Source: a virus (taxonomy: Duplodnaviria > Heunggongvirae > Uroviricota > Caudoviricetes). Taken from it: a stretch of 26,180 nt of DNA. The stretch is taken from the IMG/VR virus record IMGVR_UViG_2698536580_000004, positions 1 to 26,180 of that record; one strand, written 5' to 3'. The position numbers were made by a program, and so were the translations under genes. Position 1 is the first letter of the stretch. The number at the start of each line of letters is the position of its first letter. This document shows positions 1 to 26,180 of this stretch, one piece after another. A model generated the notes under the pieces. The model had not been told where the DNA came from, did not search any database, and saw nothing but the letters and a program-made list of their open reading frames with translations.

Positions 1-873
1 TCAGTCAGATAATCTGGGGCGAAGTGAGCATATGTCATTGTTTGCTCGATTGTTGTATGACCCAAAATACGCTGTAGCGTGATGATATTCCCTCCGTTGA
101 TCATGAAATGTGTTGCGAAGGTATGGCGTAAAACATGCAGTATCGAACAATTTCCCCGATTTGCGTGTAAGGATGTAGTCCGCGATTTCCTTCGATATCG
201 GAACAGTACGAGCTGGGCCGGTTTTGGTCTTAACAAAGGTCACACGGTTACTTATCACGTTTTCAGCTTTAAGATTACTGGCTTCACCCCATCGTGCTCC
301 TGTATTCAGGCAAAGAACGACAACTCTGCGATCATCCCCTGTAAGGGCATTCAGCAAATGGTGGATCTCTTCTTCGGACAGAAAGGACATTTCTGTGTTT
401 TCCAGACGTAACTTCTTCACGGCGCGAAACGGGTTTTCGTGATGAAATTCTTCCATATCTATCAGCAAACTGAACATGCTGGACATGGAACAGAAATCCC
501 TGTTTACCGTGCCAGCGGACACTCCACTATGAAGTCGTTCTGCACGATATTTCATCAGAAAGTTGCGGGTAAGCTCGTACACTCTGGGTTCGGCCATTTC
601 GCGGTTGATTTTTTCCAGACGCTTTTTATATGAGTCACCATAGTTGTGATTCTTTCCATGGTAGCTCCACCATAAAGAAATTAACTCGGATACAAGCCTC
701 CTGTCTGCGGGTTTGTCCTGCCATTCTTTATCGTGAAAGTTTGTCAGTACATATCGCTCGTATGCCTGTGCTTCCGCCTTTCTGTCAAATTTGCGTCGAA
801 TCCTTCTTCCTGTGGTTCCGCGCGGTCTAACGTCCACTTCAAAACGACCATCATCAAGCTTCTTAATCGACAT
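1..873 (-). CDS. int: tyrosine integrase (P2-like), 3' part disrupted; annotated frame stops at window position 1
   Basis: ORF-track frame encodes box-I-like NTGARWGEASNL and FVKTKTGPARTVPIS. Start at ATG 873 (MSIKK) is preceded by GGAGGG 7 nt upstream; the track start at 900 is an alternative. The catalytic box II is in another frame (see findings). Confidence 0.7.
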   Translation of the reverse strand: MSIKKLDDGRFEVDVRPRGTTGRRIRRKFDRKAEAQAYERYVLTNFHDKEWQDKPADRRLVSELISLWWSYHGKNHNYGDSYKKRLEKINREMAEPRVYELTRNFLMKYRAERLHSGVSAGTVNRDFCSMSSMFSLLIDMEEFHHENPFRAVKKLRLENTEMSFLSEEEIHHLLNALTGDDRRVVVLCLNTGARWGEASNLKAENVISNRVTFVKTKTGPARTVPISKEIADYILTRKSGKLFDTACFTPYLRNTFHDQRREYHHATAYFGSYNNRANNDICSLRPRLSD

Positions 874-939
874 AGCGAAGCCCTCCGATGTATGAATCAT
901 TATGTAAATTTTGCGCTAACGCATAGAAAAACCAGATGT

Positions 940-1248
940 TTAGCCAGTTTTTCGGGGTGAACGGGATGATGTTGTGTTGTCGTGCCCATCAGGGGAGAGA
1001 GACGGGGATACCTGCCCCGCGCTCGGTGCTGTCTTATCTGTCATTAACCAGAGTGTGTATTTTTCGAATCGTGGGTGTTTTAGTATCACATCAATAATTG
1101 CTAGCCCTGCCTCTCTTTGGCCACTTTCATAGTTTTTAACCGTACTCAAAGCAATGCCAATCATCTCCGAGAAGGATGATTGCGTTAGCCCTTCAGCCTT
1201 CCTGATTTGTCGCAATTTCTGAGCATGAGTCCTTGACGAGGTATTCAT
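940..1248 (-). CDS. C: immunity repressor, P2 C-type (HTH)
   Basis: 102 aa; C-terminal half (KYTLWLMT...SPRKTG) and length resemble the P2 C repressor as I recall it; divergent from the cox-like gene. Confidence 0.7.
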   Translation of the reverse strand: MNTSSRTHAQKLRQIRKAEGLTQSSFSEMIGIALSTVKNYESGQREAGLAIIDVILKHPRFEKYTLWLMTDKTAPSAGQVSPSLSPDGHDNTTSSRSPRKTG

Positions 1249-1349
1249 GTGTAGACTATCCTTGCGTTAGGTCTTCCGCGGAAGACCAAAACAAACCCTA
1301 GAACGACTTAAAGCGCCCTAGGAACCCAAACTAACGGAGGATACCACAG
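1249..1349. promoter_or_regulatory. lysogeny/lytic switch region with divergent promoters and candidate operators
   Basis: 101-bp gap between divergent repressor and cox starts; perfect 18-bp palindrome GGTCTTCCGCGGAAGACC at 1270-1287; direct repeats CCCTAGAAC (1296-1304) and CCCTAGGAAC (1316-1325) 20 bp apart; GGAGG at 1336-1340 before cox ATG 1350. Confidence 0.55.
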
Positions 1350-1631
1350 ATGAAGGAACCAGCAGAAAAGGCGCTTTCAGAGTTGGTGACCCCTGAGCTT
1401 TTTGCCGAATATATAGGCAAAACGCCTGCTGCAATTCGCAAAATGGCCACGGCTGGAAAACTGCCGGTAATCCGCATGAAAGACCCTCTAAATCCATCAA
1501 AAAAAGGTGGGGAAATCTATATCCATCGGGGGGAATGGGATGCTTATGCCCTTCATTTGGCTCAAATTGCCCCGCCTGAATGGCATGACTGGAAGAACCG
1601 TTTATTCACGAAAGATAAAAGTGCTCGTTAG
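1350..1631 (+). CDS. cox: Cox-like excisionase/transcriptional regulator
   Basis: 93 aa; motif FAEYIGKTPAAIRKMATAGKLPVIRMKDP matches the P2 Cox pattern (...GKLPVI.M.DP); position divergent from the repressor. Confidence 0.7.
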   Translation: MKEPAEKALSELVTPELFAEYIGKTPAAIRKMATAGKLPVIRMKDPLNPSKKGGEIYIHRGEWDAYALHLAQIAPPEWHDWKNRLFTKDKSAR

Positions 1632-1657
1632 TAAACTAAATATTATTGGGGATTATC

Positions 1658-1993
1658 ATGAAGACTAAATACGCCACTCTTATTCGTAACCTGTTGCAGA
1701 GTTACCATGCTCAGGCAAACGCTATTGAAAAAGAAACGTTCTCTGTCCATAGCGATGGCTTGCAGTTAATGGAATTGAATATCCAGCTTGCGAAATGTCT
1801 TGAGGGAATTACTTCTACTGCCCGTTTTAATAACGACAGTGATGATTTTGAAGAGTTGCACAAGATTACGCTTATGGTGTTTGGTGGGAATATACCAACT
1901 GAAAATAAAATTTCCGGCCTTATGTCGCTTGCTACCACAGCGTTAAAAAGTAATAACTCGCATCTTAAATCTGTTGCAGCTTCCCAACGTTAA
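1658..1993 (+). CDS. hypothetical early protein
   Basis: ORF-track frame 1646-1993 begins at TTG; first ATG at 1658 (MKTKYAT) has a GGGGA-type SD a few nt upstream. No motif recognised. Confidence 0.5.
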   Translation: MKTKYATLIRNLLQSYHAQANAIEKETFSVHSDGLQLMELNIQLAKCLEGITSTARFNNDSDDFEELHKITLMVFGGNIPTENKISGLMSLATTALKSNNSHLKSVAASQR

Positions 1994-2002
1994 GGAGCCG
2001 AT

Positions 2003-2572
2003 ATGAAACATTTAATGATTGACCTTGAAACAATGGATAATAAACCGACTTCTGCGATTGCTTCTATCGGTGCTGTGTTCTTTGACCCTGAAACTGGCGA
2101 AATGGGTGAGCAGTTTTATCAACGTGTCAGCCTGGGCAGTTGTGTAGGCCACGGTCTCACTATGGGTTCAGAAACCGTATTATGGTGGATGCGTCAGGAT
2201 GCCGAAGCGCGTAGCGAGCTGCTTAATGATGATTGCCTGGACTTGCCTCTGGCTTTAGCGAATCTGGAAGCCTTTATTACTGAGCATTCTGACCCATCTA
2301 AAGTGCAGGTATGGGGGAATGGTGCGGCGTTCGACAATGTTATTTTACGTAATGCATCAGATAAATGCGGGTTTGCCGATCCACTTTGGTACTACTGGAA
2401 TGACCGTGATGTAAGAACGGTTGTTGAACTTTCAAAAACACTTGGGCTGAATGTTCGTAATATTATTAAGTTTGATGGTGTTAAACATCACGCTTTATAT
2501 GATGCCATTCATCAGGCTAAAGTTGTTTCTTATGTCTGGATGTACCTTGTAAAAATAGCTAGTGTGAAATGA
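2003..2572 (+). CDS. DEDDh-family 3'-5' exonuclease (DnaQ/RNase T-like fold)
   Basis: 189 aa; N-terminal MIDLETMD (Exo I, D-x-E), mid NGAAFD, C-terminal HHALYDA (H-x4-D) fit DEDDh exonuclease motifs; strong SD AAGGAG before the ATG. Confidence 0.7.
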   Translation: MKHLMIDLETMDNKPTSAIASIGAVFFDPETGEMGEQFYQRVSLGSCVGHGLTMGSETVLWWMRQDAEARSELLNDDCLDLPLALANLEAFITEHSDPSKVQVWGNGAAFDNVILRNASDKCGFADPLWYYWNDRDVRTVVELSKTLGLNVRNIIKFDGVKHHALYDAIHQAKVVSYVWMYLVKIASVK

Positions 2573-2793
2573 CGATGCTTACAGTGACCTCTCATGCAAG
2601 TGAAAGTGTCATAGCAAAGGCATTTTCTGTGCTGACGGAATATTACAGCGGCAAAAAAGTATATCAGGTTATAAAACCGCATCATTATTTTTCTGTGCAT
2701 GTCTCTTATCGCTGGCGATTATTGAGTAAAGATAGGGGGCGGCATTGGGAGTTAATGACGCATGAGCGATATAACAAACAATACCGAATATAG
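2569..2793 (+). CDS. hypothetical protein
   Basis: 74-aa ORF whose ATG overlaps the exonuclease stop (ATGA); no motif recognised. Confidence 0.4.
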   Translation: MTMLTVTSHASESVIAKAFSVLTEYYSGKKVYQVIKPHHYFSVHVSYRWRLLSKDRGRHWELMTHERYNKQYRI

Positions 2794-2831
2794 TTTTTTG
2801 CCTTTTATACCTTTCTACATCTGGATTAATT

Positions 2832-5489
2832 ATGAATGCCACAATACAGCAGGACGTTGTGCGCCGGCTCGTTCAGGATTTTGAATTTAAAGAACGGGAT
2901 AAATATTTGCAGCAGGGCGTTTGCCCTAAATGCCATAAACGCGAATTATTCACCAGTATAGAAAAGCCCTGGATACTGAAGTGCGGCCGTGAAAACAACT
3001 GCGGCCATCAGGTCGTTGTCAAAGAGCAGTATCCTGAAATCTTTGAGGACTGGTCTAAGCGGTACCAGGACACCCCTGAAACCCCACATGCCGCTGCTGA
3101 GGCGTACCTGCGTGAGGCGCGGGGGCTGGATACTGAACCGCTAAAAGGTTGCTTTACTCAGGGCGCGTTCGTGAAGGATGGCATGGGGTCGGCAACGGTC
3201 AGATTTTCGCTGTCATGCGGTGCAACATGGGAGCGCATCATTGACCAGCCGCAGCGCTTTGGTAAGCAGAAAGCGAACATCAGAGGCAGCTATGTTGGTC
3301 ACTGGTGGGTTCCGCCTTCTGTGAACCTGCTGGAAGTGGATGAAATCTGGATCACTGAGGGAATCTTCAACGCACTGAGTCTGTGCCAGGCAGGGTTTCC
3401 TGCAGTTGCCACACTGAGCAGTAACAACTATCCGCTGGCCGCACTGGATTCGCTGGCCAAAGAACTGGGTGAAAAACCACGTCCACGTCTTGTATGGGCG
3501 TTTGACGGCGATAAAGCCGGCACAAAGCACACGCTGGCGTTCGCTGCCCGTAGTGATGCTGCAGGATGGAAAACCCGTGCCGCGCAGCCGGTGAAATCAT
3601 CGGCATCGCTGGACTGGAATGACCTGTTGTTACGTAACCGGTTCAGTAAGTCGGACATTAAAAATTATCGCTACTATGGCGATCTCCTTCTGGCAAAAAG
3701 CCCGACTGAGAAAGCCCTTCTTATGCATCAGCACAATGAATGGCACTCGTTTTATTTCGAACATGGTTCCCGCATGTACTGGTTTGAGCTGGATCTGGAC
3801 AGGTACATGCGAGCCTATGAGCGCATCACCAATACCGGTACCGAAGTGGTGATGGAGTGGGAGGCAAAAGAACGGGCGGTTAAAGAGTCAGGCGGTGTGA
3901 CCGAAATTGCCAACTGCTGGCTGACGCCGCTTTATTTCCAGCGGTCTGAACCTACAGACGAGTCCTGGTATTACGTGAAGGTCAGTATGCCGAACCGGCC
4001 AGCCGTGAAAGATACTTTTACGGCTAATCAGCTCACCAGTTCCGCCGAGTTCAAAAAGCGTCTTCTGCATATCGCCAAGGGGGCGGTGTATACCGGCAGT
4101 ACCAAACAGCTGGATAAGTTCATCCAGATGCGCCTCCCTGAAATCAAAGAAGTTAAGACGCAGAATTTCATTGGATACAACAAAGATTATGCCGCCTGGC
4201 TATTTAACCGTGTGGCCGTGTGTGATGGCCGGCTGTATGAGATGAACGACGAGGATTATTTCGAAATCAACAGCGCCAGCGTTAAGAGCCTGAGCCTCAC
4301 GCCGGCGCTGGATCTGAATCCGAAGCTGAACGAATTCACCACGGGCTGGGTTGACGATATCTGGACAGCGTTTGGTGAAAAAGGGTATGTGGCGCTGGCG
4401 TTCTGGCTGGGGTCGCTGTTCGCTGAGCAAATCCGGGAGCGTGACAAGTCATTTCCGTTTCTGGAAATCGTGGGCGAGCCGGGGACAGGTAAATCCACGC
4501 TGATAGAATTTCTCTGGAAGCTCGCCGGCCGTGAGGAATACGAAGGGTTTGATCCTTCTAAATCAACAGCCGCAGCGCGTGGACGCAACTTTGCCCAGGT
4601 TGGCAACCTTCCGGTTGTGCTGATTGAGGGCGACCGCACCACGGATAACGCTAAACAACGCGCTTTTGACTGGGACGAGCTGAAATCACTGTATAACGGT
4701 CGTGCCTCCCGTGCCGTGGGTATCAAATCGAACAATAACGAGACGTATGAGCCGCCATTCAGGGGAAGCATTGTGATAGCGCAAAATGCCGACACAGACG
4801 GCAGCAAGGCCTTTCTGGAGCGTATCATCCACATCTATACCGACAAGCGCGGCCAGTCCATTCAGACCCGCTACGCCGCCGAACGGCTTGAACAGATACC
4901 CGTTAGTCAGGTATCCGGGTTCACACTGCTGGCCACCATGCGTGAAAAAGAAATCATGAAGGTGTTCGGTCAGGGCTACGAACGCGCCCGTAGTGAGCTG
5001 GAGTCCAATACCAGTATTCGCCATATTCGTATCGCCAAAAACCACGCGCAACTGGTTGGTCTGCTGGATGCGCTGGCGTTGGTTGTACCAGTACCGATGG
5101 AACGTATTGAGAAGACCCGCGATGCAATTACCGCGCTGGCCGTGGAACGGTGTCAGGCGCTTAAAAAGGATCACCCTCTGGTGCAGGAATTCTGGGAGCT
5201 GTTTGATTACCTGGATGAACTTGCACCTTATGGCATCAATCATTCATCAGATGAAAATGAAATCGCGGTTAACTTCAATCACATGGAAGAGGTAGCCGCA
5301 GCACACCGGCAGCGTATTCCGTTCACATTAACGGAAATTAAAAAGCTGCTTAAAAACGGTAATGAACGGCGGTTCATCAGACAAAGTACCACGCGCAGCG
5401 CGGTAAGTGAGCGCCATAATCGTGGTAAAGGGGATATGCAACGGATGCCGGAAACATTCCGCTGCTGGATATTTAATAGAGAAAAGTAG
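2832..5489 (+). CDS. replication primase-helicase (zinc ribbon + TOPRIM + P-loop NTPase; P4 alpha-like architecture)
   Basis: 885 aa. N-terminal CPKCHKRE...LKCGRENNCGH zinc ribbon; TOPRIM-like WITEG (Glu) and WAFDGDKAG (DxD); Walker A GEPGTGKST followed by VVLIEGD. Confidence 0.75.
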   Translation: MNATIQQDVVRRLVQDFEFKERDKYLQQGVCPKCHKRELFTSIEKPWILKCGRENNCGHQVVVKEQYPEIFEDWSKRYQDTPETPHAAAEAYLREARGLDTEPLKGCFTQGAFVKDGMGSATVRFSLSCGATWERIIDQPQRFGKQKANIRGSYVGHWWVPPSVNLLEVDEIWITEGIFNALSLCQAGFPAVATLSSNNYPLAALDSLAKELGEKPRPRLVWAFDGDKAGTKHTLAFAARSDAAGWKTRAAQPVKSSASLDWNDLLLRNRFSKSDIKNYRYYGDLLLAKSPTEKALLMHQHNEWHSFYFEHGSRMYWFELDLDRYMRAYERITNTGTEVVMEWEAKERAVKESGGVTEIANCWLTPLYFQRSEPTDESWYYVKVSMPNRPAVKDTFTANQLTSSAEFKKRLLHIAKGAVYTGSTKQLDKFIQMRLPEIKEVKTQNFIGYNKDYAAWLFNRVAVCDGRLYEMNDEDYFEINSASVKSLSLTPALDLNPKLNEFTTGWVDDIWTAFGEKGYVALAFWLGSLFAEQIRERDKSFPFLEIVGEPGTGKSTLIEFLWKLAGREEYEGFDPSKSTAAARGRNFAQVGNLPVVLIEGDRTTDNAKQRAFDWDELKSLYNGRASRAVGIKSNNNETYEPPFRGSIVIAQNADTDGSKAFLERIIHIYTDKRGQSIQTRYAAERLEQIPVSQVSGFTLLATMREKEIMKVFGQGYERARSELESNTSIRHIRIAKNHAQLVGLLDALALVVPVPMERIEKTRDAITALAVERCQALKKDHPLVQEFWELFDYLDELAPYGINHSSDENEIAVNFNHMEEVAAAHRQRIPFTLTEIKKLLKNGNERRFIRQSTTRSAVSERHNRGKGDMQRMPETFRCWIFNREK

Positions 5490-5520
5490 GAGGAAAGTTC
5501 TATGTGTGATTGCTTAAAAC

Positions 5521-5778
5521 ATGTCGGTAATGCAGTTAAAACTCGTCTGCTTGAAAAAAGTACCTGAAGGAGCGGAAGTATTTGAGGGATTCGAGACGGG
5601 GTGGGATAACTCTGTATTTTTTCTTTCTAGTGGTCGTATTCATGTAAATATGCGCTATAAGATGGCATTCAGGGCGAAAAAGAAAAATGGTGACATGGCA
5701 AAGAACCTTACTCATCTGGAGTGCAGTGTTGCGATGGCATATTGCCCGTTTTGTGGTGAAAAAGAGAACGCCTTATGA
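5521..5778 (+). CDS. hypothetical small protein (coding status uncertain)
   Basis: 85-aa ORF in the AT-rich segment after the primase gene; no SD at its ATG; contains a T-rich low-complexity stretch; C-terminal CPFCGE. May instead be non-coding (possible cos region). Confidence 0.3.
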   Translation: MSVMQLKLVCLKKVPEGAEVFEGFETGWDNSVFFLSSGRIHVNMRYKMAFRAKKKNGDMAKNLTHLECSVAMAYCPFCGEKENAL

Positions 5779-6026
5779 AACAGGATTATTATTCGTATGA
5801 GGAATTGCTGATGGGGATGTTTAATATCGGTGATGAACTTTATGAAACGACTGATTTTGATGAACTGACGATGGAACATTTTGAAGTCAGTTTTGAGCAG
5901 TTTGCTAATATTGTCGATGCCTTATTGCCATTTACAGCTTTGGTTTGCTCTCCTTTAAGTGGAAGAAATTATCACGCATTTCTTAAAGATGGCATTGCCT
6001 TTATTAAGACTGAGGCCAGTGTGTAA
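5775..6026 (+). CDS. hypothetical small acidic protein
   Basis: 83-aa ORF, ATG overlaps the stop of the upstream ORF (ATGA); followed immediately by a terminator hairpin. Confidence 0.4.
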   Translation: MKQDYYSYEELLMGMFNIGDELYETTDFDELTMEHFEVSFEQFANIVDALLPFTALVCSPLSGRNYHAFLKDGIAFIKTEASV

Positions 6027-6032
6027 AAAGTA

Positions 6033-6055
6033 AGGCACCAGTTGGTGCCTTTTTC
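6033..6055. terminator. bidirectional rho-independent terminator between convergent genes
   Basis: Hairpin AGGCACC-AGTT-GGTGCCT (6033-6050) followed by TTTTC on the plus strand and preceded by AAAAAG (T-run on the minus strand); sits between the stops of convergent genes. Confidence 0.7.
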
Positions 6056-6384
6056 TAAGCAGCTGCTGTGCCGTCCTGACTTAAAAACTTGAGCATCAGC
6101 TGTTTTTGCTGCATATCAAGGCTGTTGCAGATAGTGGCGATCAACGCATCGCAGGATTTGGCGCTGGGGCTGATGGTATGTGAGAATGTCATATTCATCA
6201 CAAAAGTGTGACCACATTCAACATCGGTACACGCACAATATAAATCCGACAGTTCCTTGTGTTTTCGGGCTGTTTTTTTGATAACAGCCCTTGCCTCACA
6301 TACCGGACAGTAAACCTTCATTACCCGCATATCCATCGCTCCGGAAGTTGGAAAACGATGATATTTTAGCCTTTTTGCGGACAT
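6055..6384 (-). CDS. ogr: Ogr/Delta-like zinc-finger late-gene transcriptional activator (extended)
   Basis: CPVC-x20-CAC-x4-C with HTF after the last Cys, matching the P2 Ogr four-Cys arrangement; 109 aa as called, possible internal starts (MDMRV or MKVY); first ATG overlaps the portal stop (TAATG). Confidence 0.65.
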   Translation of the reverse strand: MSAKRLKYHRFPTSGAMDMRVMKVYCPVCEARAVIKKTARKHKELSDLYCACTDVECGHTFVMNMTFSHTISPSAKSCDALIATICNSLDMQQKQLMLKFLSQDGTAAA

Positions 6385-7403
6385 TAATCACCTTCCAGCT
6401 CACTGTCTTTCAGGAAATTAAGGTACAGGTGGGGCGGTACATCACTTTCCTGTTCCACTGCGGCGGTAAACATGCGCTGAATGGGCAAAATCTCTGCTTT
6501 GCGGTAGGTTTTGGCCGCTTTCTCAACATCTCCCATTACTGCGCCGTTCGTCGGGATAATCCCCGCCAGTCCTGCCGGGAATCGATGCGCGGTCAGTACG
6601 TCCTGGGCGCTGATGCTCTTGATGTTCTGAAACTCATCTTTGGCGCTGATATCACCAATCGGGATAAATTTGATGCCGTCCGGATCGCCTTTGGGGATGT
6701 TCACAAACATGGTGCTGAAGTTCCCGATCCCCTTTGACTGCTCCAGCTTCTGAATAATTTCTTCTTCCACTTCATCAGTCATATTTGGGTCGTTACAGTA
6801 GATCATACCACCTGTGTGTCCGCCGTTATGGTAGTAACGCCGACGAAAAATTGTTGCCTCACCGTTAAGCAGGGCAGAATGGATACCGCTGATATAATCT
6901 GGCAGACCATAAATCGCCTGTTGCGGATCGTACTGCCTGAGAAAAATAATATCTTCAGGCGGATAAATCATCGGTTCACCCTGCTGCAGTACCACAAACT
7001 CCCCGGTCTTACGCTGGCGGGTATAGAGTGCCGGCAGCGGGTACAGTGCCACCACATCCCCCCAGCCGTTACGCACTTTCAGAATGGCCACATCACCGAA
7101 GGTCAGCCAGTCGAACACGGCTGCACCAAGCTGTTCATGCGTCAGTCCGCCGTCTTTATAGTTTGCCGTCACCATATTGCGACGGGCATACAGCACACCG
7201 CCGTGCTGCGCGTTCAGGTTCACCAGTTGCGCCAGCGCCAGCCGGTCAATCGGGAGCGTCCAGTGTTCCGCTTCATTGTCATACCAGACGTCTGTGTAGT
7301 TTGTGCCGGTCGTCAGAATGGGTTCCGGTTTACCCAGGGTAATAAGGCTCATATGGCGCGGCTTGCTGGCGGTGCGGCGTTCCCTGTATTTCCGTTTTTT
7401 CAT
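6384..7403 (-). CDS. Q: portal vertex protein (P2 gpQ-like)
   Basis: 339 aa; block YGLPDY...LLNGEATIFRRRYY...DGIKFIP...KDEFQNIK is typical of P2 Q portal proteins; adjacent to and co-oriented with the large terminase. Confidence 0.85.
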   Translation of the reverse strand: MKKRKYRERRTASKPRHMSLITLGKPEPILTTGTNYTDVWYDNEAEHWTLPIDRLALAQLVNLNAQHGGVLYARRNMVTANYKDGGLTHEQLGAAVFDWLTFGDVAILKVRNGWGDVVALYPLPALYTRQRKTGEFVVLQQGEPMIYPPEDIIFLRQYDPQQAIYGLPDYISGIHSALLNGEATIFRRRYYHNGGHTGGMIYCNDPNMTDEVEEEIIQKLEQSKGIGNFSTMFVNIPKGDPDGIKFIPIGDISAKDEFQNIKSISAQDVLTAHRFPAGLAGIIPTNGAVMGDVEKAAKTYRKAEILPIQRMFTAAVEQESDVPPHLYLNFLKDSELEGD

Positions 7404-9181
7404 GCTGCTTTCCCTAAGTTACCCCAGCGTGATTTTCGCTGGTTTTCAAAGTTTAATGGCTCGTTGTCAATGGCATGGGCGATAGCCCAGAAACTGTCAG
7501 CGTGGCCGGTTTCTGCTGTACGGTCAGCGACAAACGTCATGGCGTTACCGCTGGCTGTGGACGTGCGGCGGATAGTCATAAAACTGGCGGCAATTTCGGT
7601 TTTTTCCTTATCCCATTCCACACGGCCATCTTCGATAACGTCGATCATCTTCATCACCAGGCGATTTTTCGTCTCCACGCCATAGCGGATAGGCACCGCC
7701 TGACGCATGGCGAAGTGCTGCACATCCTCAAAGACCCCGCTCCCCAGTCCGGTAATATCAATGCCGATGTAAGTCATGTTGTACTGACCAAACAGCTTTT
7801 TGATTTGTGCCGCCTGCCACTTCCAGTTCATCCCCTGCCAGTGAAATACACGCAGCACACGAAATTTTTCGCCGGCCACTATCGGCGGCGCGATAATCAC
7901 AAAGGTGGAGGTGTCACCGCTACGAGCCGGATCATAGCCCGCCCACACTTCACGATTGCCGAACGGCCGGGGCAGGTTTTCGTCATGATCCTCCCAGATA
8001 TCCGGATCAACACAGCAGCGTTCCACGTGAGAGAACGAAAATACGCTGTCCTTGCTGTCCACGAACACGCACATATACAGCATGTTGAAAGTGTCGCGGT
8101 TGTAGCGGTTGCGCAGTTTCCCGATGCTGGCGAGATTAAACCCGCCTGCGATCGCGTCTTCCATCGTGATGATGTAGCGCCACTGACCATCAGGACATAA
8201 CCGTCCACCGTCACGCAGCTCCTTCTCCGTGGGAAATTGTACGCGTGCACGTTTTTTGTCACCGCGCTTCCATTCTTCACCTGTCCAGAACGGGTATGCC
8301 TGGTGCGTTTTGCTGCTGGGGGTGGAAAAGTAGGTGGTTCGCCATTTGTCGTGTGTGGCCATCGCGCTGGCCACTTCGTTTAATTTTGCAAAGTTGGGTA
8401 CCCAGAAATATTCATCGCAGTACAGATGGCCGCTGTATGACTGGGCGGTGTTCTTGTTGGTGGACAGGAATCGCAGCTCCGCGCCGTTGGAGAGGCGGAT
8501 GGGGTTTCCTGTCAGCTCCACGCCGAAATACTGCTCCGCAATGTTGACGATATAGCTGCGGAATACTTCAGCCTGAGCCTTTGATGCAGACAGGAAGATT
8601 TGCGGATCGCCTGTCATTACCGCATTCTCAAAGGCTTCTATTGAGAAATACCAGGTTGCACCAATCTGGCGGCTTTTCAGGATGTTCCTGATTTGCTGAT
8701 GAAGATTAGCGCGAAGGTGTTTCTGGTAGCCGAAAAGGTGCTCCAGCGCGAACCGGTCAAAATCTTCCTGTGTCAGCCCGCTGATGTCGTTCTTTTTGTA
8801 CTTGCCACGTTTCCGGGACTTTTCGTCGCCACCGGACTGGCGCGCCGGCGCATCATTTTCACTGTGTTTAATTTCTGCCAGCTTTTCCTGATGCTTATTG
8901 TGCTGTGCACGTAGTTTCACCAGGTGAGAAACGAGACTGTCCAGCTCCCGCAGCTCCAGCTCCGATTTCCCTTCACGTAATGTCAGTGACTGAATGCGAC
9001 GGTTTAATGCATCTTCGGTGGATTCATGACTGAGTAATTCCGCCCAGCAATATTTCTCCGCCCAGTAATAGACAATGCGTCTGTTAGGCAGATTAAGTTC
9101 GCTGGCAATTTCCTGCGGGGTATAGCGTTTTAAATAAAGCGCCCGCGCAACGCCTTTTAATTCTTCTGAATATTTAGCCAT
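7400..9181 (-). CDS. P: terminase large (ATPase) subunit (P2 gpP-like)
   Basis: ~593 aa; size and position match P2 gpP; overlaps the portal start. Track start at 9196 is GTG; first ATG is at 9181 (MAKYSEEL). Neither has a clear SD. Confidence 0.8.
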   Translation of the reverse strand: MAKYSEELKGVARALYLKRYTPQEIASELNLPNRRIVYYWAEKYCWAELLSHESTEDALNRRIQSLTLREGKSELELRELDSLVSHLVKLRAQHNKHQEKLAEIKHSENDAPARQSGGDEKSRKRGKYKKNDISGLTQEDFDRFALEHLFGYQKHLRANLHQQIRNILKSRQIGATWYFSIEAFENAVMTGDPQIFLSASKAQAEVFRSYIVNIAEQYFGVELTGNPIRLSNGAELRFLSTNKNTAQSYSGHLYCDEYFWVPNFAKLNEVASAMATHDKWRTTYFSTPSSKTHQAYPFWTGEEWKRGDKKRARVQFPTEKELRDGGRLCPDGQWRYIITMEDAIAGGFNLASIGKLRNRYNRDTFNMLYMCVFVDSKDSVFSFSHVERCCVDPDIWEDHDENLPRPFGNREVWAGYDPARSGDTSTFVIIAPPIVAGEKFRVLRVFHWQGMNWKWQAAQIKKLFGQYNMTYIGIDITGLGSGVFEDVQHFAMRQAVPIRYGVETKNRLVMKMIDVIEDGRVEWDKEKTEIAASFMTIRRTSTASGNAMTFVADRTAETGHADSFWAIAHAIDNEPLNFENQRKSRWGNLGKAA

Positions 9182-9324
9182 GCACACATTATGCACGGGC
9201 GTTTGTATATTAAATCCCGCTTTATTTCTGATGTGTTCGGCTAATAGCCTATATCCGAAATGAAGTGAATGCGGCGGTTAATTTTATTGGCGATACTGAA
9301 AACCGCAGCATGAACGGAGGCAAT
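9182..9324. promoter_or_regulatory. divergent late promoter region (terminase/portal leftward, capsid operon rightward)
   Basis: Only sizeable non-coding gap between divergent late operons; AT-rich. No canonical TGT-N12-ACA Ogr box found by eye. Confidence 0.4.
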
Positions 9325-10164
9325 ATGTCAGGTTCACAACTGGCAACAAACTGGATTTGTATCGCCACTGCGGGTGAAACGGTTGATAAGCGATTTATTG
9401 AAGAACAATGGTTGCTTGATGCCGCTGAATTATATGACCCCTCTTTGTATACCGCGCTGTTATGGCCGGAACATTCCCGTAATTTCGGGAATATGGGGGA
9501 GGTGCTGGAAGTAAAAGCCGAGCGAGATGATGAAGGTATTCTTCGTTTATATGCCCGCCTCTGTCCGGCGATTTCATTGCTACAGGCAAATGCAGACGGT
9601 CAGCTTTTATTTTTATCACCGGAGTTTACACCGGACGGCAATTTCAGAAATACCGGGAAAACCTATCTTGAGGGACTGGCCATTACTGACAGTCCGGCCG
9701 GGGTAAGCACCACACGGTTACGTTTCAGCCGCACCAGGGGAAAACGCATCGGACCATACAAGCCGCTGGCGTTTGATGAAGTCAGGGAATTTAAAAAGGA
9801 AAAGGGAATGTCAAAGACAGCGAAAAAGGGCTGGCGCCATTTTTTCAGTATCGAAGAACCGGAGCAGACCCCGGAGCAGGAACCTTCACAGTCTGATGCC
9901 TTACAGGCGCTGGCTGAAGCGCTGGATGCCATTGATAAGCGCGTATCTGCTATTGAAACCCGTCTGGGTGAGGCGGAAGAAGCGGTATCTGATGTGCAGG
10001 ACGATGTGGACACAGTGAAGGAAGTGGTGGACACCGAAGATTTTGCGCGTCTGGTGGGGAACCTGCCGGAGCTGGTGAAAAACTTCAGCAAGCTGAATAA
10101 CAAAGTTACTCAACTGCCGGACAAGAAATTCAGCAAGGGCAAAAAAGGCTTCAATTTCCTGTAA
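9325..10164 (+). CDS. O: capsid scaffolding protein (P2 gpO-like)
   Basis: Track ORF starts at GTG 9265; ATG at 9325 (MSGSQL) has GGAGG 5 nt upstream, giving ~279 aa (P2 gpO is ~284 aa). Acidic C-terminal half; position before the major capsid gene. Confidence 0.75.
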   Translation: MSGSQLATNWICIATAGETVDKRFIEEQWLLDAAELYDPSLYTALLWPEHSRNFGNMGEVLEVKAERDDEGILRLYARLCPAISLLQANADGQLLFLSPEFTPDGNFRNTGKTYLEGLAITDSPAGVSTTRLRFSRTRGKRIGPYKPLAFDEVREFKKEKGMSKTAKKGWRHFFSIEEPEQTPEQEPSQSDALQALAEALDAIDKRVSAIETRLGEAEEAVSDVQDDVDTVKEVVDTEDFARLVGNLPELVKNFSKLNNKVTQLPDKKFSKGKKGFNFL

Positions 10165-10198
10165 GGGATAACACTACTTTTCTTTAAGGAAAAAGAAT

Positions 10199-11227
10199 AT
10201 GCAATTAAATGCGAAAGCCCGTGAGTTCCTGCTTCAGTATCACACCGGGCTGCGTGAATCCTACGGGGCGACCGACAGTGAACGCTGGTTTGCACTCACC
10301 GACCCCAAAGAAACCCAGCTGCGCAATGCGCTGATGGAGCAGTCTGATTTCCTGAATCTGATCACCGTTGCCGATGTCGATCAGCTGCAGGGGCAGGTGG
10401 TTCCGGTTGGCAGCTCTGGCCTGTATACCGGGCGTGTGCTGGATGGCCGCTTCCGTAAGAAAGTGGGCGTGAGTGGTAATGATTACAGTCTGGTCGAGAC
10501 TGACTCATGCGCCGCACTCACCTGGCAGTTGCTTTCTGTCTGGGCGAACGCCGGCGATGAAAACGAGTTTTTCCAGCGTGTTCAGGAGTTCACCAATCAG
10601 GCGTTTGCGCTGGATATGCTGCGTATCGGCTTTAACGGTACCAAAGTAGCCGAAACCACGAACGCGGAAACCAACCCGAACGGCGAGGATGTGAACAAGG
10701 GCTGGCATCAGATCGTCAAAGAGTGGAAGGACGGCCAGCAGATCATCACTGATGCGGTGGTGCTGGACGGTGACGGGAAAGGCGATTACGTGTCGCTGGA
10801 TGCAATGGCTTCCGATCTTATCAATACCAAAATCCCGGCACAGTACCGTAATGACCCGCGTCTGGTGGTTCTTGTCGGCGCTGACCTTGTGGCAGCTGAA
10901 TCTTTCCGCCTGTACCAGAAAGCGGATAAGCCGACCGAGAAGATTGCCGCACAGCTGCTGTCTGACAGTATCGCCGGCCGCACGGCTTACGTCCCGCCGT
11001 TTATGCCGGGCAAACGTATGATCGTCACCACGCTGCCGAACCTGCACATCTACACCCAGCGCGGCACGCGCCAGCGCAAGGCAGAGTTTGTGGAAGACCG
11101 TAAACAGTACGAAAACAAATACCTGCGTAACGAAGGTTATGCGGTTGAGTATCCGGAACTGTACGCCGCGTTTGATGAAAGTGCGGTAACTATCGGGGCA
11201 CCTGTCGCGCCTCCGGCAGGCGAGTAA
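10199..11227 (+). CDS. N: major capsid protein (P2 gpN-like)
   Basis: 342 aa, directly after the scaffold gene with an AAGGAAA SD; size and synteny match P2 gpN. Confidence 0.8.
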   Translation: MQLNAKAREFLLQYHTGLRESYGATDSERWFALTDPKETQLRNALMEQSDFLNLITVADVDQLQGQVVPVGSSGLYTGRVLDGRFRKKVGVSGNDYSLVETDSCAALTWQLLSVWANAGDENEFFQRVQEFTNQAFALDMLRIGFNGTKVAETTNAETNPNGEDVNKGWHQIVKEWKDGQQIITDAVVLDGDGKGDYVSLDAMASDLINTKIPAQYRNDPRLVVLVGADLVAAESFRLYQKADKPTEKIAAQLLSDSIAGRTAYVPPFMPGKRMIVTTLPNLHIYTQRGTRQRKAEFVEDRKQYENKYLRNEGYAVEYPELYAAFDESAVTIGAPVAPPAGE

Positions 11228-11237
11228 GGGGGATTTA

Positions 11238-11936
11238 ATGCAACTGTCACCGGCACAGCGCCACAGCGCACGAATTGAAGCGGAGCGGTTACTGCGACAG
11301 CAGCAGTCTCTGGACACGGAAACCAGCCTGCATATTCAGATTGTCGCGCTGGAGAAAGATGTCGTCGCAGCTGCAGCGATTGAAAGCCGCGCTGAGCGCA
11401 TGGAGTTTAAGCGTGATGTGCTGTTACCGCGCTGGATGCCGACCGCGCAATCCTGGCTGGAAGGTGACAGTGTGCAACAGAATCCTGTTTTTGCCTGGTG
11501 TGTCGTCTGGCTGTTTGATACAGGCCAGTTTGACCAGGCGCTGGACTGGGCGGATGTGGCAATCCAGCGGGGGCAGGAAACCCCGGCCGCGTTCGGCAGT
11601 ACGTTCCCGGTGTTTGTGGCGGATACGGTGTTGTCCTGGGCGGAAGCGGAAGCCGTACAGGGGCATGAAGTGGAGCCGTACTTCAGCCGTACGCTGGAAA
11701 ACGTGACGCAGCACTGGAATGTGTATGAGGTCATTAAGGCCAAATACCTGAAGTTTGCCGGTCTGCACCTGCTACGCGATGAAAACGGAGAGCCACGCGC
11801 AGCGGCAACGGAAGACAGGGAAGTATTGCTCCGGGCTAAGGAACTGCTGGAGCAGGCGAAGGGATTCGACCCTAAATGTGGTGTCGGCACGATGTTGCAG
11901 CGTATTGCTGCGCGTCTGCGGGCGCTGAAAAAATAG
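11238..11936 (+). CDS. M: terminase small (endonuclease) subunit (P2 gpM-like)
   Basis: 232 aa; position after the capsid gene and size match P2 gpM. Confidence 0.7.
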   Translation: MQLSPAQRHSARIEAERLLRQQQSLDTETSLHIQIVALEKDVVAAAAIESRAERMEFKRDVLLPRWMPTAQSWLEGDSVQQNPVFAWCVVWLFDTGQFDQALDWADVAIQRGQETPAAFGSTFPVFVADTVLSWAEAEAVQGHEVEPYFSRTLENVTQHWNVYEVIKAKYLKFAGLHLLRDENGEPRAAATEDREVLLRAKELLEQAKGFDPKCGVGTMLQRIAARLRALKK

Positions 11937-11952
11937 TCTACGGGAGTTTGAT

Positions 11953-12144
11953 ATGTCGTTTAAGCATGAGTTAGGCCAGGTTGTTGAAGTTTCCATTAGC
12001 GGCGAAGAGGGGCATATCAAAGCCCGTGCGGAGTACACCAACAGCTGCAATCAGTATCTGATCCACTATCAGACTGCTGACGGTCGCGCATCTGATGCGT
12101 GGTTTGAAGAAGGTGAGATTCAGGCCGCAAAACGCGGCGAGTAA
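11953..12144 (+). CDS. hypothetical 63-aa protein
   Basis: Short ORF with a GGGAG SD inserted between the small terminase and head completion genes; no motif recognised. Confidence 0.4.
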   Translation: MSFKHELGQVVEVSISGEEGHIKARAEYTNSCNQYLIHYQTADGRASDAWFEEGEIQAAKRGE

Positions 12145-12157
12145 GACTACCGACCCG

Positions 12158-12224
12158 AAAGCGGGCGCGGTGGAGGGGATCGCATAAGCGTATCGCCCGT
12201 GGAAACCGGCCAGCCCGCTTTTTT
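12158..12224 (+). terminator. structured element / possible attenuator or terminator before head completion gene
   Basis: GCGGGC (12161-12166) pairs with GCCCGC (12213-12218), followed by TTTTTT (12219-12224); the ~46-nt intervening GC-rich loop may fold further. Confidence 0.35.
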
Positions 12225-12237
12225 CCGGAGAAACAGG

Positions 12238-12690
12238 ATGTTCAGCGGAACTTCAATTGATTTTGACGATGCCACTCTGACGAATGATGGCTTCTGGCCT
12301 GACCTGAGCGTGAAGGATTTTCAGTCCCAGCGCACCATTCCGGCCGATATTGATGTGGCCACCATCCGCCAGGCACTGCTGACTGCAGCCGGCGAAATCA
12401 ATGATGATCTGGTCAGTGTGGCGGCAAGGTATCGCAATGCTGGCCATGAGCGCGCGGCGGACGTTCCGGGCGTGGAAATTGACGGCGAAAATCTGTTGTG
12501 CGCCCGTTATCGCAAAGCGGTATATGCACGTGCCAAAGCTGATTTGATGGGCGAATTTGCGTCTGTTGGTCGCCGTGAGAGCCATCCGGGGCAGGAAAGT
12601 GACGAAACCCGCTCCAGCCTGATTGCAGAGTCCACACTGGCAGTACGCCGCATCAAAGGGCTGAAACGCATTACGGTGGCCATGATATGA
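12238..12690 (+). CDS. L: head completion/stabilisation protein (P2 gpL-like)
   Basis: Track ORF starts at GTG 12199; ATG at 12238 (MFSGTSIDF) follows a GGAGAAACAGG SD; ~150 aa; position after small terminase. Confidence 0.6.
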   Translation: MFSGTSIDFDDATLTNDGFWPDLSVKDFQSQRTIPADIDVATIRQALLTAAGEINDDLVSVAARYRNAGHERAADVPGVEIDGENLLCARYRKAVYARAKADLMGEFASVGRRESHPGQESDETRSSLIAESTLAVRRIKGLKRITVAMI

Positions 12691-13169
12691 GCCAGTTAAC
12701 GGCATTAACCGATTTTCTCATTGCGAACATGCCCAGACGGGCAATGCAGGGATTTGACAGCCAGATGGACGAGATCGCGTTCATCCCGGCACAGCGGGAC
12801 ATCGGGCTGGGGCAGTACCGTATTGCCATCATCCGTTATAACGCCGTGCTGACGTGGGAGCGTTATCCCTACCGCGAGTACGATCCCAAAATCCTGATGG
12901 CTTTGTTTATGTCGTGGCTTTGCCAGGATGAGCGCACGCTCTTTGAGGAAACCGGCATTGACGCCGAGCTGCCGGAATTTGATATCGAAACCATCGACCA
13001 GGAAACCGCCATCATGGTGGTGACGCTGCCAATGGTGGAGGAACTTAATCTGGTTCCCGATCCCAAAGGCCAGATCCCGTTTGATGGCCAGCGCTGGAAG
13101 CTGGCAAACCCCGAAGTCTGGACGGCTGATGAGGTGACGGTGATTCCGGTCAGTGAGGGGCAGGAATGA
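12687..13169 (+). CDS. putative tail completion protein (gpR-like)
   Basis: 160 aa; ATGA overlap with the upstream gene; called by position between head completion and the morphogenesis gene. Confidence 0.4.
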   Translation: MSQLTALTDFLIANMPRRAMQGFDSQMDEIAFIPAQRDIGLGQYRIAIIRYNAVLTWERYPYREYDPKILMALFMSWLCQDERTLFEETGIDAELPEFDIETIDQETAIMVVTLPMVEELNLVPDPKGQIPFDGQRWKLANPEVWTADEVTVIPVSEGQE

Positions 13170-13870
13170 TAAATGGCGAGCTGAACAAGGAACAGTTCCG
13201 CCAGCTCCAGGAGGCGCTGAAAAAACTGGATTTACCTTCTGCGAAACGTCGCCGGCTGTTGTGGCGTATGGCGAAATACGGCGTGGAAGCTGCAGCAAAG
13301 CGTAATGTGCGCAATCAGCAGTCGCCGGAGGGTGATAAGTGGCAGGCGCGACAGACCCGGCGTAAAGGCAAAATGTTGCGCAATATGCCGAAACTGATCC
13401 GCATCCGGGAAATGCCTGAAACAGAGTCGGTCAGGCTGTATCTGGCCGGTGGTCATTACCGGAATGCGAAGGGAAATCTGCCCGCCGGCGTGGTGGGGTA
13501 TGTCCAGCAGAACGGCATGAGCGTGACCGTCAACCGTAAGCAGGTGGAAGGCCGTGAGCAGGGGGACAAGCCTGCATCACTGCGACAGGCGAAACGTCTG
13601 CGCAAGGCCGGGTATAAAGTCAGGCGCGGTAAGCGCTGGCGTAAGCCCGGTTATAAGGAAATACAGGAAAGGATGACCGCCAGACAGGTAGGTTTGCTTA
13701 TCCGGATACTGGAGGACAAACCGGTCAAAACGTCCTGGCAGATTGATTTACCTGCCAGGGCGTTTCTGGGGATAGGTCAGGATGATTTTAACAAAGCGCT
13801 GGCGCGACAGCTGCAGGCTATCGGGTTCGGCTGGGATGTTAACGCGCAGGATATCAGGGGGAGAGCATGA
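13166..13870 (+). CDS. virion morphogenesis / tail completion protein (gpS-like)
   Basis: 234 aa, basic; ATGA overlap; positional call only. Confidence 0.45.
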   Translation: MINGELNKEQFRQLQEALKKLDLPSAKRRRLLWRMAKYGVEAAAKRNVRNQQSPEGDKWQARQTRRKGKMLRNMPKLIRIREMPETESVRLYLAGGHYRNAKGNLPAGVVGYVQQNGMSVTVNRKQVEGREQGDKPASLRQAKRLRKAGYKVRRGKRWRKPGYKEIQERMTARQVGLLIRILEDKPVKTSWQIDLPARAFLGIGQDDFNKALARQLQAIGFGWDVNAQDIRGRA

Positions 13871-14994
13871 CCTGGCCAATTGTGACCGTAAACCAGGTAA
13901 ATCAGCTGCTGGGTGAAACCACGGAAGTGGAGCGCACGCTGCTGTTTATCGGCACGGGAACCAAAAATGTAGGTAAGACGCTGGCAGTTAACGCACAGAG
14001 TGATTTTGATGCGCTGCTGGGCGAGGGTGACAGCCCGTTAAAAAGTGATGTGCTGGCCGCACTGGCGAACGCCGGCCAGAACTGGTGGGGATTTGTTCAT
14101 GTGCTGGCCGCAGACAGCGAGCCGGGGGCATGGGTGGATGCCGTTAAGGCCGCACAGCTCTCCTGTTCGGTGGAAGGTGTGGTGCTGTCTGATGATGTGG
14201 CCGCGAAAGCGCAGATTAACCAGGCGGCAACGCTGCGATCTGAACTGATTGCTAAATACGGGCGCTGGGTGTGGTTCATTCTGGCGGTTCAGGGGATGCA
14301 GCAGGATGAAGCCCAGGCGGATTATCTGGTGCGTCTGTCCACTCTTCAGGAAGGTATTGCGGAAAAAGCGGTACAGCTGGTACCCCGTCTCTGGGGGAAT
14401 GAACCGGGCGTGCTGGCTGGTCGTCTCTGCAACCGTGCTGTCACCATCGCCGACAGTCCGGCGCGGGTGAAAACAGGCGCGTTGCTGAGCATGGGCAGTG
14501 ATGAACTGCCGAAAGACGGTGCCGGCGAAACGCTGGAACTGGCGACCCTTCAGGCGCTGGAGGCACAGCGCTACAGCGTGCCGATGTGGTATCCGGACTA
14601 TGACGGCTTTTACTGGGCTGACGGGCGCACGCTGGACGTTGAGGGCGGCGATTACCAGTCCATTGAGACGCTGCGTATTGTGGATAAGGCAGCACGCCGC
14701 GTCCGTCTGCTGGCCATCGGTAAGATTGCCGATCGCTCACTTAACAGTACACCGGGCAGTATTGCCGCACACCAGACGCTGTTTGCCCGTCCGCTGCGGG
14801 AAATGTCCACTGCGGCCAGCATTAACGGCGTGTCATTTCCGGGCGAGGTGAAACCTCCACAGGACGGTGACGTGACCATTGTCTGGAAGAACAAAAAGGC
14901 GGTGGATATTTACATTGTGGTGCGTACGTATGAAGTACCGCTGCAGATCACCATCAGTCTGTTACTGGATGCAAGTCTGGAGGCCAGCGCATGA
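13867..14994 (+). CDS. putative contractile tail sheath protein
   Basis: 375 aa, largest structural ORF directly upstream of a ~150-aa tube-sized gene in a tail with baseplate J-like and fibre genes; positional inference. Confidence 0.45.
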   Translation: MTWPIVTVNQVNQLLGETTEVERTLLFIGTGTKNVGKTLAVNAQSDFDALLGEGDSPLKSDVLAALANAGQNWWGFVHVLAADSEPGAWVDAVKAAQLSCSVEGVVLSDDVAAKAQINQAATLRSELIAKYGRWVWFILAVQGMQQDEAQADYLVRLSTLQEGIAEKAVQLVPRLWGNEPGVLAGRLCNRAVTIADSPARVKTGALLSMGSDELPKDGAGETLELATLQALEAQRYSVPMWYPDYDGFYWADGRTLDVEGGDYQSIETLRIVDKAARRVRLLAIGKIADRSLNSTPGSIAAHQTLFARPLREMSTAASINGVSFPGEVKPPQDGDVTIVWKNKKAVDIYIVVRTYEVPLQITISLLLDASLEASA

Positions 14995-15446
14995 CCAAAC
15001 GTATTTCAGGGATGTCCTTTGATATCTATCTGGACGGTGACCTGATCCACATTGAAAAAATTTCGCTGGATATTACCGATAACAGCGCCGCCGCACAGAC
15101 GCGCGGTGTTCCTGACGGGTATGTGGACGGTGACGTTGCCGCCGAGGGTGAAATTGAAGTCAGCTCCAAAGTGCTGCAGGTTCTGACAGCCAAAGCCCGT
15201 TCAGCGGGGTCATGGCGTGGCATTCCTCCGGTTGACTTCCTTTTTTACGCCAAAGCCGGCAGCGAAGAAATGAAAGTGGAAACCTTTGGTAACAAGCTGC
15301 AGCTCAACAGCGTTCTGGATGGTGATCCGAAGGGTGGCAGTGTGTCCACGCATAAAATCAAATACTTCGTGACAAGTCCGAAGTTCGTCAACATCAACGG
15401 TGTGCCGTATCTGGAAGCGGAAGCCACGGAAAACCTGATTGGATAA
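14991..15446 (+). CDS. putative tail tube protein
   Basis: 151 aa, ATGA-coupled to the putative sheath gene; positional inference. Confidence 0.45.
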   Translation: MTKRISGMSFDIYLDGDLIHIEKISLDITDNSAAAQTRGVPDGYVDGDVAAEGEIEVSSKVLQVLTAKARSAGSWRGIPPVDFLFYAKAGSEEMKVETFGNKLQLNSVLDGDPKGGSVSTHKIKYFVTSPKFVNINGVPYLEAEATENLIG

Positions 15447-15458
15447 GAGGCAGCAGGG

Positions 15459-15755
15459 ATGCAGGAGTACGAAAAGGGGTTCATTGCACTGGCAGTCATG
15501 GGGGCGCTGATTGCGCTGGGTAAATTGCTTAACAGTGATGAACCGATCACCCTTCGTCTGGTGGCGGGGCGTGTCATTGTGGGCAGCGGGCTGTCACTGA
15601 TTGCCGGGGTGGCGCTGTACTTTGTCCCGGATATTCACCCGCTCGCATTAGCCGGATTTGGCTCTGCGCTGGGTATCCTGGGGCAGAATGCGGTGGAAGC
15701 CTGGCTGCGTAAGCGGGGTTTTACAGGGATTTTTGATAAAGGGACAGGGAAATGA
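15459..15755 (+). CDS. holin (three predicted TM segments, charged C-terminus)
   Basis: 98 aa with hydrophobic segments FIALAVMGALIALGKLL, VIVGSGLSLIAGVALYFV, LALAGFGSALGILG and basic tail RKRGF; immediately upstream of the endolysin. Confidence 0.6.
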   Translation: MQEYEKGFIALAVMGALIALGKLLNSDEPITLRLVAGRVIVGSGLSLIAGVALYFVPDIHPLALAGFGSALGILGQNAVEAWLRKRGFTGIFDKGTGK

Positions 15756-16093
15756 CTCTGAGCGAAAAACAGCAACTCTTTACCGTTATGGTGGCAAATC
15801 TGATCCAGTGGGCTGAAGAACATGGCTACCGGCTGACGTTTGGTGAGGCTTACCGTACCCCGGAACAGGCTGCACTGAACGCGAAAAAAGGCAGCGGCAT
15901 TTCCAGCAGTCTGCACACGCAACGTCTGGCCGTGGACTTCAATCTGTTCATTAATGGCCAGTATCAGACCGACAGCGCGGCGTATCTGCCGCTGGGTGAA
16001 TACTGGGAATCGCTGGGTGGTTCATGGGGCGGTCGCTTCAAATCCCGCCCTGATGGTAATCATTTCAGCCTGGAACATAACGGGGTGCGCTGA
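15752..16093 (+). CDS. endolysin, M15-family zinc peptidase (L-Ala-D-Glu peptidase type)
   Basis: 113 aa; SLHTQRLAVD (H-x6-D) plus downstream DGNHFSLEH fit the His-Asp-His zinc site of M15 peptidases; ATGA overlap with the holin. Confidence 0.7.
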   Translation: MTLSEKQQLFTVMVANLIQWAEEHGYRLTFGEAYRTPEQAALNAKKGSGISSSLHTQRLAVDFNLFINGQYQTDSAAYLPLGEYWESLGGSWGGRFKSRPDGNHFSLEHNGVR

Positions 16094-16425
16094 TGGATCG
16101 CGTCGTGTCAGGCTGGTTATTCACTCTTGCTCTGGCATTTATAGCCGGCTGGAAAACGGCCGGCTGGCAGCGGGACAGTGTTGATCTGACTGTCTCAAAA
16201 GCGGTCACCGCGACCGGGGAACAACTGGCTGAAATTGCCGGTTCATCCGGTCGCCGGCTGGAAGACAAACTGGAGGCACTGAAAAATGCGCCACCGCGTG
16301 AAATCCGCACGGAAGTGGTTAAGCCGGTATTTACTAATAAGTGTCTGTCTGATGACTTTGTCCGCATGTACAACGACGCCGTCACCAGTACCGAACGTAC
16401 GTTATCAGGAAAACCTGAAAACTAA
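16093..16425 (+). CDS. i-spanin (Rz-like)
   Basis: 110 aa, N-terminal TM segment (WLFTLALAFIAGW) then a charged periplasmic region; start overlaps the endolysin stop (TGATG). Confidence 0.6.
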   Translation: MDRVVSGWLFTLALAFIAGWKTAGWQRDSVDLTVSKAVTATGEQLAEIAGSSGRRLEDKLEALKNAPPREIRTEVVKPVFTNKCLSDDFVRMYNDAVTSTERTLSGKPEN

Positions 16426-16585
16426 ATGCGCCACGCAGCTGCCGCGCCTGAGTGGAACGCAGGGAAAAGATGCGGCGGAATTACTGACACTTTATCTGGA
16501 GTTATACGGGCAGTGTGCTGCACGGCATAACGCACTTGTTGATGAAATTAATTTAAGAGAGAACGTTATTTATGGAAAAAATTAA
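16286..16585 (+). CDS. o-spanin lipoprotein (Rz1-like), out-of-frame overlap with i-spanin
   Basis: Different frame starting inside the i-spanin gene; signal peptide ending in lipobox LSAC (Cys codon 16367-16369) then Pro-rich TTTPSPVP; extends past the i-spanin stop. Confidence 0.55.
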   Translation: MRHRVKSARKWLSRYLLISVCLMTLSACTTTPSPVPNVRYQENLKTKCATQLPRLSGTQGKDAAELLTLYLELYGQCAARHNALVDEINLRENVIYGKN

Positions 16586-16829
16586 TCTGGTTGTATGCAA
16601 AAAAGAAATCACCTTTGAACCGAATCAGACTGCTTATAATAAGTTCATCAACGAAATGGCGATGGATAATAAAGTGGCACCTGCACACAATTATCTTGTG
16701 CGCATTGTGTCTGCTGAAAGTAAAGAGGCGCTGGAAGATATTCTGAAACGTCCGGGCGCAGCGCTCCAGCTTGCCGGGAAAGTGAATGAGCTTTATGCGC
16801 CAGAACTGGAAATTGAAGTAAAAAACTGA
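16572..16829 (+). CDS. tail assembly chaperone (short form)
   Basis: 85-aa AT-rich ORF directly upstream of the tape measure gene; ends with slippery A_AAA_AAC next to its stop. Confidence 0.55.
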   Translation: MEKINLVVCKKEITFEPNQTAYNKFINEMAMDNKVAPAHNYLVRIVSAESKEALEDILKRPGAALQLAGKVNELYAPELEIEVKN

Positions 16830-17020
16830 CAAAACGAGTCCGGGCAATTGAACAGAACGGACTCGAACAGTATTTAATTTTACGTCGCCATTATTTACCA
16901 CACGGTCAGGATTCCGTGGATGATATTTCCGCTGCCATCTGGCTGGATAATCGCCACTGGGAAAATATGCGAATAGCGGTTGCTAACGGAATCAGCACTG
17001 CATTTAAAGGCACGGAATGA
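16572..17020 (+). CDS. tail assembly chaperone, -1 frameshift-extended form (shift at 16820-16826)
   Basis: After a -1 slip on A_AAA_AAC the frame from 16826 is open for 64 codons (LTKRVRAIEQNG...AFKGTE) and stops at TGA 17018-17020, overlapping the tape measure ATG 17017. Confidence 0.5.
16820..16826 (+). other. candidate -1 programmed ribosomal frameshift slippery heptamer A_AAA_AAC
   Basis: X_XXY_YYZ heptamer directly before the chaperone stop codon; the -1 frame is open to the tape measure start. Confidence 0.5.
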
Positions 17021-18984
17021 AACAGTTAGATTTTACATTAAGCCTGATTGATAAGCTGACGCGCCCGTTAAAACAGGCGCAGGGCAGCGTCACCGGCTTT
17101 GCGGAAAAATCAAAAGCGGCCTTTTCGCAGATTGGCGGCGGCGTGCTGGGGCTGGCCGGTACGGGGATGGCCATAAAAGGCGCGTTATCGCCGGCTATCG
17201 AAATGTACGACGCGCTGAATGATGCCGCCGCAAAAGGGATTGATAATCAGGCATTAAAGACCGTACAGCGTGACGCGCTCCGGTTCAGCATGACCTACGG
17301 TGCCAGCGCGGTGGAGTTCGTCAAATCCACAGAGAACATTAACGCTTCCATTGCCGGCCTTACCGCCAGCGAGCTGCCGAAAGTGACGAAGGTCGCTAAT
17401 ACGCTGGCGTTTGCCCTGAAATCCACATCCGCCGACACGGCGGAGTTCATGGGGCAGATGTACGGTAACTTTTCCGCCGATGCGGCGCGGCTGGGTAAAG
17501 TCCAGTTCGCCGAGCAACTGGCGGGAAAAATGGTGTATATGCGCAAGGTCTTCGGTACCGAAATGGGTACCATCAAAGACCTGATGGAAGGGGCGCGGGG
17601 TGTCGGGACTAACTACGGCGTCGGGCTGGATGAACAGCTGGCGGTGCTGGGACAGCTAAATCGTACGCTGGGGACAGAAGCCAGCAGCGCTTATGAAGGT
17701 TTCATGACCGGCGCGATGGAGGGAGCTAAAAAGCTGGGGCTGTCCTTCACGGACTCCACCGGCAAAATGCTGTCCATGCCTGAAATGCTGATCAAGCTGC
17801 AGGGCAAATACGGCAAAAGCCTGGAAGGGAACCTGAAAGCCCAGGCGGAGCTGGATGCGGCATTTGGTGACAGTTCAGCGGTGATAAAACACCTGTACGG
17901 CAATGTGGCGTTACTGCAGCGTAATATCACCGAACTGGGCGGCTCTGACGGGCTGAAGCGTACACAGGAGATGGCCGGGAAGCTGGTCAAGCCGTGGGAT
18001 CGCTTTGTACAAATCCTTAAAGCCATTCAGACGGTGATCGGACTGACGTTGATCCCGGTTCTGTACCCGGTACTGAACCGCCTGGCCGATATGGGGCAGA
18101 CGTTCGGCCGCTGGATGCAGATGTTTCCCAACATTGCGCGGGTGATTGGTTACGTGCAGCTTGCGCTGTTTGGCGTGGCGGCAGCGGGCGCGATGACAAA
18201 TATTGTCATGGGTGTCTCAAAATTTATCCTGGTGGGACTGAAGGGACTCTGGAGCGCCCTGACGCTGGTCACGAAGATTTACACGGCCACGGTCTGGGTT
18301 GCCTCAAAAGCTGTTGTGGCGTGGAACCTGACGCTGAAATTCCTGCGGGGTACGCTGCTGGCCGTGCGCATGGCGGCGATTATGGCCGGTATTGGCATCA
18401 ACCTGATGAGCTGGCCGGTTCTGCTGGTTATCGGGGCGATTGCTCTGCTGGCAGCCGGGTGTTATCTGCTGATTAAACACTGGGATGATGTGAAAGCGGC
18501 GGTGATGAATACGGCAGCGTTTACCGCCGTGGCTGGTGTGGTGGAATGGCTTGCCGGCCTGTTTTCCGCTGCGTGGCAATGGATCACGGACGGCTGGAAC
18601 AGCTTTATTGCGCTGCTGACCGGGTTTTCACCGTCACAGGCGCTAAGCGGCATGGCCAGCGGGATTGTCTCCCTGTTTGATAACGTCTGGCAGACCATCA
18701 AAGGCGGGTTCCTGAAATCGTGGAACTGGATTGTCGGAAAGCTCAATAAAATTCCGGGCGTCGATATTTCACTGGCGAACGAATCTCAACCGGCACTGAC
18801 AACGAATACCCTTTCTACTGGCGGTGAATTAAAAGGCGTTGATAAAGGCGGTATCAGTAAAACAATTAGCAGTAATTCTAAATCAGTAACGGATAACAGC
18901 CGTAAAATTGGTGAAGTGCATTTTCATACTAAAGAAGCGCTTTCACCCTCCCAGCTAATGGAATGGCAGGAGCTTAATGCGTGA
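17017..18984 (+). CDS. tail tape measure protein
   Basis: 655 aa, Ala/Gly-rich helical N-terminal part, several hydrophobic segments in the C-terminal half; directly downstream of the chaperone pair. Confidence 0.75.
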   Translation: MKQLDFTLSLIDKLTRPLKQAQGSVTGFAEKSKAAFSQIGGGVLGLAGTGMAIKGALSPAIEMYDALNDAAAKGIDNQALKTVQRDALRFSMTYGASAVEFVKSTENINASIAGLTASELPKVTKVANTLAFALKSTSADTAEFMGQMYGNFSADAARLGKVQFAEQLAGKMVYMRKVFGTEMGTIKDLMEGARGVGTNYGVGLDEQLAVLGQLNRTLGTEASSAYEGFMTGAMEGAKKLGLSFTDSTGKMLSMPEMLIKLQGKYGKSLEGNLKAQAELDAAFGDSSAVIKHLYGNVALLQRNITELGGSDGLKRTQEMAGKLVKPWDRFVQILKAIQTVIGLTLIPVLYPVLNRLADMGQTFGRWMQMFPNIARVIGYVQLALFGVAAAGAMTNIVMGVSKFILVGLKGLWSALTLVTKIYTATVWVASKAVVAWNLTLKFLRGTLLAVRMAAIMAGIGINLMSWPVLLVIGAIALLAAGCYLLIKHWDDVKAAVMNTAAFTAVAGVVEWLAGLFSAAWQWITDGWNSFIALLTGFSPSQALSGMASGIVSLFDNVWQTIKGGFLKSWNWIVGKLNKIPGVDISLANESQPALTTNTLSTGGELKGVDKGGISKTISSNSKSVTDNSRKIGEVHFHTKEALSPSQLMEWQELNA

Positions 18985-19310
18985 GTGGGATTCTCTATAT
19001 TGACCTGCTTATTGAGCATGGTGACTTCTCATTAAATGCCGGTAATGAGCCTGAATTATGCAATAACCGAAAAAGTATCGGGCAGGACATTATTCACGCC
19101 ATTATTGAGAGCGGATTAGCCACGCAATTAATTGCGGAACGCAGTCCGACACTGAGGGCAGATATTTTTACACAACTGGAATTACTGGTTGAAAACGATG
19201 AGCGCATTGTGCCGGGAACGGTGGAAATCAGTGAAGAAAGCCAGAAACGGCTGTGGGTGACCGCGAGCACATACGATTTTGGCACGCTTTCATATCAGGT
19301 GGACTTATGA
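18981..19310 (+). CDS. putative baseplate/tail protein (small)
   Basis: 109 aa; GTG start overlapping the tape measure stop (GTGA); AT-rich; no motif recognised. Confidence 0.4.
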   Translation: MSGILYIDLLIEHGDFSLNAGNEPELCNNRKSIGQDIIHAIIESGLATQLIAERSPTLRADIFTQLELLVENDERIVPGTVEISEESQKRLWVTASTYDFGTLSYQVDL

Positions 19311-20491
19311 CGGAAAAGCCCCAGGTTGATTTTGAAGAAGTGGTGAAAGCCGGCGGGATGCCGGTGACGGAATCTGAGGTTCGCGATCGCTTCAATGCGA
19401 TTGCAGCTGACGAGGGGATTATCACCAATACGTCCCGCATGTCACCGTTCTGGCGGTTAATCACCGCCATTGTGACCGCGCCAGTGATGTGGCTGAAAGA
19501 CGTTCTGGTGTTCACCGTGCTGGCCAATATGTTTGTGGCCACAGCCAGCGGGAGCATGTTGCGTCTGCTGGCGTGGGCGGTGAACGTCACGGCAAAACCG
19601 GCGAGCGCTGCACAGGGTGTGATCCGCTTCTTCAAAGAAGATGCAAAAGCTGTGGTGACGGTGAAAGCCGGGACGATTATCCAGACAGAGCGCATTAACG
19701 GCCGCGTGTATGAGCTGGCCACCAGTGAGGATGTGGTGATCGCTTCCGGTACGGCCAGCGCATTACTGCCGGTGAAAGCCACCGGCACCGGGGGCGCATA
19801 TAACCTTGCGCCGGGATATTACCGCATTCTGCCGGTTGCCGTTGACGGTATCAGCTACGTGACCAGCGAAGAAAACTGGCTGACCGTACCGGGCGCGGAT
19901 GAAGAAAGTGATGACGAGCTGCGCGAACGCTGCCGCAATCAGTTCAATCTGGTGGGGAATTACCACACTGACGCCGTTTACCGGTCGATGATTGCCGGCG
20001 TTGCAGGGCTGAGTATTGACCGGATTTTCTTTGAACATGAAGCGCCGAGGGGACCCGGTACCGCCAACGCGTATCTGTTGCTGGACAGCGGGGTGGCCTC
20101 TGCGCCTTTCGTGGATGCGGTGAATGACTATATCAACACGCAGGGACACCACGGGCATGGTGATGATATGCAGTGCTATTCCATGCCGGAAACGCTTCAC
20201 GATCTGGTCGTCACGGTTTATGTCAAAAATCTGAACAACTTCAGTGACGAAGAAGTGAAAACGCTGAAGGGCGGCATTGAAAACATGATCCGCTGTGCCT
20301 TTCGTGAGAATGCTGATTATGACGTCAGAAAGACGTGGCCATATTCACGGTTTTCCTTTTCTCAGCTGGGGCGGGAGATCCACAGGACATTTACTCAGAC
20401 GGAATCACTGTCTTTTTCGCTGGGTGATATCACCAGCGAACTGAGTGTGCCACGCCTGAAATCGTTAACGGTGGGTATTGAAAATGAGTGA
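19307..20491 (+). CDS. putative baseplate wedge protein (baseplate J-like)
   Basis: Track frame starts at 19253 but the ATG at 19307 (MTEKPQ) overlaps the upstream stop (ATGA); ~394 aa; precedes small tail protein, fibre and Tfa, the order seen in P2 J-I-H-G and e14-type modules. Confidence 0.45.
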   Translation: MTEKPQVDFEEVVKAGGMPVTESEVRDRFNAIAADEGIITNTSRMSPFWRLITAIVTAPVMWLKDVLVFTVLANMFVATASGSMLRLLAWAVNVTAKPASAAQGVIRFFKEDAKAVVTVKAGTIIQTERINGRVYELATSEDVVIASGTASALLPVKATGTGGAYNLAPGYYRILPVAVDGISYVTSEENWLTVPGADEESDDELRERCRNQFNLVGNYHTDAVYRSMIAGVAGLSIDRIFFEHEAPRGPGTANAYLLLDSGVASAPFVDAVNDYINTQGHHGHGDDMQCYSMPETLHDLVVTVYVKNLNNFSDEEVKTLKGGIENMIRCAFRENADYDVRKTWPYSRFSFSQLGREIHRTFTQTESLSFSLGDITSELSVPRLKSLTVGIENE

Positions 20492-21071
20492 GTTCCTGAA
20501 AAAGCTGGCCGGGATGGTGCTTCCTTCCTGGATGAACAAAGGGGAGCCGGCCAAGTTGCTGAAAACGGCGCGGCGGTTCTGGGCTGAGGTTTACGGCTGG
20601 GTAACGTGGCCAGTGAATCAGTTCGATCCGCTGACGTGTACGCCGGTATTACTGAACCTGCTGGCGTACGACCGCGACATTACCCGCTTTGACGGTGAAC
20701 CGCTGGCATTGTTCCGTAAGCGCGTGGCATATGCCTTTGTCAATGCGCGGGATGCCGGTTCCGTTGAGGGGTTTATCAACATCTTTGAACGGCTGGGAAT
20801 TGGGTACGTTGAGCTGCAGGAACGCCAGCCGGGGATTGACTGGGATGTGATTCTGGTTCGCGTGACAGACAGCCAGATTGCGGACAACACGCAGTTGCTG
20901 ATCCAGATAATTCGCCAGTACGGGCGAACATGTCGCCGTTATCAGTTTGAGGTGATCACGTCTGAAAGCCTGGCCATCCGGGCGGGATGGGATCAGGGAG
21001 AATATGTGGCGTATCCGGCAGCGTTAAACAGTACGGTAACAGACAGCGCGACGTTCAGCGCGGGTTTATAG
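20484..21071 (+). CDS. putative baseplate/tail protein (P2 gpI-like position)
   Basis: Track start 20478 is TTG; ATG at 20484 (MSEFLKK); ~195 aa; between the J-like gene and the tail fibre. Confidence 0.45.
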   Translation: MSEFLKKLAGMVLPSWMNKGEPAKLLKTARRFWAEVYGWVTWPVNQFDPLTCTPVLLNLLAYDRDITRFDGEPLALFRKRVAYAFVNARDAGSVEGFINIFERLGIGYVELQERQPGIDWDVILVRVTDSQIADNTQLLIQIIRQYGRTCRRYQFEVITSESLAIRAGWDQGEYVAYPAALNSTVTDSATFSAGL

Positions 21072-21080
21072 GGAGATTTT

Positions 21081-22658
21081 ATGTCACAGACAGCTATCAC
21101 ACTGGCATTTGAACAGTGGAAGGCGCTGCAGGGTGCCACTGGCGAGCCTGTCCTGCTGGACGAATTTGTTTTTGCGAACGTGCCGGGACTGAATCCAGAA
21201 CAACCCGTTGATCGCAGCGAGACACTGCCACCGGCCGCGCAGATTGTTCACCGGCAGGCAGTCAGCCGTAAAGGTGTGGTGAATGAAAATGCCGTGGTGC
21301 ACTCCGTTGTACTGGGTGCGGATGTGGGCGATTTTTCGTTTAACTGGATCGGCCTGATTAACAAGGCCAGCGGCACGCTGGCGATGATTGTTCATGCGCC
21401 TGTCCAGCAAAAGCTGAAAACTGCAGAAGGGCAGCAGGGGAATGTCCTGACCCGCTCTTTCCTGATGGAATACAACGGCGCACAGACAGAAACCGGCATC
21501 AATACGCCCGCTGAAACCTGGCAGATTGATTTTACTGCGCGTATGGCCGGAATGGATGAGCGCCAGCGCCTGGAAAATATGGATATCTATGGTGCGGCGG
21601 CGTTTTTTGGTAACGGGTATCTGGTAGCCAAAACCGGCAATCAGTTTTTTGTCACGAAAGGCACAGGTTATGTGGCTGGACTTCGTGCGTCACTGGCTGC
21701 GAACCAGAATATTACGGTGACGACAAAGCCGGTAAAAGTCTGGCTGGATGTGTGCTGGACGGGAACGCTGACCAGTGTCTGGAATGTGCAGAGCAAAATC
21801 ACGGTGGCTGCAAATCTTGCTGATTACGTTCAGAACGGGGTTCAGCATTATGTGTTTGCGGTGGCCAGCATTGATGCGGATGGCAACATCACGGATTTAC
21901 GGCCAAAAGGTAGCCTGGGAGAACAGCAGGCCAGCAGCGATTTTTTGCGTAAGGATGCAAACCTTGCTGATGTTAACGACAAAGCGAAAGCCAGAAAAAA
22001 TCTTGAACTGGGTGAACTGGCTGTTTTAAGCATTAGTGATGTTGTACCTGTTGGGGTGCCACTTCCCTGGCCGACAGATATCCCACCGGCGCGTCACGCA
22101 ATCATGCAGGGACAGGCATTTGATACAGTGGCTTGCCCGCAATTGGCTATTGCATACCCATCGGGTGTTCTTCCTGATATGCGCCGCCAGACAATCAAAG
22201 GGAAACCAGATGGCCGCGCAGTATTGTCCTGTGAAGATGATGGCAATAAATCCCATGCTCACACTGCCAGTGCATCCAGTACCGATCTGGGGACGAAATC
22301 GACATCCTCATTCGATTACGGTACCAAAACAGCCAGCACTTTTGATTATGGGACTAAAACGACGAATACAACGGGGGCACACGTACATTCTAGGAATTAT
22401 GGGGGAACTTACGTTGATTCAGGTAATAACACACAAAATCAGGTGCCACGTTGGGGATCTGCGTCTAACTCATCATCAGCCGGAAACCACGCTCACACAG
22501 TAGGAATTGGCGCGCACAATCACACCGTAGGTATCGGCGCTCATGCTCACACTGTAGCAATAGGCGCACACAGTCACACCATTACCGTCGCCGCGTCGGG
22601 TAACGCAGAAACGACCGTTAAGAATATTGCATTTAACTACATAGTGAGACTCGCATAA
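21081..22658 (+). CDS. tail fibre protein with C-terminal His-rich repeat tip
   Basis: 525 aa; GGGAG SD; Gly/Thr/Ser-rich shaft; repeats (S/T)xxFDYGTKT and four tandem 9-aa HxHT(V/I)xIGA repeats near the C-terminus; followed by a Tfa gene. Confidence 0.75.
22488..22595 (+). repeat. four tandem 27-nt repeats encoding HxHT(V/I)xIGA in the tail fibre gene
   Basis: cacgctcacacagtaggaattggcgcg / cacaatcacaccgtaggtatcggcgct / catgctcacactgtagcaataggcgca / cacagtcacaccattaccgtcgccgcg, in frame with the fibre ORF. Confidence 0.8.
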
Positions 22659-23245
22659 TGACTTTTAAAATGAGTGAAACCGATCAAACAGTTACTGTTT
22701 ATAACCTGCGTTCCGATACGAATGAATTTATTGGTGCGGGTGACGCTTTTATTCCTGCACATACCGGACTGCCAGCTAACTGCACCACGATAAAGCCACC
22801 GGCAATCAAAGCGGGATTTGTGGCGATTTTTGATTCAGAGAAGCAAAGATGGATTTCCCGTGAGGATCATCGTGGTGAGGTGGTGTTTTATACGGAAAAC
22901 GGTAATGAGCTGGAGATAACCGAGCCAGGCGCTTACCCGGAAGGGACTACCACGTCAGCACCGGCTAATGCCTGGCAAAAATGGAATGGTAAGGCGTGGG
23001 TGGATGATGCGGAGGCCATGCGAATTGCATTAGTCAGCGAGGCAGACGCCGAAAAGAAAAGACTGCTTAAACAGGCCAATGATGCCATTACCACATTGCA
23101 GGATGCCGTTGATTTAGACATGGCGACCGAAGAAGAAGCACTGCTGCTTACCGCATGGAAAAAATACCGCGTTTTACTGAATCGTATTCAACCGGAAGAT
23201 GCGCCGGAAATTGTGTGGCCGGAGGTGCCTGGAAATGTGGCGTGA
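22658..23245 (+). CDS. tail fibre assembly protein (Tfa)
   Basis: 195 aa; C-terminal LQDAVDLDMATEEEALLLTAWKKYRVLLNRIQPEDAPEIVWPEVP is a typical Tfa C-terminus; start overlaps the fibre stop (TAATG). Confidence 0.8.
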   Translation: MTFKMSETDQTVTVYNLRSDTNEFIGAGDAFIPAHTGLPANCTTIKPPAIKAGFVAIFDSEKQRWISREDHRGEVVFYTENGNELEITEPGAYPEGTTTSAPANAWQKWNGKAWVDDAEAMRIALVSEADAEKKRLLKQANDAITTLQDAVDLDMATEEEALLLTAWKKYRVLLNRIQPEDAPEIVWPEVPGNVA

Positions 23246-23960
23246 AGCACGTCTGGCCTTCACGGATTCTGTTGCTGCGCTGAACTGTTCTATCGTCCCT
23301 GCGCATCCGTGGATTTATGGGCTGGGACAGCAGACAGCGAACGGGGCATATCTCAGCCCGGTTAATGCTGTTCGCTATCTTGCTGAACGCCTGGCCGGAA
23401 CAGGGGGGAATGCGGACATGGTGATTATGATGGTCACCGGACAGACACAGGATAACTTCATGGCAAGCCTGAATAACCTGGTCGGGATTTTCCCCGCCCC
23501 GGCATTCACGCAGGTCAAACGGCTTGCGCAATCCGCCGCAGCGCTGGCTATTGAAAAGATGCAGATCCCTGCGAAAACCGCCGCTGCGTTACCTGCGCCC
23601 ATTCCGTTGTCTGTACCAACCAGCAGGGCAGCTTTATCTGCTGCGGCAATCAGCCAGGCACAAAAGGCGGCGGGTGCCGGGTTTGATATCGAAGGGCTGA
23701 AAAAACAGCTGGGCGAGTTCACGCAGCTGCGTGACCAGCTTATCAGTGATGTGGCCAGCGGACTGAATGATTTACAGGGGAAAAGTGCCAGAGCGTGGGT
23801 TTTTACTGCCAGCGGAGACACCGGCACCACGTTACTGGAACTGATGAAGGACATTCCGCAGCAGTCTGCCGTTTACACCGCTGCCATGATGCTGGTTGGC
23901 GATAATCTTGATGGAATAAAGGGAATGATTCATGACTGCGATCCCGACATTGGCGCTTAA
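23235..23960 (+). CDS. hypothetical Ala-rich protein of unknown function
   Basis: Track frame starts at 23199; ATG at 23235 (MWREARL) has GGAGG 9 nt upstream and overlaps the Tfa 3' end; ~241 aa; no motif recognised. Confidence 0.45.
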   Translation: MWREARLAFTDSVAALNCSIVPAHPWIYGLGQQTANGAYLSPVNAVRYLAERLAGTGGNADMVIMMVTGQTQDNFMASLNNLVGIFPAPAFTQVKRLAQSAAALAIEKMQIPAKTAAALPAPIPLSVPTSRAALSAAAISQAQKAAGAGFDIEGLKKQLGEFTQLRDQLISDVASGLNDLQGKSARAWVFTASGDTGTTLLELMKDIPQQSAVYTAAMMLVGDNLDGIKGMIHDCDPDIGA

Positions 23961-24477
23961 TGGCGAGGCCATCCAGCTGAAAAACATGCGGGTGACTGTT
24001 TCACAGCAGTTTCAGGATAAAGATCAGTCCGGCCAGACCAGCGCCACAACAAAATCAGAGCAGGGAGCAAAGGGAAAGGAACTGCGGATCAGCGGTGAAA
24101 TACCTTTTAAACAGTCTGAAATACTGAAGCGTATTTTTGAGCTGGCCAGTGCTACCGATGCCAGTGGTAATCGTCAGAAGTACCGCGTGGCGCATGAAGT
24201 TGCCCGTGCTGTTAATTTTCGTGAAGCAACGTTCAGCGGGATGCTGGATGCACCCCAGCAGGACGGGAAAATGTCCTGGCTGGTGACATTCACACTGGCG
24301 GAACATATCAGCGTGCAGGAAAAGCGAGAAGCCAGGGCAACAGGTAAGACGACCGCAAAAAAACAGACTGCCGGTAGTGCGGGACAGTCCGGTGGCCAGT
24401 CTGCCGGAGAGGATGAAGAAAAACTGACGTGGTTTGAACGCAAGGTGCTGAAGCCCGTCAATGATGCTTTGGGTTAA
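23932..24477 (+). CDS. hypothetical protein of unknown function (Lys-rich centre, Gly/Ser/Gln-rich C-terminal stretch)
   Basis: 181-aa ORF overlapping the upstream ORF by 29 nt; its stop overlaps the ATG of the hub/spike gene; no motif recognised. Confidence 0.45.
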   Translation: MTAIPTLALNGEAIQLKNMRVTVSQQFQDKDQSGQTSATTKSEQGAKGKELRISGEIPFKQSEILKRIFELASATDASGNRQKYRVAHEVARAVNFREATFSGMLDAPQQDGKMSWLVTFTLAEHISVQEKREARATGKTTAKKQTAGSAGQSGGQSAGEDEEKLTWFERKVLKPVNDALG

Positions 24478-26180
24478 TGATGAAACCAGTAAAACGCCTT
24501 TACCTTTCAACGGATGAAGTTCACCTGGTGGATGCCAGCCTGGTACTGGAGCTGAACAGCTGTGGCCGGGGCTTCATCACCGCAGAGACAACAACCGATT
24601 ACACCGGAAAACTGGTGCGGCTGGATGTGGGGTATACCGATCTGCTTTTGCGGTGGTTTACGGGGTATGTGGAGCGATCGCAGCCCGCTGAAAACGGTTT
24701 TCAGCGTCTGTTCATTCGTGAGCTGGTAGGTGTGTTTGAAAGGATGTGGCCATGTTCGTTTCAACACCCGACTTTGCGTGAAATTGCGGGCTGGCTGGAA
24801 GAAAACAGCGGGATCACGGTCAGTGTGCCTGATGCACAGTACAGCGATACCCCCATCCCACATTTTACCCATAACGGTACTGGTTATCAGTTGCTGAACA
24901 ATCTGGGCAGGGCGTTCAGTATCCTGGATTACATTTGGTACCAGTTGCCTGATGGTTCGCTTTACGTCGGCGGCGCAGAAAAGTCATTGTTTGCCGGTCG
25001 TTCCGTAGAAATCCCGTCAGAGTTCAGCCAGGGGGCTGCTGGCGGTAACTCTGTGACATTACCAGTGATCCAGACTATGCGGCCAGGGGTGGAGATGAAC
25101 GGTGAACGCGTGACTAAAGTTCACCTGACGAATGATACGATGGCGATCACATGGACGCCGAGAAACCGCGCAACGGGTAAACCTTTGCAGAAAACACCGG
25201 CGCAACGGCAGATTGAAAGCCATTACCCGGAACTGGCATCCGGGCTTCATTTGCCAAAGATGGCCAGAGTCGTGGCGCATTCAGAGCCGGTAAAAAGCGG
25301 TAACTTTGCCGATCCCTTCCGGCCACGTTACGCCGTGGACGTGCAGCTGCTTGACGCAGACGGAAATCCGGACAATCAGACGCCTGTTTATTCAGCGGTG
25401 CCGCTGCCGGTACCAATGGCCGGGTATGATTCAGGTATGTTTCAGTTTCCGCCAGAAGGGACGCTGGTTGAGGTTGCATTCACGGGAGGCAGACCGGATA
25501 AACCCTTTATCAGGCAGACGCTGCCGGATGGTACCAGCCTGCCGGACGTTAAACCCGGTGAGCAATTGCAGCAGCAGCGGGAAGAAGTATCCCTGAGGGT
25601 GACTCAGGCGGGTGACTGGGTAAGGCAGACCGATCAGACCATCAGCGAAACATCAATGGTGCGAACCGTGAAAGCCGATACAGAACAGCGCGAACTGGTC
25701 AGCCGTGAAACCACAGTGAAAGCCACGGATAAAACCACGGTACTGGGAACCGCCACACTGCTGGCCGGAGCCATCCAGCAGGTAAGCGCCGGTGATTATA
25801 GCCAGGCGGTGAAAGGTAACAGGCTGGCCAGTATTGAAGGAAACGAAGAAACGGACATAGCAGGACAGCAGTCCACTAAAGTGGGCGGAGCTGTAGCCGT
25901 GGAGGTTGGCGAAAGCCTGACAGAGAAGATTGCCGCACTGCGTAAATCAGTGGCCGCTGGCGGTCAGCAGGTCATGGGGACAACTGTCCATATTGGCAGT
26001 GAGAGTATCAATGCCCTGACCATGATGCTGGACACCATTGATTTGCTGGCAGAACTGGCAAGGCAGTGCGCCAGTCACTCACACCCCAGCGTTGGCACAC
26101 CGACCAATGCGTCATCATTTACTCAGACTGCTACGAAAGCCGGAGAAACCCGGAGCAAGTACCAGAATATTATCGCCTGA
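24477..26180 (+). CDS. baseplate central hub/spike protein (gpV/VgrG-like OB-fold and apex)
   Basis: 567 aa; GMFQFPPEGTLVEVAFTGGRPDKPFI matches the spike OB-fold signature (G..F.P..G.EV.V.F..GD...P.I); C-terminal CASHSHPSVGTPT resembles the HxH..G.T apex motif of gpV-type spikes. Confidence 0.55.
   Translation: MMKPVKRLYLSTDEVHLVDASLVLELNSCGRGFITAETTTDYTGKLVRLDVGYTDLLLRWFTGYVERSQPAENGFQRLFIRELVGVFERMWPCSFQHPTLREIAGWLEENSGITVSVPDAQYSDTPIPHFTHNGTGYQLLNNLGRAFSILDYIWYQLPDGSLYVGGAEKSLFAGRSVEIPSEFSQGAAGGNSVTLPVIQTMRPGVEMNGERVTKVHLTNDTMAITWTPRNRATGKPLQKTPAQRQIESHYPELASGLHLPKMARVVAHSEPVKSGNFADPFRPRYAVDVQLLDADGNPDNQTPVYSAVPLPVPMAGYDSGMFQFPPEGTLVEVAFTGGRPDKPFIRQTLPDGTSLPDVKPGEQLQQQREEVSLRVTQAGDWVRQTDQTISETSMVRTVKADTEQRELVSRETTVKATDKTTVLGTATLLAGAIQQVSAGDYSQAVKGNRLASIEGNEETDIAGQQSTKVGGAVAVEVGESLTEKIAALRKSVAAGGQQVMGTTVHIGSESINALTMMLDTIDLLAELARQCASHSHPSVGTPTNASSFTQTATKAGETRSKYQNIIA

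Follow-up and report, generated by a model that had tools for sequence, protein, structure and literature searches.

The DNA analyzed here (26,180 nucleotides, hereafter the window) begins inside a phage integrase gene, int, whose catalytic residues are spread over two reading frames. This raises the question of whether the prophage that carries it can still leave the chromosome of its host, or whether the lesion belongs to the record and not to the isolate. The window is a slice, cut at gene boundaries, of contig CXYI01000055.1 (55,390 bp) from the E. coli draft assembly GCA_001268825.1, an accession for which our literature search returned no match. All comparisons beyond the window edges used 44.9 kb, consisting of the window stitched to its contig flanks by exact overlaps.

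Our sequence comparisons assign the element to the ESSI-2-like P2-family prophages (IntP2 subgroup), with the window starting inside int and the prophage residing at the raiA/RaiZ terminator, between raiA and pheL. It shares 92.6% DNA identity with Escherichia phage ESSI2_ev239 over 89% of the window and 95.3% identity with prophages at the same site in complete E. coli genomes. The order att-int-C / cox and the head, tail, and lysis genes are P2-type, and the P2-family domains Phage_Cox, Ogr_Delta, Phage_GPO_N, Phage_cap_P2, Phage_GPL, and P2_Phage_GpR are present. Structural and replication modules are common to the window and to ESSI2_ev239 / Cronobacter phage ESSI-2 (P2-family, Peduoviridae), whereas the first roughly 2.5 kb (int, C, cox, and exonuclease) gave no megablast-level match to ESSI2_ev239, indicating that the integration/immunity module differs.

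One integrase domain in two reading frames

A preliminary description of this DNA had placed catalytic box II outside the frame of the integrase open reading frame (ORF), and our analysis bears this out. The minus-strand frame running from 140 to 3 (hereafter the shifted frame) translates as LHVLRHTFATHFMINGGNIITLQRILGHTTIEQTMTYAHFAPDYLT and is stop-free to the window edge, whereas the same DNA in the ORF frame (873..1, or 900..1 when begun at an upstream ATG) reads ...KLFDTACFTPYLRNTFHDQRREYHH... and ends as ...SGKLFDTACFTPYLRNTFHDQRREYHH...LSD, followed by the TGA at 3..1. The third minus-strand frame contains many stops at the left window end. In Pfam comparisons, PF00589 matched the ORF product at profile positions 2-82 only (E 1.3e-8) and the shifted frame at positions 129-169 (E 3.4e-10), while the intact homologue was matched over positions 2-169 in one frame. 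Because the match is split across two frames here and lies in a single frame in the intact homologue, a chance resemblance is excluded, and the two frames hold one integrase domain in two pieces.

The arm-binding N-terminal region and the core-binding domain are present in the ORF product, with an N-terminus identical to that of intact homologues (Table 1). Arg194 and Lys217 lie in one frame, and His268, Arg271, His294, and Tyr303 in the other; the full catalytic set (Arg-I, Lys, His-x-x-Arg, His/Trp, and Tyr) is absent from any single polypeptide translated here. Translation from the upstream ATG would give a product of 299 aa, and no such protein is on record. As recorded, the gene is a pseudogene of an IntP2-subgroup tyrosine recombinase, and its descent from that family is unambiguous.

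Table 1. Coordinates of the integrase locus, its catalytic residues, both deletions, and the neighboring prophage genes (window coordinates unless stated otherwise)
Feature	Position	Strand	Remarks
Integrase ORF (putative pseudogene)	1..873	-	290-aa product; ATG 873..871 is the start in intact 330-aa homologues
In-frame ATG further upstream	900	-	ORF 900..1
Composition of the ORF product	1..873	-	residues 1-245 native, then 45 out-of-frame (missense) residues and TGA 3..1
Int_N PF24624	residues 57-156 of ORF product	-	E 3.3e-28
Box I Arg194	292-294	-	ORF frame; aligned to P2 Int (5c6k) and HP1 Int (1aih)
Beta-hairpin Lys217	223-225	-	ORF frame; aligned to P2 Int (5c6k) and HP1 Int (1aih)
Deletion junction (65 nt)	139..142	-	2-nt 'AC' ambiguity (microhomology) at 140-141
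Box II region L267-T312	3..140	-	shifted frame; 18 codons past edge to native stop
His268	135-137	-	shifted frame
Arg271	126-128	-	shifted frame
His294	57-59	-	shifted frame
Catalytic nucleophile Tyr303	30-32	-	shifted frame
C-type HTH immunity repressor	940..1248	-	PF01381; upstream of int, same strand (P2-like C-int)
Cox-family protein, appears intact	1350..1631	+	PF10743; Cox family annotation in E. coli relative
Replication, head, lysis, and tail genes	1509..26180	+	no lesion detected; 99.9-100% identity, zero indels
63-bp deletion	contig CXYI01000055.1 about 48,977; window coordinate about 28,500 (extracted-locus about 14024)		outside window

Extent and ancestry of the int deletion

A megablast search of window positions 1-1300 against complete E. 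coli genomes returned 18 genomes in which 1065 query bases extended over 1130 record bases in two pieces, and alignment of the source contig with two of the 18 revealed one clean 65-nt gap and nothing else. The missing DNA, ACCAACTATGA[A/G]CGAGTTCGCGATGTTCTTCGTAAGATTAAGCCAGACTTGCCGAAAGGTCAGGC, was found in all relatives compared. In the intact 330-aa protein, this stretch corresponds to N246-A266 (NYERVRDVLRKIKPDLPKGQA), the helix-loop segment that precedes HxxR. Since 65 nt corresponds to 21 codons plus 2 nt (3 x 22 - 1), all downstream sequence is out of frame. The preliminary description had rightly called for an internal deletion near positions 138-150, of a length not divisible by three and distinct from a homopolymer slip (the junction falls at 139-142). 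Its conceptual distance of ~30 residues between the hairpin Lys and the HVLRH box also matches ours (30, from Lys217 to His268). Its size estimate of ~120 nt, or ~40 codons, was too large, as exactly 65 nt (~22 codons) is missing relative to near-identical intact integrases. The overestimate resulted from calibration on XerD and lambda Int, where ~70 residues had been taken as the normal spacing; the Lys-to-His distance in the P2/HP1 subgroup is 51 residues, and values of 51-52 were obtained for the intact relative, as for P2 Int, HP1 Int, and the sister prophages.

A comparison with functional relatives, which had been proposed as a check, pointed to a loss in the window copy. The missing segment is present in P2 Int (5c6k), in HP1 Int (1aih), and in all sister prophages examined. 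As the segment occurs at the same length in P2 Int (5c6k, 5dor) and HP1 Int (1aih), residues 246-266 are ancestral to the family, with a deletion in the window copy and no insertion in its relatives. The P2 integrase structures 5c6k and 5dor are reportedly those of Skaar et al. 2015, and the HP1 integrase structure 1aih is reportedly that of Hickman et al. 1997. When repaired, the window sequence matched the P2 integrase (5c6k) with an E value of 3.9e-97 and the HP1 integrase (1aih) with an E value of 2.7e-47, both of which belong to the IntP2 subgroup of tyrosine recombinases (PMC8138268). With both of these, the intact relative shares the domain order, the R-K-HxxR-H-Y motifs, and the Lys-to-His spacing given above; unlike P2 and HP1 Int, the window copy has its catalytic set distributed over two frames and the segment before HxxR deleted. 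The closest counterparts are the integrase WP_000023380.1 and the T21 allele (P0016) of E. coli and Citrobacter at the same pheL/raiA site, whose DNA is 97.9-100% identical outside the deletion and whose prophages have the same insertion site, C-int/cox arrangement, and attL sequence. Relative to this intact orthologue, the window copy lacks the 65 nt (246-266) and is frameshifted to a 290-aa product that includes 45 missense residues.

These comparisons also bear on whether the gene might encode a functional short or recoded integrase, by way of a naturally short spacing, programmed ribosomal frameshifting, or a separate C-terminal fragment. In the source contig, a 96-codon ORF with a TTG start does span the frame of box II, but no Shine-Dalgarno sequence was seen by eye upstream of the TTG, and a C-terminal fragment would be without Arg194 and Lys217. 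The frame break was present in no relative examined, all of which encode 330-339 aa in one frame, and the 21-residue segment is retained in P2 Int and HP1 Int. A programmed frameshift or a short natural variant is effectively excluded by the relatives and by these two integrases, and we regard a functional product of any of these kinds as barely credible.

The frequency of the lesion among relatives was then informative about its age. The intact protein WP_000023380.1 (330 aa, E. coli) occurs in 567 contigs and the 'repaired' window allele T21 (P0016) in 11 contigs of E. coli and Citrobacter, whereas the 290-aa product occurs in one contig only, CXYI01000055.1 of GCA_001268825.1. In a 90% cluster of 370 members, all members listed are 330-339 aa long except the window copy. 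The identical C repressor was found in nine other contigs, every one of which (9/9) carries a 330- or 339-aa integrase at the same site, and the window int DNA outside the deletion is 100% identical to several of those sister copies. An exact search for the int junction sequence in species-representative genomes, IMG/VR, and JGI metagenomes returned none. Because the lesion is a singleton and the gene carries no additional mutation, this pattern suggests an event that is either very recent or not real.

Loss of int by other means was evident in closed genomes. In E. coli E89, int is broken by an IS100 insertion (extracted-locus coordinates 3647-5900), and in E. coli BY63, it carries IS1, and a deletion extends from int to the tape-measure gene (extracted-locus 5662-6971). 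Integrase inactivation thus recurs independently within the ESSI-2-like prophage family. Two further genomes, BY68 and I3, are near-identical matches to BY63 with the same IS1 and deletion.

Attachment sites and a second deletion at raiA

The att core was defined by comparing the prophage-free attB of K-12 with both prophage ends in relatives. In K-12, attB (extracted-locus about 617-640) consists of CAACAAA, AAAACGCGCCCGAAGGCGCGTT, and GGCGATAC, in this order, and the 23-bp core, AAAACGCGCCCGAAGG(C/T)GCGTT, is the intrinsic terminator for both raiA and the 3'-UTR sRNA RaiZ. Members of this phage family occupy the raiA-pheL site both in E. coli and in contigs with proteins that NCBI assigns to Citrobacter. 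Past the left window edge, the shifted frame continues to its native stop and is followed by attL, pheL, and pheA. Locating attL and attR had been suggested in the preliminary description, and the attL core (AAAACGCGCCCGAAGGTGCGTT; extracted-locus 11012-11033) proved to be intact, adjoining int at ~140-160 bp past the edge. In relatives, attR reads AAAACGCGCCCGAAGGCGCGTT, whereas attR of the window contig retains the first 16-17 bp only. Core position 17 is T in attL and C in attR in every relative examined, and the crossover therefore lies to its left.

The truncated attR results from a second clean deletion on the same contig, of 63 bp, located ~2.3 kb past the right window end (...AAAACGCGCCCGAAG[GCGCGTTGGCG...GAAGTTGGC]GTCTTT...). 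Lost with it are 6-7 bp of the att core on the raiA side (the GGCGCGTT inverted-repeat arm), the final 12 codons of raiA together with its stop, and a portion of RaiZ; in the right-flank gene table, RaiA is 157 aa long, compared with 113 aa normally. The GGCGCGTT arm is a probable Int core-type binding site. This 157-aa RaiA fusion product is a singleton on record, raiA was matched in 5426 of 5426 complete E. coli genomes, and among the top matches listed from these complete genomes, none shares the raiA-side deletion.

Both junctions show 1-2 bp of microhomology. Recombination by Int at a secondary site was rejected as a source of the deletions, as the junctions share these 1-2 bp and not an overlap of roughly 7 bp. 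Slippage mediated by a hairpin was likewise unsupported for int, the region folding no better than shuffled sequence (z = -0.65). The raiA deletion spans the interval between the terminator hairpin and a point shortly beyond a second small hairpin, an arrangement that is suggestive without being decisive. A separate observation concerns a PDB chain labeled 'Ribosome-associated translation inhibitor RaiA' (9i5v_14, 401 residues), which matches the integrase (E 7e-9, chain residues 66-295). The chain has the look of a tyrosine recombinase under an odd or mistaken label, and the coincidence between this label and the raiA insertion site is probably accidental.

Recorded deletions in an otherwise intact prophage

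The structural genes had been described as apparently intact, a view that our comparisons with independent assemblies uphold: from position 1509 onward, the window is free of indels, and its gene lengths equal those of annotated relatives. Identity was 99.97% without an indel between window positions 1509-15778 and a Logan contig from another sample, 99.9% without an indel between positions 14477-26180 and GCA_964332345.1, and 100% over 4 kb for two metagenome scaffolds. The only Logan contig with the unique primase of this phage (run ERR7570119) starts in cox and so does not reach int. Over the 44.9 kb, besides the two deletions and a swap at 5489-6044, we observed only 1-4-bp gaps, all in diverged non-coding stretches, and the chromosomal flanks were indel-free against a closed E. 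coli genome. The phage evidently circulates in near-identical form, and its sequence distribution suggests that it was recently mobile and able to cross genera. Near-identical copies without indels were noted in GCA_964332345.1, one Logan run, and several ENA metagenome scaffolds, and sister prophages were also seen in contigs whose proteins NCBI assigns to Citrobacter.

Several accessory features accompany the conserved modules. Relative to the prophage of E. coli 2018-18.25PC, two small plus-strand ORFs (5521-5778 and 5775-6026; 85 and 83 aa, without a Pfam match) replace a 239-aa minus-strand hypothetical gene in the swap at 5489-6044, and the region looks like a moron or accessory slot between primase and ogr. 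At 2569-2793, a 74-aa ORF with a ParE_like match (PF24732) runs over the stop codon of the 3'-5' exonuclease gene and immediately precedes the gene for the 885-aa toprim primase-helicase; only some sister prophages have this ORF among their called genes, and no obvious antitoxin partner was noted. The Ogr/Delta zinc-finger gene (6055-6384) is called with 109 aa in the window and in the E. coli relative but with 91 aa in the copies from Logan and ENA; since no indel separates the copies, the cause is a difference in start codon or a point difference. Outside the window, between the last tail-region gene and attR, an Acyl_transf_3 gene (367 aa; extracted-locus 12723-13826) on the opposite strand is likely to be lysogenic-conversion cargo, such as a surface polysaccharide acyltransferase.

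Whether the two deletions exist in the isolate is the critical question. It is quite conceivable, at a little below an even chance in our judgment, that int and attR/raiA are intact in the isolate and that the 65-bp and 63-bp gaps arose while a draft was built from short reads, for example, when de Bruijn breaks were wrongly joined at a scaffolding or gap-filling step. Both deletions are singletons confined to one source, a draft assembly. Their sizes are nearly equal, odd, and close to typical k-mer lengths, which would be unexpected for independent natural events within 28 kb. The 63-bp deletion cuts short raiA, a core gene that is universally conserved. Moreover, because int is otherwise 100% identical to intact copies, there is no time-dependent decay to vouch for a genuine pseudogene. 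False joins by greedy scaffolders and gap closers are acknowledged, and typical drafts contain 0.2-1.9 indels per 100 kb (PMC5320598).

Against an artefact, there are no Ns at the junctions, and the indel-free state of the window from 1509 to its end makes a high uniform assembly-error rate unlikely, with the indel-free flanks pointing the same way. By our own estimate, which assumes uniform placement, a random second error would overlap the att core with a probability of roughly 0.004-0.04. Specific assembly models also fared poorly. A de Bruijn branch at the att core, arising from a mixture of attR, attP, and attB, predicts a deletion of k-17 and thus k = 80, an even value unusable in Velvet or SPAdes. 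A SNP bubble at core position 17 is disfavored by the T in attL and C in attR that are fixed in every relative examined.

On balance, we lean slightly toward the reading that both deletions are real, very recent, and post-integration and that they ground an otherwise intact, recently mobile phage. The 65-nt deletion is exact and unique with respect to the E. coli relatives and all nine contigs with the identical C repressor, there are closed-genome precedents for int loss in E89 (IS100) and BY63 (IS1 and deletion), and both lesions strike the excision apparatus. P2-type excision requires Int and Cox, the latter acting as the excision directionality factor and as a repressor of the lysogenic promoter. 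The translated product keeps the arm-binding and core-binding domains with Arg194 and Lys217, lacks His268, Arg271, His294, and Tyr303, and would be unable to cleave DNA. HxxR, His, and the Tyr nucleophile are needed for DNA cleavage by tyrosine recombinases, as is established for the family (PMC8138268). If the record is right, a product without these residues implies a locked-in prophage: excision dependent on Int and Cox would fail unless Int were supplied in trans, and the 63-bp loss at attR would damage the cis site as well and reinforce the lock-in. From one draft assembly, we reasonably infer that the prophage would be unable to excise.

A real lesion without consequence for excision seems very unlikely. 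It would require a related integrase elsewhere to supply Int in trans, or the damaged attR still to recombine. Some E. coli genomes do have two places that match the int region, and attR still has the first 16-17 core bp, with the likely crossover region among them; however, no second integrase was found within the 44.9 kb inspected, and the raiA-side arm, with its probable Int core-type binding site, is gone.

With both deletions taken as real, the 1-2 bp of junction microhomology would fit end-joining or illegitimate recombination. On the attR side, the deletion begins at the predicted right-hand boundary of Int cleavage, between core positions 16 and 17, and extends into the host arm to which Int would be covalently attached, a pattern that would fit, speculatively, the faulty repair of an abortive Int cleavage. 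The lesions could then be mechanistically linked, with abortive cleavage at this boundary leaving a protein-linked break in the host arm, followed by resection and end-joining, and with the loss of int following or being selected; we consider such a linkage improbable. The deletions of 65 bp and 63 bp each correspond to about six helical turns.

The locus does not represent a new kind of system; it is either an ordinary integrase pseudogene or an assembly error, and prophage grounding is itself an already known phenomenon. Grounding by mutations in integrase genes or att sites has been described, and lesions of the recombinase or att site are a proposed route to irreversible lysogeny (PMC6379469). 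As in grounded or defective prophages of E. coli, such as Qin (with intQ'), Rac, e14, and DLP12 (PMC6379469), the recorded lesions lie in the recombinase gene and, on the same contig, in an att site. Those prophages are old and heavily decayed, whereas the window prophage is otherwise intact and 99.9-100% identical to circulating copies. If the deletions are an artefact, the locus would serve as a caution against reading a singleton frameshift in a draft assembly as biology. For annotation, the gene is to be called a pseudogene, and predictors of prophage activity should not score the element as inducible without a check of the reads. If the lesion is real, the event would be the very first step of decay, and a P2-family phage, otherwise intact, would have been immobilized by small deletions in int and attR, providing a clean example of the earliest stage of domestication. 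If the paired lesions in int and attR are both real and linked, they would constitute a molecular footprint of how grounding starts.

Follow-up and report, generated by a model that had tools for sequence, protein, structure and literature searches.

Introduction

The DexA protein of phage T4 degrades DNA, and its residue D169 was reported to be necessary for the recognition of 5hmC (Kang et al., NAR 2025, PMC12153337). An E. coli protein of the same Pfam family (PF16473), EcD, was treated as the product of a bacterial gene by Kang et al.; EcD digests the DNA of T4 and leaves unmodified dsDNA uncleaved, and its over-expression from a plasmid protects E. coli against T4 (PMC12153337). Here, I analyzed a window, the whole stretch of 26,180 nucleotides, in which a PF16473 exonuclease gene (exo) is flanked by two small genes (ORF1 and ORF3) in the early region of a prophage. 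In the literature on Rv2179c-type proteins in phages, on PF16473, on ParE-like proteins in P2-like phages, and on DEDDh proteins in anti-defence, I found no study of the function of these prophage genes. Do the three genes form one system? I lean toward the reading that they encode separately acting accessory functions of the lytic cycle and make up no dedicated three-part system.

Layout of the early operon

The host element is an Evevirus-like prophage of the P2 family, and the region from 1658 to 2793 is the accessory middle part of its early lytic operon. Along the DNA, the C repressor gene is followed by the Pe-type promoter and then by cox, ORF1, exo, ORF3, and a primase-helicase gene. 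The C-type immunity repressor, an HTH_3 protein, is encoded on the minus strand (940–1248; PF01381, 1.4e-9; phrog_147, 2.9e-36), and the other genes are on the plus strand. The early operon begins with cox (1350–1631), which encodes a Cox-family excisionase/repressor (PF10743 Phage_Cox, 7.8e-25; phrog_1831, 4.9e-41). Three co-oriented genes between cox and the replication gene had been described in the earlier note, and they were found in place as ORFs at 1658–1993, 2003–2572, and 2569–2793. The replication gene that ends the early block (2832–5489) encodes an 885-aa primase-helicase with a zinc ribbon, a Toprim domain, and a DUF5906 P-loop (full-length match to phrog_1139 'DNA primase', E = 0; Toprim_3, 7.9e-11). 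It was also confirmed that the region is AT-rich compared with the structural genes; the GC content is 0.40–0.44 over 1501–3000, while it is 0.50–0.60 in most of the structural region.

A promoter-like site (TTGACG-18-TATCCT; 1233–1262, plus strand) was detected by a consensus scan in the C/cox intergenic region. It matches the annotated Pe of P2 in position and is likely to be the early Pe-type promoter from which cox, the three genes, and the primase gene are transcribed. The arrangement of the C repressor, the promoter, and cox is as in the C/Pe/cox region of P2, and by this analogy the C repressor is expected to silence the early operon, including the three genes, in the lysogen. Consensus matching revealed no further promoter-like or terminator-like site on the plus strand from 1631 to 2832. 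Since consensus matching is all that such a scan does, the three genes may still be expressed in the lysogen. Rfam gave no match anywhere in the window, and a repeat scan of 900–3000 revealed nothing meaningful within the three genes.

The cox-ORF1-exo-ORF3-primase order is shared by phage ESSI2_ev239, by six species-representative genomes (Salmonella, Pseudocitrobacter, two Enterobacter, Ca. Erwinia, and Cedecea), and by about 30 viral contigs. It was assessed whether ORF1 or ORF3 is a known early function of P2 or 186. Neither has similarity to the P2 proteins B, orf78-83, and orf91, nor to the 186 proteins cII, fil, dhr, DUF2732, DksA-like, DUF5405, and other early ORFs. Such an identity was rejected on this basis, and the possibility that the flanking ORFs are known replication accessory proteins, raised in the earlier note as a refuting case, found no match among the early proteins compared.

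A predicted DEDDh exonuclease

The middle gene, exo (2003–2572, plus strand), encodes a protein of 189 aa, and its ATG lies 5 nt after an AAGGAG Shine-Dalgarno sequence. The protein had been proposed to be a DEDDh 3'-5' exonuclease from the motifs DLETMD, NGAAFD, and HHALYDA, and this proposal is supported. Residues 2–179 match positions 1–177 of the 177-position PF16473 model (2.3e-68; 229.8 bits, cut-off 27), phrog_255 'exonuclease' is matched at 4e-72, and homology to T4 DexA (PDB 8KEL/8KEN) was found at 1.5e-10, the motifs Exo I, II, and III being lined up in the alignment. The DEDDh set (D7, E9, D111, H162, and D167) is complete. In Exo I, the D-x-E motif D7-L-E9 in MIDLETM (DLETMD being residues 7–12) is aligned with IDFETM of DexA. 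In Exo II, the acidic residue D111 in NGAAFD (106–111) is aligned with GMSFD, while in Exo III the H-x4-D motif of the 'h' subtype, H162-HALY-D167 in HHALYDA (162–168), is aligned with H186-x4-D191. More than 1,350 clusters of Exo homologues exist, mostly in Enterobacterales, and exo has already been annotated by RefSeq.

Judging from these residues, Exo is predicted to be a DEDDh enzyme of the DexA/Rv2179c type that is competent in catalysis. In the mechanism established for the superfamily, D7, E9, D111, and D167 would hold two Mg2+ ions and H162 would serve as the general base, so that free 3' ends would lose nucleotides. The substrate is most likely DNA by analogy with T4 DexA and E. coli EcD. 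The job of Exo is likely to be the degradation of host or rival-phage DNA, or the trimming of ends in replication or recombination.

The two flanking proteins

The earlier note saw no recognizable motifs in the flanking proteins, and this has to be revised for both. The 111-aa product of ORF1 (1658–1993, plus strand) matches phrog_7058 at 1.6e-43 and phrog_2549 at 7.3e-11. An hhalign comparison with a DUF4754 protein gave E = 2.9e-4 over 69 columns at a probability of 41%, while the Pfam DUF4754 model gave nothing at E<=0.1. The structure model of ORF1 is a generic helical bundle. ORF1 may thus be assigned to the DUF4754/phrog_2549 family as a remote relative, and it would act as a DUF4754-like helical protein among the lytic-cycle accessory functions.

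ORF3 (2575–2793, plus strand) matches PF24732 ParE_like at 60.5 bits (cut-off 24.4), and nine divergent homologues score 58–73 bits against the same model. It is listed in RefSeq as 'ParE family toxin-like protein'. The signature of the family is WRLLSKD-G--W-LMTHE-YN, with R48, R50, H65, E66, and Y68 invariant. Homologues retain this motif at identities as low as 33%, and they occur in temperate phages, in phages without lysogeny genes at the locus, and in ICEs. The structure model is confident and has the RelE/ParE fold, an N-terminal helix on an antiparallel sheet; nearly all of its structural matches are toxins of the RelE superfamily (RelE/HigB/YoeB/ParE). At the sequence level, ORF3 matched no solved structure even at E<=10 and gave no score against the Pfam RelE, HigB, and ParE models. 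With E. coli HigB, hhalign aligned 12 C-terminal columns at a probability of 5%. A RelE-type catalytic assignment would be indirect, coming from the fold and from this 12-column match to the HigB C-terminus. For toxicity, by mRNA cleavage on the ribosome or by gyrase poisoning, the five invariant residues and the HigB-like C-terminus are indirect hints.

The ATGA overlap of exo and the ORF3 start at ATG 2569, which would give a protein of 74 aa, is present in the sequence as the earlier note had it. It is not conserved: outside the window, two near-identical contigs (L023 and L024) alone share it, and the remaining Evevirus-type relatives have a TAA stop codon of exo, 2 nt, and then an ATG. 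The database homologues of ORF3 are 72 aa long. Thus, the conserved start codon of ORF3 is ATG 2575.

The gene upstream of the ParE-like gene varies among lineages, from an exonuclease to a Dam methylase, BisC/DUF2857, or unrelated hypothetical proteins. A conserved cognate antitoxin was not found beside the ParE-like gene, and no known antitoxin family is present among the upstream neighbors across lineages. ORF3 is a minimal RelE/HigB/ParE-fold protein without a cognate antitoxin, the translation of which is tightly coupled to that of the upstream gene. It is most likely a toxin-like host-takeover factor, with mRNA or the ribosome a more likely target than gyrase. It could do without an antitoxin because the C repressor would hold the operon off in lysogens.

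EcD as a probable prophage gene

A candidate for EcD was identified from the published primer sequences and the residue A78, rather than from the deposited sequence, HAK9828821.1: a protein matching the primer-derived N-terminus and A78 is encoded in the early-operon slot of a P2-like prophage in 31 of the 5,426 E. coli genomes. The candidates were found with the forward-primer 17-mer, while the reverse-primer sequence and a gapped pattern gave nothing. The candidate gene is followed by a ParE-like (PF24732) gene and Dam. Thus matched, EcD is probably an early gene of a P2-like prophage in a slot equivalent to that of exo in the window. This would alter the reading of the T4 defence, namely when EcD is expressed and for whose benefit.

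Exo is 37% identical to the EcD-like protein. The equivalent of DexA W152 is kept as W132 (YWNDRD, aligned with FW152NQRD of DexA), and D169 aligns with the non-acidic G148, a weak call in a gapped loop. The tetramer contact D90 of DexA is absent from Exo (L83), as would be expected of a dimer-only state of the EcD type, and S87 is replaced by D80.

Adjacency of exo and the ParE-like gene, and degenerate exo alleles

At least three P2-like lineages that diverge from each other (Evevirus-type, Reipivirus, and EcD-type; Exo proteins 28–37% identical) have an exo or exo-like gene directly followed, at a spacing of 2–8 nt, by a ParE-like gene. This linkage exceeds the expectation from chance mosaicism. 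Among 76 loci with this adjacency, which were gathered via the ParE-like gene, 54 encode an Exo-like protein without the catalytic residues of Exo II and Exo III; the Exo II acidic residue (D111 equivalent) is kept in 21 related loci. The degenerate proteins match PF16473 over the full length at 92–176 bits, and purifying selection acts on their genes as strongly as on live alleles (dN/dS, 0.03–0.26). Phage ESSI2_ev239 is one carrier of a degenerate allele. All of the degenerate alleles found adjoin a downstream ParE-like gene, which is partly so by construction. Since these alleles are degenerate and yet under purifying selection, they suggest a catalysis-independent role of the slot.

The exo gene has been exchanged as a cassette between conserved flanks, with a nucleotide identity of 57–62% against 85–87% for ORF1 and 91–92% for ORF3. 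Live and dead types of exo also replace one another where ORF3 remains 91–93% identical, and the identity of ORF3 does not follow the exo allele type. Thus, Exo and ORF3 do not co-vary. The ParE-like gene was found without an Exo homologue in Irrigatiovirus (after Dam), a third P2-like group, Sortsnevirus, Murrayvirus, and ICEs (between bisC and the next gene), and 548 phage records have a PF16473 homologue against 63 with a ParE-like gene. The three genes are no obligate trio.

Discussion

The adjacency results bear on whether Exo and the ParE-like protein make up a new two-gene module of P2-like early operons, in which the Exo fold would mainly be a partner, neutralizer, or modulator of the toxin fold and catalysis would be dispensable, as in an atypical toxin-antitoxin-like or effector-chaperone pair. 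Such a module would account for the dead alleles kept in the slot, with the window carrying the 'live' version, and it agrees with the close spacing in three lineages, with the order of the larger partner before the toxin fold as in type II toxin-antitoxin operons, and with the selection on full-length dead alleles next to ParE-like genes. I consider it unlikely, however, in view of the many ParE-like genes without Exo, the excess of PF16473 records, and the live/dead swaps without a change in ORF3. The dead alleles in the exo slot of many relatives also speak against another reading, to which I give a similarly low probability: that Exo is a superinfection-exclusion nuclease of the 'HREX' type, which digests the 5hmC DNA of incoming T-even phages, and that the flanking genes are unrelated to it. 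The activity of EcD on T4 DNA and its protective effect (PMC12153337), the EcD-matching protein in the same slot, the W152 equivalent, and the lack of D90 as in EcD all accord with this reading, and P2 itself carries exclusion genes, tin and old (T-even, lambda). Unlike exo, tin and old are separate genes expressed in lysogeny. The exo gene sits within the early operon under the control of the repressor, and the consensus scan detected no separate promoter-like site for it, which counts weakly against this reading. Moreover, Exo is rather distant from the EcD-like protein, it has G148 in the gapped loop at the D169 equivalent, and the evidence on EcD comes from over-expression.

An anti-defence role had been entertained in the earlier note and found no support here. 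According to this idea, Exo would degrade an immune nucleic acid or signal of the host, such as cyclic or linear oligonucleotides or the cDNA of a retron or DRT, and ORF1 and ORF3 would be further counter-defence proteins. To my knowledge, the three proteins match no known anti-defence family. A PADLOC search gave no match for ORF1 and ORF3 and one weak generic CRISPR-associated DEDDh match for Exo (3.2e-5), and no anti-defence report on a PF16473 or Rv2179c-like protein was found in the literature. The idea draws on the small size, AT-richness, and variability of these early-operon accessory genes, on a cassette-like exchange of exo that is typical of arms-race genes, and on a ParE-like family that extends to phages without lysogeny genes at the locus. 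It is nevertheless quite improbable, as the dead alleles speak against a general enzymatic anti-signal role and the one homologue with experimental data, EcD, is instead reported to defend the cell against T4 (PMC12153337). Separate accessory functions of the lytic cycle are the reading that I favor, with some reserve.

The region is largely ordinary, consisting of three catalogued phage families in a P2-like early operon, with exo and the ParE-like gene already in RefSeq. What goes beyond the annotation is the recurrent adjacency of the two genes, the degenerate exo alleles, and the ParE-like protein without an exonuclease or a conserved antitoxin. The purifying-selected degenerate alleles point to a nuclease-independent function of the fold. 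The antitoxin-less minimal RelE/ParE-fold protein, which is widespread in phage early operons and ICE activation operons, is a candidate host-takeover factor.

Comparison with known systems

The RelE/HigB/YoeB/YafQ mRNA interferases and the ParE gyrase poisons are about 85–105 aa in length and have two helices, while ORF3 has 72 aa, a single N-terminal helix, and its own Pfam family, PF24732. Type II toxins are encoded in autoregulated two-gene operons. In contrast, ORF3 and its relatives lie in phage or ICE early operons with a variable upstream neighbor and no cognate antitoxin. As for ORF1, the gene of the aligned DUF4754 (PF15946) protein precedes exo in the EcD-type prophage, at the position that corresponds to ORF1. 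Members of DUF4754/phrog_2549 are about 80 aa in length, while ORF1 has an insertion and its own narrow PHROG, 7058.

The DnaQ-like exonuclease of phage 186 (NP_052286, 'not essential') belongs to an epsilon-like DEDD subfamily rather than to PF16473, and its blastp match to Exo is not significant (E = 0.38). Like exo, however, its gene encodes a DEDD-superfamily 3'-5' exonuclease and lies between the regulatory and replication genes of a P2-family early operon. T4 DexA shares with Exo the Pfam family, the aligned DEDDh residues, the WW..Q..EAR helix, and W152/W132, and both are non-structural phage genes. DexA is longer (227 aa, with extra loops), its S87/D90 tetramer contacts and D169 correspond to D80/L83 and G148, the similarity is at about E 1e-10, and it comes from a virulent T-even phage, the DNA of which is modified, whereas Exo is an early-operon product of a temperate P2-like phage. 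EcD, for which the locus of the best candidate differs in having DUF4761, DUF4754, Dam, and another replication gene, is like Exo a short PF16473 protein of 189 aa without D90 of DexA, and the candidate occupies the same early-operon slot with a PF24732 gene next to it.

Layout and predicted expression of the early operon

The window has the gene layout of a P2-family (Peduoviridae) prophage. An integrase gene (1-900, at the start of the window) and the gene of a C-type HTH repressor (940-1248) lie on the minus strand, and cox (1350-1631) is the first gene of the divergent early operon on the plus strand. Downstream of cox, on the same strand, are ORF1 (1658-1993; 111 aa), exo (2003-2572; 189 aa), ORF3 (2569 or 2575-2793; 74 or 72 aa), and a primase-helicase gene (2832-5489; 885 aa, with zinc-ribbon, Toprim, and P-loop regions). 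These are followed by two small AT-rich ORFs, an Ogr-type late activator gene, and the portal gene. The coordinates, orientation, and protein lengths of the trio and the three motifs quoted for Exo in the earlier note were all correct. The GC content is 0.40-0.44 at the trio versus 0.50-0.60 in most structural genes. The nearest sequenced phage is Escherichia phage ESSI2_ev239 (genus Evevirus), and a 93%-identical copy is present in 19 complete E. coli genomes. In those copies, RefSeq labels the genes 'Cox family DNA-binding protein | hypothetical protein | 3'-5' exonuclease | ParE family toxin-like protein | toprim domain-containing protein'.

By consensus matching only, a single sigma-70-like match was found near the trio, in the C/cox intergenic region (1233-1262), and the plus strand from cox to the primase gene yielded neither a promoter-like nor a terminator-like site. 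Thus, the three genes are most likely transcribed within the repressor-controlled early transcript. Just past the promoter-like site, a near-perfect palindrome (TTAGGTCTTCCG/CGGAAGACCAAA; 1267-1290) could be an operator. The most AT-rich stretch of the window (5521-6026; GC 0.39), between the primase and Ogr-like genes, lies where P2 has its tin/old accessory locus and contains two small ORFs of 85 and 83 aa, neither of which has a family match. The 83-aa ORF is kept (~86%) in three related loci (L001, L003, and L006), in which the 85-aa ORF was not found.

The ATGA overlap of exo and ORF3, described in the earlier note, is present in the window but is shared with only two near-identical contigs among about 36 Evevirus-type relatives. 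The remaining relatives read 'GTGAAA TAA nn ATG' and lack the upstream ATG. Since the database homologues of ORF3 are also 72 aa in length, ATG 2575 is the conserved start. It lies two bases past the Exo stop codon and lacks a good Shine-Dalgarno sequence; the spacing is still tight enough for coupled translation. The viral contig L023 (IMGVR_UViG_2922242011_000005), whose ORF3 and Exo are 100% and 99% identical to those of the window, also has the TGA stop and ATGA overlap that are specific to the window; this contig is a probable near-twin of the element from which the window derives.

Exo and its degenerate alleles

Exo matched Pfam PF16473 (Rv2179c-like 3'-5' exoribonuclease domain) from end to end with 229.8 bits and also matched PHROG 255 'exonuclease'. 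The family is very common, occurring in 548 phage records and comprising over 1,350 clusters (90% identity), most of them from Enterobacterales. A sequence search against solved structures found only 8KEL and 8KEN, which are T4 DexA and its S87A/D90A mutant. The catalytic residues of DexA align with D7 and E9 (Exo I), D111 (Exo II), and H162-x4-D167 (Exo III) of Exo. At other aligned positions, DexA W152 is matched by W132, S87 by D80, D90 by L83, and D169 by G148. Exo is therefore read as a probably active exonuclease (3'-5') of the DexA type, whose predicted substrate is most likely DNA ends. T4 DexA is reported to support intron homing and to scavenge the DNA of the host (Kang et al., PMC12153337).

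Compared with the window at the nucleotide level, loci L001 (phage ESSI2_ev239) and L005 are 85-87% identical in ORF1 and 91-92% in ORF3 but 57-62% in exo. This shows that exo is swapped as a cassette. Protein alignment revealed that the low identity results from alternative alleles without catalytic residues. They keep Exo I, while W132, the Exo II Asp (NGAAFD to GCPSLHS), and the Exo III H-x4-D (KHHALYD to R-NAYNH) are lost. The final ~15 exo codons (VSYVWMYLVKIASVK; 2520-2572 in the window) are the same in the live window allele and the degenerate alleles of L001 and L005, indicating that the right-hand recombination junction lies within the 3' end of exo and not in the intergenic spacer. 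The Reipivirus Exo-like protein has lost nearly all catalytic motifs (DLI, KDAPEK, and CYTLTD).

I surveyed 76 loci having an Exo-like gene directly upstream of a ParE-like gene. The full DEDDh set was found in 21 of them, including the window, and in one truncated copy, while 15 have degenerate Evevirus-type alleles of several sub-lineages and 39 have degenerate Reipivirus-type alleles; as the 76 loci are redundant, the lineages weigh more than these counts. Degenerate alleles occupy the exo slot in L001 (3496-4056), L005 and L007 (both 3444-4004), L015 (2914-3480), and many of L027-L102. Their proteins have full-length PF16473 matches (92-176 bits), and their dN/dS values (Nei-Gojobori; 0.03-0.26) are in the same range as those of the live alleles (0.05-0.17). 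Thus, they are maintained proteins rather than decaying pseudogenes, under purifying selection as strong as that on the live alleles.

ORF3 and ORF1

The earlier note saw no recognisable motifs in the proteins flanking Exo. On the contrary, ORF3 is a member of Pfam PF24732 'ParE-like toxin domain' (60.5 bits; cut-off 24.4), also matching phrog_1525, and ORF1 appears to be a divergent DUF4754-like protein. In the confident AlphaFold model of ORF3 (pLDDT 88.9), a single helix at the N-terminus is followed by a sheet of four strands and a short helix at the C-terminus. Sequence comparison with solved structures found nothing, and only 12 columns match E. coli HigB (RHWELMTHERYN against YIREVMTHKEYD). 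The signature WRLLS(K/R)(D/N)-G--W-(L/V)(M/L)(T/S)HE-YN is kept in homologues down to 33% identity, all of which are clean PF24732 members without a score against the Pfam models of RelE, HigB, or ParE. The invariant residues (Arg, His, Glu, and Tyr) are located in the final two strands and the C-terminal helix, the region that carries the catalytic residues of RelE-type RNases (RelE, YoeB, YafQ, and HigB). I therefore lean towards an mRNA-interferase-like activity rather than gyrase poisoning. In L001, a ParE-like ORF 94% identical to ORF3 (4059-4277; NC_049392.1 ~23854-24069) is unannotated in both the RefSeq and GenBank records of ESSI2_ev239; it falls within the 259-bp 'gap' that separates the exonuclease gene from the primase gene.

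In Evevirus-type, Reipivirus, and EcD-type prophages, PF24732 genes were found directly downstream of an exonuclease(-like) gene. Elsewhere, they follow a Dam methylase gene in Irrigatiovirus SW3/SI7, unrelated hypothetical genes in Sortsnevirus and Murrayvirus phages and a Serratia temperate phage, and, in a third P2-like group, a DUF2732-like ORF. In Xenorhabdus and Pantoea ICEs (L008 3414-4246; L010 and L012 ~3345-4222), the gene lies between a DUF2857 gene, whose end it overlaps, and the gene of a 400-aa protein. DUF2857 is BisC, a subunit of BisDC, the master activator of ICEclc-type elements (PMC7423338). A ParB-like (BisD-like) gene is in the same operon, with an AcaB-like regulator gene further downstream. 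In nearly every setting, the PF24732 gene abuts or overlaps its upstream neighbour whatever that neighbour is, so the tight junction looks like a translation property of a small gene and not a sign of partnership. No known antitoxin family adjoins it in any of these lineages, which argues against a classical toxin-antitoxin pair. Since no lysogeny genes are in evidence in the Sortsnevirus and Murrayvirus loci, I assign the PF24732 proteins a role in lytic development or the activation of elements rather than in addiction or maintenance of the lysogen.

ORF1 had no assignment in Pfam, NCBIfam, or PADLOC and only seven representatives among 1.84 billion proteins. Its model is a four-helix bundle (pLDDT 79) with uninformative structural neighbours. 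It matches phrog_7058 strongly and phrog_2549 weakly. The latter also covers a Reipivirus 125-aa protein at the corresponding position, a 90-aa protein of the third P2-like group, and, in the EcD-type prophage, an 80-aa member of Pfam DUF4754, with which ORF1 aligned over 69 columns (hhalign, E 2.9e-4). Thus, ORF1 is likely a divergent, enlarged member of the DUF4754-like proteins, a recurring early-operon family.

Proposed roles of the trio, and the EcD-type prophage

EcD, a short 'bacterial' DexA homologue, is reported to cleave 5hmC-containing T4 DNA and, carried on a plasmid, to protect E. coli against T4 (Kang et al., PMC12153337). Using the cloning primers in the supplement of that paper, I located a candidate, a 189-aa PF16473 protein on viral contigs with the N-terminus MIDTET; its putative identity with EcD is based on the primers and the presence of A78. 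It is 37% identical to Exo. Its locus, carried by 31 of 5,426 E. coli genomes, is a P2-like prophage in the order int, C, cox, ..., DUF4761, DUF4754, 90-aa ORF, Exo, PF24732 ParE-like, and Dam (L105, L110, L120, L121, L123, and L126; e.g., 6164-6991 on the minus strand of L126). Thus, the short homologue with the best experimental data probably sits in the early-operon slot that Exo has in the window.

In the reading with the best support, which I consider somewhat probable, ORF1, Exo, and ORF3 belong to the early lytic operon as accessory genes that act separately. Exo would work on DNA ends as an active DexA-type 3'-5' exonuclease, and ORF1 would be a DUF4754-like protein of the same operon. 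ORF3 may be a solitary RelE/HigB/ParE-fold effector, needing no antitoxin because C repression would keep it silent in the lysogen. The recurring adjacency of the Exo and ParE-like genes and the selection on dead Exo alleles would fit a functional pair, but many ParE-like genes have no exonuclease neighbour, and, among the related loci compared, the identity of ORF3 varies independently of the Exo allele type; L005 has a dead Exo yet a 93% identical ORF3, and L046 has a live Exo (97%) yet a 77% identical ORF3. A pair is improbable. That Exo is a defence nuclease of the EcD/HREX type is similarly doubtful: the 37%-identical homologue provides an experimental precedent, but a position inside a repressed early operon fits such a role poorly and the equivalent of DexA D169 is not conserved. 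An anti-defence role, which lacks specific support, is very unlikely.

All content of the window belongs to catalogued families, and RefSeq already names two of the three genes. What goes beyond existing annotation is the prophage context of the EcD-type exonuclease, the catalytically degenerate Exo alleles kept by selection, and the wide spread, without antitoxins, of the PF24732 fold among early operons of phages and ICEs. While EcD was treated as a bacterial gene in Kang et al., the candidate found here lies in the early operon of a P2-like prophage.

Follow-up and report, generated by a model that had tools for sequence, protein, structure and literature searches.

An Ogr/Delta-type zinc-finger gene overlapping the portal gene of a P2-like prophage: two candidate starts and a candidate late operator

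The window analysed here, a 26,180-nucleotide stretch of DNA, is a P2-like prophage of the ESSI-2/K139 type whose host is probably Salmonella. Behind its portal gene lies a gene of the Ogr/Delta zinc-finger family whose ATG shares a base with the portal stop codon, and this start, a second start at codon 19 and several DNA motifs are conserved among relatives. We propose, as a reading that we hold to be rather probable if far from certain, that the protein is a late-gene activator supplied by two routes, a promoter of its own giving a 91-aa form and coupling to the portal gene giving a 109-aa form, and that a conserved dyad serves as its operator. The gene itself is ordinary; its regulatory detail is modestly interesting and matters mainly for annotation and for how non-P2 Peduoviridae turn on their late genes.

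The zinc-finger gene and its surroundings

The genes of the window run int, repressor, cox and primase, followed by zinc-finger gene, Q and P, which point leftward, and by O and all remaining genes, which point rightward, an order also found in vB_YenM_324, ESSI2_ev239 and K139. Homologues of gpQ, gpP and gpO flank the zinc-finger gene, and the nearest phages are Peduoviridae. The gene thus lies in a P2-like phage element adjacent to late genes, with portal Q on one side and the replication module on the other. This position has already been stated for K139 and Smhb1 (PMC8537503), and an ogr homologue beside portal Q is normal for P2-like phages of the K139/ESSI-2 type.

6055..6384, minus strand: Ogr/Delta-type zinc-finger ORF, long form, 109 aa (ATG 6384..6382 overlapping the portal stop TAA 6386..6384)
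6172..6309, minus strand: zinc-ribbon domain, residues 26-71, proposed Zn ligands C26, C29, C52 and C57 (PF04606; gap-free P2 Ogr alignment; AF2)
6384..7403, minus strand: portal gene, gpQ-like, 339 aa, upstream coupling partner (Pfam Phage_portal, E=5e-16)
7400..9181, minus strand: large terminase gene, gpP-like, likely start ATG 9181 (MAKYSEEL; Pfam Terminase_5/6N/6C; ATGGCTAAATA(C/T) conserved in relatives)
6032..6051, minus strand: intrinsic terminator-like hairpin directly 3' of the zinc-finger gene, between convergent genes (8-bp stem, 5 GC pairs, T-rich tail)

An earlier note on this DNA had ended the gene at 6386, which is the ORF end at 6384 plus bases of the portal stop codon; the length that it gave, 109 aa against 72 aa for P2 Ogr, holds. 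So does the four-Cys Ogr-type finger that it described (C26-P-V-C29, 20 residues, C50-A-C52, 4 residues, C57, G-H-T-F). The Cys spacing, CX2CX22CX4C, survived a proper alignment with P2 Ogr (BLASTP, 38 residues) without gaps, C26, C29, C52 and C57 pairing with C4, C7, C30 and C35 of Ogr; identity over these 38 residues is only 26%. The four residues are invariant in 32 homologues. CX2CX22CX4C is the Cys-ligand motif of the Ogr/Delta family (PMC3931495), and C50 is an extra, non-ligand Cys.

The Pfam profile Ogr_Delta (PF04606) matched residues 26-71 over positions 2-47 of its 47 (E=1.1e-15; 57.7 bits, with a gathering cut-off of 26.3), and PHROG 603, "transcriptional regulator," matched residues 1-103 (E=3.3e-37). 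By these matches, ORF 6055..6384 is a member of the Ogr/Delta family, and a role as late-gene activator is presumed. Similarity to the K139 orf13-like subfamily is full length and includes the C-terminal SPSAK...QRQ(M)xLxLL. Ogr/Delta proteins bind zinc and switch on transcription by way of the alpha subunit of RNA polymerase; an AF2 model of the protein here shows a zinc-ribbon-like core, a three-stranded sheet (pLDDT 82-89), and the C-terminal ~17 residues beyond Ogr length form two predicted helices. An exact copy of the 109-aa protein is called at that length beside a portal gene in NCBI assemblies, and proteins 99% identical to it are already annotated as 109 aa.

The hairpin 6051..6032 is the predicted end of the leftward P-Q-zinc-finger unit. 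No minus-strand terminator was predicted upstream of it between 9181 and 6051, which makes it plausible that the zinc-finger gene is carried on the P-Q late transcript.

Two candidate starts, one at the portal stop and one at codon 19

The minus-strand junction reads GGAAGGTGATTAATGTCC, in which TAATG combines the portal TAA (6386..6384) with the ATG (6384..6382), one base being common to both, in agreement with the overlap described earlier.

6387..6396, minus strand: Shine-Dalgarno (SD)-like GGAAGGTGAT for M1, within the last portal codons (anti-SD duplex energy; GGGTG conserved)
6331..6381, minus strand: N-terminal extension, codons 2-18, basic, predicted disordered, frame open (stop counts; pN/pS; AF2)
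6363..6370, minus strand: putative internal -10, G-C-TAAAAT, with the hexamer at 6368..6363 and G at -14 at 6370 (conservation; P2 Pogr match)
6339..6342, minus strand: GGAG SD, 8 nt ahead of ATG19 (codon 15 conservation; duplex energy)
6055..6330, minus strand: short form, 91 aa, start M19 ATG 6330..6328 (codon 19 conservation; start of stand-alone homologues)

We compared ~50 loci from >20 genera, with 30 representatives for codon conservation. In ~50 of the 56 loci with a portal gene upstream, this ATG and the portal stop have 1 or 4 nt in common (TAATG or ATGA). Among the representatives the coupled ATG is conserved at 0.93-1.0, and in relatives it lies constantly 25 codons ahead of the first Cys; the A of ATG1 is fixed even where it is also base 3 of a last portal codon that varies. 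The predicted duplex between the SD of M1 and the anti-SD reaches -6.8 kcal/mol here (mean over 49 relatives, -4.8; background, -2.05), and the SD-like GGGTG/AAGGTG is kept among relatives, so that the start/stop overlap and an SD within the portal gene are conserved together.

The extension that coupling would add is without in-frame stops in all 30 representatives, whereas 11 of the 30 have stops in frame +2. Its pN/pS, calculated from pooled, non-independent pairs and few codons, is 0.42, against 0.10 for the core, and in the AF2 model it is without secondary structure (pLDDT ~50). An RNA explanation for its conservation was rejected: the minimum free energy of 6290-6420 (minus strand) was no better than that of shuffles (z=-0.5), and an Rfam search of 5400-9500 gave no match at E<=1. 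Comparative data thus support translational coupling of the portal and zinc-finger genes, since the overlap is found in nearly all 56 loci, the frame is open in 30/30 and pN/pS is 0.42. Two products are probable, of which the 109-aa form would be one.

The earlier note had considered the true start ambiguous on account of internal Met codons, and the ambiguity is real. Internal Met codons occur at M17, M19 and M22, and only M19 is conserved in relatives, codon 19 being ATG or GTG in 30/30 representatives. Where no portal gene precedes it, in 28 loci, the gene starts at the M19 equivalent. A start at M17 was rejected because codon 17 varies widely, and one at M22 because codon 22 is I, L or M in relatives and its SD is weak (-3.2 kcal/mol). 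Ahead of M19, codon 15 GGA is conserved at 0.83-0.90, the mean SD duplex energy is -5.7 kcal/mol, and stand-alone homologues carry GGA or GAG at the same spot as GGAG. One locus (L007) has lost ATG1 with the remainder intact. Database calls for the family include lengths of 86-91 aa besides 103-109 aa, the latter in most NCBI and phage annotations; two starts would explain this disagreement between gene callers, and both calls may be right.

Three signals in the extension, the -10 box, the SD and the codon 19 start, are conserved independently of the encoded amino acids. Each base of TAAAAT is conserved at 0.93-0.97 and G-14 at 0.90 among the 30 representatives. The third base of codon 5, the second and third of codon 6 and the first of codon 8 stay the same while the residues over the box vary (L/V/I at codon 6, Y/F/S/L at codon 8). 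The hexamer is identical to the annotated -10 of P2 Pogr (TAAAATG), and its distance to the start is 32 nt here and 34 nt in P2. These features suggest an internal promoter, with a predicted transcript start near 6356. Its -35 is poor (GTGATT, 3 of 6), and when 5400-9500 was scanned for the sigma-70 consensus, neither the portal/zinc-finger junction nor the P/O region gave a promoter, so the promoters proposed here rest on conservation and not on consensus score. The TAA within TAAAAT is also the second in-frame stop of the portal frame, and the actual portal stop in Photorhabdus relatives, which could explain part of the conservation of the hexamer; selection for initiation efficiency can likewise favor A-rich codons after a start.

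The P/O control region and a candidate operator

The divergent terminase and scaffold genes are separated by an intergenic region, and the scaffold gene, identified by PHROG 73, starts at 9325 after GGAGG.

9188..9193, minus strand: P_P -10, (G)CATAAT, leftward late promoter, 6 nt ahead of the terminase ATG (near-invariant in 37 representatives)
9226..9230, minus strand: third half-site CAGAA, on the P side of the dyad at a distance of ~5 nt (C(A/C)GAA conserved in the P/O alignment)
9236..9259, no strand: conserved dyad TTCGGCTAATAGCCTATATCCGAA (TTCGG-N14-CCGAA), probable operator (conservation; single copy; co-occurrence)
9292..9297, plus strand: P_O -10-like GATACT (AATAAT in relatives), rightward late promoter (conserved alignment block)

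The window has a single exact copy of the dyad, which is conserved in 37 representatives; its center lies at about -56.5 relative to the predicted start of P_O and about -66.5 relative to that of P_P. The alignment of these 37 representatives revealed no conserved -35 for P_P. No further dyad copies were found at the other gene boundaries of the window that we checked, among them 11937-12198 and 16830-17016. (The gap 11937-12198 contains a small ORF.) The genomes of K139 and vB_YenM_324 likewise carry it only once as an exact match, again between P and O, and in Xenorhabdus and Proteus the same dyad adjoins stand-alone zinc-finger genes. Where such homologues stand in tail-gene clusters, the dyad is followed by the same arrangement as here (CAGAA, 43 nt, AATAAT), and the third half-site is also present in K139 and in Xenorhabdus tail-cluster promoters.

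The classical target of the Ogr family is TGT-N12-ACA centered near -55 of late promoters (PMC3931495). We rejected it as the operator here: the window holds 5 matches against 6.6 expected by chance, all of them intragenic and none in the P/O region (9182-9324). It is likely that TTCGG-N14-CCGAA, which differs from this textbook motif, is instead the operator of the zinc-finger activator. The link between the two rests on their co-occurrence, because the dyad occurs once per genome. The late control region would then be very compact, with one dyad for all late genes.

Proposed routes, alternatives and related systems

We propose that, upon derepression, a weak promoter within the first 18 codons (TAAAAT, G-14, 6370..6363) would give a short transcript from ~6356, on which GGAG and ATG19 would direct synthesis of a 91-aa protein, the presumed ancestral form as in stand-alone homologues. 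This protein would bind the single TTCGG-N14-CCGAA dyad between the divergent terminase and scaffold operons and activate both -35-less late promoters. The leftward P-Q late transcript would extend across the activator gene as far as the terminator at 6051..6032, and ribosomes ending the portal gene would reinitiate at the overlapping ATG (TAATG, with AAGGTGAT ahead of it), yielding the 109-aa form with its basic, disordered N-terminal tail. Activator synthesis from the late transcript would constitute positive feedback, like that of P2 ogr behind the F operon; that an Ogr-type activator boosts its own production through a late operon is no new principle, P2 being the known case.

Two other accounts each dispense with one of the routes. 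It is unlikely, in our view, that only a 91-aa protein is made from M19, with the upstream 54 nt serving as promoter and leader, open by chance, and the ATG at the portal stop unused. That account would fit the M19 start of the stand-alone homologues, the DNA-level nature of much of the conservation in the extension (-10 box, SD), the lack of structure in residues 1-20 of the AF2 model, the short form annotated in ESSI2_ev239 and the missing ATG1 of L007; it fits poorly with an A of ATG1 that is fixed despite varying last portal codons, a strong SD ahead of M1, a constant length of 25 codons to the first Cys, a frame free of stops in 30/30 representatives when frame +2 has them in 11/30, and a pN/pS of 0.42 and not ~1. 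We likewise doubt that the coupled 109-aa protein is the only product, with no internal promoter or start; TAAAAT, GGA and ATG19 would then reflect protein or translational constraint or a back-up stop for the portal frame, and read-through or basal P_P activity would supply the initial activator molecules. The predominance of 103-109 aa in NCBI and phage annotations, the TAA of the hexamer in the portal frame and the empty promoter scan at the junction are all consistent with it. Protein constraint is, however, hard to invoke for bases in codons 5, 6 and 8 that are fixed while the residues vary; the hexamer matches the annotated P2 Pogr at a similar spacing (32 versus 34 nt), codon 19 is solely ATG or GTG, and an activator made solely from a promoter that needs it requires another source.

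We give very little credence to another role for the zinc-ribbon protein, such as Lar-like restriction alleviation, transposase-like DNA binding or repression. Some database names do read "transposase-like," and Foldseek against the PDB yielded no solved relative, its best match being the RNA polymerase I A12.2 zinc ribbon (E=0.2). There is also a weak Pfam match to Lar_restr_allev (PF14354; E=0.0055), an assignment that we rejected at 17.4 bits against a cut-off of 28.6. By contrast, the Ogr_Delta score is twice its gathering threshold, the ligand spacing is identical to that of Ogr, the gene sits in a P2-like late region, and the late promoters lack a -35 and have a conserved upstream dyad at a position typical of Ogr sites.

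Returning to the two-route reading, P2 ogr offers a close parallel. The proteins share a Pfam family and the gap-free CX2CX22CX4C motif; each gene comes last in a late operon, whose terminator it shares, and has a TAAAAT -10 of its own (putative here), and the presumed target dyads precede late promoters lacking a -35 by ~55 bp. 186 B and PSP3 Pag are proteins of the same kind as P2 Ogr. The earlier note had set P2 apart because its ogr sits at the other end of the late region near att. The location is right, since the P2 gene lies behind D, between it and attP/int, and the gene here lies behind Q; the logic is nevertheless not opposite but the same, because P2 ogr ends late operon F and shares its terminator, a single one being annotated "for ogr transcript and F operon" in the P2 record. 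The protein here is also longer, by an N-terminal extension of 18 residues that is coupled to the portal stop and by ~17 residues at the C terminus, and the control region differs in its candidate operator (TTCGG-N14-CCGAA versus TGT-N12-ACA) and in serving all late genes from one place, where P2 has four promoters. The Delta proteins of P4 and phiR73 share the Pfam domain and the presumed role. Delta, a satellite phage protein, joins two Ogr-like domains in tandem, whereas the protein here has a single one.

Stand-alone homologues in Proteus and Xenorhabdus (86-92 aa, 50-60% identical, M19-equivalent start) have a holin gene or P2-type tail genes as neighbors and the same dyad close by, and differ in having neither a portal gene attached nor an N-terminal extension. 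Serratia NucC is a domesticated Ogr-like regulator; a literature search on NucC, on tailocins together with Ogr and on ESSI-2 returned nothing on regulation. We suggest only tentatively that the K139/ESSI-2 branch is a distinct regulatory variant, in which one TTCGG-N14-CCGAA with its third half-site would drive both divergent promoters, and hence all late genes, one of these promoters giving an apparently leaderless terminase mRNA. The regulator-operator pair would have been domesticated in tail and lysis clusters of Xenorhabdus and Proteus, and enterobacterial prophages would have absorbed the activator promoter and leader into a portal-coupled, in-frame extension, which would therefore give early short and late long isoforms, possibly differing in activity. 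So compact a control region could serve to predict or engineer induction of such prophages and of related tailocin clusters.

Among phages, K139 orf13 (83 aa) is 50% identical to the zinc-finger protein, and K139 has the same exact dyad in its P/O region; orf13 and its homologues in Smhb1, phiO18P and Kappa occupy the same place between portal and replication genes (PMC8537503). In K139, however, an extra small gene, orf14, lies between Q and orf13, and orf13 starts at the M19 equivalent, without the coupled extension. Closer still, at 57-62% identity and with the same P-Q-zinc-finger order, are gp11 of the Yersinia phage vB_YenM_324 (106 aa), gp26 of the Escherichia phage ESSI2_ev239 and the homologue in Cronobacter phage ESSI-2. 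The ESSI2_ev239 gene is annotated from the internal start, whereas vB_YenM_324 gp11 has an annotated 4-nt ATGA overlap with the portal gene; the replication modules differ, that of vB_YenM_324 having a gpA endonuclease where the window encodes an 885-aa primase.

The zinc finger gene and its neighbors

The earlier note had described a 109-aa protein with a four-Cys Ogr-type pattern whose ATG overlaps the stop codon of the portal gene in the sequence TAATG, and these points were borne out. The ORF lies on the minus strand at 6055..6384, and its ATG (6384..6382) has one base in common with the TAA stop codon (6386..6384) of the 339-aa portal gene (junction, GGAAGGTGATTAATGTCC). Residues 26 to 71 matched Ogr_Delta in Pfam (PF04606; 57.7 bits against a cutoff of 26.3, E = 1.1e-15), and the PHROGs match was to family 603, "transcriptional regulator" (E = 3e-37). 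When BLASTP was run against the 72-aa Ogr sequence from the P2 record, 38 residues aligned without gaps, such that C26, C29, C52, and C57 fell on Ogr C4, C7, C30, and C35, in the CX2CX22CX4C motif given for the Ogr/Delta family (PMC3931495).

Neither the gene nor its position is new, because a 99% identical 109-aa protein from Salmonella enterica is annotated as "ogr/Delta-like zinc finger family protein," identical proteins are found beside portal genes in NCBI assemblies, and a published comparison places the K139 ogr homologue between the portal gene and a replication gene (PMC8537503). The family is known, this member of it is ordinary and had been annotated before, and the gene sits where it usually does in this phage group; the earlier interpretation of the gene as a whole was upheld. 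In one assembly encoding the identical protein (L085, 2898-4049), the zinc finger gene is followed directly by an inserted IS-type transposase gene (rve, HTH_38), which separates it from small convergent ORFs.

The 5' part of the window encodes an integrase, a repressor, a Cox-like protein, an exonuclease, and an 885-aa Toprim primase. Next, on the minus strand, come the genes for the zinc finger protein, the portal (gpQ-like; Q), and the large terminase (gpP-like; P), while scaffold, capsid, and every further structural gene lie on the plus strand. The closest phage in DNA sequence was Escherichia phage ESSI2_ev239 (Peduoviridae, Evevirus; 81.5% identity, with 82% of the 5400-7500 query covered). 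The P-Q-zinc finger order is the same in this phage, where the protein is annotated as 89 aa from an internal start, and in Yersinia phage vB_YenM_324, where it is annotated as 106 aa with a 4-nt portal overlap. In Vibrio phage K139, orf13 (83 aa) also comes after Q, but the small orf14 intervenes. The replication module is mosaic (window 2832-5489 on the plus strand versus L001, 4617-6701): the 885-aa Toprim/DUF5906 primase is common to the window prophage and ESSI2_ev239, whereas vB_YenM_324 and K139 have a gpA-type nicking replication protein in its place.

A coupled start and a putative promoter within the extension

Along with the phage loci, we analyzed 80 genomic loci encoding relatives of the zinc finger protein. 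A portal homologue (46 to 95% identical to that of the window) lay upstream in 56 loci, from more than 20 genera, and in ~50 of these the first ATG (ATG1) was exactly 25 codons ahead of the first Cys and overlapped the portal stop codon by 1 nt (TAATG) or 4 nt (ATGA). ATG1 is replaced by TTG, overlapping a TGA stop, in Franconibacter pulveris (L040) and by ATA in Pseudocitrobacter vendiensis (L007, 3001), where the remaining gene is intact; we regard both as natural variants of the coupled start. Among 30 representatives (<90% identical), codons 2 to 18, which precede a putative second, internal start at codon 19 (ATG19), never contained an in-frame stop, while frame +2 contained stops in 11. 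Pooled Nei-Gojobori pN/pS was 0.42 for extension codons outside DNA motifs and 0.10 for the core; the extension evolves fast. Anti-Shine-Dalgarno pairing ahead of ATG1 was −6.8 kcal/mol in the window and averaged −4.8 in the relatives, against a background of −2.05. From the conservation of the start, the lack of in-frame stops, the pN/pS values, and this pairing, we conclude that the coupled start is likely to be under selection and the extension to be translated. AlphaFold gave residues 1 to 20 no structure (pLDDT, ~50), the zinc ribbon a pLDDT of 82 to 89, and the two C-terminal helices ~80.

At several positions in the extension, the DNA was conserved across the 30 representatives even though the encoded residues varied:

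Codon 5, third base G: 0.90 conserved; nine different residues encoded
Codon 6, second and third bases TA: 0.97 conserved; L, V, or I encoded
Codon 7, AAA: 0.93 to 0.97 conserved; mostly K encoded
Codon 8, first base T: 0.97 conserved; mainly Y, F, S, or L encoded

These bases read G-N-TAAAAT at 6370..6363 on the minus strand of the window. Farther along, codon 15 is GGA (0.83 to 0.90), giving GGAG 8 nt ahead of codon 19, which is ATG in all representatives save a few with GTG. RNA structure and known RNA families were rejected as the cause of the conservation, neither of which explains it. In 28 loci without an upstream portal gene (from Proteus, Xenorhabdus, and others, next to a P2-type holin gene or a gpR-like tail gene), the zinc finger gene begins exactly at the equivalent of codon 19, with GGA/GAG at the same spot. 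Furthermore, the P2 record gives TAAAATG as the −10 sequence of the ogr promoter, 34 nt ahead of the ogr ATG, and the identical hexamer lies 32 nt ahead of ATG19 in the window. Taken together, the conservation at the DNA level, the starts of the stand-alone genes, and the match to P2 in hexamer and spacing suggest that the activator has a promoter of its own whose −10 box is at 6370..6363, with the G at −14; GGAG and ATG19 would then start a 91-aa form. The putative promoter has a poor −35 element, and a consensus promoter scan did not call the site. The TAA of TAAAAT (6363-6368) is also in the portal frame, five codons past the portal stop, and in four Photorhabdus loci (L016, L024, L028, and L034) that do not have the first stop, the portal gene runs on to this TAA, making the overlap 19 nt.

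Predicted divergent late promoters and a candidate operator

The terminase gene (ATG at 9181) and the scaffold gene (start at 9325) are separated by 144 bp, in which the sequence TGT-N12-ACA was absent. When the corresponding stretches of 37 representatives were aligned, the following elements emerged:

9193..9188, minus strand: −10 box GCATAAT on the terminase side, near-invariant, with no conserved −35
9292..9297, plus strand: conserved −10-like block on the scaffold side
9236..9259: dyad TTCGG-N13/14-CCGAA, conserved between the two −10 elements
After the dyad: conserved third half-site, C(A/C)GAA

The predicted start of the scaffold transcript is ~56.5 bp from the dyad center and that of the terminase transcript ~66.5 bp, the latter distance being one helical turn greater. 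The window contains one exact copy. The genomes of K139 and vB_YenM_324 also have one each, in the same intergenic region, and in these two phages every late gene is on one strand behind it. The dyad also occurs ~0.3 to 2 kb from the stand-alone homologue in seven Xenorhabdus loci (L047 [5118-5141], L049, L050, L052, L058, L061, and L065), followed by the same arrangement of elements (CAGAA, 43 nt, AATAAT). In L047, the one Xenorhabdus locus whose flanking ORFs were examined, it precedes a gpR-like tail gene by ~100 bp, and two R_equi_Vir-family ORFs also lie downstream. In two Proteus loci (L067 and L068, at ~2810), it lies between the holin and zinc finger genes; in L071, the one Proteus locus with context examined, the P2-type holin gene is divergent and is flanked by MFS and Dak genes. 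The Xenorhabdus and Proteus arrangements resemble a regulator and its operator that were domesticated together in tailocin or lysis cassettes. Because the dyad accompanies zinc finger genes in contexts that are independent of each other, we consider it the best operator candidate in this branch of the family.

Because GCATAAT ends only 6 nt ahead of the terminase ATG (9179-9193, minus strand), the terminase mRNA would have little or no leader. This short layout is shared by about half of the relatives, and the rest carry a 40- to 50-nt insert bearing a Shine-Dalgarno sequence. In K139, TATGAT is followed by 6 nt and then the ATG of P. In the K139 record, "P16" has its −10 and −35 signals (L090, 15488-15519) placed over the conserved dyad (15489-15512); the conserved TATGAT is more likely to be the −10 box.

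A probable terminator and a proposed activation circuit

No minus-strand terminator was predicted between the start of P (9181) and the hairpin at 6051..6032. This single hairpin, with T-runs on both sides, occupies the 28-nt gap between convergent genes ending at 6026 (plus strand) and 6055 (minus strand), and it is probably a terminator for both directions; the terminator scan reported it for the minus strand only.

We propose that the activator's own promoter would supply the first, short activator, which would switch on late transcription from the two divergent promoters. Transcripts running leftward would then span P, Q, and the activator gene and stop at the hairpin, and ribosomes coming off the portal gene would restart at the overlapping ATG to make the long form, with its basic N-terminal tail. 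As far as we are aware, three features may be new, namely, the dual starts, the promoter lying within the extension, and the noncanonical operator that serves one control region; we hold these computational readings with moderate confidence and consider them of modest general interest. P2 follows the same logic, combining Pogr with read-through from the F operon, and its record lists a terminator "for ogr transcript and F operon"; what sets the window apart is that the leader of the activator gene appears to have turned coding.

Follow-up and report, generated by a model that had tools for sequence, protein, structure and literature searches.

A terminator-like RNA element with a k-turn-like arm at the head–neck boundary of the late gene array in Peduoviridae phages

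The spacer between the small terminase gene (gpM) and the head completion gene (gpL) of an Evevirus prophage contains a structured element that, judging from comparative sequence analysis, is most likely a terminator-like cis-RNA with a k-turn-like arm and a conserved flank, absent from Rfam 15. The window, i.e., the whole stretch of DNA that was analyzed (26,180 nt; IMG/VR record IMGVR_UViG_2698536580_000004), carries a Peduoviridae prophage (genus Evevirus) with 92–98% identity to Escherichia phage ESSI2_ev239. The element (referred to here as the M-L element) is a single-copy, cis-acting RNA that is structured, read from the + strand, conserved among relatives and independent of ORF63, the 63-aa open reading frame which precedes it in the window.

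Genomic setting and anatomy of the element

The late genes of the prophage form a packed, co-directional array on the + strand, which extends from position 9265 to the end of the window (about 17 kb) and in which most adjacent genes overlap. The order is scaffold, major capsid, gpM, ORF63, gpL, tail terminator, tail completion, sheath, tube, lysis, and tail genes. Besides positions 16830–17016, the 93 nt at 12145–12237 constitute the sole sizeable non-coding gap in this array, and the element is situated exactly at its head/neck boundary (Table 1). The gpM protein of the window is 98.7% identical to its ESSI2_ev239 counterpart and its stop codon TAG is read directly at 11934–11936, while the gpL ATG at 12238 aligns with the gpL start of ESSI-2. 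A search for P2-type late promoter sites (TGT-N12-ACA) revealed no enrichment and no site near the element, and no sigma-70-like promoter site was found in its vicinity. Likewise, no recognizable promoter was found for the essential downstream genes, including those for the abundant sheath and tube proteins.

Table 1. Coordinates of the genes and of the parts of the RNA element at the gpM–gpL junction of the window
Feature	Position	Strand	Basis or remark
gpM, small terminase subunit, 232 aa	11238–11936	+	Pfam PF05944, E 6e-39; phrog_74, E 1e-70
ORF63 Shine-Dalgarno (SD) GGGAG	11942–11946	+	6 nt before ATG 11953; direct reading
ORF63, 63 aa, optional accessory gene	11953–12144	+	phrog_8618; TAA at 12142–12144
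Whole element	12145–12232	+	covariance model match
5' single-stranded flank GACUACCGACCCGAA	12145–12159	+	starts 0 nt after ORF63 TAA
P1, 5' strand AGCGGGC	12160–12166	+	pairs with 12213–12219
P2, 5' strand CGGU (NC helix of k-turn)	12168–12171	+	pairs with 12205–12208
k-turn-like loop, non-bulged strand G(3n) G(2n) A(1n)	12172–12174	+	alignment A3
P3 hairpin GGGGAUCGC-AUAA-GCG(U)AUC(G)CCC (C helix of k-turn)	12175–12198	+	comparative alignment
k-turn-like loop, bulged strand GUG (L1–L3), G(1b) A(2b) A(3b)	12199–12204	+	alignment A3
P2, 3' strand ACCG	12205–12208	+	comparative alignments
Lower asymmetric internal loop, 1 x 4, G(N)C(A/U)	12209–12212 opposite G12167	+	alignment A3, columns 75–78
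P1, 3' strand GCCCGCU	12213–12219	+	comparative alignments
U tract UUUUUU, directly after P1	12219–12224	+	direct reading
gpL Shine-Dalgarno GGAG	12227–12230	+	direct reading
gpL, head completion / head-tail adaptor Ad1, 150 aa	12238–12690	+	Pfam PF05926, E 1.3e-46; phrog_71

According to the comparative alignments, the element is a rod of about 75 nt, composed of three helices (P1, P2, and P3), that follows a 15-nt single-stranded flank. A sequence-only reading of the region had singled out GCGGGC (12161–12166) and GCCCGC (12213–12218), followed by T6 just before the gpL SD; these motifs do delimit a 64-nt element, which covariation identifies as a real structured RNA. The “GC-rich loop” that was placed between them has to be replaced by helices P2 and P3, which are split by an invariant k-turn-like internal loop.

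The first 8 nt of the flank, GACUACCG, are near-invariant across the family: within columns 1–8 of alignment A3, C3, U4, C7, and G8 are present in 93/93 sequences and G1 and C6 in 92/93. P1 is 99.7% paired, shows compensatory changes in four of its seven pairs (GC/AU, CG/UA) and can be lengthened by pairing of A12158-A12159 with the U tract. The four columns of the lower loop contain G (85 sequences), U/C/A, C (85) and A (77), respectively. The top (closing) pair of P2 is UA in 49, CG in 15, AU in 12, GC in 12, and UG in four sequences, so that all four Watson-Crick combinations occur. P3 combines a variable tip with a conserved bulged G; the paired fraction is 95.7% in helix 4 and 87.9% in helix 5, six of eight pairs show compensatory changes, and the tip differs by clade (CGC/GCG, ACAC/GUGU, GCAC/GUGC, ACCC/GGGU). 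The mean minimum free energy (MFE) of the hairpin across the family is -29.9 kcal/mol, and the hairpin base lies 14–17 nt before the gpL AUG. A run of at least four U residues within 10 nt of P1 is found in 78 of the 93 members, the other 15 exhibiting weak or interrupted U-rich tracts.

The annotated RefSeq start of gpL in ESSI2_ev239 is a GUG within the k-turn-like bulge (L1–L3). This GUG was rejected as the gpL start, as only 60 of 104 copies preserve its frame with respect to the gpL AUG, it is located inside a helix junction without an SD, and it is replaced by GCG in seven copies. Judged by these alignments, the RefSeq start is probably wrong.

Comparative evidence for a selected RNA

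Single-sequence folding of the element is unremarkable, whereas the comparative evidence is strong. Folding of positions 12150–12230, where the sequence-only reading had expected a stable structure, is indecisive when taken alone: the + strand MFE of -36.8 kcal/mol compares with -31.7 +/- 3.3 kcal/mol for shuffles (z -1.56), 16 of 200 shuffles were as stable as the native fold, and the - strand yielded a z of -1.22. When a hand-drawn structure was imposed on 45 distinct sequences aligned with MAFFT, 96.4% of cells were able to pair and 10 of 20 pairs showed compensatory changes; none of 500 shuffles reached this score, and slid controls paired at 36–45%. A covariance model (CM) was built from the same alignment. 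Among 93 CM-aligned sequences, 96.8% of cells pair and 12 of 20 pairs exhibit double changes (188 cells), while none of 500 shuffles reached the covariation score and only 34–47% of cells were paired in slid controls. Within the window, the model detects one copy with 84.8 bits (E 1e-20), the next best match scoring 8.9 bits. A protein-independent pattern scan of IMG/VR, in which a stricter pattern that includes the flank was used, retrieved more than 100 distinct copies. A looser pattern, GCGCGGNNGARGN{18,45}GGANNCCG, was discarded for genome contigs because it produced chance matches in GC-rich genomes.

G.U wobbles occur in 89 cells on the + strand, whose counterparts on the opposite strand would be C.A, and CM scores amount to 77–103 bits for the + strand vs. 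at most 7 bits for the - strand. It follows that the RNA of the coding strand, and not duplex DNA, is the selected molecule. A search against Rfam 15 (cmscan, E <= 10, positions 11700–12500, both strands) did not return a match to the element and gave three weak chance hits elsewhere.

In E. coli, the element is present in 16 of 5426 complete genomes, with one copy in each and always in this prophage type, and these copies fall under gpM and head-completion annotations. A dispersed repeat of the REP/BIME/ERIC type is ruled out by the single copy in the window and in each of these E. coli genomes. The element also exists without ORF63: in Cronobacter phage ESSI-2 it follows straight after gpM, and further copies lacking ORF63 were found in Yersinia YenM_324 and Salmonella SI7. 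Additional copies occur in Quadragintavirus ev040 and ev129, as well as in dozens of IMG/VR contigs that share just 50–57% gpM identity with the window. Consequently, the element is better conserved than the proteins which flank it. These distributions point to the element as the ancestral occupant of the M-L spacer in ESSI-2/Evevirus-like Peduoviridae, into which only ORF63 is inserted. The sequence-only reading had taken both for insertions; this holds for ORF63, an optional extra, and fails for the structured element, which is ancestral and lacks ORF63 in about 80% of 102 copies.

Several searches addressed tertiary contacts and the role of the flank. A pseudoknot between G1-A2-C3 of the flank and the G-N-C of the J loop was rejected, as columns 2 and 76 are compatible in 68 and incompatible in 25 sequences. 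A scan for tertiary pairs by MI/APC returned only P1–P3 pairs together with clade and alignment artifacts (13/61, 14/62, parallel register), and no covarying or pairing partner of the near-invariant flank was detected across the family alignment. Identity of the flank with the RfaH ops/JUMPstart element was likewise rejected, since the GGCGGTAG core, which we take to be the ops consensus, is not located on the non-template strand. The reverse complement of the flank is GCGGTAGTC, so that the ops-like core belongs to the late operon's template strand.

A k-turn-like internal loop

The loop between P2 and P3 is k-turn-like, in that its aligned sequences match the k-turn consensus of a 3-nt bulge followed by tandem G.A/A.G pairs. 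The bulge (columns 65–67 of alignment A3) comprises 3 nt in 93/93 sequences, without gaps or length variation. The 1b.1n pair is G.A in 93/93, and 2b.2n is A.G in 88 and A.A in five; for the A.A variant, there is a natural precedent in Kt-23 of T. solenopsae. On the other side of the bulge, -1b:-1n is C:G in 85 and U:G in eight sequences, and the -2 pair is C:G in 92. The 3b:3n position, A:G in the window, is occupied by A:G (54), U:G (20), U:U (8), C:U (5), A:U (5), and G:G (1) and is thus non-Watson-Crick in 88 of 93 sequences and Watson-Crick in five, with 3n being G in 75 and U in 18.

According to the k-turn definition and folding rules, 3n = G or 3b = C, provided that 3b:3n is not a Watson-Crick pair, predicts folding in metal ions (PMC8191799; for k-turn criteria see also PMC4382518). 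A k-turn in its folded state is tightly kinked (about 50 degrees) and shows A-minor contacts between the strands. By these published rules, 80 of the 93 copies should fold in metal ions alone. Known k-turns share with the element the 3-nt bulge, the G.A and A.G pairs, and the C:G at -1b:-1n, and H. marismortui Kt-7, drum, and RAGATH-18 (Breaker-lab intergenic motifs) exhibit the same A:G at 3b:3n as the window. Unlike the known examples, the k-turn-like loop of the element lies within a terminator-like hairpin of a phage mRNA and carries an invariant G at L3. L3 is G in 93/93 sequences and L2 is U in 85/93; an invariant G is unusual for the L3 position of a k-turn.

ORF63 and a slot for accessory genes

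The 63-aa ORF and its GGGAG SD had been placed exactly by the sequence-only reading, and the homology search bore out a conserved protein family. ORF63 shows a full-length match to PHROG 8618 (E 1.2e-35, residues 1–60 on a 61-position profile) and also matches two related PHROGs, all of the matched PHROGs being of unknown function. Its homologues form 54 clusters with 47–97% identity, throughout from Enterobacterales. A Pfam domain is absent from all 54 clusters, and comparison of ORF63 with Pfam, NCBIfam, PADLOC, and PDB sequences yielded no significant match. These alignments indicate that ORF63 is a real, conserved, and optional gene.

An AlphaFold (AF2) model based on 40 homologues (pLDDT 86) predicts a five-stranded SH3-like barrel. 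Its best match among solved structures is 5ycq (TMq 0.83, rmsd 1.2 A over 58 columns; Foldseek E 1.3e-3, sequence identity 17%), followed by PWWP, KOW, and CAP-Gly barrels. While the predicted fold of ORF63 is like that of 5ycq, a Lon specificity factor of the HspQ/YccV type, there is no sequence-family link to these barrels. As the SH3-like barrel is a generic fold, no function can be transferred to ORF63.

Of 102 distinct IMG/VR copies, about 80% follow gpM directly, and ORF63 occupies the upstream slot in only about 19%. ORF63-family genes fill this slot in at least five element clades; in ESSI2_ev040, it contains an ORF63 homologue that is mis-named “L33.” Other cargo in the same slot includes a His-rich repeat ORF (ev129 and contig L336) and an unrelated 83-aa ORF (L075), and a 71-aa membrane ORF was found on the 3' side, between the element and gpL, in L376. 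The gpM-element junction represents a cargo slot for small accessory genes in this phage group.

In lambdoid-type contigs, ORF63 homologues are located between Rz/Rz1 and the Nu1-like small terminase gene (terS), where they are bracketed by hairpin-plus-T-run terminators. This arrangement would fit classic moron behavior, and ORF63 resembles phage morons in being small, patchy in its distribution, and situated between conserved late genes. Unlike morons, the ORF63 gene of the window starts 16 nt after gpM and has no room for a promoter or terminator of its own; no promoter-like site was found in the gpM-ORF63 gap of the window. Instead, the ancestral element serves as its downstream hairpin. 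As a separate observation, ORF63 recurs beside small-terminase genes in two unrelated phage architectures.

Structured M-L junctions in other Peduoviridae

The sequence-only reading had assumed that M is directly followed by L in P2. This does not hold for the P2 reference genome, in which 99 nt separate the end of M (5900) from the start of L (6000), and this spacer itself folds as a long hairpin. Hairpins of the P2/186 type occupy the same slot, comprise about 90–100 nt, are GC-rich, end some 20 nt upstream of the gpL AUG and are also very highly conserved, almost invariant. They differ from the element in sequence and loops (C opposite CCA) and have neither the tandem G.A pairs nor the GACUACCG flank. 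No assigned function for the P2/186 M-L hairpin was found in the searchable literature. In 186 and other Eganvirus phages, the large M-L hairpin is not followed by a usable U tract. The R1 model gives no match in phiO18P, K139, phi3, or P2, whose spacers are structured in a different manner.

In HP1, the hairpin is part of the gpM reading frame and lacks a U tract. Relatives of HP1 carry GGCGGGC...GCCCGCC in a C-terminal extension of gpM, including one compensatory variant, and in F108-like phages the two hairpin arms are swapped, with different amino acids being encoded. The HP1 hairpin was rejected as a homologue of the k-turn element since members of the HP1 clade do not keep the G.A positions. 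Taken across these genomes, a structured M-L junction is a family-wide trait. The presence of M-L hairpins without a U tract in distant relatives suggests that the ancestral role was not termination, and M-L junctions may have either translational control of gpL or the processing of RNA as their common denominator.

Proposed function and alternative explanations

The reading that we place first, with confidence that stops just short of even, is that the element acts as a leaky intrinsic terminator and 3'-end stabilizer at the head/neck-tail boundary. This agrees with the terminator or attenuator that the sequence-only reading had proposed from a stem and U run just before the head-completion SD. 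Termination, 3'-end stabilization, and the binding of any factor are inferred functions. The GC-rich stem is followed by U6, and a U run of at least four residues is kept in 78/93 relatives. As a point against this reading, a consensus terminator scan with a standard loop of 3–8 nt does not call the element, because the “loop” of P1 comprises 46 nt and is itself structured. P1 starts 16–21 nt past the upstream stop codon; given the usual size of the ribosome footprint, a terminating ribosome should therefore not melt P1. As foreign ORFs are tolerated on the 5' side (ORF63, His-repeat, 83-aa) and on the 3' side (L376), the element resembles a generic punctuation mark rather than an operator dedicated to gpL.

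In this model, P1 and the U tract would form a leaky Rho-independent terminator in E. coli, and part of the late transcripts would end at about 12220–12224. The scaffold-capsid-terminase-ORF63 message would be left with a highly stable hairpin at its 3' end, while the transcripts that read through would carry the adaptor, neck, and tail genes, so that partial termination would set the ratio of head to tail expression. The pre-folded, kinked arm (P2-Kt-P3) might nucleate fast folding of P1 and/or dock a factor that tunes termination. The element cannot be the end of an operon because essential genes follow, and as these lack a recognizable promoter, termination would need to be inefficient. With intrinsic terminators of phage late operons, the element shares a GC-rich basal helix, a U tract, its location on the coding strand at an intercistronic boundary, and an A-rich 5' shoulder that can pair with the U tract. 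Unlike such terminators, it possesses a 46-nt, two-helix arm with an invariant k-turn-type loop, and its 15-nt invariant 5' flank belongs to the conserved unit; the analogy is also limited by distant relatives that retain the hairpin without the U tract. A plain terminator leaves the invariant flank, the L3 G, and the k-turn unexplained.

The alternatives were ranked, behind leaky termination and stabilization, in the order of translational control, processing, a protein-binding or trans-acting RNA, and a DNA-level element. Translational control or coupling, which we consider unlikely, would employ the U tract as an S1-type translational enhancer for gpL or as a standby site and would hand ribosomes over the kinked hairpin to the next start. 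The spacings are tight, as the upstream stop codon ends 0–6 nt before flank G1 in 98 of 102 distinct copies and the 3' end of P2 lies 24–36 nt before the gpL AUG (modes 26 and 29; 104 copies), with the SD following the U tract at once in nearly all copies. Furthermore, gpM translation enters the element in L092 and L093, and 186, HP1, and P2 maintain a large hairpin upstream of the gpL RBS without a U tract. However, the gpL SD, with a mean unpaired probability of 0.44, is not consistently sequestered: pairing between flank and SD averages 2.35 of 10 nt (range 0–5.6), and a “P0” helix derived from the MFE structure, in which the flank sequesters the SD, was rejected as inconsistent across 104 sequences and devoid of covariation support. 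Another ORF precedes gpL in L376 and, where ORF63 is present, the upstream partner is not gpM, which indicates that no specific gene pair is required. An endonucleolytic processing or mRNA-stability site without any role in termination is a rather improbable explanation, by which RNase III-type cleavage, or RNase E entry at the flank, would divide the long late mRNA into a head message and a tail message, each stable in its own right. An irregular, intercistronic rod of about 22–25 bp with conserved internal loops resembles the RNase III sites of phages T7 and lambda, a conserved single strand lies 5' of the stable hairpin, and the hairpin is kept in relatives that have no U tract. Yet RNase E prefers AU-rich sites and the flank is C-rich. 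In addition, folding of a k-turn introduces a bend of about 50 degrees into the helix (PMC5061560), and a helix bent in this way would be a poor substrate for RNase III.

Sequence invariance beyond the needs of pairing, which is seen in the flank, the L3 G, G24, and the J loop, would fit a binding site composed of the k-turn, a flipped-out G, and the flank. Its ligand could be a phage structural protein (autogenous control), ProQ, or Hfq, and a terminated fragment could act as a 3'-UTR-derived, trans-acting small RNA. A terminator hairpin, a U tail, and a 5' single strand, as present in the element, are the ligand architecture of Hfq and ProQ. While k-turns are commonly protein sites (PMC5061560; PMC4316175), most copies (3b:3n A:G, U:G, C:U) are predicted to fold in Mg2+ alone, so that no protein is required, and no target complementarity was found; we regard this explanation as still less probable than processing. 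To our knowledge, enterobacteria do not have L7Ae-family proteins. An element that acts at the level of DNA, as a recombination boundary, insertion hot spot, or protein-binding palindrome, is disfavored and very improbable. Unrelated cargo ORFs are indeed located exactly at the 5' edge in different clades, and one at the 3' edge, but only the + strand tolerates G.U pairs, the CM score depends on the strand, covariation preserves pairing and not sequence, and the conserved asymmetric loops would have no meaning in duplex DNA.

Beyond leaky termination, a broader proposal, which we hold to be doubtful, is that the M-L element represents an undescribed RNA family of the Peduoviridae that serves as a regulated switch to balance or time head vs. 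tail expression. The k-turn arm and the flank would sense or dock a phage protein, a host factor, or the terminating ribosome, and the element would function as a conditional terminator, antiterminator, or processing site, with the hairpins of P2/186 and HP1 being analogous solutions.

Implications for late gene expression

Control of late genes in the P2 family has been described almost wholly in terms of four Ogr-type promoters, and RNA-level punctuation between head and neck/tail genes is not described in the searchable literature. A description of the M-L element was likewise not found there, although it may be among the more than 10,000 structured-RNA candidates from phages, 1241 of them terminator-like, that one catalogue lists (Fremin 2023). 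A structured RNA that is more conserved than the neighboring proteins and bears a textbook k-turn signature is located where the ratio of head to tail proteins could be determined. As a leaky or regulated terminator, the element would explain how unequal protein doses are obtained from a single 17-kb array and would provide a compact, portable attenuator part. If the element functions otherwise, it would constitute a new class of cis-regulatory RNA with more than 100 natural variants.

Annotation of the gpL start and the 5' flank

In RefSeq, the head-tail adaptor of ESSI2_ev239, a close relative of the window, is a protein of 163 aa that starts at the GTG forming the k-turn bulge of the element, the conserved RNA hairpin between gpM and gpL. 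This start is probably wrong, as the GTG frame is conserved in just 60 of the 104 relatives. The ATG at 12238 is preceded by a GGAG Shine-Dalgarno sequence and coincides with the ESSI-2 start in the alignment.

Read as its reverse complement, the invariant flank (window 12145-12153) is GCGGTAGTC and includes CGGTAG, the core of the RfaH ops/JUMPstart element. In the late operon this core is on the template strand, so the resemblance is probably coincidental. The late gene array has one further non-coding gap of appreciable size, immediately 5' of the tape-measure gene (window 16830-17016); this gap may represent the tail-chaperone frameshift region.

Accessory genes around the element

Homologues of ORF63, the optional 63-aa gene between gpM and the element, are annotated as “L33” in two phages, although the searches made detected no relation to ribosomal protein L33. 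In lambdoid-type contigs of ~40 kb, homologues are bordered on one side by the lysis genes Rz/Rz1 and on the other by the gene for a Nu1-like small terminase, with a hairpin followed by a T run on both sides; premature stops are present in several of the copies (L058, L059, L061, L062, and L070).

In ESSI2_ev129 and L336, the slot between gpM and the element is occupied by a protein of 78-82 aa composed of HTHTVGAHSHSLGGA-type histidine-rich repeats, possibly an accessory protein that binds metal or is of low complexity. The only example found of cargo 3' of the element is a 71-aa, strongly hydrophobic ORF between the element and gpL in locus L376, whose element has a U8 tract.

Coordinates of features in the compared phage loci and in the window
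Feature	Location	Remarks
gpL, annotated GTG to ATG	window 12199-12237 = L001 4000-4038	RefSeq start vs ATG
ORF63 homologue	L151 1304-1501 (ESSI2_ev040, ev015)	annotated “L33”
ORF63 homologues, lambdoid-type	L010-L070; e.g., L045 2501-2677, L011, L024, L029, L064	
His-rich repeat protein	L156 1246-1482 (ESSI2_ev129); also L336	annotated “tail fiber protein”
Hydrophobic ORF, 71 aa	L376 1658-1873	reverse strand
P2/186-type M-L hairpin	L397 2902-3000 = P2 NC_001895 5901-5999; also L454-L459	GGGCGG-C-ACGCCGGU...ACCGGCGU-CCA-CCGCCC
Distant M-L spacers	L154 1329-1500 (phiO18P); L400 1098-1194 (Pseudomonas phi3); L398 1095-1200 (K139)	
HP1-like gpM-extension hairpin	L155 1396-1489; L401-L453	

Structured RNA at the gpM-gpL junction of other Peduoviridae

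A long, almost invariant hairpin is common to the spacers between gpM and gpL (M-L spacers) of P2, 186, SEN1, BIS20, Midge, and related phages; this hairpin is unlike the element of the window and has no annotation or function in the phage records. A small hairpin upstream of it shows one compensatory change, and in 186-type phages the long hairpin is not followed by a U tract. Structured M-L spacers of 97-172 nt also exist in the more distant phages phiO18P, Pseudomonas phi3, and K139. Of these, phi3 and phiO18P retain a P1 helix rich in GC and a flank resembling GACUACC or GACUCUCC; R1, the covariance model built from the element alignment, detected none of these three spacers.

In HP1-like phages, which have AT-rich genomes, gpM carries a C-terminal extension of ~50 aa, and a GC-rich, long-range hairpin is located within the sequence encoding this extension. 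Two loci (L406 and L410) exhibit a compensatory GGCAGGC/GCCTGCC variant, and in the F108-like loci L449 and L450 the two hairpin arms have changed places and encode different residues. These sequence patterns suggest that an RNA structure is under selection within a coding region.

Follow-up and report, generated by a model that had tools for sequence, protein, structure and literature searches.

The region between positions 15459 and 16585 of the window, by which we mean the whole stretch of 26,180 nucleotides of viral DNA analysed here, is very probably (at roughly 93%) a canonical lysis cassette working in three steps, which belongs to an HP1-like temperate phage of the P2 family (Peduoviridae) with Enterobacteriaceae as hosts and is placed in the slot usual for this lineage. 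This reading builds on observed gene structure, protein families, conservation, dual-coding constraint and synteny. Four open reading frames on the plus strand make up the cassette, namely those of a holin (15459-15755, 98 aa), an M15-type endolysin (15752-16093, 113 aa), an i-spanin (16093-16425, 110 aa) and an o-spanin (16286-16585, 99 aa), the last of which is read in the +1 frame relative to the i-spanin. The ATG of the holin gene follows the stop codon of the preceding tail tube gene after a gap of 12 nt. The holin and endolysin genes are joined by an ATGA overlap, the endolysin and i-spanin genes by a TGATG overlap, and the two spanin genes share 140 nt. A GGAGG motif is situated 9 nt upstream of the o-spanin start. 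Since the ATG of the succeeding tail assembly chaperone gene is found at position 16572, the o-spanin stop lies 14 nt beyond it, creating a final overlap of 14 nt. The first-pass annotation had claimed four lysis genes, each coupled to its neighbour; all four are indeed present where it had placed them and their junctions overlap. It had also named profile searches as a check which might overturn this assignment. In these searches each of the four ORFs falls into a lysis family and none into a structural family. The GC content of the cassette amounts to 54-58%, which is the same as that of its neighbours. Neither the ORF list nor the sequence gives evidence of an antiholin in the form of a dual-start motif or a homologue of P2 lysA. 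None of the antisense ORFs (15245-15577, 15635-15922, 16065-16385, 16566-16901) matches a family, and an Rfam scan of the whole window yielded no matches. A 76-aa ORF (15954-16184) within the endolysin and i-spanin genes, which had been flagged by a relaxed lipobox regular expression, was rejected as its N-terminus is not signal-like, its start is unconserved and it has no PHROG match.

The holin is assigned to PF04550 (Phage_holin_3_2) by the Pfam scan with an E-value of 1.7e-40, its score of 137.7 bits being set against a gathering threshold of 25 and the alignment covering positions 1-86 of the 86 model positions. The PHROG scan identifies it as a phrog_175 holin (E=6e-37), and P2 gpY shows 42% identity to it (E=5e-21). 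Three hydrophobic stretches at residues 5-25, 34-59 and 61-75 correspond to predicted transmembrane segments and are followed by a basic C-terminus. We are hence dealing with a predicted membrane protein with a basic tail whose gene adjoins, via the ATGA overlap, that of a muralytic enzyme. The earlier call of this gene as a holin is corroborated by the agreement of PF04550, phrog_175 and the three hydrophobic stretches. In the NCBIfam scan there is no match for the holin, the endolysin, the i-spanin or the chaperone.

The endolysin scores 43.7 bits against PF13539 (Peptidase_M15_4) in the Pfam scan, where the cut-off is 25, and its several PHROG matches all represent endolysin families. It harbours the motifs H55-x6-D62 and D101-x-x-H104. 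Among 29 homologues H55, D101 and H104 are invariant while D62 is at least 90% conserved. The M15 endolysin with H-x6-D and a C-terminal His, as proposed before, is thereby upheld by a family score above cut-off and by the conservation of all four residues. The homologues form more than 3000 clusters bearing the name M15 family metallopeptidase, mostly proteins of 113 aa from Enterobacterales. The AF2 model of the enzyme is of moderate confidence (pLDDT 77). A Foldseek search with this model returns Ply500, ChiX and EndoT5 as top three PDB matches, all of them weak both in E-value (7e-3 to 8e-2) and in fold similarity (TM 0.43-0.52), and the matches ranking behind these three are noise. A sequence search against the PDB gives marginal matches only (E=0.13-0.5, including 2mxz at E=0.18), the best two of which are NRPS carrier domains and irrelevant. 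The catalytic domain of Ply500 (2VO9), Serratia ChiX (5OPZ) and EndoT5 (2MXZ) have the zinc-binding and catalytic motif H-x6-D plus D-x-x-H in common with the window enzyme, and H66-x6-D73 of EndoT5 aligns with H55-x6-D62. Identity to these three proteins ranges from 22 to 25% with weak scores, and the window enzyme, with its 113 aa, is the shorter one. We assign it to the small M15 (LAS-type) zinc peptidases; by analogy with these three proteins it is probably an L-Ala-D-Glu endopeptidase. No hydrophobic stretch and no signal or SAR sequence was detected in the endolysin. Lacking a hydrophobic N-terminus, it should therefore need a hole-forming holin.

The i-spanin possesses a single N-terminal transmembrane segment (residues ~3-20) and is predicted to be a type II inner-membrane protein with a periplasmic domain. 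It is recognised as an Rz-like spanin by the PHROG scan (phrog_1152, E=5.7e-35) and has no Pfam or NCBIfam match. Its conserved cysteine is part of a PVFTNxC motif present in all relatives compared. The o-spanin starts with the signal peptide MRHRVKSARKWLSRYLLISVCLMTLSA and continues with the lipobox LSAC, in which Cys28 is followed by Thr at +2; the mature part of 72 aa begins with the proline-rich sequence CTTTPSPVP. It is thus characterised by a lipoprotein signal, a lipobox cysteine predicted to be lipidated, the absence of Asp from position +2 and a mature domain of small size. Thr at the +2 position of a lipoprotein directs it to the outer membrane. In the PHROG scan the o-spanin matches phrog_2425 (E=9e-34) and the Rz-like spanin family phrog_456 (E=6e-7). 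Its scores against PF23793 LysC (22.7 bits) and, in NCBIfam, NF038368 P2_Rz1 (21.4 bits) are both below the respective cut-off of 27, and a BLASTP comparison with P2 LysC gives an E-value of 0.004. We therefore predict an o-spanin-like function for this protein, with a kinship to the LysC family that is distant at best. Its start at 16286 lies inside the i-spanin gene (16093-16425) in another frame and its end at 16585 lies past the i-spanin stop. This arrangement is the 'overlapped' one of three standard spanin architectures and has its prototype in P2 lysB/lysC (Kongari et al. 2018, PMC6139136). The earlier description of an o-spanin which starts within the i-spanin gene in another frame, carries LSAC and runs into the chaperone start holds in every respect, the frame being +1, the lipobox cysteine Cys28 and the overrun 14 nt. 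The definition of the two-component 'overlapped' architecture used here follows Summer 2007 and Kongari 2018.

Seven relatives (ev239, ESSI-2, ev129, ev015, two E. coli prophages and YenM_324) retain the o-spanin ORF with its lipobox and two further cysteines; together with the start, these features persist down to ~52-65% nucleotide identity. The dual-coding segment is 83-88% identical in ESSI-2, ev129, ev015 and EC22 compared to 57-77% in the single-coding flanks; for the more distant YenM_324 the respective values are 65% and 52%. Within the segment which encodes solely the o-spanin, variable columns peak at the third position of the o-spanin codons (44 versus 30 and 21). Judging by this pattern, the overlapping o-spanin ORF is a genuine gene, beyond chance. 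In the ESSI2_ev239 record the o-spanin is unannotated, and in several other records it is truncated.

The late operon surrounding the cassette is of the HP1-like type, with a DUF2586 sheath, a Phage_HP1_Orf24 tube and a Phage_TAC_10 chaperone, the lysis genes being situated between the last two. The sheath gene upstream of the tube gene is identified by both the Pfam and the PHROG scan (DUF2586, phrog_907). The tail tube gene (14991..15446, plus strand; PF10772 Phage_HP1_Orf24, E=8.7e-63; phrog_1182 tail protein), whose product matches that of ev239 with 100% identity and that encoded by HP1 orf24 with 61%, forms the upstream boundary of the slot. Its downstream boundary is the tail assembly chaperone gene (16572..16829, plus strand; PF10963 Phage_TAC_10, E=1.3e-35). 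Lysis genes occupy the slot between tube and chaperone also in HP1, K139, Kappa, PV94, SMHB1, phiO18P, phi3, C5a, ESSI-2, ev129, ev015 and YenM_324, and the phage genomes examined with this arrangement number 15. In addition, we surveyed 80 loci with an HP1-type tube, one genome per species, using an alignment of five tube sequences as query. An insert of 0.7-1.6 kb separates tube and chaperone at every locus with enough downstream DNA (77/77). Homologues of the window holin and of the spanin pair are found at 33 Enterobacterales loci, 31 of which possess the M15 enzyme too. At these same loci identity amounts to 45-84% for the holin and to 71-96% for the endolysin, pointing to mosaic cassette components. 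The HP1-type modules examined span Enterobacterales, Aeromonadales, Pasteurellales, Vibrionales, Alteromonadales and Pseudomonas. The holins in the slot belong to three Pfam families (PF04550, PF16080 and PF05106), and the enzymes likewise to three families, M15, Phage_lysozyme and a Pesticin-type muramidase. The o-spanin which K139 carries in this slot passes the LysC/Rz1 cut-off with 73.6 bits. The members from Pseudomonas have embedded spanins, with the i-spanin gene adjoining the chaperone gene. Placement between tube and chaperone is both universal and ancestral in the HP1-like branch of Peduoviridae, as these genomes show. The first-pass annotation had correctly located the lysis genes of P2 elsewhere, the order in that phage being L, X, Y, K, lysA, lysB, lysC, R, S. 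The unusual position of the present cassette which it had implied is, however, not borne out, as the slot is filled in all 77 loci and all 15 phage genomes. The survey rather illustrates neatly how one fixed position in the genome can accommodate non-homologous but functionally equivalent holins and endolysins.

The closest named relative is Escherichia phage ESSI2_ev239 (NC_049392, Evevirus, Peduoviridae), whose genes gp14-gp11 show 98% nucleotide identity across the 1127-bp region with gene order and lengths as in the window. Its record names a holin, an endolysin, an Rz-like spanin and a tail assembly chaperone. Compared with the whole window, ESSI2_ev239 is 92.6% identical over 89% of the length, the left 2.5 kb being different. 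Related E. coli prophages share the cassette genes, which PGAP names “phage holin family protein” and “M15 family metallopeptidase”. Cronobacter phage ESSI-2, which shows ~76% nucleotide identity and whose record has no holin annotation, contains an orthologous spanin pair with the same geometry and, as in the window, the o-spanin lipobox LSAC. This pair is classified as 'ovl' with an i-spanin of 110 aa, an o-spanin of 99 aa and an overlap of 140 nt (Kongari et al. 2018 supplement, PMC6139136). The HP1 spanins are 'ovl' with an overlap of 83 nt (PMC6139136). In Haemophilus phage HP1 the genes hol and lys follow the tail tube gene ORF24 and precede ORF25, and experiments have characterised their products as a pinholin and a SAR endolysin (2020, PMC7312051). 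HP1 thus resembles the window in the slot, in the order of holin, endolysin, i-spanin and overlapped o-spanin, and in the A_AAA_AAC frameshift site of the chaperone gene. Its parts, in contrast, are non-homologous, with the pinholin belonging to PF16080 and the SAR lysozyme to PF00959, while the window encodes a PF04550 holin and a cytoplasmic M15 enzyme. The complete order in HP1 is sheath orf23, tube orf24, hol, lys, orf25 (Rz-like), orf26 chaperone and orf27 tape measure. The lytic module is said to have been described already with the HP1 genome in 1996. P2 shares with the window a homologous holin, gpY, as well as the overlapped arrangement of lysB/lysC, and its cassette is flanked by the tail genes X and R. 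It differs in the placement of the cassette relative to sheath and tube, in the use of the K lysozyme instead of an M15 enzyme and in the possession of lysA, which is absent from the window. The similarity between the spanins of P2 and those of the window is marginal (E=0.004-0.006). Because the end of P2 lysC covers the first 38 nt of R, the tail gene that comes next, the overrun of the window o-spanin into the adjoining tail gene is not special.

Three other readings of the region were weighed against that of a lysis cassette. The M15 gene being located within the tail operon, its product might be a virion-associated tail murein hydrolase which serves DNA injection, with the tail-block location reflecting a structural role. 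Tail-associated lysins can indeed contain peptidase domains, those of the M15 type among them. Yet the M15 protein consists of a single domain of 113 aa without any structural domain, its gene overlaps the holin stop as well as the i-spanin start, and every PHROG match is an endolysin family. In other lineages, moreover, the slot is taken by unrelated muralytic enzymes (Phage_lysozyme, Pesticin-type muramidase) which are always found beside holins and spanins, and the HP1 enzyme of the same slot acts as an endolysin (PMC7312051). We consider a tail hydrolase very unlikely. Even less credit is due to the idea that 16286-16585 is no gene but a frame which happens to be open over the i-spanin. 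It could draw on the lack of this ORF from the ESSI2_ev239 annotation, its truncation in several other records and LysC/Rz1 scores under the curated cut-offs. It is difficult to reconcile, however, with the retention of ORF, start, lipobox and two further cysteines down to ~52-65% nucleotide identity, the third-position periodicity of the o-spanin frame past the i-spanin stop and the raised conservation of the overlap. The matches to phrog_2425 and phrog_456 and the curation of the ESSI-2 orthologue as an o-spanin (PMC6139136) speak against it as well. Finally, one may conceive of the cassette as a moron-like element, recently inserted or relocated in the window phage alone and splitting its tail operon. 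While the different location of the P2 lysis genes and the mosaic character of the components (holin versus endolysin identity in the same loci) would fit such an event, lysis genes fill the slot in all HP1-type tail modules examined (77/77 loci and 15 phage genomes), and the GC content matches that of the neighbouring genes. We likewise regard a recent insertion as very unlikely.

The notion that the position of the lysis cassette upstream of chaperone and tape measure has been selected, with the translation of these two being coupled to that of the spanins, also appears improbable, albeit somewhat less remote than the readings above. The 14-nt overlap between the last lysis gene and the start of the chaperone would suit a coupling, and so would the in-frame fusion of these two genes in K139 and Kappa. 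Tight packing of phage genes accounts for the overlaps equally well, though, and in Pseudomonas, where the spanins are embedded, it is the i-spanin gene which stands next to the chaperone. If real, the coupling would link the stoichiometry of tail assembly to the lysis programme beyond mere co-transcription.

The lysis cassette genes appear to be co-transcribed within a single late morphogenesis operon. Scanned for promoters and terminators, positions 11000-19500 contain fewer such sites than shuffled controls do; no promoter-like and no convincing terminator-like site borders the cassette, whose genes are also closely packed against their neighbours with regard to translation. From homologues we infer lysis activity, cleavage specificity, topology and lipidation and propose the following course of events. 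The P2-Y-type holin with its three transmembrane domains would build up in the inner membrane and trigger at a set time, giving rise to holes. Through these the cytoplasmic 113-aa M15 zinc peptidase would cross and cleave the murein within its peptide stems, most likely at the L-Ala-D-Glu bond as is the case for EndoT5, Ply500 and ChiX. The i-spanin would be held in the inner membrane by its N-terminal transmembrane domain, whereas lipidation of the o-spanin would occur at Cys28 and the residue at +2, being Thr and not Asp, would direct this protein to the outer membrane. The complex of both spanins would span the periplasm and disrupt the outer membrane after the loss of the murein.

The cassette with its four parts, the overlapped spanins and the position between tube and chaperone are all already documented for the HP1-like lineage, as is evident from the HP1 genome of 1996, the HP1 lysis study of 2020, the spanin census of 2018 and the RefSeq annotation of ev239. 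The practical gain is one of annotation and concerns, on the one hand, the full-length o-spanin with its start at 16286, which includes signal peptide and lipobox and is absent or 5'-truncated in most related records. On the other hand, it concerns the reading of a -1 frameshift in the chaperone gene in place of a separate small ORF. The end of the chaperone gene is formed by a slippery heptamer A_AAA_AAC at 16820-16826, from which the -1 frame remains open for 66 codons to position 17020 (extension at 16820..17020, plus strand), where it meets the tail tape measure gene (17017..18984, plus strand; PF10145 PhageMin_Tail; phrog_28 tape measure) in an ATGA junction at 17017-17020. The heptamer and an extension of 62-66 aa are kept in ev239, ev129, ev015, EC22, YenM_324, HP1 and phiO18P, and phi3 and C5a exhibit variants thereof. 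The extension matches phrog_7050, and the frameshift is of the same classic type as that of the P2 chaperone E/E'. An extension of the chaperone, added by the -1 frameshift, is the better reading of the small ORF between chaperone and tape measure. PGAP calls a separate “DUF6890” ORF at this site. In K139 and Kappa, o-spanin and chaperone form one in-frame ORF of 192 aa containing a LysC and a Phage_TAC_10 domain.

The outer membrane spanin (o-spanin) of the window is encoded at positions 16286-16585, and the annotation of this gene varies among the relatives (the window compared with loci L001, L002, L009, L010, L011 and L012). Position 16286 is the counterpart of the conserved start of the full-length o-spanin, which comprises n-region, h-region and lipobox. 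The gene is unannotated in the record of ESSI2_ev239. In those of ev129, ev015, YenM_324 and two E. coli prophages annotated by PGAP, the gene as annotated lacks its 5' end, the truncation reaching into the signal peptide or beyond it. The ESSI-2 record contains the full-length gene, labelled "hypothetical". Both in PV94 and in the window the o-spanin and tail assembly chaperone genes are separate and overlap. In contrast, a single unbroken ORF of 192 amino acids spans both proteins in the K139/Kappa species (5194-5772 of the K139 locus L005; 4694-5272 of the Kappa locus L094), and within it a LysC domain (73.6 bits) as well as a Phage_TAC_10 domain (66.1 bits) is recognised.

The 3' end of the chaperone gene of the window is formed by the slippery heptamer A_AAA_AAC (16820-16826, plus strand), past which the -1 frame remains open for 66 codons up to position 17020, where its end overlaps the ATG of the tape measure gene as ATGA. 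Heptamer and an extension of 62-66 amino acids are kept in ev239, ev129, ev015, EC22, YenM_324, HP1 and phiO18P, and variant heptamers are present in phi3 (AAAAAAG) and C5a (AAAAAAA). Public records do not treat the extension as a frameshift product but list it as a small ORF of its own, named "DUF6890 family protein" or "hypothetical protein".

Between positions 16350 and 17100 the GC content falls to 42-46% compared to 52-60% in both flanks; this stretch takes in the chaperone gene with its frameshift extension as well as the 3' end of the o-spanin gene. Megablast gave no match to ESSI2_ev239 for the first 2.5 kb (1-2517) of the window; the remainder is 92.6% identical to this phage. Since the similarity of the lysis cassette, amounting to 98%, lies above this average, the sequence comparison suggests mosaic exchange.

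Two contigs labelled as Bacillota/Bacillales MAGs (L014 and L036) bear a window-like prophage module of enterobacterial type with P2-Y-type holin, M15 enzyme and tube identities of 89% and 71%; they are probably mis-binned. In Yersinia phage vB_YenM_324 (L012) the gene labelled "topoisomerase" in RefSeq (2365-3504) occupies the sheath position immediately 5' of the tube gene and is likely a misannotated tail sheath gene.

A gene for a DksA/TraR-type C4 zinc-finger protein is missing from the tube-to-chaperone slot of the window and its close relatives. Outside Enterobacterales the slot opens with such a gene (69-72 amino acids) ahead of the holin gene (L005-L008, L094-L096 and 33 of loci L046-L093), and in phiO18P a DNA methyltransferase gene is also inserted between the holin and endolysin genes.

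Follow-up and report, generated by a model that had tools for sequence, protein, structure and literature searches.

A predicted programmed -1 ribosomal frameshift that would extend the tail assembly chaperone of an HP1/ESSI-2-type prophage

Introduction

Between a short gene for a putative tail assembly chaperone and the start of the tape measure gene, the prophage analysed here carries a 190-nt stretch without any listed open reading frame of at least 60 aa. The question raised by this locus is whether the stretch is translated and, if so, from which start and as part of which product. In the first-pass annotation it was proposed that ribosomes enter it by a programmed -1 frameshift on the heptamer A_AAA_AAC, in the G/GT-type arrangement of long-tailed phages. 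In the following, the window denotes the whole stretch of DNA that was analysed (26,180 nt), and all coordinates refer to it.

Results

The window, 98.5% identical to Escherichia phage ESSI2_ev239, represents a P2/HP1-like myovirus prophage, a member of the Peduoviridae with a contractile tail. Open reading frames and Pfam matches place the pair of short frames under study directly upstream of the tape measure gene (17017..18984, + strand, 655 aa; PF10145 PhageMin_Tail, E=1.8e-21) and downstream of the tail tube gene (14991-15446; PF10772). The HP1-type sheath and tube genes precede the chaperone locus; as in HP1, the genes for tube and chaperone are set apart by a holin/endolysin/spanin cassette.

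The first frame of the pair (16572..16829, + strand) encodes 85 aa and matched Pfam PF10963 Phage_TAC_10 over the entire profile (1-82 of 82; E=1.3e-35, 121.9 bits, gathering cutoff 25.7). In RefSeq relatives this gene is named 'putative tail assembly chaperone'. From its sequence we infer that the 85-aa chaperone, terminating at TGA 16827-16829, is the major product of the locus. The frame ends in ...EIEVKN with the codons GTA (16818-20), AAA (16821-23), AAC (16824-26) and TGA (16827-29), so the slippery heptamer A_AAA_AAC (16820..16826, + strand), which was identified by sequence and conservation, lies in X_XXY_YYZ phase directly before the stop. All coordinates given for this arrangement in the first-pass annotation hold. 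The 0-frame stop directly 3' of the heptamer (16827..16829, + strand) is a possible 'shifty stop' contributor.

Retranslation of the -1 frame from 16826 yielded the same 64 residues that had been read by hand, followed by TGA 17018-17020 (extension at 16826..17020, + strand, the putative T/E' analogue). The stop overlaps the tape measure ATG at 17017 as ATGA, and the same overlap was present in 122 of 144 related loci. Residues 19-62 of the extension matched the complete profile of Pfam PF21830 DUF6890 (1-44 of 44; E=1.2e-25, 89.4 bits, cutoff 23.6). The predicted fusion of G and extension would comprise 149 aa with the junction ...EIEVKN-LTKRVRAIE.... Three-frame translation further revealed a TGA at 16814..16816 (+ strand) that closes the -1 frame upstream, a feature absent from the first-pass annotation. 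Consequently, both frames are open together only within 16817-16829, little more than the heptamer, and a frame change is possible nowhere else. A similar confinement was found in 112 of the 144 loci, in which the -1 frame is open for just 3 codons ahead of the slip point.

The occurrence of the heptamer alone is not beyond chance, as AAAAAAC was found 11 times in the window, with 6.0 +/- 2.2 expected. The comparison set consisted of 144 related loci, ranging from Enterobacteriaceae to Kistimonas and encoding 85 distinct extension proteins of 63-64 aa. At the heptamer position, AAAAAAC was found in 142 loci and AAAAAAA in two, and a stop codon followed directly in all 144 (TGA in 80, TAA in 60, TAG in 4). 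One apparent exception, L020, carries an indel inside G and has kept the motif. The Val/Ile/Leu codon before the AAA of the heptamer always ends in A (GTA, ATA or CTA), these being rare codons that supply the first A; the contig scan used the peptide pattern P[EK]LEIEVK abutting the heptamer, which could inflate the apparent conservation of these preceding codons. A tblastn search of phage records is free of this bias. Relatives down to 35% identity keep both the frame relation and the heptamer: HP1, K139, phiO18P, yong1, ACA1 and phi3 (35-58% identity) carry A_AAA_AAN (C/A/G) at the homologous codons. Judged from these alignments, conservation of the heptamer in phase and at the same position, in 144/144 analysable loci and six distant phages, is far beyond chance. 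The heptamer adjoins the stop also in HP1, K139, phiO18P and yong1, but not in ACA1 and phi3, where G ends 8 codons later, which indicates that the heptamer and not the stop is the invariant element.

This distribution bears on a model of termination and reinitiation, in which ribosomes that terminate at TGA 16827 would initiate again on the overlapping CTG 16826 (CTGA) to give a free 64-aa extension. The CTG does overlap the TGA in the window, and overlapping stop/start coupling is common in the operon, as in the ATGA at 17017-17020. However, the codon is CTA, which is not an initiation codon, in 64 of the 144 loci (with TAA or TAG as stops) and ATA in two, and in ACA1 and phi3 the stop follows the conserved heptamer at a distance of 8 codons. 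The probability of this model is regarded as practically negligible.

Codon variation in the comparison set revealed a clear coding signature of the extension. Entropy at the three codon positions was 0.49/0.37/1.18, and the ratio of synonymous to nonsynonymous codon differences was 1.33 in the extension frame vs 0.11 and 0.06 in the other two frames. The third-position bias was already present in codons 2-18 of the extension (0.49/0.52/1.17), upstream of any candidate start. From the pattern of substitutions, purifying selection in the -1 frame is seen to start right after the heptamer.

A conserved start codon for the extension was not found. The first canonical start in the -1 frame occurs at 16 different positions among the 144 loci, between codons 2 and 57, and four loci lack any. 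These data have to be weighed against annotation of the locus as two separate genes, with an internal start (GTG 16916 in the window, TTG in relatives) producing a free 'DUF6890 family protein' of 34-47 aa. Such a small CDS is annotated separately in PGAP and RefSeq records. In the window, a 34-aa frame from GTG 16916 is the sole + strand ORF listed within the gap, and its GTG is preceded by AGGA (16908-16911) at 4-nt spacing, so that a candidate for an independent start with a Shine-Dalgarno-like sequence, which the first-pass annotation had named as evidence against a frameshift, does exist in this sequence. It is, however, not conserved: GTG is found at codon 30 in only 16/144 loci, and the TTG used by RefSeq in ev239 reads TTA in the window. 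Moreover, the 29 codons before GTG 16916 (entropy 0.46/0.41/1.20) carry the same coding signature as the remaining extension and are kept as protein as far as HP1 and K139. An open -1 frame beginning exactly at the heptamer would be left unexplained if the two were separate genes, a model that is therefore considered very unlikely indeed.

A search for a stimulatory structure at 16830-16900 had been suggested, and a candidate frameshift stimulator was found there. The hairpin CGAGUCCG(15-nt loop)CGGACUCG (16835..16865, + strand) has a stem of 8 bp, made from rare codons, and begins 8 nt after the heptamer. The minimum free energy (MFE) of its 81-nt context was -17.0 kcal/mol (z = -2.5), and that of the hairpin alone -14.2. 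A stem of at least 8 bp at a spacer of 5-9 nt was obtained in 0.4% of synonymous recodings; the MFE of the whole region was not significantly lower than that of synonymous recodings (p = 0.11), and the position-specific stem test alone was significant. Of the 65 close-clade sequences, 55 had all pairs of the stem (8/8). In this clade, pair 23-39 of the hairpin was read as GC in 36, AU in 24 and GU in 5 sequences, and one pair alone showed real double-sided covariation. RNAalifold yielded only a weak partial helix on the close clade and no consensus structure on all 99 distinct sequences; the hairpin is not conserved in distant clades, and other clades have different hairpins or none. An Rfam scan of 16500-17100 returned only chance-level matches far below gathering scores. 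On the 5' side of the heptamer, where a Shine-Dalgarno-like stimulator was looked for by eye, only GGA was seen in CTGGAAAT.

A pseudoknot between the loop sequence AAUUGAA and a downstream UUUAAUU was also considered. Pairing was found in 77.8% of cells, but the outer pair was unpaired in 59/99 sequences, and the helix is AU-rich and lies inside conserved Ile-Glu and Tyr-Leu-Ile codons. A pseudoknot is not claimed.

The extension frame could also be reached without a shift of the ribosome if RNA polymerase added one A in the A6 run, which would place G and the extension in a single frame (...EVKK-LTKR...). A one-base insertion leads to the same downstream frame as a -1 slip, 6-7 consecutive A are conserved, and the rare NTA codons that lengthen this run would favour transcriptional slippage too. 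Efficient slippage of bacterial RNA polymerase, however, needs runs of about 8-9 or more; across about 150 loci the run stays at 6-7 and is nowhere longer. All forms of the motif, A_AAA_AAG in phi3 among them, furthermore obey the ribosomal X_XXY_YYZ rule. The downstream mRNA hairpin, kept up with rare codons, has the 8-nt spacing that is typical of ribosomal frameshift stimulators, and it would have no role in transcriptional slippage. As an explanation of the locus, transcriptional slippage is thus very unlikely, although a minor contribution from it may occur.

Discussion

Taken together, the arrangement of the locus and its conservation make it highly probable that the tail assembly chaperone gene of this HP1/ESSI-2-type (Peduoviridae) prophage contains a programmed -1 ribosomal frameshift, as had been proposed in the first-pass annotation. 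The majority of ribosomes would translate 16572-16826 and stop at TGA 16827, releasing the 85-aa chaperone. A minority would slip back by one nucleotide on A_AAA_AAC, with the P-site tRNA-Lys and the A-site tRNA-Asn re-pairing on AAA_AAA. Reading would then resume at CTG 16826 and continue for 64 codons to TGA 17018, giving the 149-aa fusion with DUF6890 in its C-terminal part. A delay in decoding the neighbouring stop and the hairpin at 16835-16865 would probably favour the slip. On the model of lambda G/GT and P2 E/E+E', the N-terminal part common to both products would cover the tape measure protein, the less abundant extension would bring in the tail tube protein, and the efficiency of frameshifting would set the product ratio needed for tail assembly.

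The same motif, A_AAA_AAC, serves a low-efficiency frameshift on enterobacterial ribosomes in E. coli IS1 insA-insB', a transposase gene that is unrelated to the present locus in protein and context. In E. coli, A_AAA_AAC is known to be prone to shifting, but only to a moderate degree (Atkins et al., 2016; PMC5009743), which fits a low GT:G ratio.

The contact between heptamer and stop, invariant in the 144 loci as well as in HP1, K139, phiO18P and yong1, allows a more specific reading that we put forward only tentatively and regard as rather doubtful. Here, peptidyl-tRNA-Asn would slip while the A site awaits a release factor. Termination would then compete with the slip, so that the ratio of chaperone to fusion would depend on the activity of release factors and on the physiology of the host, and not on a tandem slip of two tRNAs as in lambda or P2. 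DUF6890 would, in the same reading, serve as the domain that recruits the tube, in a family of chaperones with no sequence relationship to P2 E'.

Predicted junction peptides differ between the possible events. A ribosomal slip after incorporation of Asn, whether tandem or at a shifty stop, would give the Glu-C peptide VKNLTKRVRAIE, whereas VKKLTKRVRAIE would arise from a slip in the P site alone, with AAC not yet decoded, or from transcriptional insertion of an A. Mass spectrometry had been suggested for virions or induced lysates; on virions it would probably fail, since mature lambda particles contain neither G nor GT (PMC5009743).

The G/GT-type arrangement that was initially assigned stands, although the phage is a contractile-tailed member of the Peduoviridae and its nearest characterised analogue is P2 E/E+E' rather than lambda G/GT. 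P2 gpE and gpE+E' are produced by a -1 frameshift in the FETUD tail operon (NC_001895) of a phage of the same family. They are encoded at the same place directly upstream of the tape measure gene, with the end of the extension likewise overlapping the tape measure start, and their sizes are 91/142 aa compared with 85/149 aa here. The two loci differ in their slippery sites (T_TTT_TTG located 6 codons before the stop in P2, A_AAA_AAC abutting the stop here), in the lysis cassette that is found here, unlike in P2, between the tube and chaperone genes, and in their protein families (PF10109 Phage_TAC_7 and PF06528 Phage_P2_GpE in P2, PF10963 and PF21830 here). Searches for homology to P2 E/E' gave no BLASTP match, an hhalign probability of 0.3% and no Pfam match to PF10109 or PF06528. 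By analogy, the locus would thus work like P2 E/E+E' without being a member of the same sequence family.

With lambda gpG/gpGT, and with the tail-chaperone frameshift that is conserved among long-tailed dsDNA phages (Xu, Hendrix & Duda, 2004; reviewed in PMC5009743), the locus shares the predicted pair of products with a common N-terminus, made in a fixed ratio by -1 slippage, and the location of the genes between tube and tape measure. In the lambda-type pair, binding to the tape measure protein is expected of the G part, and binding to the tube protein of the T part (PMC5009743). Lambda is, however, a siphovirus with the heptamer G_GGA_AAG and no sequence homology to the locus, and the corresponding roles of the parts are transferred here by inference. 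A search of PDB sequences with a 9-sequence profile gave no credible match (best E = 0.17).

The closest precedent in annotation is Pseudoalteromonas phage ACA1 gp36/gp36a (OR438928), a homologous HP1-type chaperone of the PF10963 family with about 36% identity and the heptamer A_AAA_AAA at the homologous Val-Lys-Lys/Asn codons. Its depositors joined the two frames into one CDS with a 'projected programmed frameshift analogous to that in phage P2', that is, a frameshift that was projected and not demonstrated. In the part of the literature that could be searched, no report of a frameshift or fusion was found for HP1/ESSI-2-type phages, DUF6890 or Phage_TAC_10. The frameshift is annotated in the ACA1 record only. 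For ESSI-2/HP1-type Peduoviridae, RefSeq/PGAP and the majority of GenBank entries show two genes at the locus, one for a 'putative tail assembly chaperone' and a separate one for a free-standing 'DUF6890 family protein'; the same split is found in prophages of E. coli, Salmonella, Enterobacter, Xenorhabdus, Photorhabdus and others, and some records leave a 190-nt gap.

The locus belongs to the known G/GT and P2 E/E+E' kind and is mostly unannotated, so that the main value of the finding lies in annotation; it holds nothing surprising and leaves the knowledge of phage tail assembly unchanged. The sequence data indicate that DUF6890 would be the frameshift-encoded C-terminal domain of the Phage_TAC_10 chaperone, which provides a likely function for DUF6890 and for two PHROGs of unknown function, phrog_1214 and phrog_7050. 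In addition, the related loci form a large and clean collection of natural sites in gamma-proteobacterial phages where a stop adjoins A_AAA_AAC, which could be used to train frameshift predictors and could show how an adjacent stop and variable hairpins tune low-level frameshifting.

Results

The 85-aa chaperone ORF (16572-16829, + strand) ends in ...PELEIEVKN, and its last codons are GTA (16818-20), AAA (16821-23), AAC (16824-26) and TGA (16827-29). Therefore, the heptamer A_AAA_AAC (16820-16826) has the X_XXY_YYZ phase required for a tandem -1 slip. Translation of the -1 frame from 16826 yielded LTKRVRAIEQNGLEQYLILRRHYLPHGQDSVDDISAAIWLDNRHWENMRIAVANGISTAFKGTE, followed by TGA 17018-17020, which overlaps the ATG at 17017 of the 655-aa tape measure ORF. 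Three-frame translation located the upstream TGA of the -1 frame at 16814-16816, and only 16817-16829, i.e. the heptamer and the stop, is open in both frames. The first-pass annotation had claimed a programmed -1 frameshift in the tail assembly chaperone at 16572-17020; all its coordinates agreed with the sequence and the ORF listing, and its hand translation was reproduced upon re-translation. AAAAAAC occurs 11 times in the window (about 6 expected), and the heptamer taken alone is proof of nothing.

The chaperone belongs to Pfam PF10963 (Phage_TAC_10, E=1.3e-35) and the -1 extension to PF21830 (DUF6890, E=1.2e-25); the corresponding PHROGs are phrog_1214 and phrog_7050, each labelled 'unknown function'. 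Neighboring genes encode the sheath (13867-14994, PF10758), the tube (14991-15446, PF10772 'HP1 Orf24'), a holin (PF04550), an M15 endolysin and i-/o-spanins (together 15459-16585), the tape measure (PF10145) and baseplate proteins. Identity of the window over the frameshift-locus stretch is 98.5% with Escherichia phage ESSI2_ev239 (Peduoviridae, Evevirus) and about 80% with other ESSI-2-like phages. The complete lysis cassette (15459-16585) separates the tail tube gene from the chaperone gene, which is the HP1-type order, whereas in P2 gene E directly follows FII without an intervening cassette. Within the cassette, an o-spanin-like ORF (16286-16585, +), read in another frame, overlaps the i-spanin gene (16093-16425, +) over the 3' part of the latter. 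It carries a lipobox (...LSAC) and extends 14 nt into the chaperone gene; its weak Pfam LysC/Rz1-like match scores 22.7 bits, short of the gathering score (27). The ev040 and YenM324 records annotate this ORF, whereas the RefSeq record of ev239 omits it.

Homologous loci were collected by a search with a profile built from the predicted fusion (61 from bacterial genomes, 80 from viral contigs), giving a comparative set of 147 sequences including the window and five phage loci. Two incomplete contigs and one Enterobacter sp. EA-1 locus (L020) were set aside, leaving 144 loci with 85 distinct extension proteins from Escherichia, Salmonella, Enterobacter, Yersinia, Xenorhabdus, Photorhabdus, Providencia and Arsenophonus, out to Kistimonas. 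L020 (1500-1930) has a frame-breaking indel in the chaperone gene upstream of an intact heptamer (GTAAAAAACTGA) and extension, reflecting prophage decay or else a misassembly.

The heptamer was AAAAAAC in 142 of the 144 loci and AAAAAAA in two. It was always preceded by a Val, Ile or Leu codon in the rare A-ending form (GTA, ATA, CTA), a conservation that may be enriched by one of the peptide patterns of the genome scan, P[EK]LEIEVK, which adjoins the heptamer. A 0-frame stop abutted it in all loci (TGA 80, TAA 60, TAG 4), and the extension, always in the -1 frame, comprised 63 or 64 codons, its stop overlapping the tape measure ATG in 122. A tblastn search, free of this pattern bias, retrieved 76 phage records, nearly all as two pieces in two frames. 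At the homologous codons of six distant phages, inspected by hand, HP1 has GTA_AAA_AAC_TAA, K139 CTA_AAA_AAC_TAA, phiO18P GTA_AAA_AAC_TGA and yong1 GTA_AAA_AAA_TAG, while ACA1 (GTA_AAA_AAA_TCG...) and phi3 (GTA_AAA_AAG_CGC...) have their stop 8 codons further on. The slippery heptamer is therefore the invariant element across the Phage_TAC_10 family.

Selection on the extension was analyzed in 98 distinct 192-nt sequences. Column entropy averaged 0.49/0.37/1.18 at the three -1-frame codon positions overall, 0.49/0.52/1.17 for codons 2-18 alone and 0.46/0.41/1.20 for codons 2-29, and the synonymous:nonsynonymous ratio of codon differences was 1.33 in the -1 frame, against 0.11 and 0.06 in the remaining frames. 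Comparative sequence data thus indicate that the extension is protein-coding from its first codon, and therefore that translation enters the -1 frame at or before the first codons, where the heptamer is the sole entry point. The RefSeq model, a free protein initiated at an internal start, is highly improbable, as the extension is already coding upstream of such a start. The first canonical -1-frame start lies at 16 different positions among the 144 loci and is lacking in four; in the window it is a sole GTG (16916), 30 codons in, shared at that position by 16 of the 144 relatives. This GTG is preceded by AGGA at 16908-16911 (AGGA-N4-GTG, 16908-16918), and judging from this motif a minor free 34-aa product could be made in this particular phage. 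Termination followed by restart at CTG 16826 can be practically dismissed, as 64 loci have CTA and two have ATA at this codon.

The first-pass annotation had also called for a search for a downstream stimulatory RNA structure, and a candidate was present: 16835-16865, beginning 8 nt 3' of the heptamer, folds as CGAGUCCG-(15 nt)-CGGACUCG (8 bp, -14.2 kcal/mol). Every pair joins one synonymous and one constrained site, and the stem needs codons that are rare in the structural genes of this phage (CGA 2%, CTC 4%, GGA 11% of their synonymous sets). Only 0.4% of 20,000 synonymous recodings produced an uninterrupted stem of at least 8 bp at a spacer of 5-9 nt. In the close clade (65 distinct sequences sharing 70% or more identity with the window over the first 23 extension codons) the helix was fully intact in 55 and retained at least 7 of 8 pairs in 60. 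Its apical pair was GC in 36, AU in 24 and GU in 5 with no mismatch, the switch coupling an Arg-to-Gln/His change with a synonymous AAC-to-AAT change. The minimum free energy of the whole region was not significantly lower than in synonymous recodings (p = 0.11), RNAalifold found no consensus structure across all clades, and Rfam gave no match at the locus. A pseudoknot between the hairpin loop and downstream sequence was unsupported on testing.

Vibrio phage yong1 (L149, 849-900) has a perfect 14-bp stem just 3' of the heptamer (z = -3.7). Other distant hairpins comprise long stems in Xenorhabdus (L038), GGCGCG/CGCGCC in Ewingella and one at +6 in Kistimonas (L064), and no obvious hairpin follows the heptamer in HP1, YenM324 or ACA1. 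The hairpin at 16835-16865 is thus a probable clade-specific stimulator, and the strong non-homologous hairpins suggest that downstream stimulators evolved repeatedly and independently. Slippage may be further aided by a 'shifty stop' effect of the stop that abuts the heptamer throughout the clade, because slow A-site decoding favours it. Transcriptional insertion of one A into the A6 run is very unlikely as the main route: the run never exceeds seven A and an mRNA hairpin is maintained downstream. A minor contribution is possible, and its product would read VKK-L instead of VKN-L.

Discussion

Phase, family-wide heptamer and coding extension agree with the -1 frameshift of the first-pass annotation, whose reading is strongly supported by this comparative evidence. 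Most ribosomes would stop at 16827 and release the 85-aa chaperone, while a few percent or fewer would slip on A_AAA_AAC to make a 149-aa protein (...EIEVKN-LTKRVRAIE...). In E. coli, A_AAA_AAC is far less shift-prone than A_AAA_AAG (Atkins et al., 2016, PMC5009743), in keeping with a protein required at low levels. The tape measure protein of lambda acquires a coat of many G and a few GT molecules (ratio about 30:1, both absent from the virion), with the T part acting as recruiter of the tube protein (PMC5009743). By position and analogy, the Phage_TAC_10 part would be the binding partner of the 655-aa tape measure protein, and DUF6890 that of the HP1-type tube protein. The locus shares every sequence-level feature of the class with lambda G/GT and with P2 E/E+E', its equivalent in the virus family of the window phage. 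However, it differs from P2 E/E' in sequence family (no BLASTP match, hhalign probability 0.3%, different Pfam families), and a PDB sequence search found no detectably related solved structure.

In public records the frames were joined in none of the five close phages, which show either a gap or an internally started 'hypothetical protein' of 46-59 aa. In E. coli chromosomes, PGAP calls a 'putative phage tail assembly chaperone' and a separate 'DUF6890 family protein'; the latter, a free 46-aa CDS, is called systematically in NZ_AP023286 (L154, 681-821) and another 38 E. coli genomes from an internal TTG that reads TTA in the window. Truncated calls of this type appear to underlie PF21830 and phrog_7050. 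Orf30 of Vibrio phage K139 (L151, 232-810), annotated as one 192-aa ORF, joins an N-terminus resembling a lipoprotein signal (LLLSGC, o-spanin-like) to a C-terminal chaperone, and may represent either a genuine same-frame read-through of two genes or a start called too far upstream. In a single record, that of Pseudoalteromonas phage ACA1, the two frames of the homologous gene are joined into one CDS, a 'projected programmed frameshift analogous to that in phage P2'.

The finding is real and ordinary in kind: the phenomenon is textbook, and at least one GenBank record already projects it for this protein family. No publication on it in ESSI-2/HP1-type phages was found in the literature searched, outside which lay Xu et al. 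(2004) and Christie et al. (2002). Added here are the instance in this prophage group, evidence of universality in the family, the clade-specific hairpin and the reading of DUF6890 as a frameshift-encoded domain, and the main use of the finding is annotation correction.

Follow-up and report, generated by a model that had tools for sequence, protein, structure and literature searches.

Tail fibre gene and its histidine motifs

The window, that is, the whole 26,180-nucleotide stretch of viral DNA that was analysed, is an ESSI-2-like Peduoviridae prophage. Escherichia phage ESSI2_ev239 matches it with 92.6% identity over 89% of window nt 1–25000, and the tail gene order is shared with ev129 and ESSI-2. 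Around the locus examined here, the local order is baseplate J, an I-like gene, the fibre gene and the Tfa gene. The fibre product was assigned to the PHROG tail fibre families, and exactly the same protein is encoded on NCBI contig CXYI01000055.1. The fibre-plus-Tfa stretch is 88% identical to that of ESSI2_ev129 and 93% identical to those of several E. coli prophages, and the fibre reading frame is kept from end to end in many phages. The two genes and the first domain of the fibre are as follows:

21081–22658, + strand: tail fibre gene, 525 aa, taken from the ORF list and its translation (the coordinates take in the stop codon)
21087–21554, + strand: N-terminal baseplate-attachment domain of the fibre, aa 3–158 (Pfam Phage_tail_fib, PF12571, E = 2e-32)
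22658–23245, + strand: Tfa tail fibre assembly chaperone, 195 aa (Pfam Caudo_TAP, E = 1.3e-35)

The ATG of tfa overlaps the fibre stop codon by one base (TAATG). The Tfa product is 54% identical to the λ Tfa (orf-194; E = 5e-75) and 26% identical to T4 gp38 (E = 8e-20). Other ORFs overlap the fibre region at 22036–22503 on the + strand, and at 22026–22262 and 22094–22246 on the − strand.

Downstream of tfa, at 23235–24477, two conserved genes of 241 aa and 181 aa are located, and the same two-gene arrangement is seen in ESSI-2, ev129 and E. coli prophages. The 241-aa product belongs to PHROG 1677 and has no Pfam match, and the 181-aa product is an HP1_ORF34 baseplate-complex protein. They are followed at 24477–26180 (+ strand) by the gene for a 567-aa central spike/baseplate protein, which gave weak Pfam matches to Gp5_C and Phage_base_V and the PHROG label 'baseplate protein'. 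It carries a single HxH motif (CASHSHPSVG) at aa 534–536, about 30 residues before its C-terminus, which is reminiscent of the iron site at the apex of the P2 gpV-type spike (PMC6116203).

The initial annotation had described four tandem 27-nt units at 22488–22595; they lie in frame and are translated exactly as it had given them, and at 22493–22580 Tandem Repeats Finder detects 3.3 copies of a 27-nt period (73% matches). The FDYGTKT repeats that had been placed near 22300–22350 were also found, as two units 10 aa apart. Two points of that description had to be amended. One is that the fibre gene does not end with the repeats: 20 more codons come after the array. Another is that the HxH motifs total six in the fibre, two upstream motifs having been missed. 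In the following list, the strand names refer to the descending and ascending stem strands delimited in the next section:

22254–22262, + strand: HxH 1, aa 392–394, descending strand
22311–22331, + strand: first FDYGTKT unit, aa 411–417, descending strand
22341–22361, + strand: second FDYGTKT unit, aa 421–427, descending strand
22380–22388, + strand: HxH 2, aa 434–436, descending strand
22488–22514, + strand: first 27-nt (9-aa) unit, HxH 3 starting at aa 470, ascending strand
22515–22541, + strand: second 27-nt unit, HxH 4 starting at aa 479, ascending strand
22542–22568, + strand: third 27-nt unit, HxH 5 starting at aa 488, ascending strand
22569–22595, + strand: fourth 27-nt unit, HxH 6 starting at aa 497, ascending strand

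Together, the four 27-nt units encode 27 residues followed by HSHTITVAA. Twelve of the 17 His residues of the fibre fall in HxH motifs. The six-motif pattern is not due to chance, because no shuffle of the protein among 20,000 gave six or more HxH motifs, the maximum being four.

Homology to T4 gp37 and mosaic structure

In a phmmer search against the PDB, fibre aa 317–525 gave one strong match, namely, to 2xgf_A, the chain of the T4 gp37 tip (E = 9.6e-69), and a pairwise alignment to T4 gp37 over aa 294–525 showed 59% identity. The domain limits of the T4 protein were taken from PMC6957217, in which the D10 collar covers residues 811–881 and 1010–1026, the stem 882–931 and 960–1009, and the tip 932–959. 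Their mapping onto the fibre provided the following parts:

22038–22250, + strand: collar (T4 D10-like), N-terminal part, aa 320–390; T4 gp37 811–881, 46 of 71 residues identical (65%)
22251–22388, + strand: descending stem strand, aa 391–436; T4 882–931, 31 of 46 identical (67%)
22389–22469, + strand: distal tip loop, aa 437–463, hypervariable; T4 932–959, 5 of 27 residues identical (19%)
22470–22604, + strand: ascending stem strand, aa 464–508; T4 960–1009, 64% identical
22605–22655, + strand: C-terminal strand back to the collar, aa 509–525; T4 1010–1026, 15 of 17 identical (88%)

The functional unit thus delimited, from about 22038 to 22655, is wider than the 22280–22600 first noted. The Pfam Collar domain (PF07484) was detected within it at aa 325–372, with E = 1e-5 and a score of 25.8 against a cut-off of 24. 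At the other end, the C-terminal stretch (14 residues) includes the last 13 residues of the fibre, which are identical to those of T4 gp37. The HxH motifs at residues 392, 434, 470, 479, 488 and 497 align to T4 residues 883, 929, 966, 980, 989 and 998, respectively. Accordingly placed in the same register, six of the seven HxH iron sites of T4 are present in the fibre; the T4 HxH at 915 is absent, and the second FDYGTKT unit stands in its place.

The two proteins are thus homologous across the collar (D10), the needle (D11) with its stem and tip, and the C-terminus, and several differences are also found between them. T4 gp37 has seven HxH motifs, whereas this fibre has six; T4 gp37 has matching 14-residue insertions on both stem strands, which this fibre does not carry; the tip loops are only 19% identical, so that the receptor is presumably different; and the module, which in T4 forms the end of a 1026-aa distal half-fibre, is here carried on a 525-aa Peduoviridae fibre. 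The initial annotation had likened the fibre end to the T4 tip, with HxH motifs lining a metal-coordinating needle. The core of this reading is upheld by homology (2XGF, E = 1e-68; six of seven sites; a gp38/Tfa-type gene directly following), and direct sequence homology of the region to 2XGF makes it firmer than when first proposed: the support goes beyond analogy. Fibre aa 320–525 are therefore very likely to be a gp37/Stf-type receptor-binding module in which an HxH-lined, metal-holding hairpin needle is inserted in the collar. What the sequence comparisons show is the homology, the conservation of the motifs, the mapped domains, the chaperone and the mosaic make-up, whereas the trimeric state, the metal, its geometry and the receptor are inferred.

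The mosaic structure is seen when the fibre gene is compared with those of its relatives. The needle block (22251–22610) is 96–100% identical to that of E. coli AP023286. On the other hand, the collar block (21981–22250, about 270 nt) shows only 70–83% DNA identity to both relatives, ev129 and AP023286, while the DNA flanking it is 92–100% identical to one or the other. With comparison windows of 90 nt, the breakpoint maps no more than one such window away from the collar/needle boundary, and the needle therefore appears to move as a cassette. A larger exchange is found in Cronobacter phage ESSI-2, which matches only nt 1–846 of the fibre gene: the proteins diverge after DLRPKGSL, the distal part is unrelated, and no HxH motif occurs in the ESSI-2 fibre. 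Since ESSI-2 shares the N-terminal part of the fibre only, the tip was acquired as a module.

A few residues downstream of this divergence point (about aa 278), a linker precedes the collar. It covers aa 290–311 (21948–22013) and contains a 19-residue motif that weakly resembles a motif repeated three times in the solved short tail fibre 9zd7 (gp92). This stretch has the appearance of a widespread fibre joint or recombination linker. At the opposite end of the gene, the segment 22609–22786 (the final 50 nt of the fibre gene and the initial 130 nt of tfa) is 93.8% identical to an Erwinia phage RF1 segment annotated as TfaE, and RF1 has no match elsewhere in the queried fibre-Tfa stretch. The similarity suggests a mosaic unit in which the C-terminal end of the fibre is transferred jointly with the N-terminal domain of Tfa.

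The collar also contains three substitutions at near-invariant positions: G338R (22092–22094), Y352C (22134–22136) and G369R (22185–22187). R338 was found in none of 260 homologues, and C352 and R369 each in about 2%. These substitutions could impair the folding of this copy, and they are what speaks for a cryptic prophage whose copy of the fibre is decaying or has lost its function. We regard such decay as improbable, however: the fibre ORF and all neighbouring tail genes are intact, as are every HxH motif and the C-terminus, and the divergence of the collar, which extends over about 270 nt at 70–83% identity, looks like an imported divergent allele, not like scattered damage.

A predicted metal-holding needle

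For a functional module of the gp37/Stf type, the following architecture can be proposed. Three chains would intertwine into a six-stranded stem, each chain running down from the collar (aa 391–436), turning in the tip loop (437–463), running up again (464–508) and ending in the collar. The trimer axis would carry six levels, and at each of them one buried octahedral ion, most likely Fe(II) by homology with T4, would be bound by six histidines from the HxH motifs of all three chains; these metal sites would hold the six-stranded stem together. The His-free FDYGTKT units of the descending strand would face the 9-residue HxH units of the ascending strand. Correct folding of the trimer may be started from the aligned C-termini by the co-translated Tfa.

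Several observations on T4 bear on this proposal. The T4 needle holds seven irons along its length, and alanine substitutions of the iron ligands H929 and H931 abolish plaque formation (PMC6957217); the counterparts of these residues in the fibre are H434 and H436. Furthermore, an octahedral Fe site made of six His residues from the HxH motifs of three chains is known from several trimeric fibres and spikes (PMC6116203). Among these, the R-type pyocin fibres and the P2 gpV and phi92 central spikes show the same local chemistry, with an octahedral Fe on the trimer axis (PMC6116203), but they have unrelated folds and no sequence homology to the fibre tip, and each has a single site instead of a ladder of six.

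An AlphaFold2 monomer of aa 317–525, built with a 63-sequence alignment, was of low confidence (pLDDT 60.5, pTM 0.28), as is to be expected for an obligate intertwined trimer. When this low-confidence model was used in a Foldseek search against the PDB, the sole significant match was again 2xgf_A, with a TM-score of 0.32, which is uninformative on the His geometry.

The HxH ladder might hold another metal (Zn, Ni or Co), or none, and be simply part of a β-structured stem; the HxH site of T4 gp12 was indeed crystallised with Zn, possibly derived from refolding in a zinc salt (PMC6116203). We consider this improbable. The closest solved relative, with 59% identity and the same motifs in the same register, has Fe at every HxH site, and Fe is also held by the other native HxH sites known from fibres and spikes (PMC6116203). 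In addition, each of the 12 histidines of the HxH motifs is 99.5–100% conserved across an alignment with 266 homologues, and this near-total conservation argues for a role as ligands.

Paired repeat arrays, the tip loop and the module family

The alignment with the 266 homologues also revealed where the module varies. The mean consensus frequency is 0.36 in the tip loop, as compared with 0.75–0.93 in the other subdomains; the loop of this fibre is the same as in E. coli AP023286 and differs from that of ev129. In T4, the tip (932–959) binds LPS and OmpC (PMC6957217). The tip loop of this fibre (aa 437–463) is presumed to be the surface that contacts the host receptor, which would probably be the LPS core or an outer-membrane protein; relatives use the LPS core or OmpC. 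The end of the module hardly varies: between the last HxH and the C-terminus, the distance is 29 residues in every homologue of the 266 but one (P0148), where it is 28.

The number of repeats follows a strict rule in this family. In all of the 266 homologues, n 10-aa FDYGTKT-type units on one strand are accompanied by n + 1 HxH spacings of 9 residues on the other, and no unpaired intermediate between the two arrays was seen among them. Counted from HxH 1, the next stem HxH follows after 22 + 10n residues, n being the count of FDYGTKT-type units. Optional 14-residue HxH units always occur in pairs, one per strand. The representatives are as follows:

Klebsiella phage GZ7: n = 0, 4 HxH
Salmonella phage SI7: n = 1, 5 HxH
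Fibre of the window: n = 2, 6 HxH
Database homologues: n = 3–5, 7–9 HxH
T4: n = 1 plus the 14-residue HxH pair, 7 HxH
λ Stf and Mosigvirus F31: n = 2 plus the 14-residue pair, 8 HxH

The family spans 4–10 HxH motifs, ten being found in one protein with n = 4 plus the 14-residue pair. Special cases within the 266 are one homologue that has lost an HxH, leaving an 18-residue spacing, and two with an extra HxH inside the first interval. In a hairpin needle, every rung is built from a unit on the descending strand and a unit on the ascending strand; the coupled counts are what such a topology requires, and they support it without recourse to the sequence match.

The initial annotation had regarded the 27-nt repeats as a substrate for repeat-number variation that could change host range. 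This idea turned out to be poorly supported, as seen from the divergence of the units, the constant length and the coupling of the arrays. The units share only 15–22 of 27 nt (56–81%), with exact runs of 6–8 nt. In the eight full-length phage matches, and in the full-length E. coli matches among those listed, the span equals that of the query within 0–3 nt; comparison of the repeat number in related phages and prophages gave six HxH motifs in all three fibres translated (the window, ev129 and AP023286). Slippage-driven phase variation was rejected on the grounds of this low unit identity and the equal length of close relatives. That the array is a contingency locus, at which slippage or unequal recombination often alters the copy number and with it needle length and host range, is thus highly improbable even though the units are tandem and in frame and the 9-aa units vary family-wide from one to six spacings: the copy number shifts only when that of a second array, located about 150 nt upstream, shifts too, two separate arrays changing together would not be explained by slippage in one of them, and the variable part of the module is the tip loop. 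Since the hypervariable part is found there and not in the repeat count, the tip loop between HxH 2 and HxH 3 is the likely determinant of host range.

The gp37/Stf-type stem may be a strictly modular ladder, the length of which is set by coupled units (n = 0 to 5 on one strand and n + 1 on the other) and by the optional 14-residue HxH pair; we put this forward tentatively, at somewhat less than even weight. The route of a rung change is probably the exchange of the whole inserted needle cassette. No statement of the coupling rule was found in the searchable literature, the original structure paper (Bartual 2010) lying outside that search, and the literature search gave no mention of FDYGTK.

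The module itself is widespread. A tblastn search detected it in 631 phage records, among them T4-like phages, λ orf-314 (Stf), 9g, the Salmonella phages SI7 and RE2010, and Klebsiella phage GZ7, and the protein databases contain 1377–1415 clusters with its homologues. The orf-314 part of the Stf of λ (Ur-λ) carries the same tip module with about 54% identity by tblastn, and like the fibre of the window it has two FDYGTKT units and three 9-aa spacings. It differs in that it reaches eight HxH motifs through an extra 14-aa HxH pair, has a longer tip (48-residue spacing) and is the side fibre of a siphovirus.

Magaziner & Salmond 2022 (PMC9659904) described a 'T4- and λ-based RBP family' from more than 200 phages, the members of which diverge mainly in the tip loop and have a gp38-like assembly gene immediately after the fibre gene, and ORF6 of Citrobacter phage ΦNP was shown experimentally to be the receptor-binding protein. 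The family shares the same distal module of about 215 aa, and the fibre of the window fits the description exactly. The ESSI-2-like lineage, which is close to Quadragintavirus, is not among the members named in the sections of the article consulted, and the article does not discuss HxH, iron or sequence repeats. Because the module had already been described there, the present fibre adds a member to a known family.

Both the HxH iron needle and its occurrence in myoviruses, siphoviruses and prophages were already established, and the biology found here adds little to them. Nevertheless, the homology allows the fibre to be annotated with confidence as the probable receptor-binding protein of the prophage, and the identification of its likely specificity determinant (aa 437–463) together with the required chaperone is of use for predicting host range and for engineering by fibre swaps. 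The only element that is new, and modestly so, is the strict pairing of the arrays across the family, from which needle length and the count of metal sites can be read by a simple sequence rule. If the ladder proposal is true, the needle would lengthen or shorten in whole rungs during evolution, its iron content (4 to 10 ions per trimer) changing in the same steps, and its length could be matched to how deep the host surface layers are.

Follow-up and report, generated by a model that had tools for sequence, protein, structure and literature searches.

In HP1 and its relatives, three late genes follow the tail-fibre and fibre-assembly genes and close the late operon. Phages HP1 (orf33-35), HP2, K139 (orf37-39, with a terminator downstream of orf39) and F108 (Orf42-44) all carry full-length homologues of the genes described below, with order, strand and coupling unchanged. 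To our knowledge, no protein of this block has been experimentally characterised in HP1, HP2, K139 or F108, and we know of no solved tail structure for an HP1-type member of the Peduoviridae. P2 has a different arrangement: its U-D gene pair stands after the tape-measure gene and V is separate, whereas in the DNA studied here the fibre-assembly gene precedes the pair and a single gene encodes both hub and spike. A counterpart of orf33 is missing from P2; our phage, for its part, lacks gpX, the LysM glue protein of P2. The P2 accessory gene fun(Z) is read from the opposite strand, with the V operon terminator on one side of it and the F promoter on the other; it is non-essential and variable among P2-like phages. 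Centerpiece or ripcord proteins of other contractile systems (pyocin R2 PA0626, Milano gp25, Pa193 gp38/gp39 and Mu gp43) are 170-446 aa long, and in the long ones the Tube domain is followed by a helical wedge-joining domain, sometimes with LysM. As far as we know, every solved contractile system joins its wedges by a LysM BW4 protein, by the helical domain of a centerpiece or by both.

The window, i.e. the whole 26,180-nt stretch of viral DNA that was analysed, is an HP1-type Peduoviridae prophage. Its DNA is 97% identical to that of Escherichia phage ESSI2_ev129 (Peduoviridae, Quadragintavirus), in whose RefSeq entry the three reading frames of interest are annotated as in the window. A sequence-only reading of the window had singled out two overlapping same-strand genes, encoding 241 and 181 aa, downstream of the fibre-assembly gene, the second of them overlapping the ATG of the hub/spike gene. 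These coordinates proved exact, the last overlap being 1 nt. Below, the two are called genes A and B, and the protein families of the three genes ORF33, ORF34 and ORF35 after their HP1 homologues. The tail genes that enter the argument are the following.

14991-15446: major tube protein gene (Phage_HP1_Orf24), separate from gene B
18981-19310, plus strand: DUF2590 gene (Pfam DUF2590), sheath initiator, gpW-like; ESSI2_ev129 RefSeq coordinates
19307-20491, plus strand: gpJ-like gene (Pfam Baseplate_J); ESSI2_ev129 RefSeq coordinates
about 20478-21071, plus strand: gpI-like gene (Pfam Tail_P2_I); ESSI2_ev129 RefSeq coordinates
22658..23245, plus strand: tail-fibre-assembly gene (Pfam Caudo_TAP, E 1.3e-35), directly 5' of gene A
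23235..23960, plus strand: gene A, 241 aa, homologue of HP1 orf33 and K139 orf37
23932..24477, plus strand: gene B, 181 aa, homologue of HP1 orf34, predicted tube initiator (Tube domain of a baseplate centerpiece)
24477..26180, plus strand: hub/spike partner gene, 567 aa, homologue of HP1 orf35 (phrog_2258 'baseplate protein', E 4.5e-274)

The DUF2590, gpJ-like and gpI-like genes make up the rest of the baseplate wedge set (18981..21071, plus strand); their equivalence to gpW, gpJ and gpI comes from HHpred (PMC10612066, Table S1).

The ATG of gene A lies 9 nt downstream of a GGAGG (23221-23225), and an AAGGGA precedes the ATG of gene B. The fibre-assembly gene overlaps gene A by 11 nt, gene A overlaps gene B by 29 nt, and gene B meets the hub/spike gene in a TAATG. 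Among related loci the same lengths recur in 68 of 71, 79 of 79 and 41 of 42 cases, respectively. In comparisons with 73-78 related viral contigs, genes A and B have dN/dS ratios of 0.10 and 0.07, respectively; both genes are under purifying selection, and the low ratios together with the conserved overlaps show that they are real genes rather than chance ORFs. A programmed frameshift across the 29-nt overlap was considered and rejected: in other genera the overlap falls to just 4-14 nt, and it is therefore plain translational coupling.

Both proteins belong to families that are already known (HP1 orf33 and orf34). Gene A matches phrog_1677 (HP1 orf33-like, function unknown; E 8.4e-76), and tblastn with its product reaches HP1 orf33 (E 6e-13) and K139 orf37 (E 1e-6) as well as HP2 and F108; an ORF33 HMM adds matches in phiO18P, phi3 and ACA1. 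The homology is full-length from E. coli to Haemophilus and Vibrio, with an additional N-terminal insertion of about 55 aa in the K139-type proteins. The family comprises 317 sequence clusters and is a compact orphan specific to HP1-type tails. Gene B matches the Pfam family PF25759 HP1_ORF34 (baseplate complex protein) with E 8.6e-54 and 182.3 bits, the cutoff being 27; the match covers residues 6-181 and profile positions 2-176 of 180, and all 120 listed homologues of gene B carry it. The earlier remark that neither protein has a recognisable motif thus stands for gene A, which has no Pfam or NCBIfam match, and fails for gene B. Identity to the HP1 proteins is 28% for ORF33, 40% for ORF34 and 41% for ORF35; with the J and I proteins included, the neighbours of gene A range over 40-54%. 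ORF33 evolves faster than the genes around it.

The order fibre-[chaperone]-orf33-orf34-orf35 is found in HP1, F108, K139, ValB1MD-2, SI7, ESSI-2, vB_YenM_324 (a search for a publication on this phage found none), phiO18P, phi3 and ACA1. Genes A and B hold the same position in at least 10 genera of the Peduoviridae, and the ORF33 HMM puts the family directly upstream of orf34 in 10. Among close relatives, the pair is present and collinear in 78 of 80; in 44 E. coli genomes it occurs in single copy, always with the prophage present. A locus search with the ORF34 alignment returned close relatives throughout (78-99% identity). What does change from phage to phage lies upstream. The fibre tip and chaperone have been replaced in 60 of 75 relatives, with A and B staying collinear with the hub gene. 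The exchanged segment consists of the C-terminal half of the fibre gene and most of the chaperone gene and ends before gene A; in 55 related loci, only the C-terminal third of the fibre-assembly gene (aa ∼125-195) is kept, the rest being exchanged with the fibre tip.

These observations bear on the proposal, made in the sequence-only reading, that the two genes occupy an accessory hotspot like that of P2 Z/fun, which would make them non-essential genes of lysogenic conversion or exclusion lying 3' of the fibre-assembly gene. The slot does resemble that of P2 fun(Z), and gene A has no recognisable domain; the likeness to fun(Z) is, however, a superficial one of position only. The two genes lie on the same strand as their neighbours, overlap them on both sides with no intergenic space, and have a GC content (0.51-0.58) that matches the adjacent tail genes; no promoter or terminator was found between the genes. 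In none of this do they resemble P2-type hotspot cargo (Z/fun, tin, old), which has its own promoter and terminator or the opposite strand, atypical composition and variable presence. Their conservation in place and low dN/dS, the stop of the exchanged segment short of gene A and the baseplate family and predicted tube fold of gene B all speak against accessory cargo, and PADLOC-DB HMMs of known anti-phage defence families match neither protein. We regard the hotspot proposal as close to refuted. The locus is ordinary tail machinery, namely the conserved orf33 and orf34 of HP1-type P2-like phages, and in this the earlier argument that the overlaps favour structural or assembly roles over independent cargo is borne out.

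In the AlphaFold model of gene B, the core reaches pLDDT 88-92 and is assigned to the tail-tube fold, a class marked by a beta-sandwich, a flanking helix and a long hairpin; a Foldseek comparison with viral models again pointed to the tail-tube fold class. Single-sequence and profile searches of the PDB with gene B gave no match. Gene B is distinct from the major tube protein gene and adjoins the hub gene; the ORF34 profile scored the phage's own tube protein at a probability of at most 1%. No other candidate for a tube initiator or hub was seen in the window. The P2 tube initiator gpU shares the predicted tube fold, is also encoded directly upstream of the hub gene and is of similar size (159 aa versus 181 aa). 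Sequence similarity to gpU was not detectable: gene B gave no Pfam match to PF06995 Phage_P2_GpU at E≤0.1, and hhalign of ORF34 alignments against P2 gpU remained below 1%. An HHpred analysis of ACA1 had tentatively equated HP1 orf34 with P2 gpU, marking the assignment as uncertain, and orf35 with gpD plus gpV (PMC10612066, Table S1). Mass spectrometry of ACA1 virions did not pick up gp47, the homologue of ORF34 in that phage (PMC10612066). Going by the modelled fold, gene B is most likely the tube initiator, in the class of T4 gp48/gp54, P2 gpU and PA0626, and would start the tail tube on the baseplate hub.

Three segments of gene B stand out.

24010..24081, plus strand: aa 27-50, the 'Lys-rich centre', rich in K/Q/S/T/G, between strands E17-25 and E49-58
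24337..24420, plus strand: aa 136-163, the Gly/Ser/Gln/Ala-rich tail, rich in G/A/T/K/Q/S, pLDDT 38-51, read as a flexible linker
24421..24474, plus strand: aa 164-181, C-terminal amphipathic helix EEKLTWFERKVLKPVNDALG, helix H167-180 in the model, candidate wedge contact

The compositional features noted earlier are confirmed for the first two segments, as is the Ala-rich character of protein A (17% Ala overall). The central segment is disordered in the monomer model, yet it is the best-conserved part of the protein across eight genera (majority fraction 0.72), with D31, S33, G34, S37, T39, G45 and K47 invariant. Judged by the fold class, this segment probably forms the long beta-hairpin typical of tube folds and would line the lumen of the assembled ring. 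The linker is the least conserved segment (majority fraction 0.39). In the C-terminal helix (hydrophobic moment 0.50), W167, F168, E169, K174 and N177 do not vary among 89 enterobacterial homologues; the helix differs in HP1 and F108 and is missing from ORF34 of K139, ValB1MD-2, C5a, yong1 and ACA1. P2 gpU likewise has a C-terminal helix after its tube domain, and that helix contacts the wedge triplex. By analogy with it (bioRxiv 10.64898/2026.09.14.750843), the helix of gene B may dock on the wedge. The long centerpieces have a whole helical domain after the Tube domain, whereas ORF34 has a linker and one helix only. The idea that this helix compensates for the length of ORF33 was rejected, phiO18P having both a long ORF33 and the helix.

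The partner gene, ORF35, gives weak Pfam matches to Gp5_C and Phage_base_V and, in the PDB, matches the beta-helix of T4 gp5 (E 5e-7) and, weakly, VgrG. Hub (P2 gpD-like) and central spike (P2 gpV/T4 gp5-like) are fused in it, as PMC10612066 (Table S1, note d) also states. BW4, the LysM protein of the wedge, has been called universally conserved (PMC10811340). No LysM or Phage_tail_X domain was detected in any ORF of the window, the small ORFs, the N-terminus of J and the ends of ORF33 having been checked. Gene A did not group with the LysM glue/BW4 proteins (P2 gpX, T4 gp53, PA0627), its hhalign probability against gpX being below 1%. A local likeness of 10 residues (LVGDNLDGIK against LQGDTLDAIC) was set aside; it lies too close to the C-terminus for a LysM domain. 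Gene A is thereby excluded from the LysM family, but it may still have a function like that of the LysM glue.

Protein A itself has two notable regions.

23286..23408, plus strand: aa 18-58, the best-conserved segment, with invariant or nearly invariant columns across alignments A1, A3, A4 and A7
23517..23684, plus strand: aa 95-150, Ala/Pro-rich middle (34% Ala), predicted helical or disordered

The conserved segment has the motif P-H-P-W..G.G....G-Y-L-S-P-x-N-A...L-A-x-K-L, of which P25, L40 and A45 persist in 90% or more of a set of 122 sequences with 15-80% identity to the window protein. In the AlphaFold model, pLDDT is below 50 across residues 87-150. Neither single-sequence nor profile searches of the PDB (with the 122-sequence profile included) gave a match, and there was no fold match. 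Against ORF34, P2 gpX, gpU and gpD, 13 further P2 structural proteins and the phage's own tail proteins, the ORF33 profile scored a probability of at most 1% throughout. A Pfam scan of 122 diverse relatives gave just scattered chance matches to coiled-coil families. Four longer database proteins, inspected as possible Rosetta-stone fusions, turned out to be chimeras created by deletions in prophages that have decayed or been rearranged; none is a natural domain fusion. Two isolated phages with complete genomes, C5a and vB_ValM-yong1, have no ORF33, and in both of them orf34 adjoins the 3' end of the fibre gene; ORF33 therefore cannot be indispensable to every HP1-type baseplate.

The virion evidence for the ORF33 family consists of two spectra from one distant relative: ACA1 gp46, the homologue of gene A, was detected in purified virions (PMC10612066, Table S2). 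Its abundance index, 0.09, may be compared with 0.08 for gpW, 0.05 for gpJ and 0.06 for gpV (PMC10612066). Gene A is probably a low-copy baseplate protein, i.e. a minor virion protein. Baseplate homology and virion detection had been named beforehand as what would tell against an unexplained pair; gene B has essentially come to that point through its Pfam family and predicted tube fold, gene A weakly through the ACA1 virions.

Two other roles for gene A deserve weighing. Gene A could be an assembly factor that stays out of the virion, for example a chaperone or scaffold for the hub or baseplate, with gene B still the tube initiator. Its faster evolution, its long Ala-rich middle of low model confidence, its dispensability in C5a and yong1 and the mere two spectra for the ACA1 homologue would all suit such a role, and the assembly genes of the tail cluster (for the tail assembly chaperone and the fibre-assembly protein) are also small and coupled. 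The ACA1 peptides nevertheless came from CsCl-type virion preparations, with an abundance index in the range of other baseplate proteins of low copy number (PMC10612066), and gene A is conserved over its full length, both terminal regions included; we consider a non-virion role unlikely, at about one chance in several. Less probable still is that gene A functionally belongs to the tail fibre rather than the hub, either as an adaptor through which the conserved N-terminus of the fibre is held on the baseplate or as a second factor for fibre assembly. Gene A does lie directly 3' of the fibre-assembly gene and overlaps it, and the phages without ORF33, C5a and yong1, also have no separate fibre-assembly gene and a differently organised fibre gene. 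Its identity across the 73-78 related contigs follows that of the fibre N-terminal domain (rho 0.81), but it follows ORF34 (rho 0.93) and ORF35 (rho 0.91-0.94) more strongly; these correlations are largely shared descent and do not show contact. Gene A is unchanged through the swaps of fibre tip and chaperone, so that it does not partner the variable part of the fibre, and ACA1 retains ORF33 despite having a split fibre and no chaperone gene.

We return to the hub, and judge it quite probable that A, B and ORF35 together make up the central hub block in a contractile tail of HP1 type, with B as tube initiator and A as a low-copy linker between hub and wedges. In this reading, A and B are transcribed together with the genes for fibre and hub and are coupled to them in translation. 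The three products would assemble with six copies of ORF34 on a trimeric ORF35 hub-spike, templating the first ring of the tail tube, and residues 27-50 of ORF34 would become ordered only within that ring as its lumen-lining beta-hairpin. In the enterobacterial lineage, the flexible Gly/Ser/Gln linker would tether the amphipathic C-terminal helix of ORF34, and the helix would probably reach the wedge in the manner of the P2 gpU helix and of the helical domain of the pyocin and Milano centerpieces. ORF33, faster-evolving, specific to the HP1 lineage and inherited with the hub block, we infer to be a low-copy baseplate component that connects the wedges with the hub and its tube initiator. In place of the missing LysM protein, it could take on a 'glue' role that elsewhere falls to a LysM protein (P2 gpX, T4 gp53) and the centerpiece helical domain, neither of which is seen in this genome. 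If ORF33 supplies the wedge-joining function of a centerpiece, that function comes from a separate upstream gene, whose product has no detectable similarity.

That ORF33 is a new, non-LysM fold that has taken over wedge joining in HP1-type tails is a doubtful proposition, one we would not bet on. If it were true, HP1-type phages would build a working contractile baseplate without a supposedly universal LysM component, and the genera of C5a and yong1 would manage without that component and even without ORF33. The interest that remains in the locus is this conserved orphan, with its 317 clusters, no Pfam family and no structural relative, inside the hub block of phages that have no detectable LysM glue; it bears on whether the parts list of a 'minimal baseplate' is truly universal.

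For annotation, the false hotspot flag can be removed and genes that RefSeq calls 'hypothetical protein' can be given better names. In some phage records, members of the ORF34 family are labelled 'DNA-binding protein' or 'adenine glycosylase', names that look wrong in the light of the predicted tube fold.

Genes A and B, homologues of HP1 orf33 and orf34, lie between the tail-fibre-assembly gene and the hub/spike gene, ORF35:

23235-23960, + strand: gene A (ORF33), 241 aa; ATG preceded by GGAGG at 23221-23225
23932-24477, + strand: gene B (ORF34), 181 aa; ATG preceded by AAGGGA
24477 (start): ORF35, the gene downstream of B

These are exactly the coordinates of the sequence-only reading, whose description of an Ala-rich protein A and of a protein B with a Lys-rich centre and a Gly/Ser/Gln-rich tail is borne out by residue composition. 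Ala makes up 17% of protein A (34% in residues 95-150), and protein B is rich in K/Q/S/T/G at residues 27-50 and in Gly/Ala/Ser/Gln at residues 136-163. As described, the genes share one strand, A and B overlap (by 29 nt, kept in 79 of 79 related loci) and B overlaps the hub/spike ATG (by the one base of TAATG, 41 of 42); A also overlaps the fibre-assembly gene, by 11 nt (68 of 71). These conserved overlaps, together with the dN/dS values obtained from 73-78 related viral contigs (0.10 for A, 0.07 for B, 0.08 for the downstream gene), show that A and B are genuine genes. Escherichia phage ESSI2_ev129 (Peduoviridae, genus Quadragintavirus), 97% identical to the window, is annotated with both reading frames identically.

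By its Pfam domains the window is a complete HP1-type P2-like prophage, with the gene order:

Early genes: integrase, repressor, Cox, primase-like replication protein, Ogr
Head genes: P2-type portal, terminase, scaffold, capsid, gpL, gpR, gpS
Tail shaft and lysis: HP1-type sheath (DUF2586), tube (Phage_HP1_Orf24), then holin, endolysin, spanins
Then: tail assembly chaperone, tape measure
Then: DUF2590, Baseplate_J, Tail_P2_I, fibre, fibre-assembly protein
Last: gene A, gene B, 567-aa hub/spike protein at the window end

The early region also holds a gene for an Rv2179c-like 3'-5' exoribonuclease (2003-2572; Pfam E 2.3e-68), with a weak match to the PADLOC DEDDh model associated with CRISPR-Cas systems (E 3e-5). 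The segment with A and B occurs in 44 of 5426 complete E. coli genomes, once per genome and on the chromosome.

The order matches that of Haemophilus phage HP1: orf27 (tape measure), orf28 (DUF2590), orf29 (J), orf30 (I), orf31 (fibre), orf32 (fibre assembly), then orf33, orf34 and orf35. It differs from that of P2, where the tube initiator U and the hub D come after the tape measure, not after fibre assembly. A and B belong to two known families, those of HP1 orf33 and orf34, and occupy the usual position of these. Their proposed placement at a Z/fun-like accessory hotspot fails on every feature defining such loci. In P2, fun(Z) occupies a slot after gene G on the opposite strand, with the V-operon terminator on one side and the F-operon promoter on the other; A and B carry neither promoter nor terminator of their own and run on the strand of their neighbours. 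Their GC content (0.51-0.58) is like that of the neighbouring tail genes, both are retained in collinear order from genus to genus under purifying selection, and PADLOC gave no match to a known defence family for either. The argument for structural or assembly roles is supported. The observation is confirmed and its interpretation partly supported. A more plausible accessory slot is the 565-nt stretch at 5490-6054, flanked by the primase-like replication gene and ogr, with two small ORFs whose only matches are PHROGs of unknown function:

5521-5778, + strand: small ORF
5775-6026, + strand: small ORF

Genuine mosaicism in this part of the window is seen at 21980-23030, a segment made up of the C-terminal half of the fibre and the fibre-assembly gene up to two thirds of its length. 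Of 80 related viral contigs, 75 extend over the fibre C-terminal half, and 60 of these have it replaced; the fibre-assembly protein is recognisable in related IMG/VR contigs only over its last third (residues ~125-195, about 46% identity), while the flanking genes are collinear. ORF33 is full-length throughout, and its identity tracks that of ORF34 (Spearman 0.93) and ORF35 (0.91-0.94). Therefore the mosaic boundary is located upstream of both genes, and gene A has been passed on together with the hub block.

The sequence-only reading had found no recognisable motif in either protein, and it had proposed HMM and structure-based searches. For gene B these give a full-length match to Pfam PF25759, 'Bacteriophage HP1 ORF34 baseplate complex protein' (E 8.6e-54), and a tube fold; for gene A, which has no Pfam, NCBIfam or PADLOC match, they lead to PHROG phrog_1677, function unknown (E 8.4e-76). 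PF25759 is present in all 120 listed homologues of B, several of which bear the NCBI or UniRef name 'baseplate complex protein'. A PDB sequence search with gene B returned no relative. Its AlphaFold model (89 homologues) is confident in the core (residues 50-125, pLDDT 88-92) and of low confidence at residues 27-46, residues 138-161 and both ends. The closest structural likenesses of gene B are:

Milano baseplate centerpiece gp25: 9.5
pyocin R2 ripcord PA0626: 9.3
Pa193 ripcord-2 and monocin protein FtbK: 9.2
Pam3 tube initiator gp17: 9.0
Lower on the list: tail-tube proteins, Hcp, Dit, Mu gp43

Foldseek against predicted viral structures points to the same fold class, with the N-terminal domains of contractile-injection-system tube, Dit-like and DNA-circulation proteins. 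The major tube protein has its own gene in the window, nothing else there is a candidate for the place between hub and tube, and B abuts the hub gene; we therefore read B with good confidence as the tube initiator, i.e. the Tube domain of the 'baseplate centerpiece' (nomenclature of PMC10811340). Previous HHpred work on ACA1, a phage of the HP1 subgroup, tentatively arrived at the same equivalence, relating HP1 orf34 to P2 gpU with a mark of uncertainty, along with orf35 as fused gpD and gpV homologues and orf28 as a gpW-like sheath initiator (PMC10612066, Table S1). The gpU link was not reproducible at the sequence level by Pfam or profile comparison, and B is therefore filed in PF25759 and the tube-initiator fold class rather than in the gpU family. 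Public records name some ORF34 homologues 'adenine glycosylase', 'nucleoid DNA-binding protein' or 'DNA-binding protein' [L002 6698-7243 (vB_YenM_324 gp34), Salinivibrio SMHB1, vB_Psp_PY3, L091 2989-3528 (phi3 gp33) and L009 4163-4636 (ValB1MD-2 gp03)]; in view of PF25759 and the tube fold, these names are probably wrong.

Residues 27-50 of B, disordered in the monomer model between two long strands, are its best-conserved part across eight genera (majority fraction 0.72; D31, S33, G34, S37, T39, G45 and K47 invariant) and are probably the long hairpin of the tube fold, which would be expected to behave in this way and to order only within the ring. The least conserved part, residues 136-163 (0.39), leads into an amphipathic helix in which W167, F168, E169, K174 and N177 are invariant among enterobacterial homologues. 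The C-terminal helix of P2 gpU touches the wedge triplex (bioRxiv 10.64898/2026.09.14.750843), and in pyocin and Milano neighbouring wedges are joined by a helical domain following the Tube domain (PMC10811340); by analogy, the tail of B would be a tether with a docking helix. This helix is absent from the K139, ValB1MD-2, C5a, yong1 and ACA1 homologues and is specific to some lineages.

Gene A is a compact orphan family limited to HP1-type tails. A profile search run exhaustively over 1.84 billion representative proteins yielded only 317 clusters (nearly all 230-310 aa, none multidomain among the top 150). An alignment of 122 sequences (15-80% identity) contained no member with a Pfam family or a PDB relative, and its profile had no similarity to P2 structural proteins, ORF34 or this phage's own tail proteins. 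Tblastn found 37 phage records, including HP1 and HP2 orf33 (E 6e-13), F108 Orf42 and K139 orf37. Homology extends along the full length in the eight-genus alignment, with the conserved N-terminal motif ..HPW..G.G....GYLSP.NA...LA.KL. The family HMM adds Aeromonas phiO18P (E 5e-51), Pseudomonas phi3 (E 8e-20) and ACA1 gp46 (E 1e-9), always directly upstream of the orf34 homologue; the phi3 frame (L091, about 2225-2989) has no RefSeq annotation. Gene A diverges faster than its neighbours, with 28% identity to HP1 versus 40% for ORF34, 41% for ORF35, 51% for J and 54% for I. No ORF33 homologue was detected in the whole genomes of C5a (L095) and vB_ValM-yong1 (L096), two HP1-subgroup genera in which orf34 directly follows the fibre gene, no separate fibre-assembly gene is present, and hub and spike are encoded separately. 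The gpD-like hub gene of C5a (L092, about 3492-4184) lacks RefSeq annotation, as previously pointed out (PMC10612066).

Three database chimeras have a common breakpoint in ORF33 at gene A residue N36 (window ~23340, ..|NGAYLSPVNA..; loci L097 8001-8993 and L099 8001-9227). ORF33 is joined to a gpJ N-terminus in a decayed Citrobacter freundii prophage, to a fibre N-terminus in an otherwise complete prophage, and to an unrelated N-terminus. By eye, no common DNA sequence was seen within 45 nt on each side of the three junction sites in the window.

The sole experimental datum found for the orf33 family is the ACA1 virion proteome, in which gp46 was detected (2 spectra, 6% coverage) with an abundance index resembling gpW, gpJ and gpV, and the orf34 homologue was not (PMC10612066, Table S2). 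Gene A remains a conserved virion-associated orphan. The minimal contractile baseplate consists of centerpiece, hub, spike, BW1 (gp25/gpW), BW2 (gp6/gpJ), BW3 (gp7/gpI) and BW4, a small 'glue' protein with a LysM domain, whose conservation is described as universal (PMC10811340). In P2 the BW4 position is filled by gpX. Every part except BW4 is assignable in the window, which has no LysM or Phage_tail_X signal anywhere. Long centerpiece proteins carry a helical wedge-joining domain that ORF34 lacks, and ORF33 is the only conserved protein of the module left without assignment. The most economical guess from these three points is that ORF33 would be a low-copy connector, gluing the hub or tube initiator to the wedges. 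We put it forward tentatively, as somewhat doubtful: no fold match speaks for it, the gene lies upstream rather than downstream of the Tube-domain gene, and two isolated phages with complete genomes, C5a and vB_ValM-yong1, have no member of the family. Set beside the gp46 spectra, an assembly factor left out of the virion is an unlikely role for gene A; a part in anchoring the fibre, whose assembly gene A overlaps and whose tip is exchanged independently of it, is quite improbable.

Of residual interest are the apparent absence from this lineage of a LysM glue protein considered universal and the lack of any solved structure for an HP1-type baseplate. Between the small terminase gene and gpL there is a conserved 63-aa ORF (11953-12144; phrog_8618, function unknown) with no LysM signal. 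It resembles P2 gpX in size and in adjoining gene L, but is located upstream of L, whereas X follows L in P2.

Follow-up and report, generated by a model that had tools for sequence, protein, structure and literature searches.

A predicted baseplate hub-spike fusion protein encoded by the last late gene of an HP1/ESSI-2-like prophage

What kind of tail protein is encoded by the final gene of this prophage, and does its position downstream of the tail fibre genes make the baseplate gene order unusual? The gene closes the window, i.e., the whole 26,180-nt stretch of DNA that was analysed: its 567-codon open frame begins with an ATG at 24477, in a TAATG whose TAA is the stop of the gene before it, and finishes with a TGA at 26178-26180, the window's final base. 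The original prediction took it for a baseplate hub/spike protein on the strength of two motifs. The frame spans 24477-26180 as predicted, and both motifs lie exactly where they had been placed, GMFQFPPEGTLVEVAFTGGRPDKPFI at residues 320-345 (nt 25434-25511) and HSHPSVGTPT at residues 534-543 (nt 26076-26105). The frame is not a chance one, because the protein has 1213 homologues with E<=1e-5 among the candidates scored in a word-indexed search, 713 matches among 50%-identity representatives, and a full-length match to the phrog_2258 family annotated as "baseplate protein" (E 4.5e-274, profile positions 1-544 of 544). We put the probability at about 90% that the protein is the central piece of the baseplate, a compact hub of the gp27/Mu gp44/P2 gpD type joined to a spike of the gp5/P2 gpV type. 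Its proposed layout is as follows.

24477..26180, + strand: putative fused baseplate hub-spike gene, 567 aa; orthologue of HP1 orf35 and K139 orf39; last gene of the late (tail) operon
24477..25166, + strand: predicted hub domain, residues ~1-230, compact gp27/Mu gp44/P2 gpD-type fold
25167..25256, + strand: linker with a short helix, residues ~231-260; hub/spike gene boundary in split relatives
25257..25526, + strand: predicted spike OB-fold domain, residues ~261-350, including the first of the two motifs
25563..26000, + strand: predicted triple-stranded beta-helix needle, residues ~363-508
26013..26177, + strand: C-terminal tip, residues 513-567, with helix, HSHPSVGTPT loop and helix (from alignment and model)

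The window covers nearly the whole of an HP1/ESSI-2-like (Peduoviridae) prophage, beginning within the integrase gene and closing with the last late gene. The integrase gene is followed by genes for an HTH repressor, cox and a primase-like replication protein; the portal and large terminase genes lie on the minus strand, and then come the gpO scaffold, a P2-type major capsid protein, the small terminase, gpL, gpR and gpS. The other features that the argument needs, together with one further early gene, are given here.

1-900, - strand: integrase, cut by the window edge
2003-2572, + strand: protein with an Rv2179c-like 3'-5' exoribonuclease domain, in the early region (Pfam, E 2.3e-68)
13867..18984, + strand: sheath, tube, lysis cassette, tail assembly chaperone and tape measure
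13867-14994, + strand: sheath, DUF2586, equivalent to HP1 orf23
14991-15446, + strand: tube, Pfam Phage_HP1_Orf24 (HP1 orf24)
15459-16425, + strand: lysis cassette (holin, M15 peptidase and small ORFs) between the tube and tail chaperone genes
17017-18984, + strand: tape measure
18981..23245, + strand: wedge and fibre block, comprising DUF2590 (orf28), Baseplate_J, P2-I-like, tail fibre and Tfa (Pfam)
21081-22658, + strand: tail fibre with Phage_tail_fib and Collar domains (Pfam)
23235..23960, + strand: orf33 homologue, 241 aa from the ATG at 23235, between Tfa and orf34 (phrog_1677, a family with no assigned function, E 9.4e-76)
23932..24477, + strand: orf34 homologue, 181 aa, tube fold (Pfam HP1_ORF34, E 8.6e-54); its stop overlaps the hub-spike start

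Several details of this neighbourhood deserve mention in their own right. The lysis cassette interrupts the tail genes, an arrangement also found in HP1 and K139. In the gap between the tail chaperone and tape measure genes (16829-17017, + strand), RefSeq annotates a tiny DUF6890 ORF in a near-identical prophage (1937-2020 there), which occupies the place expected for a P2 E/E'-type frameshift extension. The tail fibre (21081-22658, + strand) carries His-rich repeats at its C-terminal end that are reminiscent of the His-x-His repeats with which the tips of some phage fibres bind metal. For the orf33 homologue we adopted the start that RefSeq annotates in the near-identical prophage, the mechanically called ORF beginning at 23199; the protein has no Pfam or NCBIfam match, and NCBIfam gave no match for any of the seven tail proteins searched.

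Orthologues of the 567-aa protein occur along its full length in phages of diverse hosts. By tblastn, identity is 96-98% in the Escherichia phages ESSI2_ev015, 239, 129 and 040 (98% to ESSI2_ev015), 79% in Cronobacter phage ESSI-2, and 63-64% in Salmonella SI7 and Yersinia vB_YenM_324. HP1 orf35 (UniProt P51739) aligns with query residues 2-566 at 40% identity (E 7e-135) and HP2 orf35 at 41% (E ~1e-135), full-length matches were also obtained in Aeromonas phiO18P and Pasteurella F108, and Pseudomonas phi3 and Vibrio K139 orf39 remain alignable over the full length at 34%.

Other relatives carry the two halves as separate genes. In Vibrio phage PV94, gp46 (228 aa) aligns with residues 7-226 (E 3e-45) and gp47 (254 aa) with residues 243-495 (E 2e-37), each at 34% identity, and phrog_4011 matches residues 243-566 only. 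A hand count of the best 150 of the 713 representatives gave ~65 stand-alone spikes, many of which begin at query residue ~243, ~10 stand-alone hubs of ~230 aa, and ~14 fused proteins. Given the split PV94 genes, the range of phrog_4011 and these stand-alone forms, residues ~227-243 represent a natural gene boundary, and the junction of hub and spike thus appears as a natural site of fusion and fission inside one phage family. The PV94 hub and spike genes (11467-13667 in the PV94 record) are followed by a 65-aa ORF, gp48. We considered gp48 as a detached tip module and rejected it, since it has no evident similarity to residues 513-567.

The sequence evidence for a hub and a spike is weak yet consistent. 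The Pfam OB-domain family Phage_base_V matches residues 309-345 at E 7.5e-4, under its gathering cut-off, and is matched by 28 of the 63 family members; Gp5_C scores 22.3 bits against a sequence cut-off of 20.4 with no single domain passing, and Gp5_trimer_C is sub-threshold. Searched against the PDB with phmmer, residues 413-508 resemble the C-terminal beta-helix of T4 gp5 (gp5 residues 481-576, E 5e-7), and weak VgrG matches extend across the OB region; a family profile likewise matched VgrS/VgrG (E 3.5e-5 to 4e-4). Neither Pfam nor PHROGs placed a lysozyme or peptidase domain in the protein, which therefore is not a T4 gp5-type tail lysozyme. A lysozyme-spike reading was rejected on this ground, the likeness to gp5 being confined to the C-terminal beta-helix.

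The fold evidence is strong for both halves. An AlphaFold2 model built on an alignment of 63 sequences (38-97% identity), with the beta-helix and tip modelled as a monomer, has a mean pLDDT of 85.9, mostly >90 in the first 180 residues, and contains a five-strand barrel at residues 261-349. Its best whole-length Foldseek matches in the PDB are fused hub-spikes, namely AlgoCIS 7aef_q (E 2.8e-19) and VgrG 9jg9 (E 8.8e-19), and further whole-length matches include VgrG 8gra, AnaCIS 7b5h, PVC 9qgm and 6j0m, and Afp8 6rbk. The predicted structure, from which the assignment of the N-terminal ~230 aa as the hub is drawn, supports a hub fused to a spike, i.e., a VgrG architecture within a phage virion. 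The hub/spike claim of the original prediction is thereby upheld, its spike half by a gp5-like beta-helix and a sub-threshold OB domain as well as by fold, and its hub half by fold in place of any Pfam hub family. The resources searched, the PDB included, returned no experimental structure or genetics for any family member.

It is improbable, in our estimate, that the protein is a spike only (gpV/gp5-like), with an unrelated adaptor or cargo domain as its N-terminal 230 aa and the true hub encoded elsewhere, e.g., by orf33. This arrangement is favoured by the unusually small size of the N-terminal domain, by the fact that orf33 has no assigned function, and by searches at E<=0.01 in which none of the 63 members matched a Pfam hub family (Phage_GPD and similar). 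The negative hhalign comparison of the family alignment with P2 gpD (probability 0.4%; <1% for gpV) points the same way; its templates were single P2 gpD and gpV sequences, too weak for the purpose, and fold comparison was used instead. The orf33 homologue is missing from PV94 and thus probably does not belong to the baseplate core.

A second tail fibre, tailspike or receptor-binding protein encoded after the fibre genes was the outcome that would have overturned the hub/spike reading, and the position directly downstream of the fibre/Tfa module and the long beta-rich C-terminal region are what one would expect of it. We hold it to be very improbable: no fibre, collar or tailspike family was matched in Pfam or PHROGs, the strongest matches among tail and injection-system folds are all hubs or central spikes with no fibre among them, the sequence is conserved from Haemophilus to Vibrio hosts, unlike receptor-binding proteins, and the true fibre is the product of 21081-22658 with its Phage_tail_fib and Collar domains. 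A bacterial T6SS VgrG or an eCIS spike, as the best whole-length structural matches (VgrG, Afp8 and Pvc8) and the database name of one homologue ("Actin cross-linking toxin VgrG1") might suggest, is just as hard to credit, and T6SS VgrG proper was rejected, for a protein encoded among capsid, portal, terminase, lysis and integrase genes, with orthologues in the isolated phages HP1, K139, ESSI-2 and phiO18P and with no T6SS or eCIS genes within the window.

The product of orf34, just upstream, is probably the tube initiator or "ripcord" that links hub and tube, the role of P2 gpU and Mu gp43. It is encoded beside the hub gene, and its fold is tube-initiator/gpU-like, resembling P2 gpU, R2 PA0626 and the N-terminal domain of Mu gp43; searches of orf34 against the PDB by sequence, both single and profile, returned nothing meaningful. 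The PV94 homologue of orf34 (40% identity, E 1e-38) is misnamed "adenine glycosylase" in its record. On the model of contractile tails whose structures are solved, three copies of the 567-aa protein would form a hub-spike trimer, the orf34 tube-fold protein and the tail tube would sit atop it, and the wedges (DUF2590, J-like and I-like) would be assembled around it. When the sheath contracts, the needle would be pushed across the outer membrane of the host.

The C-terminal tip has its own character. H534 and H536 are invariant in the 63-sequence alignment, and in the AlphaFold2 model the helices at 513-533 and 545-563 flank the HSHPSVGTPT loop, so that the motif is not at the chain end and is followed by ~24 residues with a predicted helix. 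SHSHPSVGTPT resembles the C-terminus of P2 gpV, HTHKHPGDSGGTTGSP (gpV HTHKHPGD), and on this likeness an "apex-like" reading of the motif is plausible; the Pfam Apex family (PF18946) matched one of the 63 members (E 0.0026) and did not match the 567-aa protein itself. The His-x-His motif at the gpV C-terminus was reportedly found to bind iron by Browning et al. in 2012, and the tip may, by analogy, bind metal as well. We regard it as unlikely, though worth stating, that the family has a distinct apex in which the trimer forms a six-helix bundle ending in a His-x-His loop, in place of a gpV/gp138-type beta apex or a PAAR cap. Such a tip, together with the ~230-aa hub, would make this the most compact fused hub-spike known in phage and, given that the same family contains both fused and split forms, a possible model for fusion and splitting of the VgrG type.

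The end of the window at the stop codon had been taken to mean that the remaining tail genes were out of view. This expectation did not hold: the sheath, tube, chaperone and tape measure genes all lie upstream, and in E. coli EH09-18-41, which carries a ~96% identical prophage, no tail genes follow. There, a strong intrinsic terminator (GCCCGCATAATGCGGGC plus a T-run) is located 13 nt past the hub-spike stop (11194-11210 in that record), and beyond it come a minus-strand serine acetyltransferase gene (11705-12478) and then the host genes mntR, ybiR and ldtB. K139 has an annotated terminator at the same place. Because a terminator and host genes follow in the E. coli prophage and a terminator is annotated in K139, the inference of further tail genes beyond the window is wrong. 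The serine acetyltransferase gene, ~500 nt beyond the terminator and before mntR, could belong to the host or be a moron carried by the phage. In several IMG/VR viral contigs, the match to the hub-spike gene stops 3 nt short of the contig end; automated prophage calling may therefore cut at this last gene, and the end of the window at the stop codon would then be explained.

The gene order was also claimed to be permuted relative to P2 and Mu, with the hub/spike gene downstream of the J-like, I-like, fibre and Tfa genes. These four genes, and then two small ones, do lie upstream as described. The full order in the window, HP1 and K139 is sheath, tube, lysis, chaperone, TMP, DUF2590, J, I, fibre, Tfa, orf33, orf34 and hub-spike, whereas Mu has TMP, gp43, the gp44 hub, the gp45 spike, the gp46-48 wedge, the S fibre and the U Tfa, so that two blocks are swapped relative to Mu. 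P2 is organized as V W J I H G, then FI FII E E' T U D, and then ogr and attP; relative to it, the W-J-I-H-G block here stands after T and before U-D, with V joined to the D end. The permutation therefore stands against Mu and for the P2 spike gene V, but not for the P2 hub gene D, which is itself the last tail gene.

The order is also real across relatives and, for the same reason, not unusual. The hub-spike gene is the last detected tail gene in 82 of 82 related loci containing it (80 IMG/VR loci together with annotated phages and the E. coli prophage), a search that yielded close relatives only (>=75% identity), so that synteny at wider range rests on the annotation of HP1, K139 and PV94 and on positions within records. 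In the majority of complete phage records, no more than about 2 kb separates the gene from a record end. Across the HP1 branch the terminal position is standard, and it has already been described; the gene order itself has reportedly been public since the HP1 genome sequence of 1996. Vibrio phage XM1, known from cryo-EM, was considered as a solved relative and set aside, as its hub and spike are encoded separately and its order is the usual one, hub before wedge; its tail is thus not of the HP1 type.

The fusion, too, has precedent. HHpred analysis of an HP1-group phage indicated that HP1 fuses the homologues of gpD and gpV (PMC10612066, Viruses 2023); the equivalence of orf34 to gpU is flagged as uncertain in that paper. 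The hub-spike fusion of the HP1 branch of Peduoviridae is thus already described, the original prediction is correct in part and its subject ordinary, and the results raise no new biological question. Their value lies mainly in annotation. In most E. coli prophages, RefSeq lists the hub-spike protein and its two upstream neighbours as "hypothetical", and some phage records give the orf34 homologue the erroneous adenine glycosylase name; our analysis supports "baseplate hub-spike fusion protein" for the former and "tube initiator (gpU-like)" for the orf34 homologue. A common assumption about P2 is corrected as well: there, too, the tail genes end with D, which encodes the hub.

Compared with known systems, the one-chain arrangement of hub, OB domain and beta-helix is the one seen in T6SS VgrG and in the Afp8/Pvc8/Alg-type eCIS spikes (Foldseek E 1e-15 to 3e-19), from which the present protein differs in its phage virion context, its shorter hub, its lack of an effector domain and its low identity (10-15%); no PAAR gene was noticed among the annotated genes of the window. 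In Mu, the gp44 hub (379 aa, against ~230 aa here) and the gp45 spike are separate genes, directly preceded by TMP and gp43 and followed by those for wedge and fibre, whereas the fused gene described here comes after the fibre genes. P2 gpD and gpV, and PA0628 and PA0616 of the R2 pyocin, have the same two folds and presumably the same roles. In P2, the hub gene comes after that of the gpU-like tube-fold protein and closes the tail genes (T-U-D), as the hub follows orf34 here, and the His-x-His apex of gpV resembles the tip motif. The differences from P2 are a single polypeptide in place of two, a hub of ~230 aa compared with 387 aa in gpD with no detectable sequence similarity, a tip motif followed by an extra predicted helix where that of gpV is at the chain end, and wedge and fibre genes located between TMP and the hub block rather than upstream of the sheath gene. 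PV94 (Vulnificusvirus/Catalunyavirus-type) likewise has its hub and spike at the genome end after an orf34 homologue, but as two genes, with a different spike C-terminus and without the orf33 and Tfa genes. The closest counterpart is the family of HP1 orf35, K139 orf39, HP2 orf35 and ESSI-2, whose members share the length class and the terminal late-operon place after the orf33 and orf34 homologues. There is no substantive difference from this family, the fibre and Tfa differing as host range would predict, and the 567-aa gene is another member of the HP1 orf35 family, in an enterobacterial prophage.
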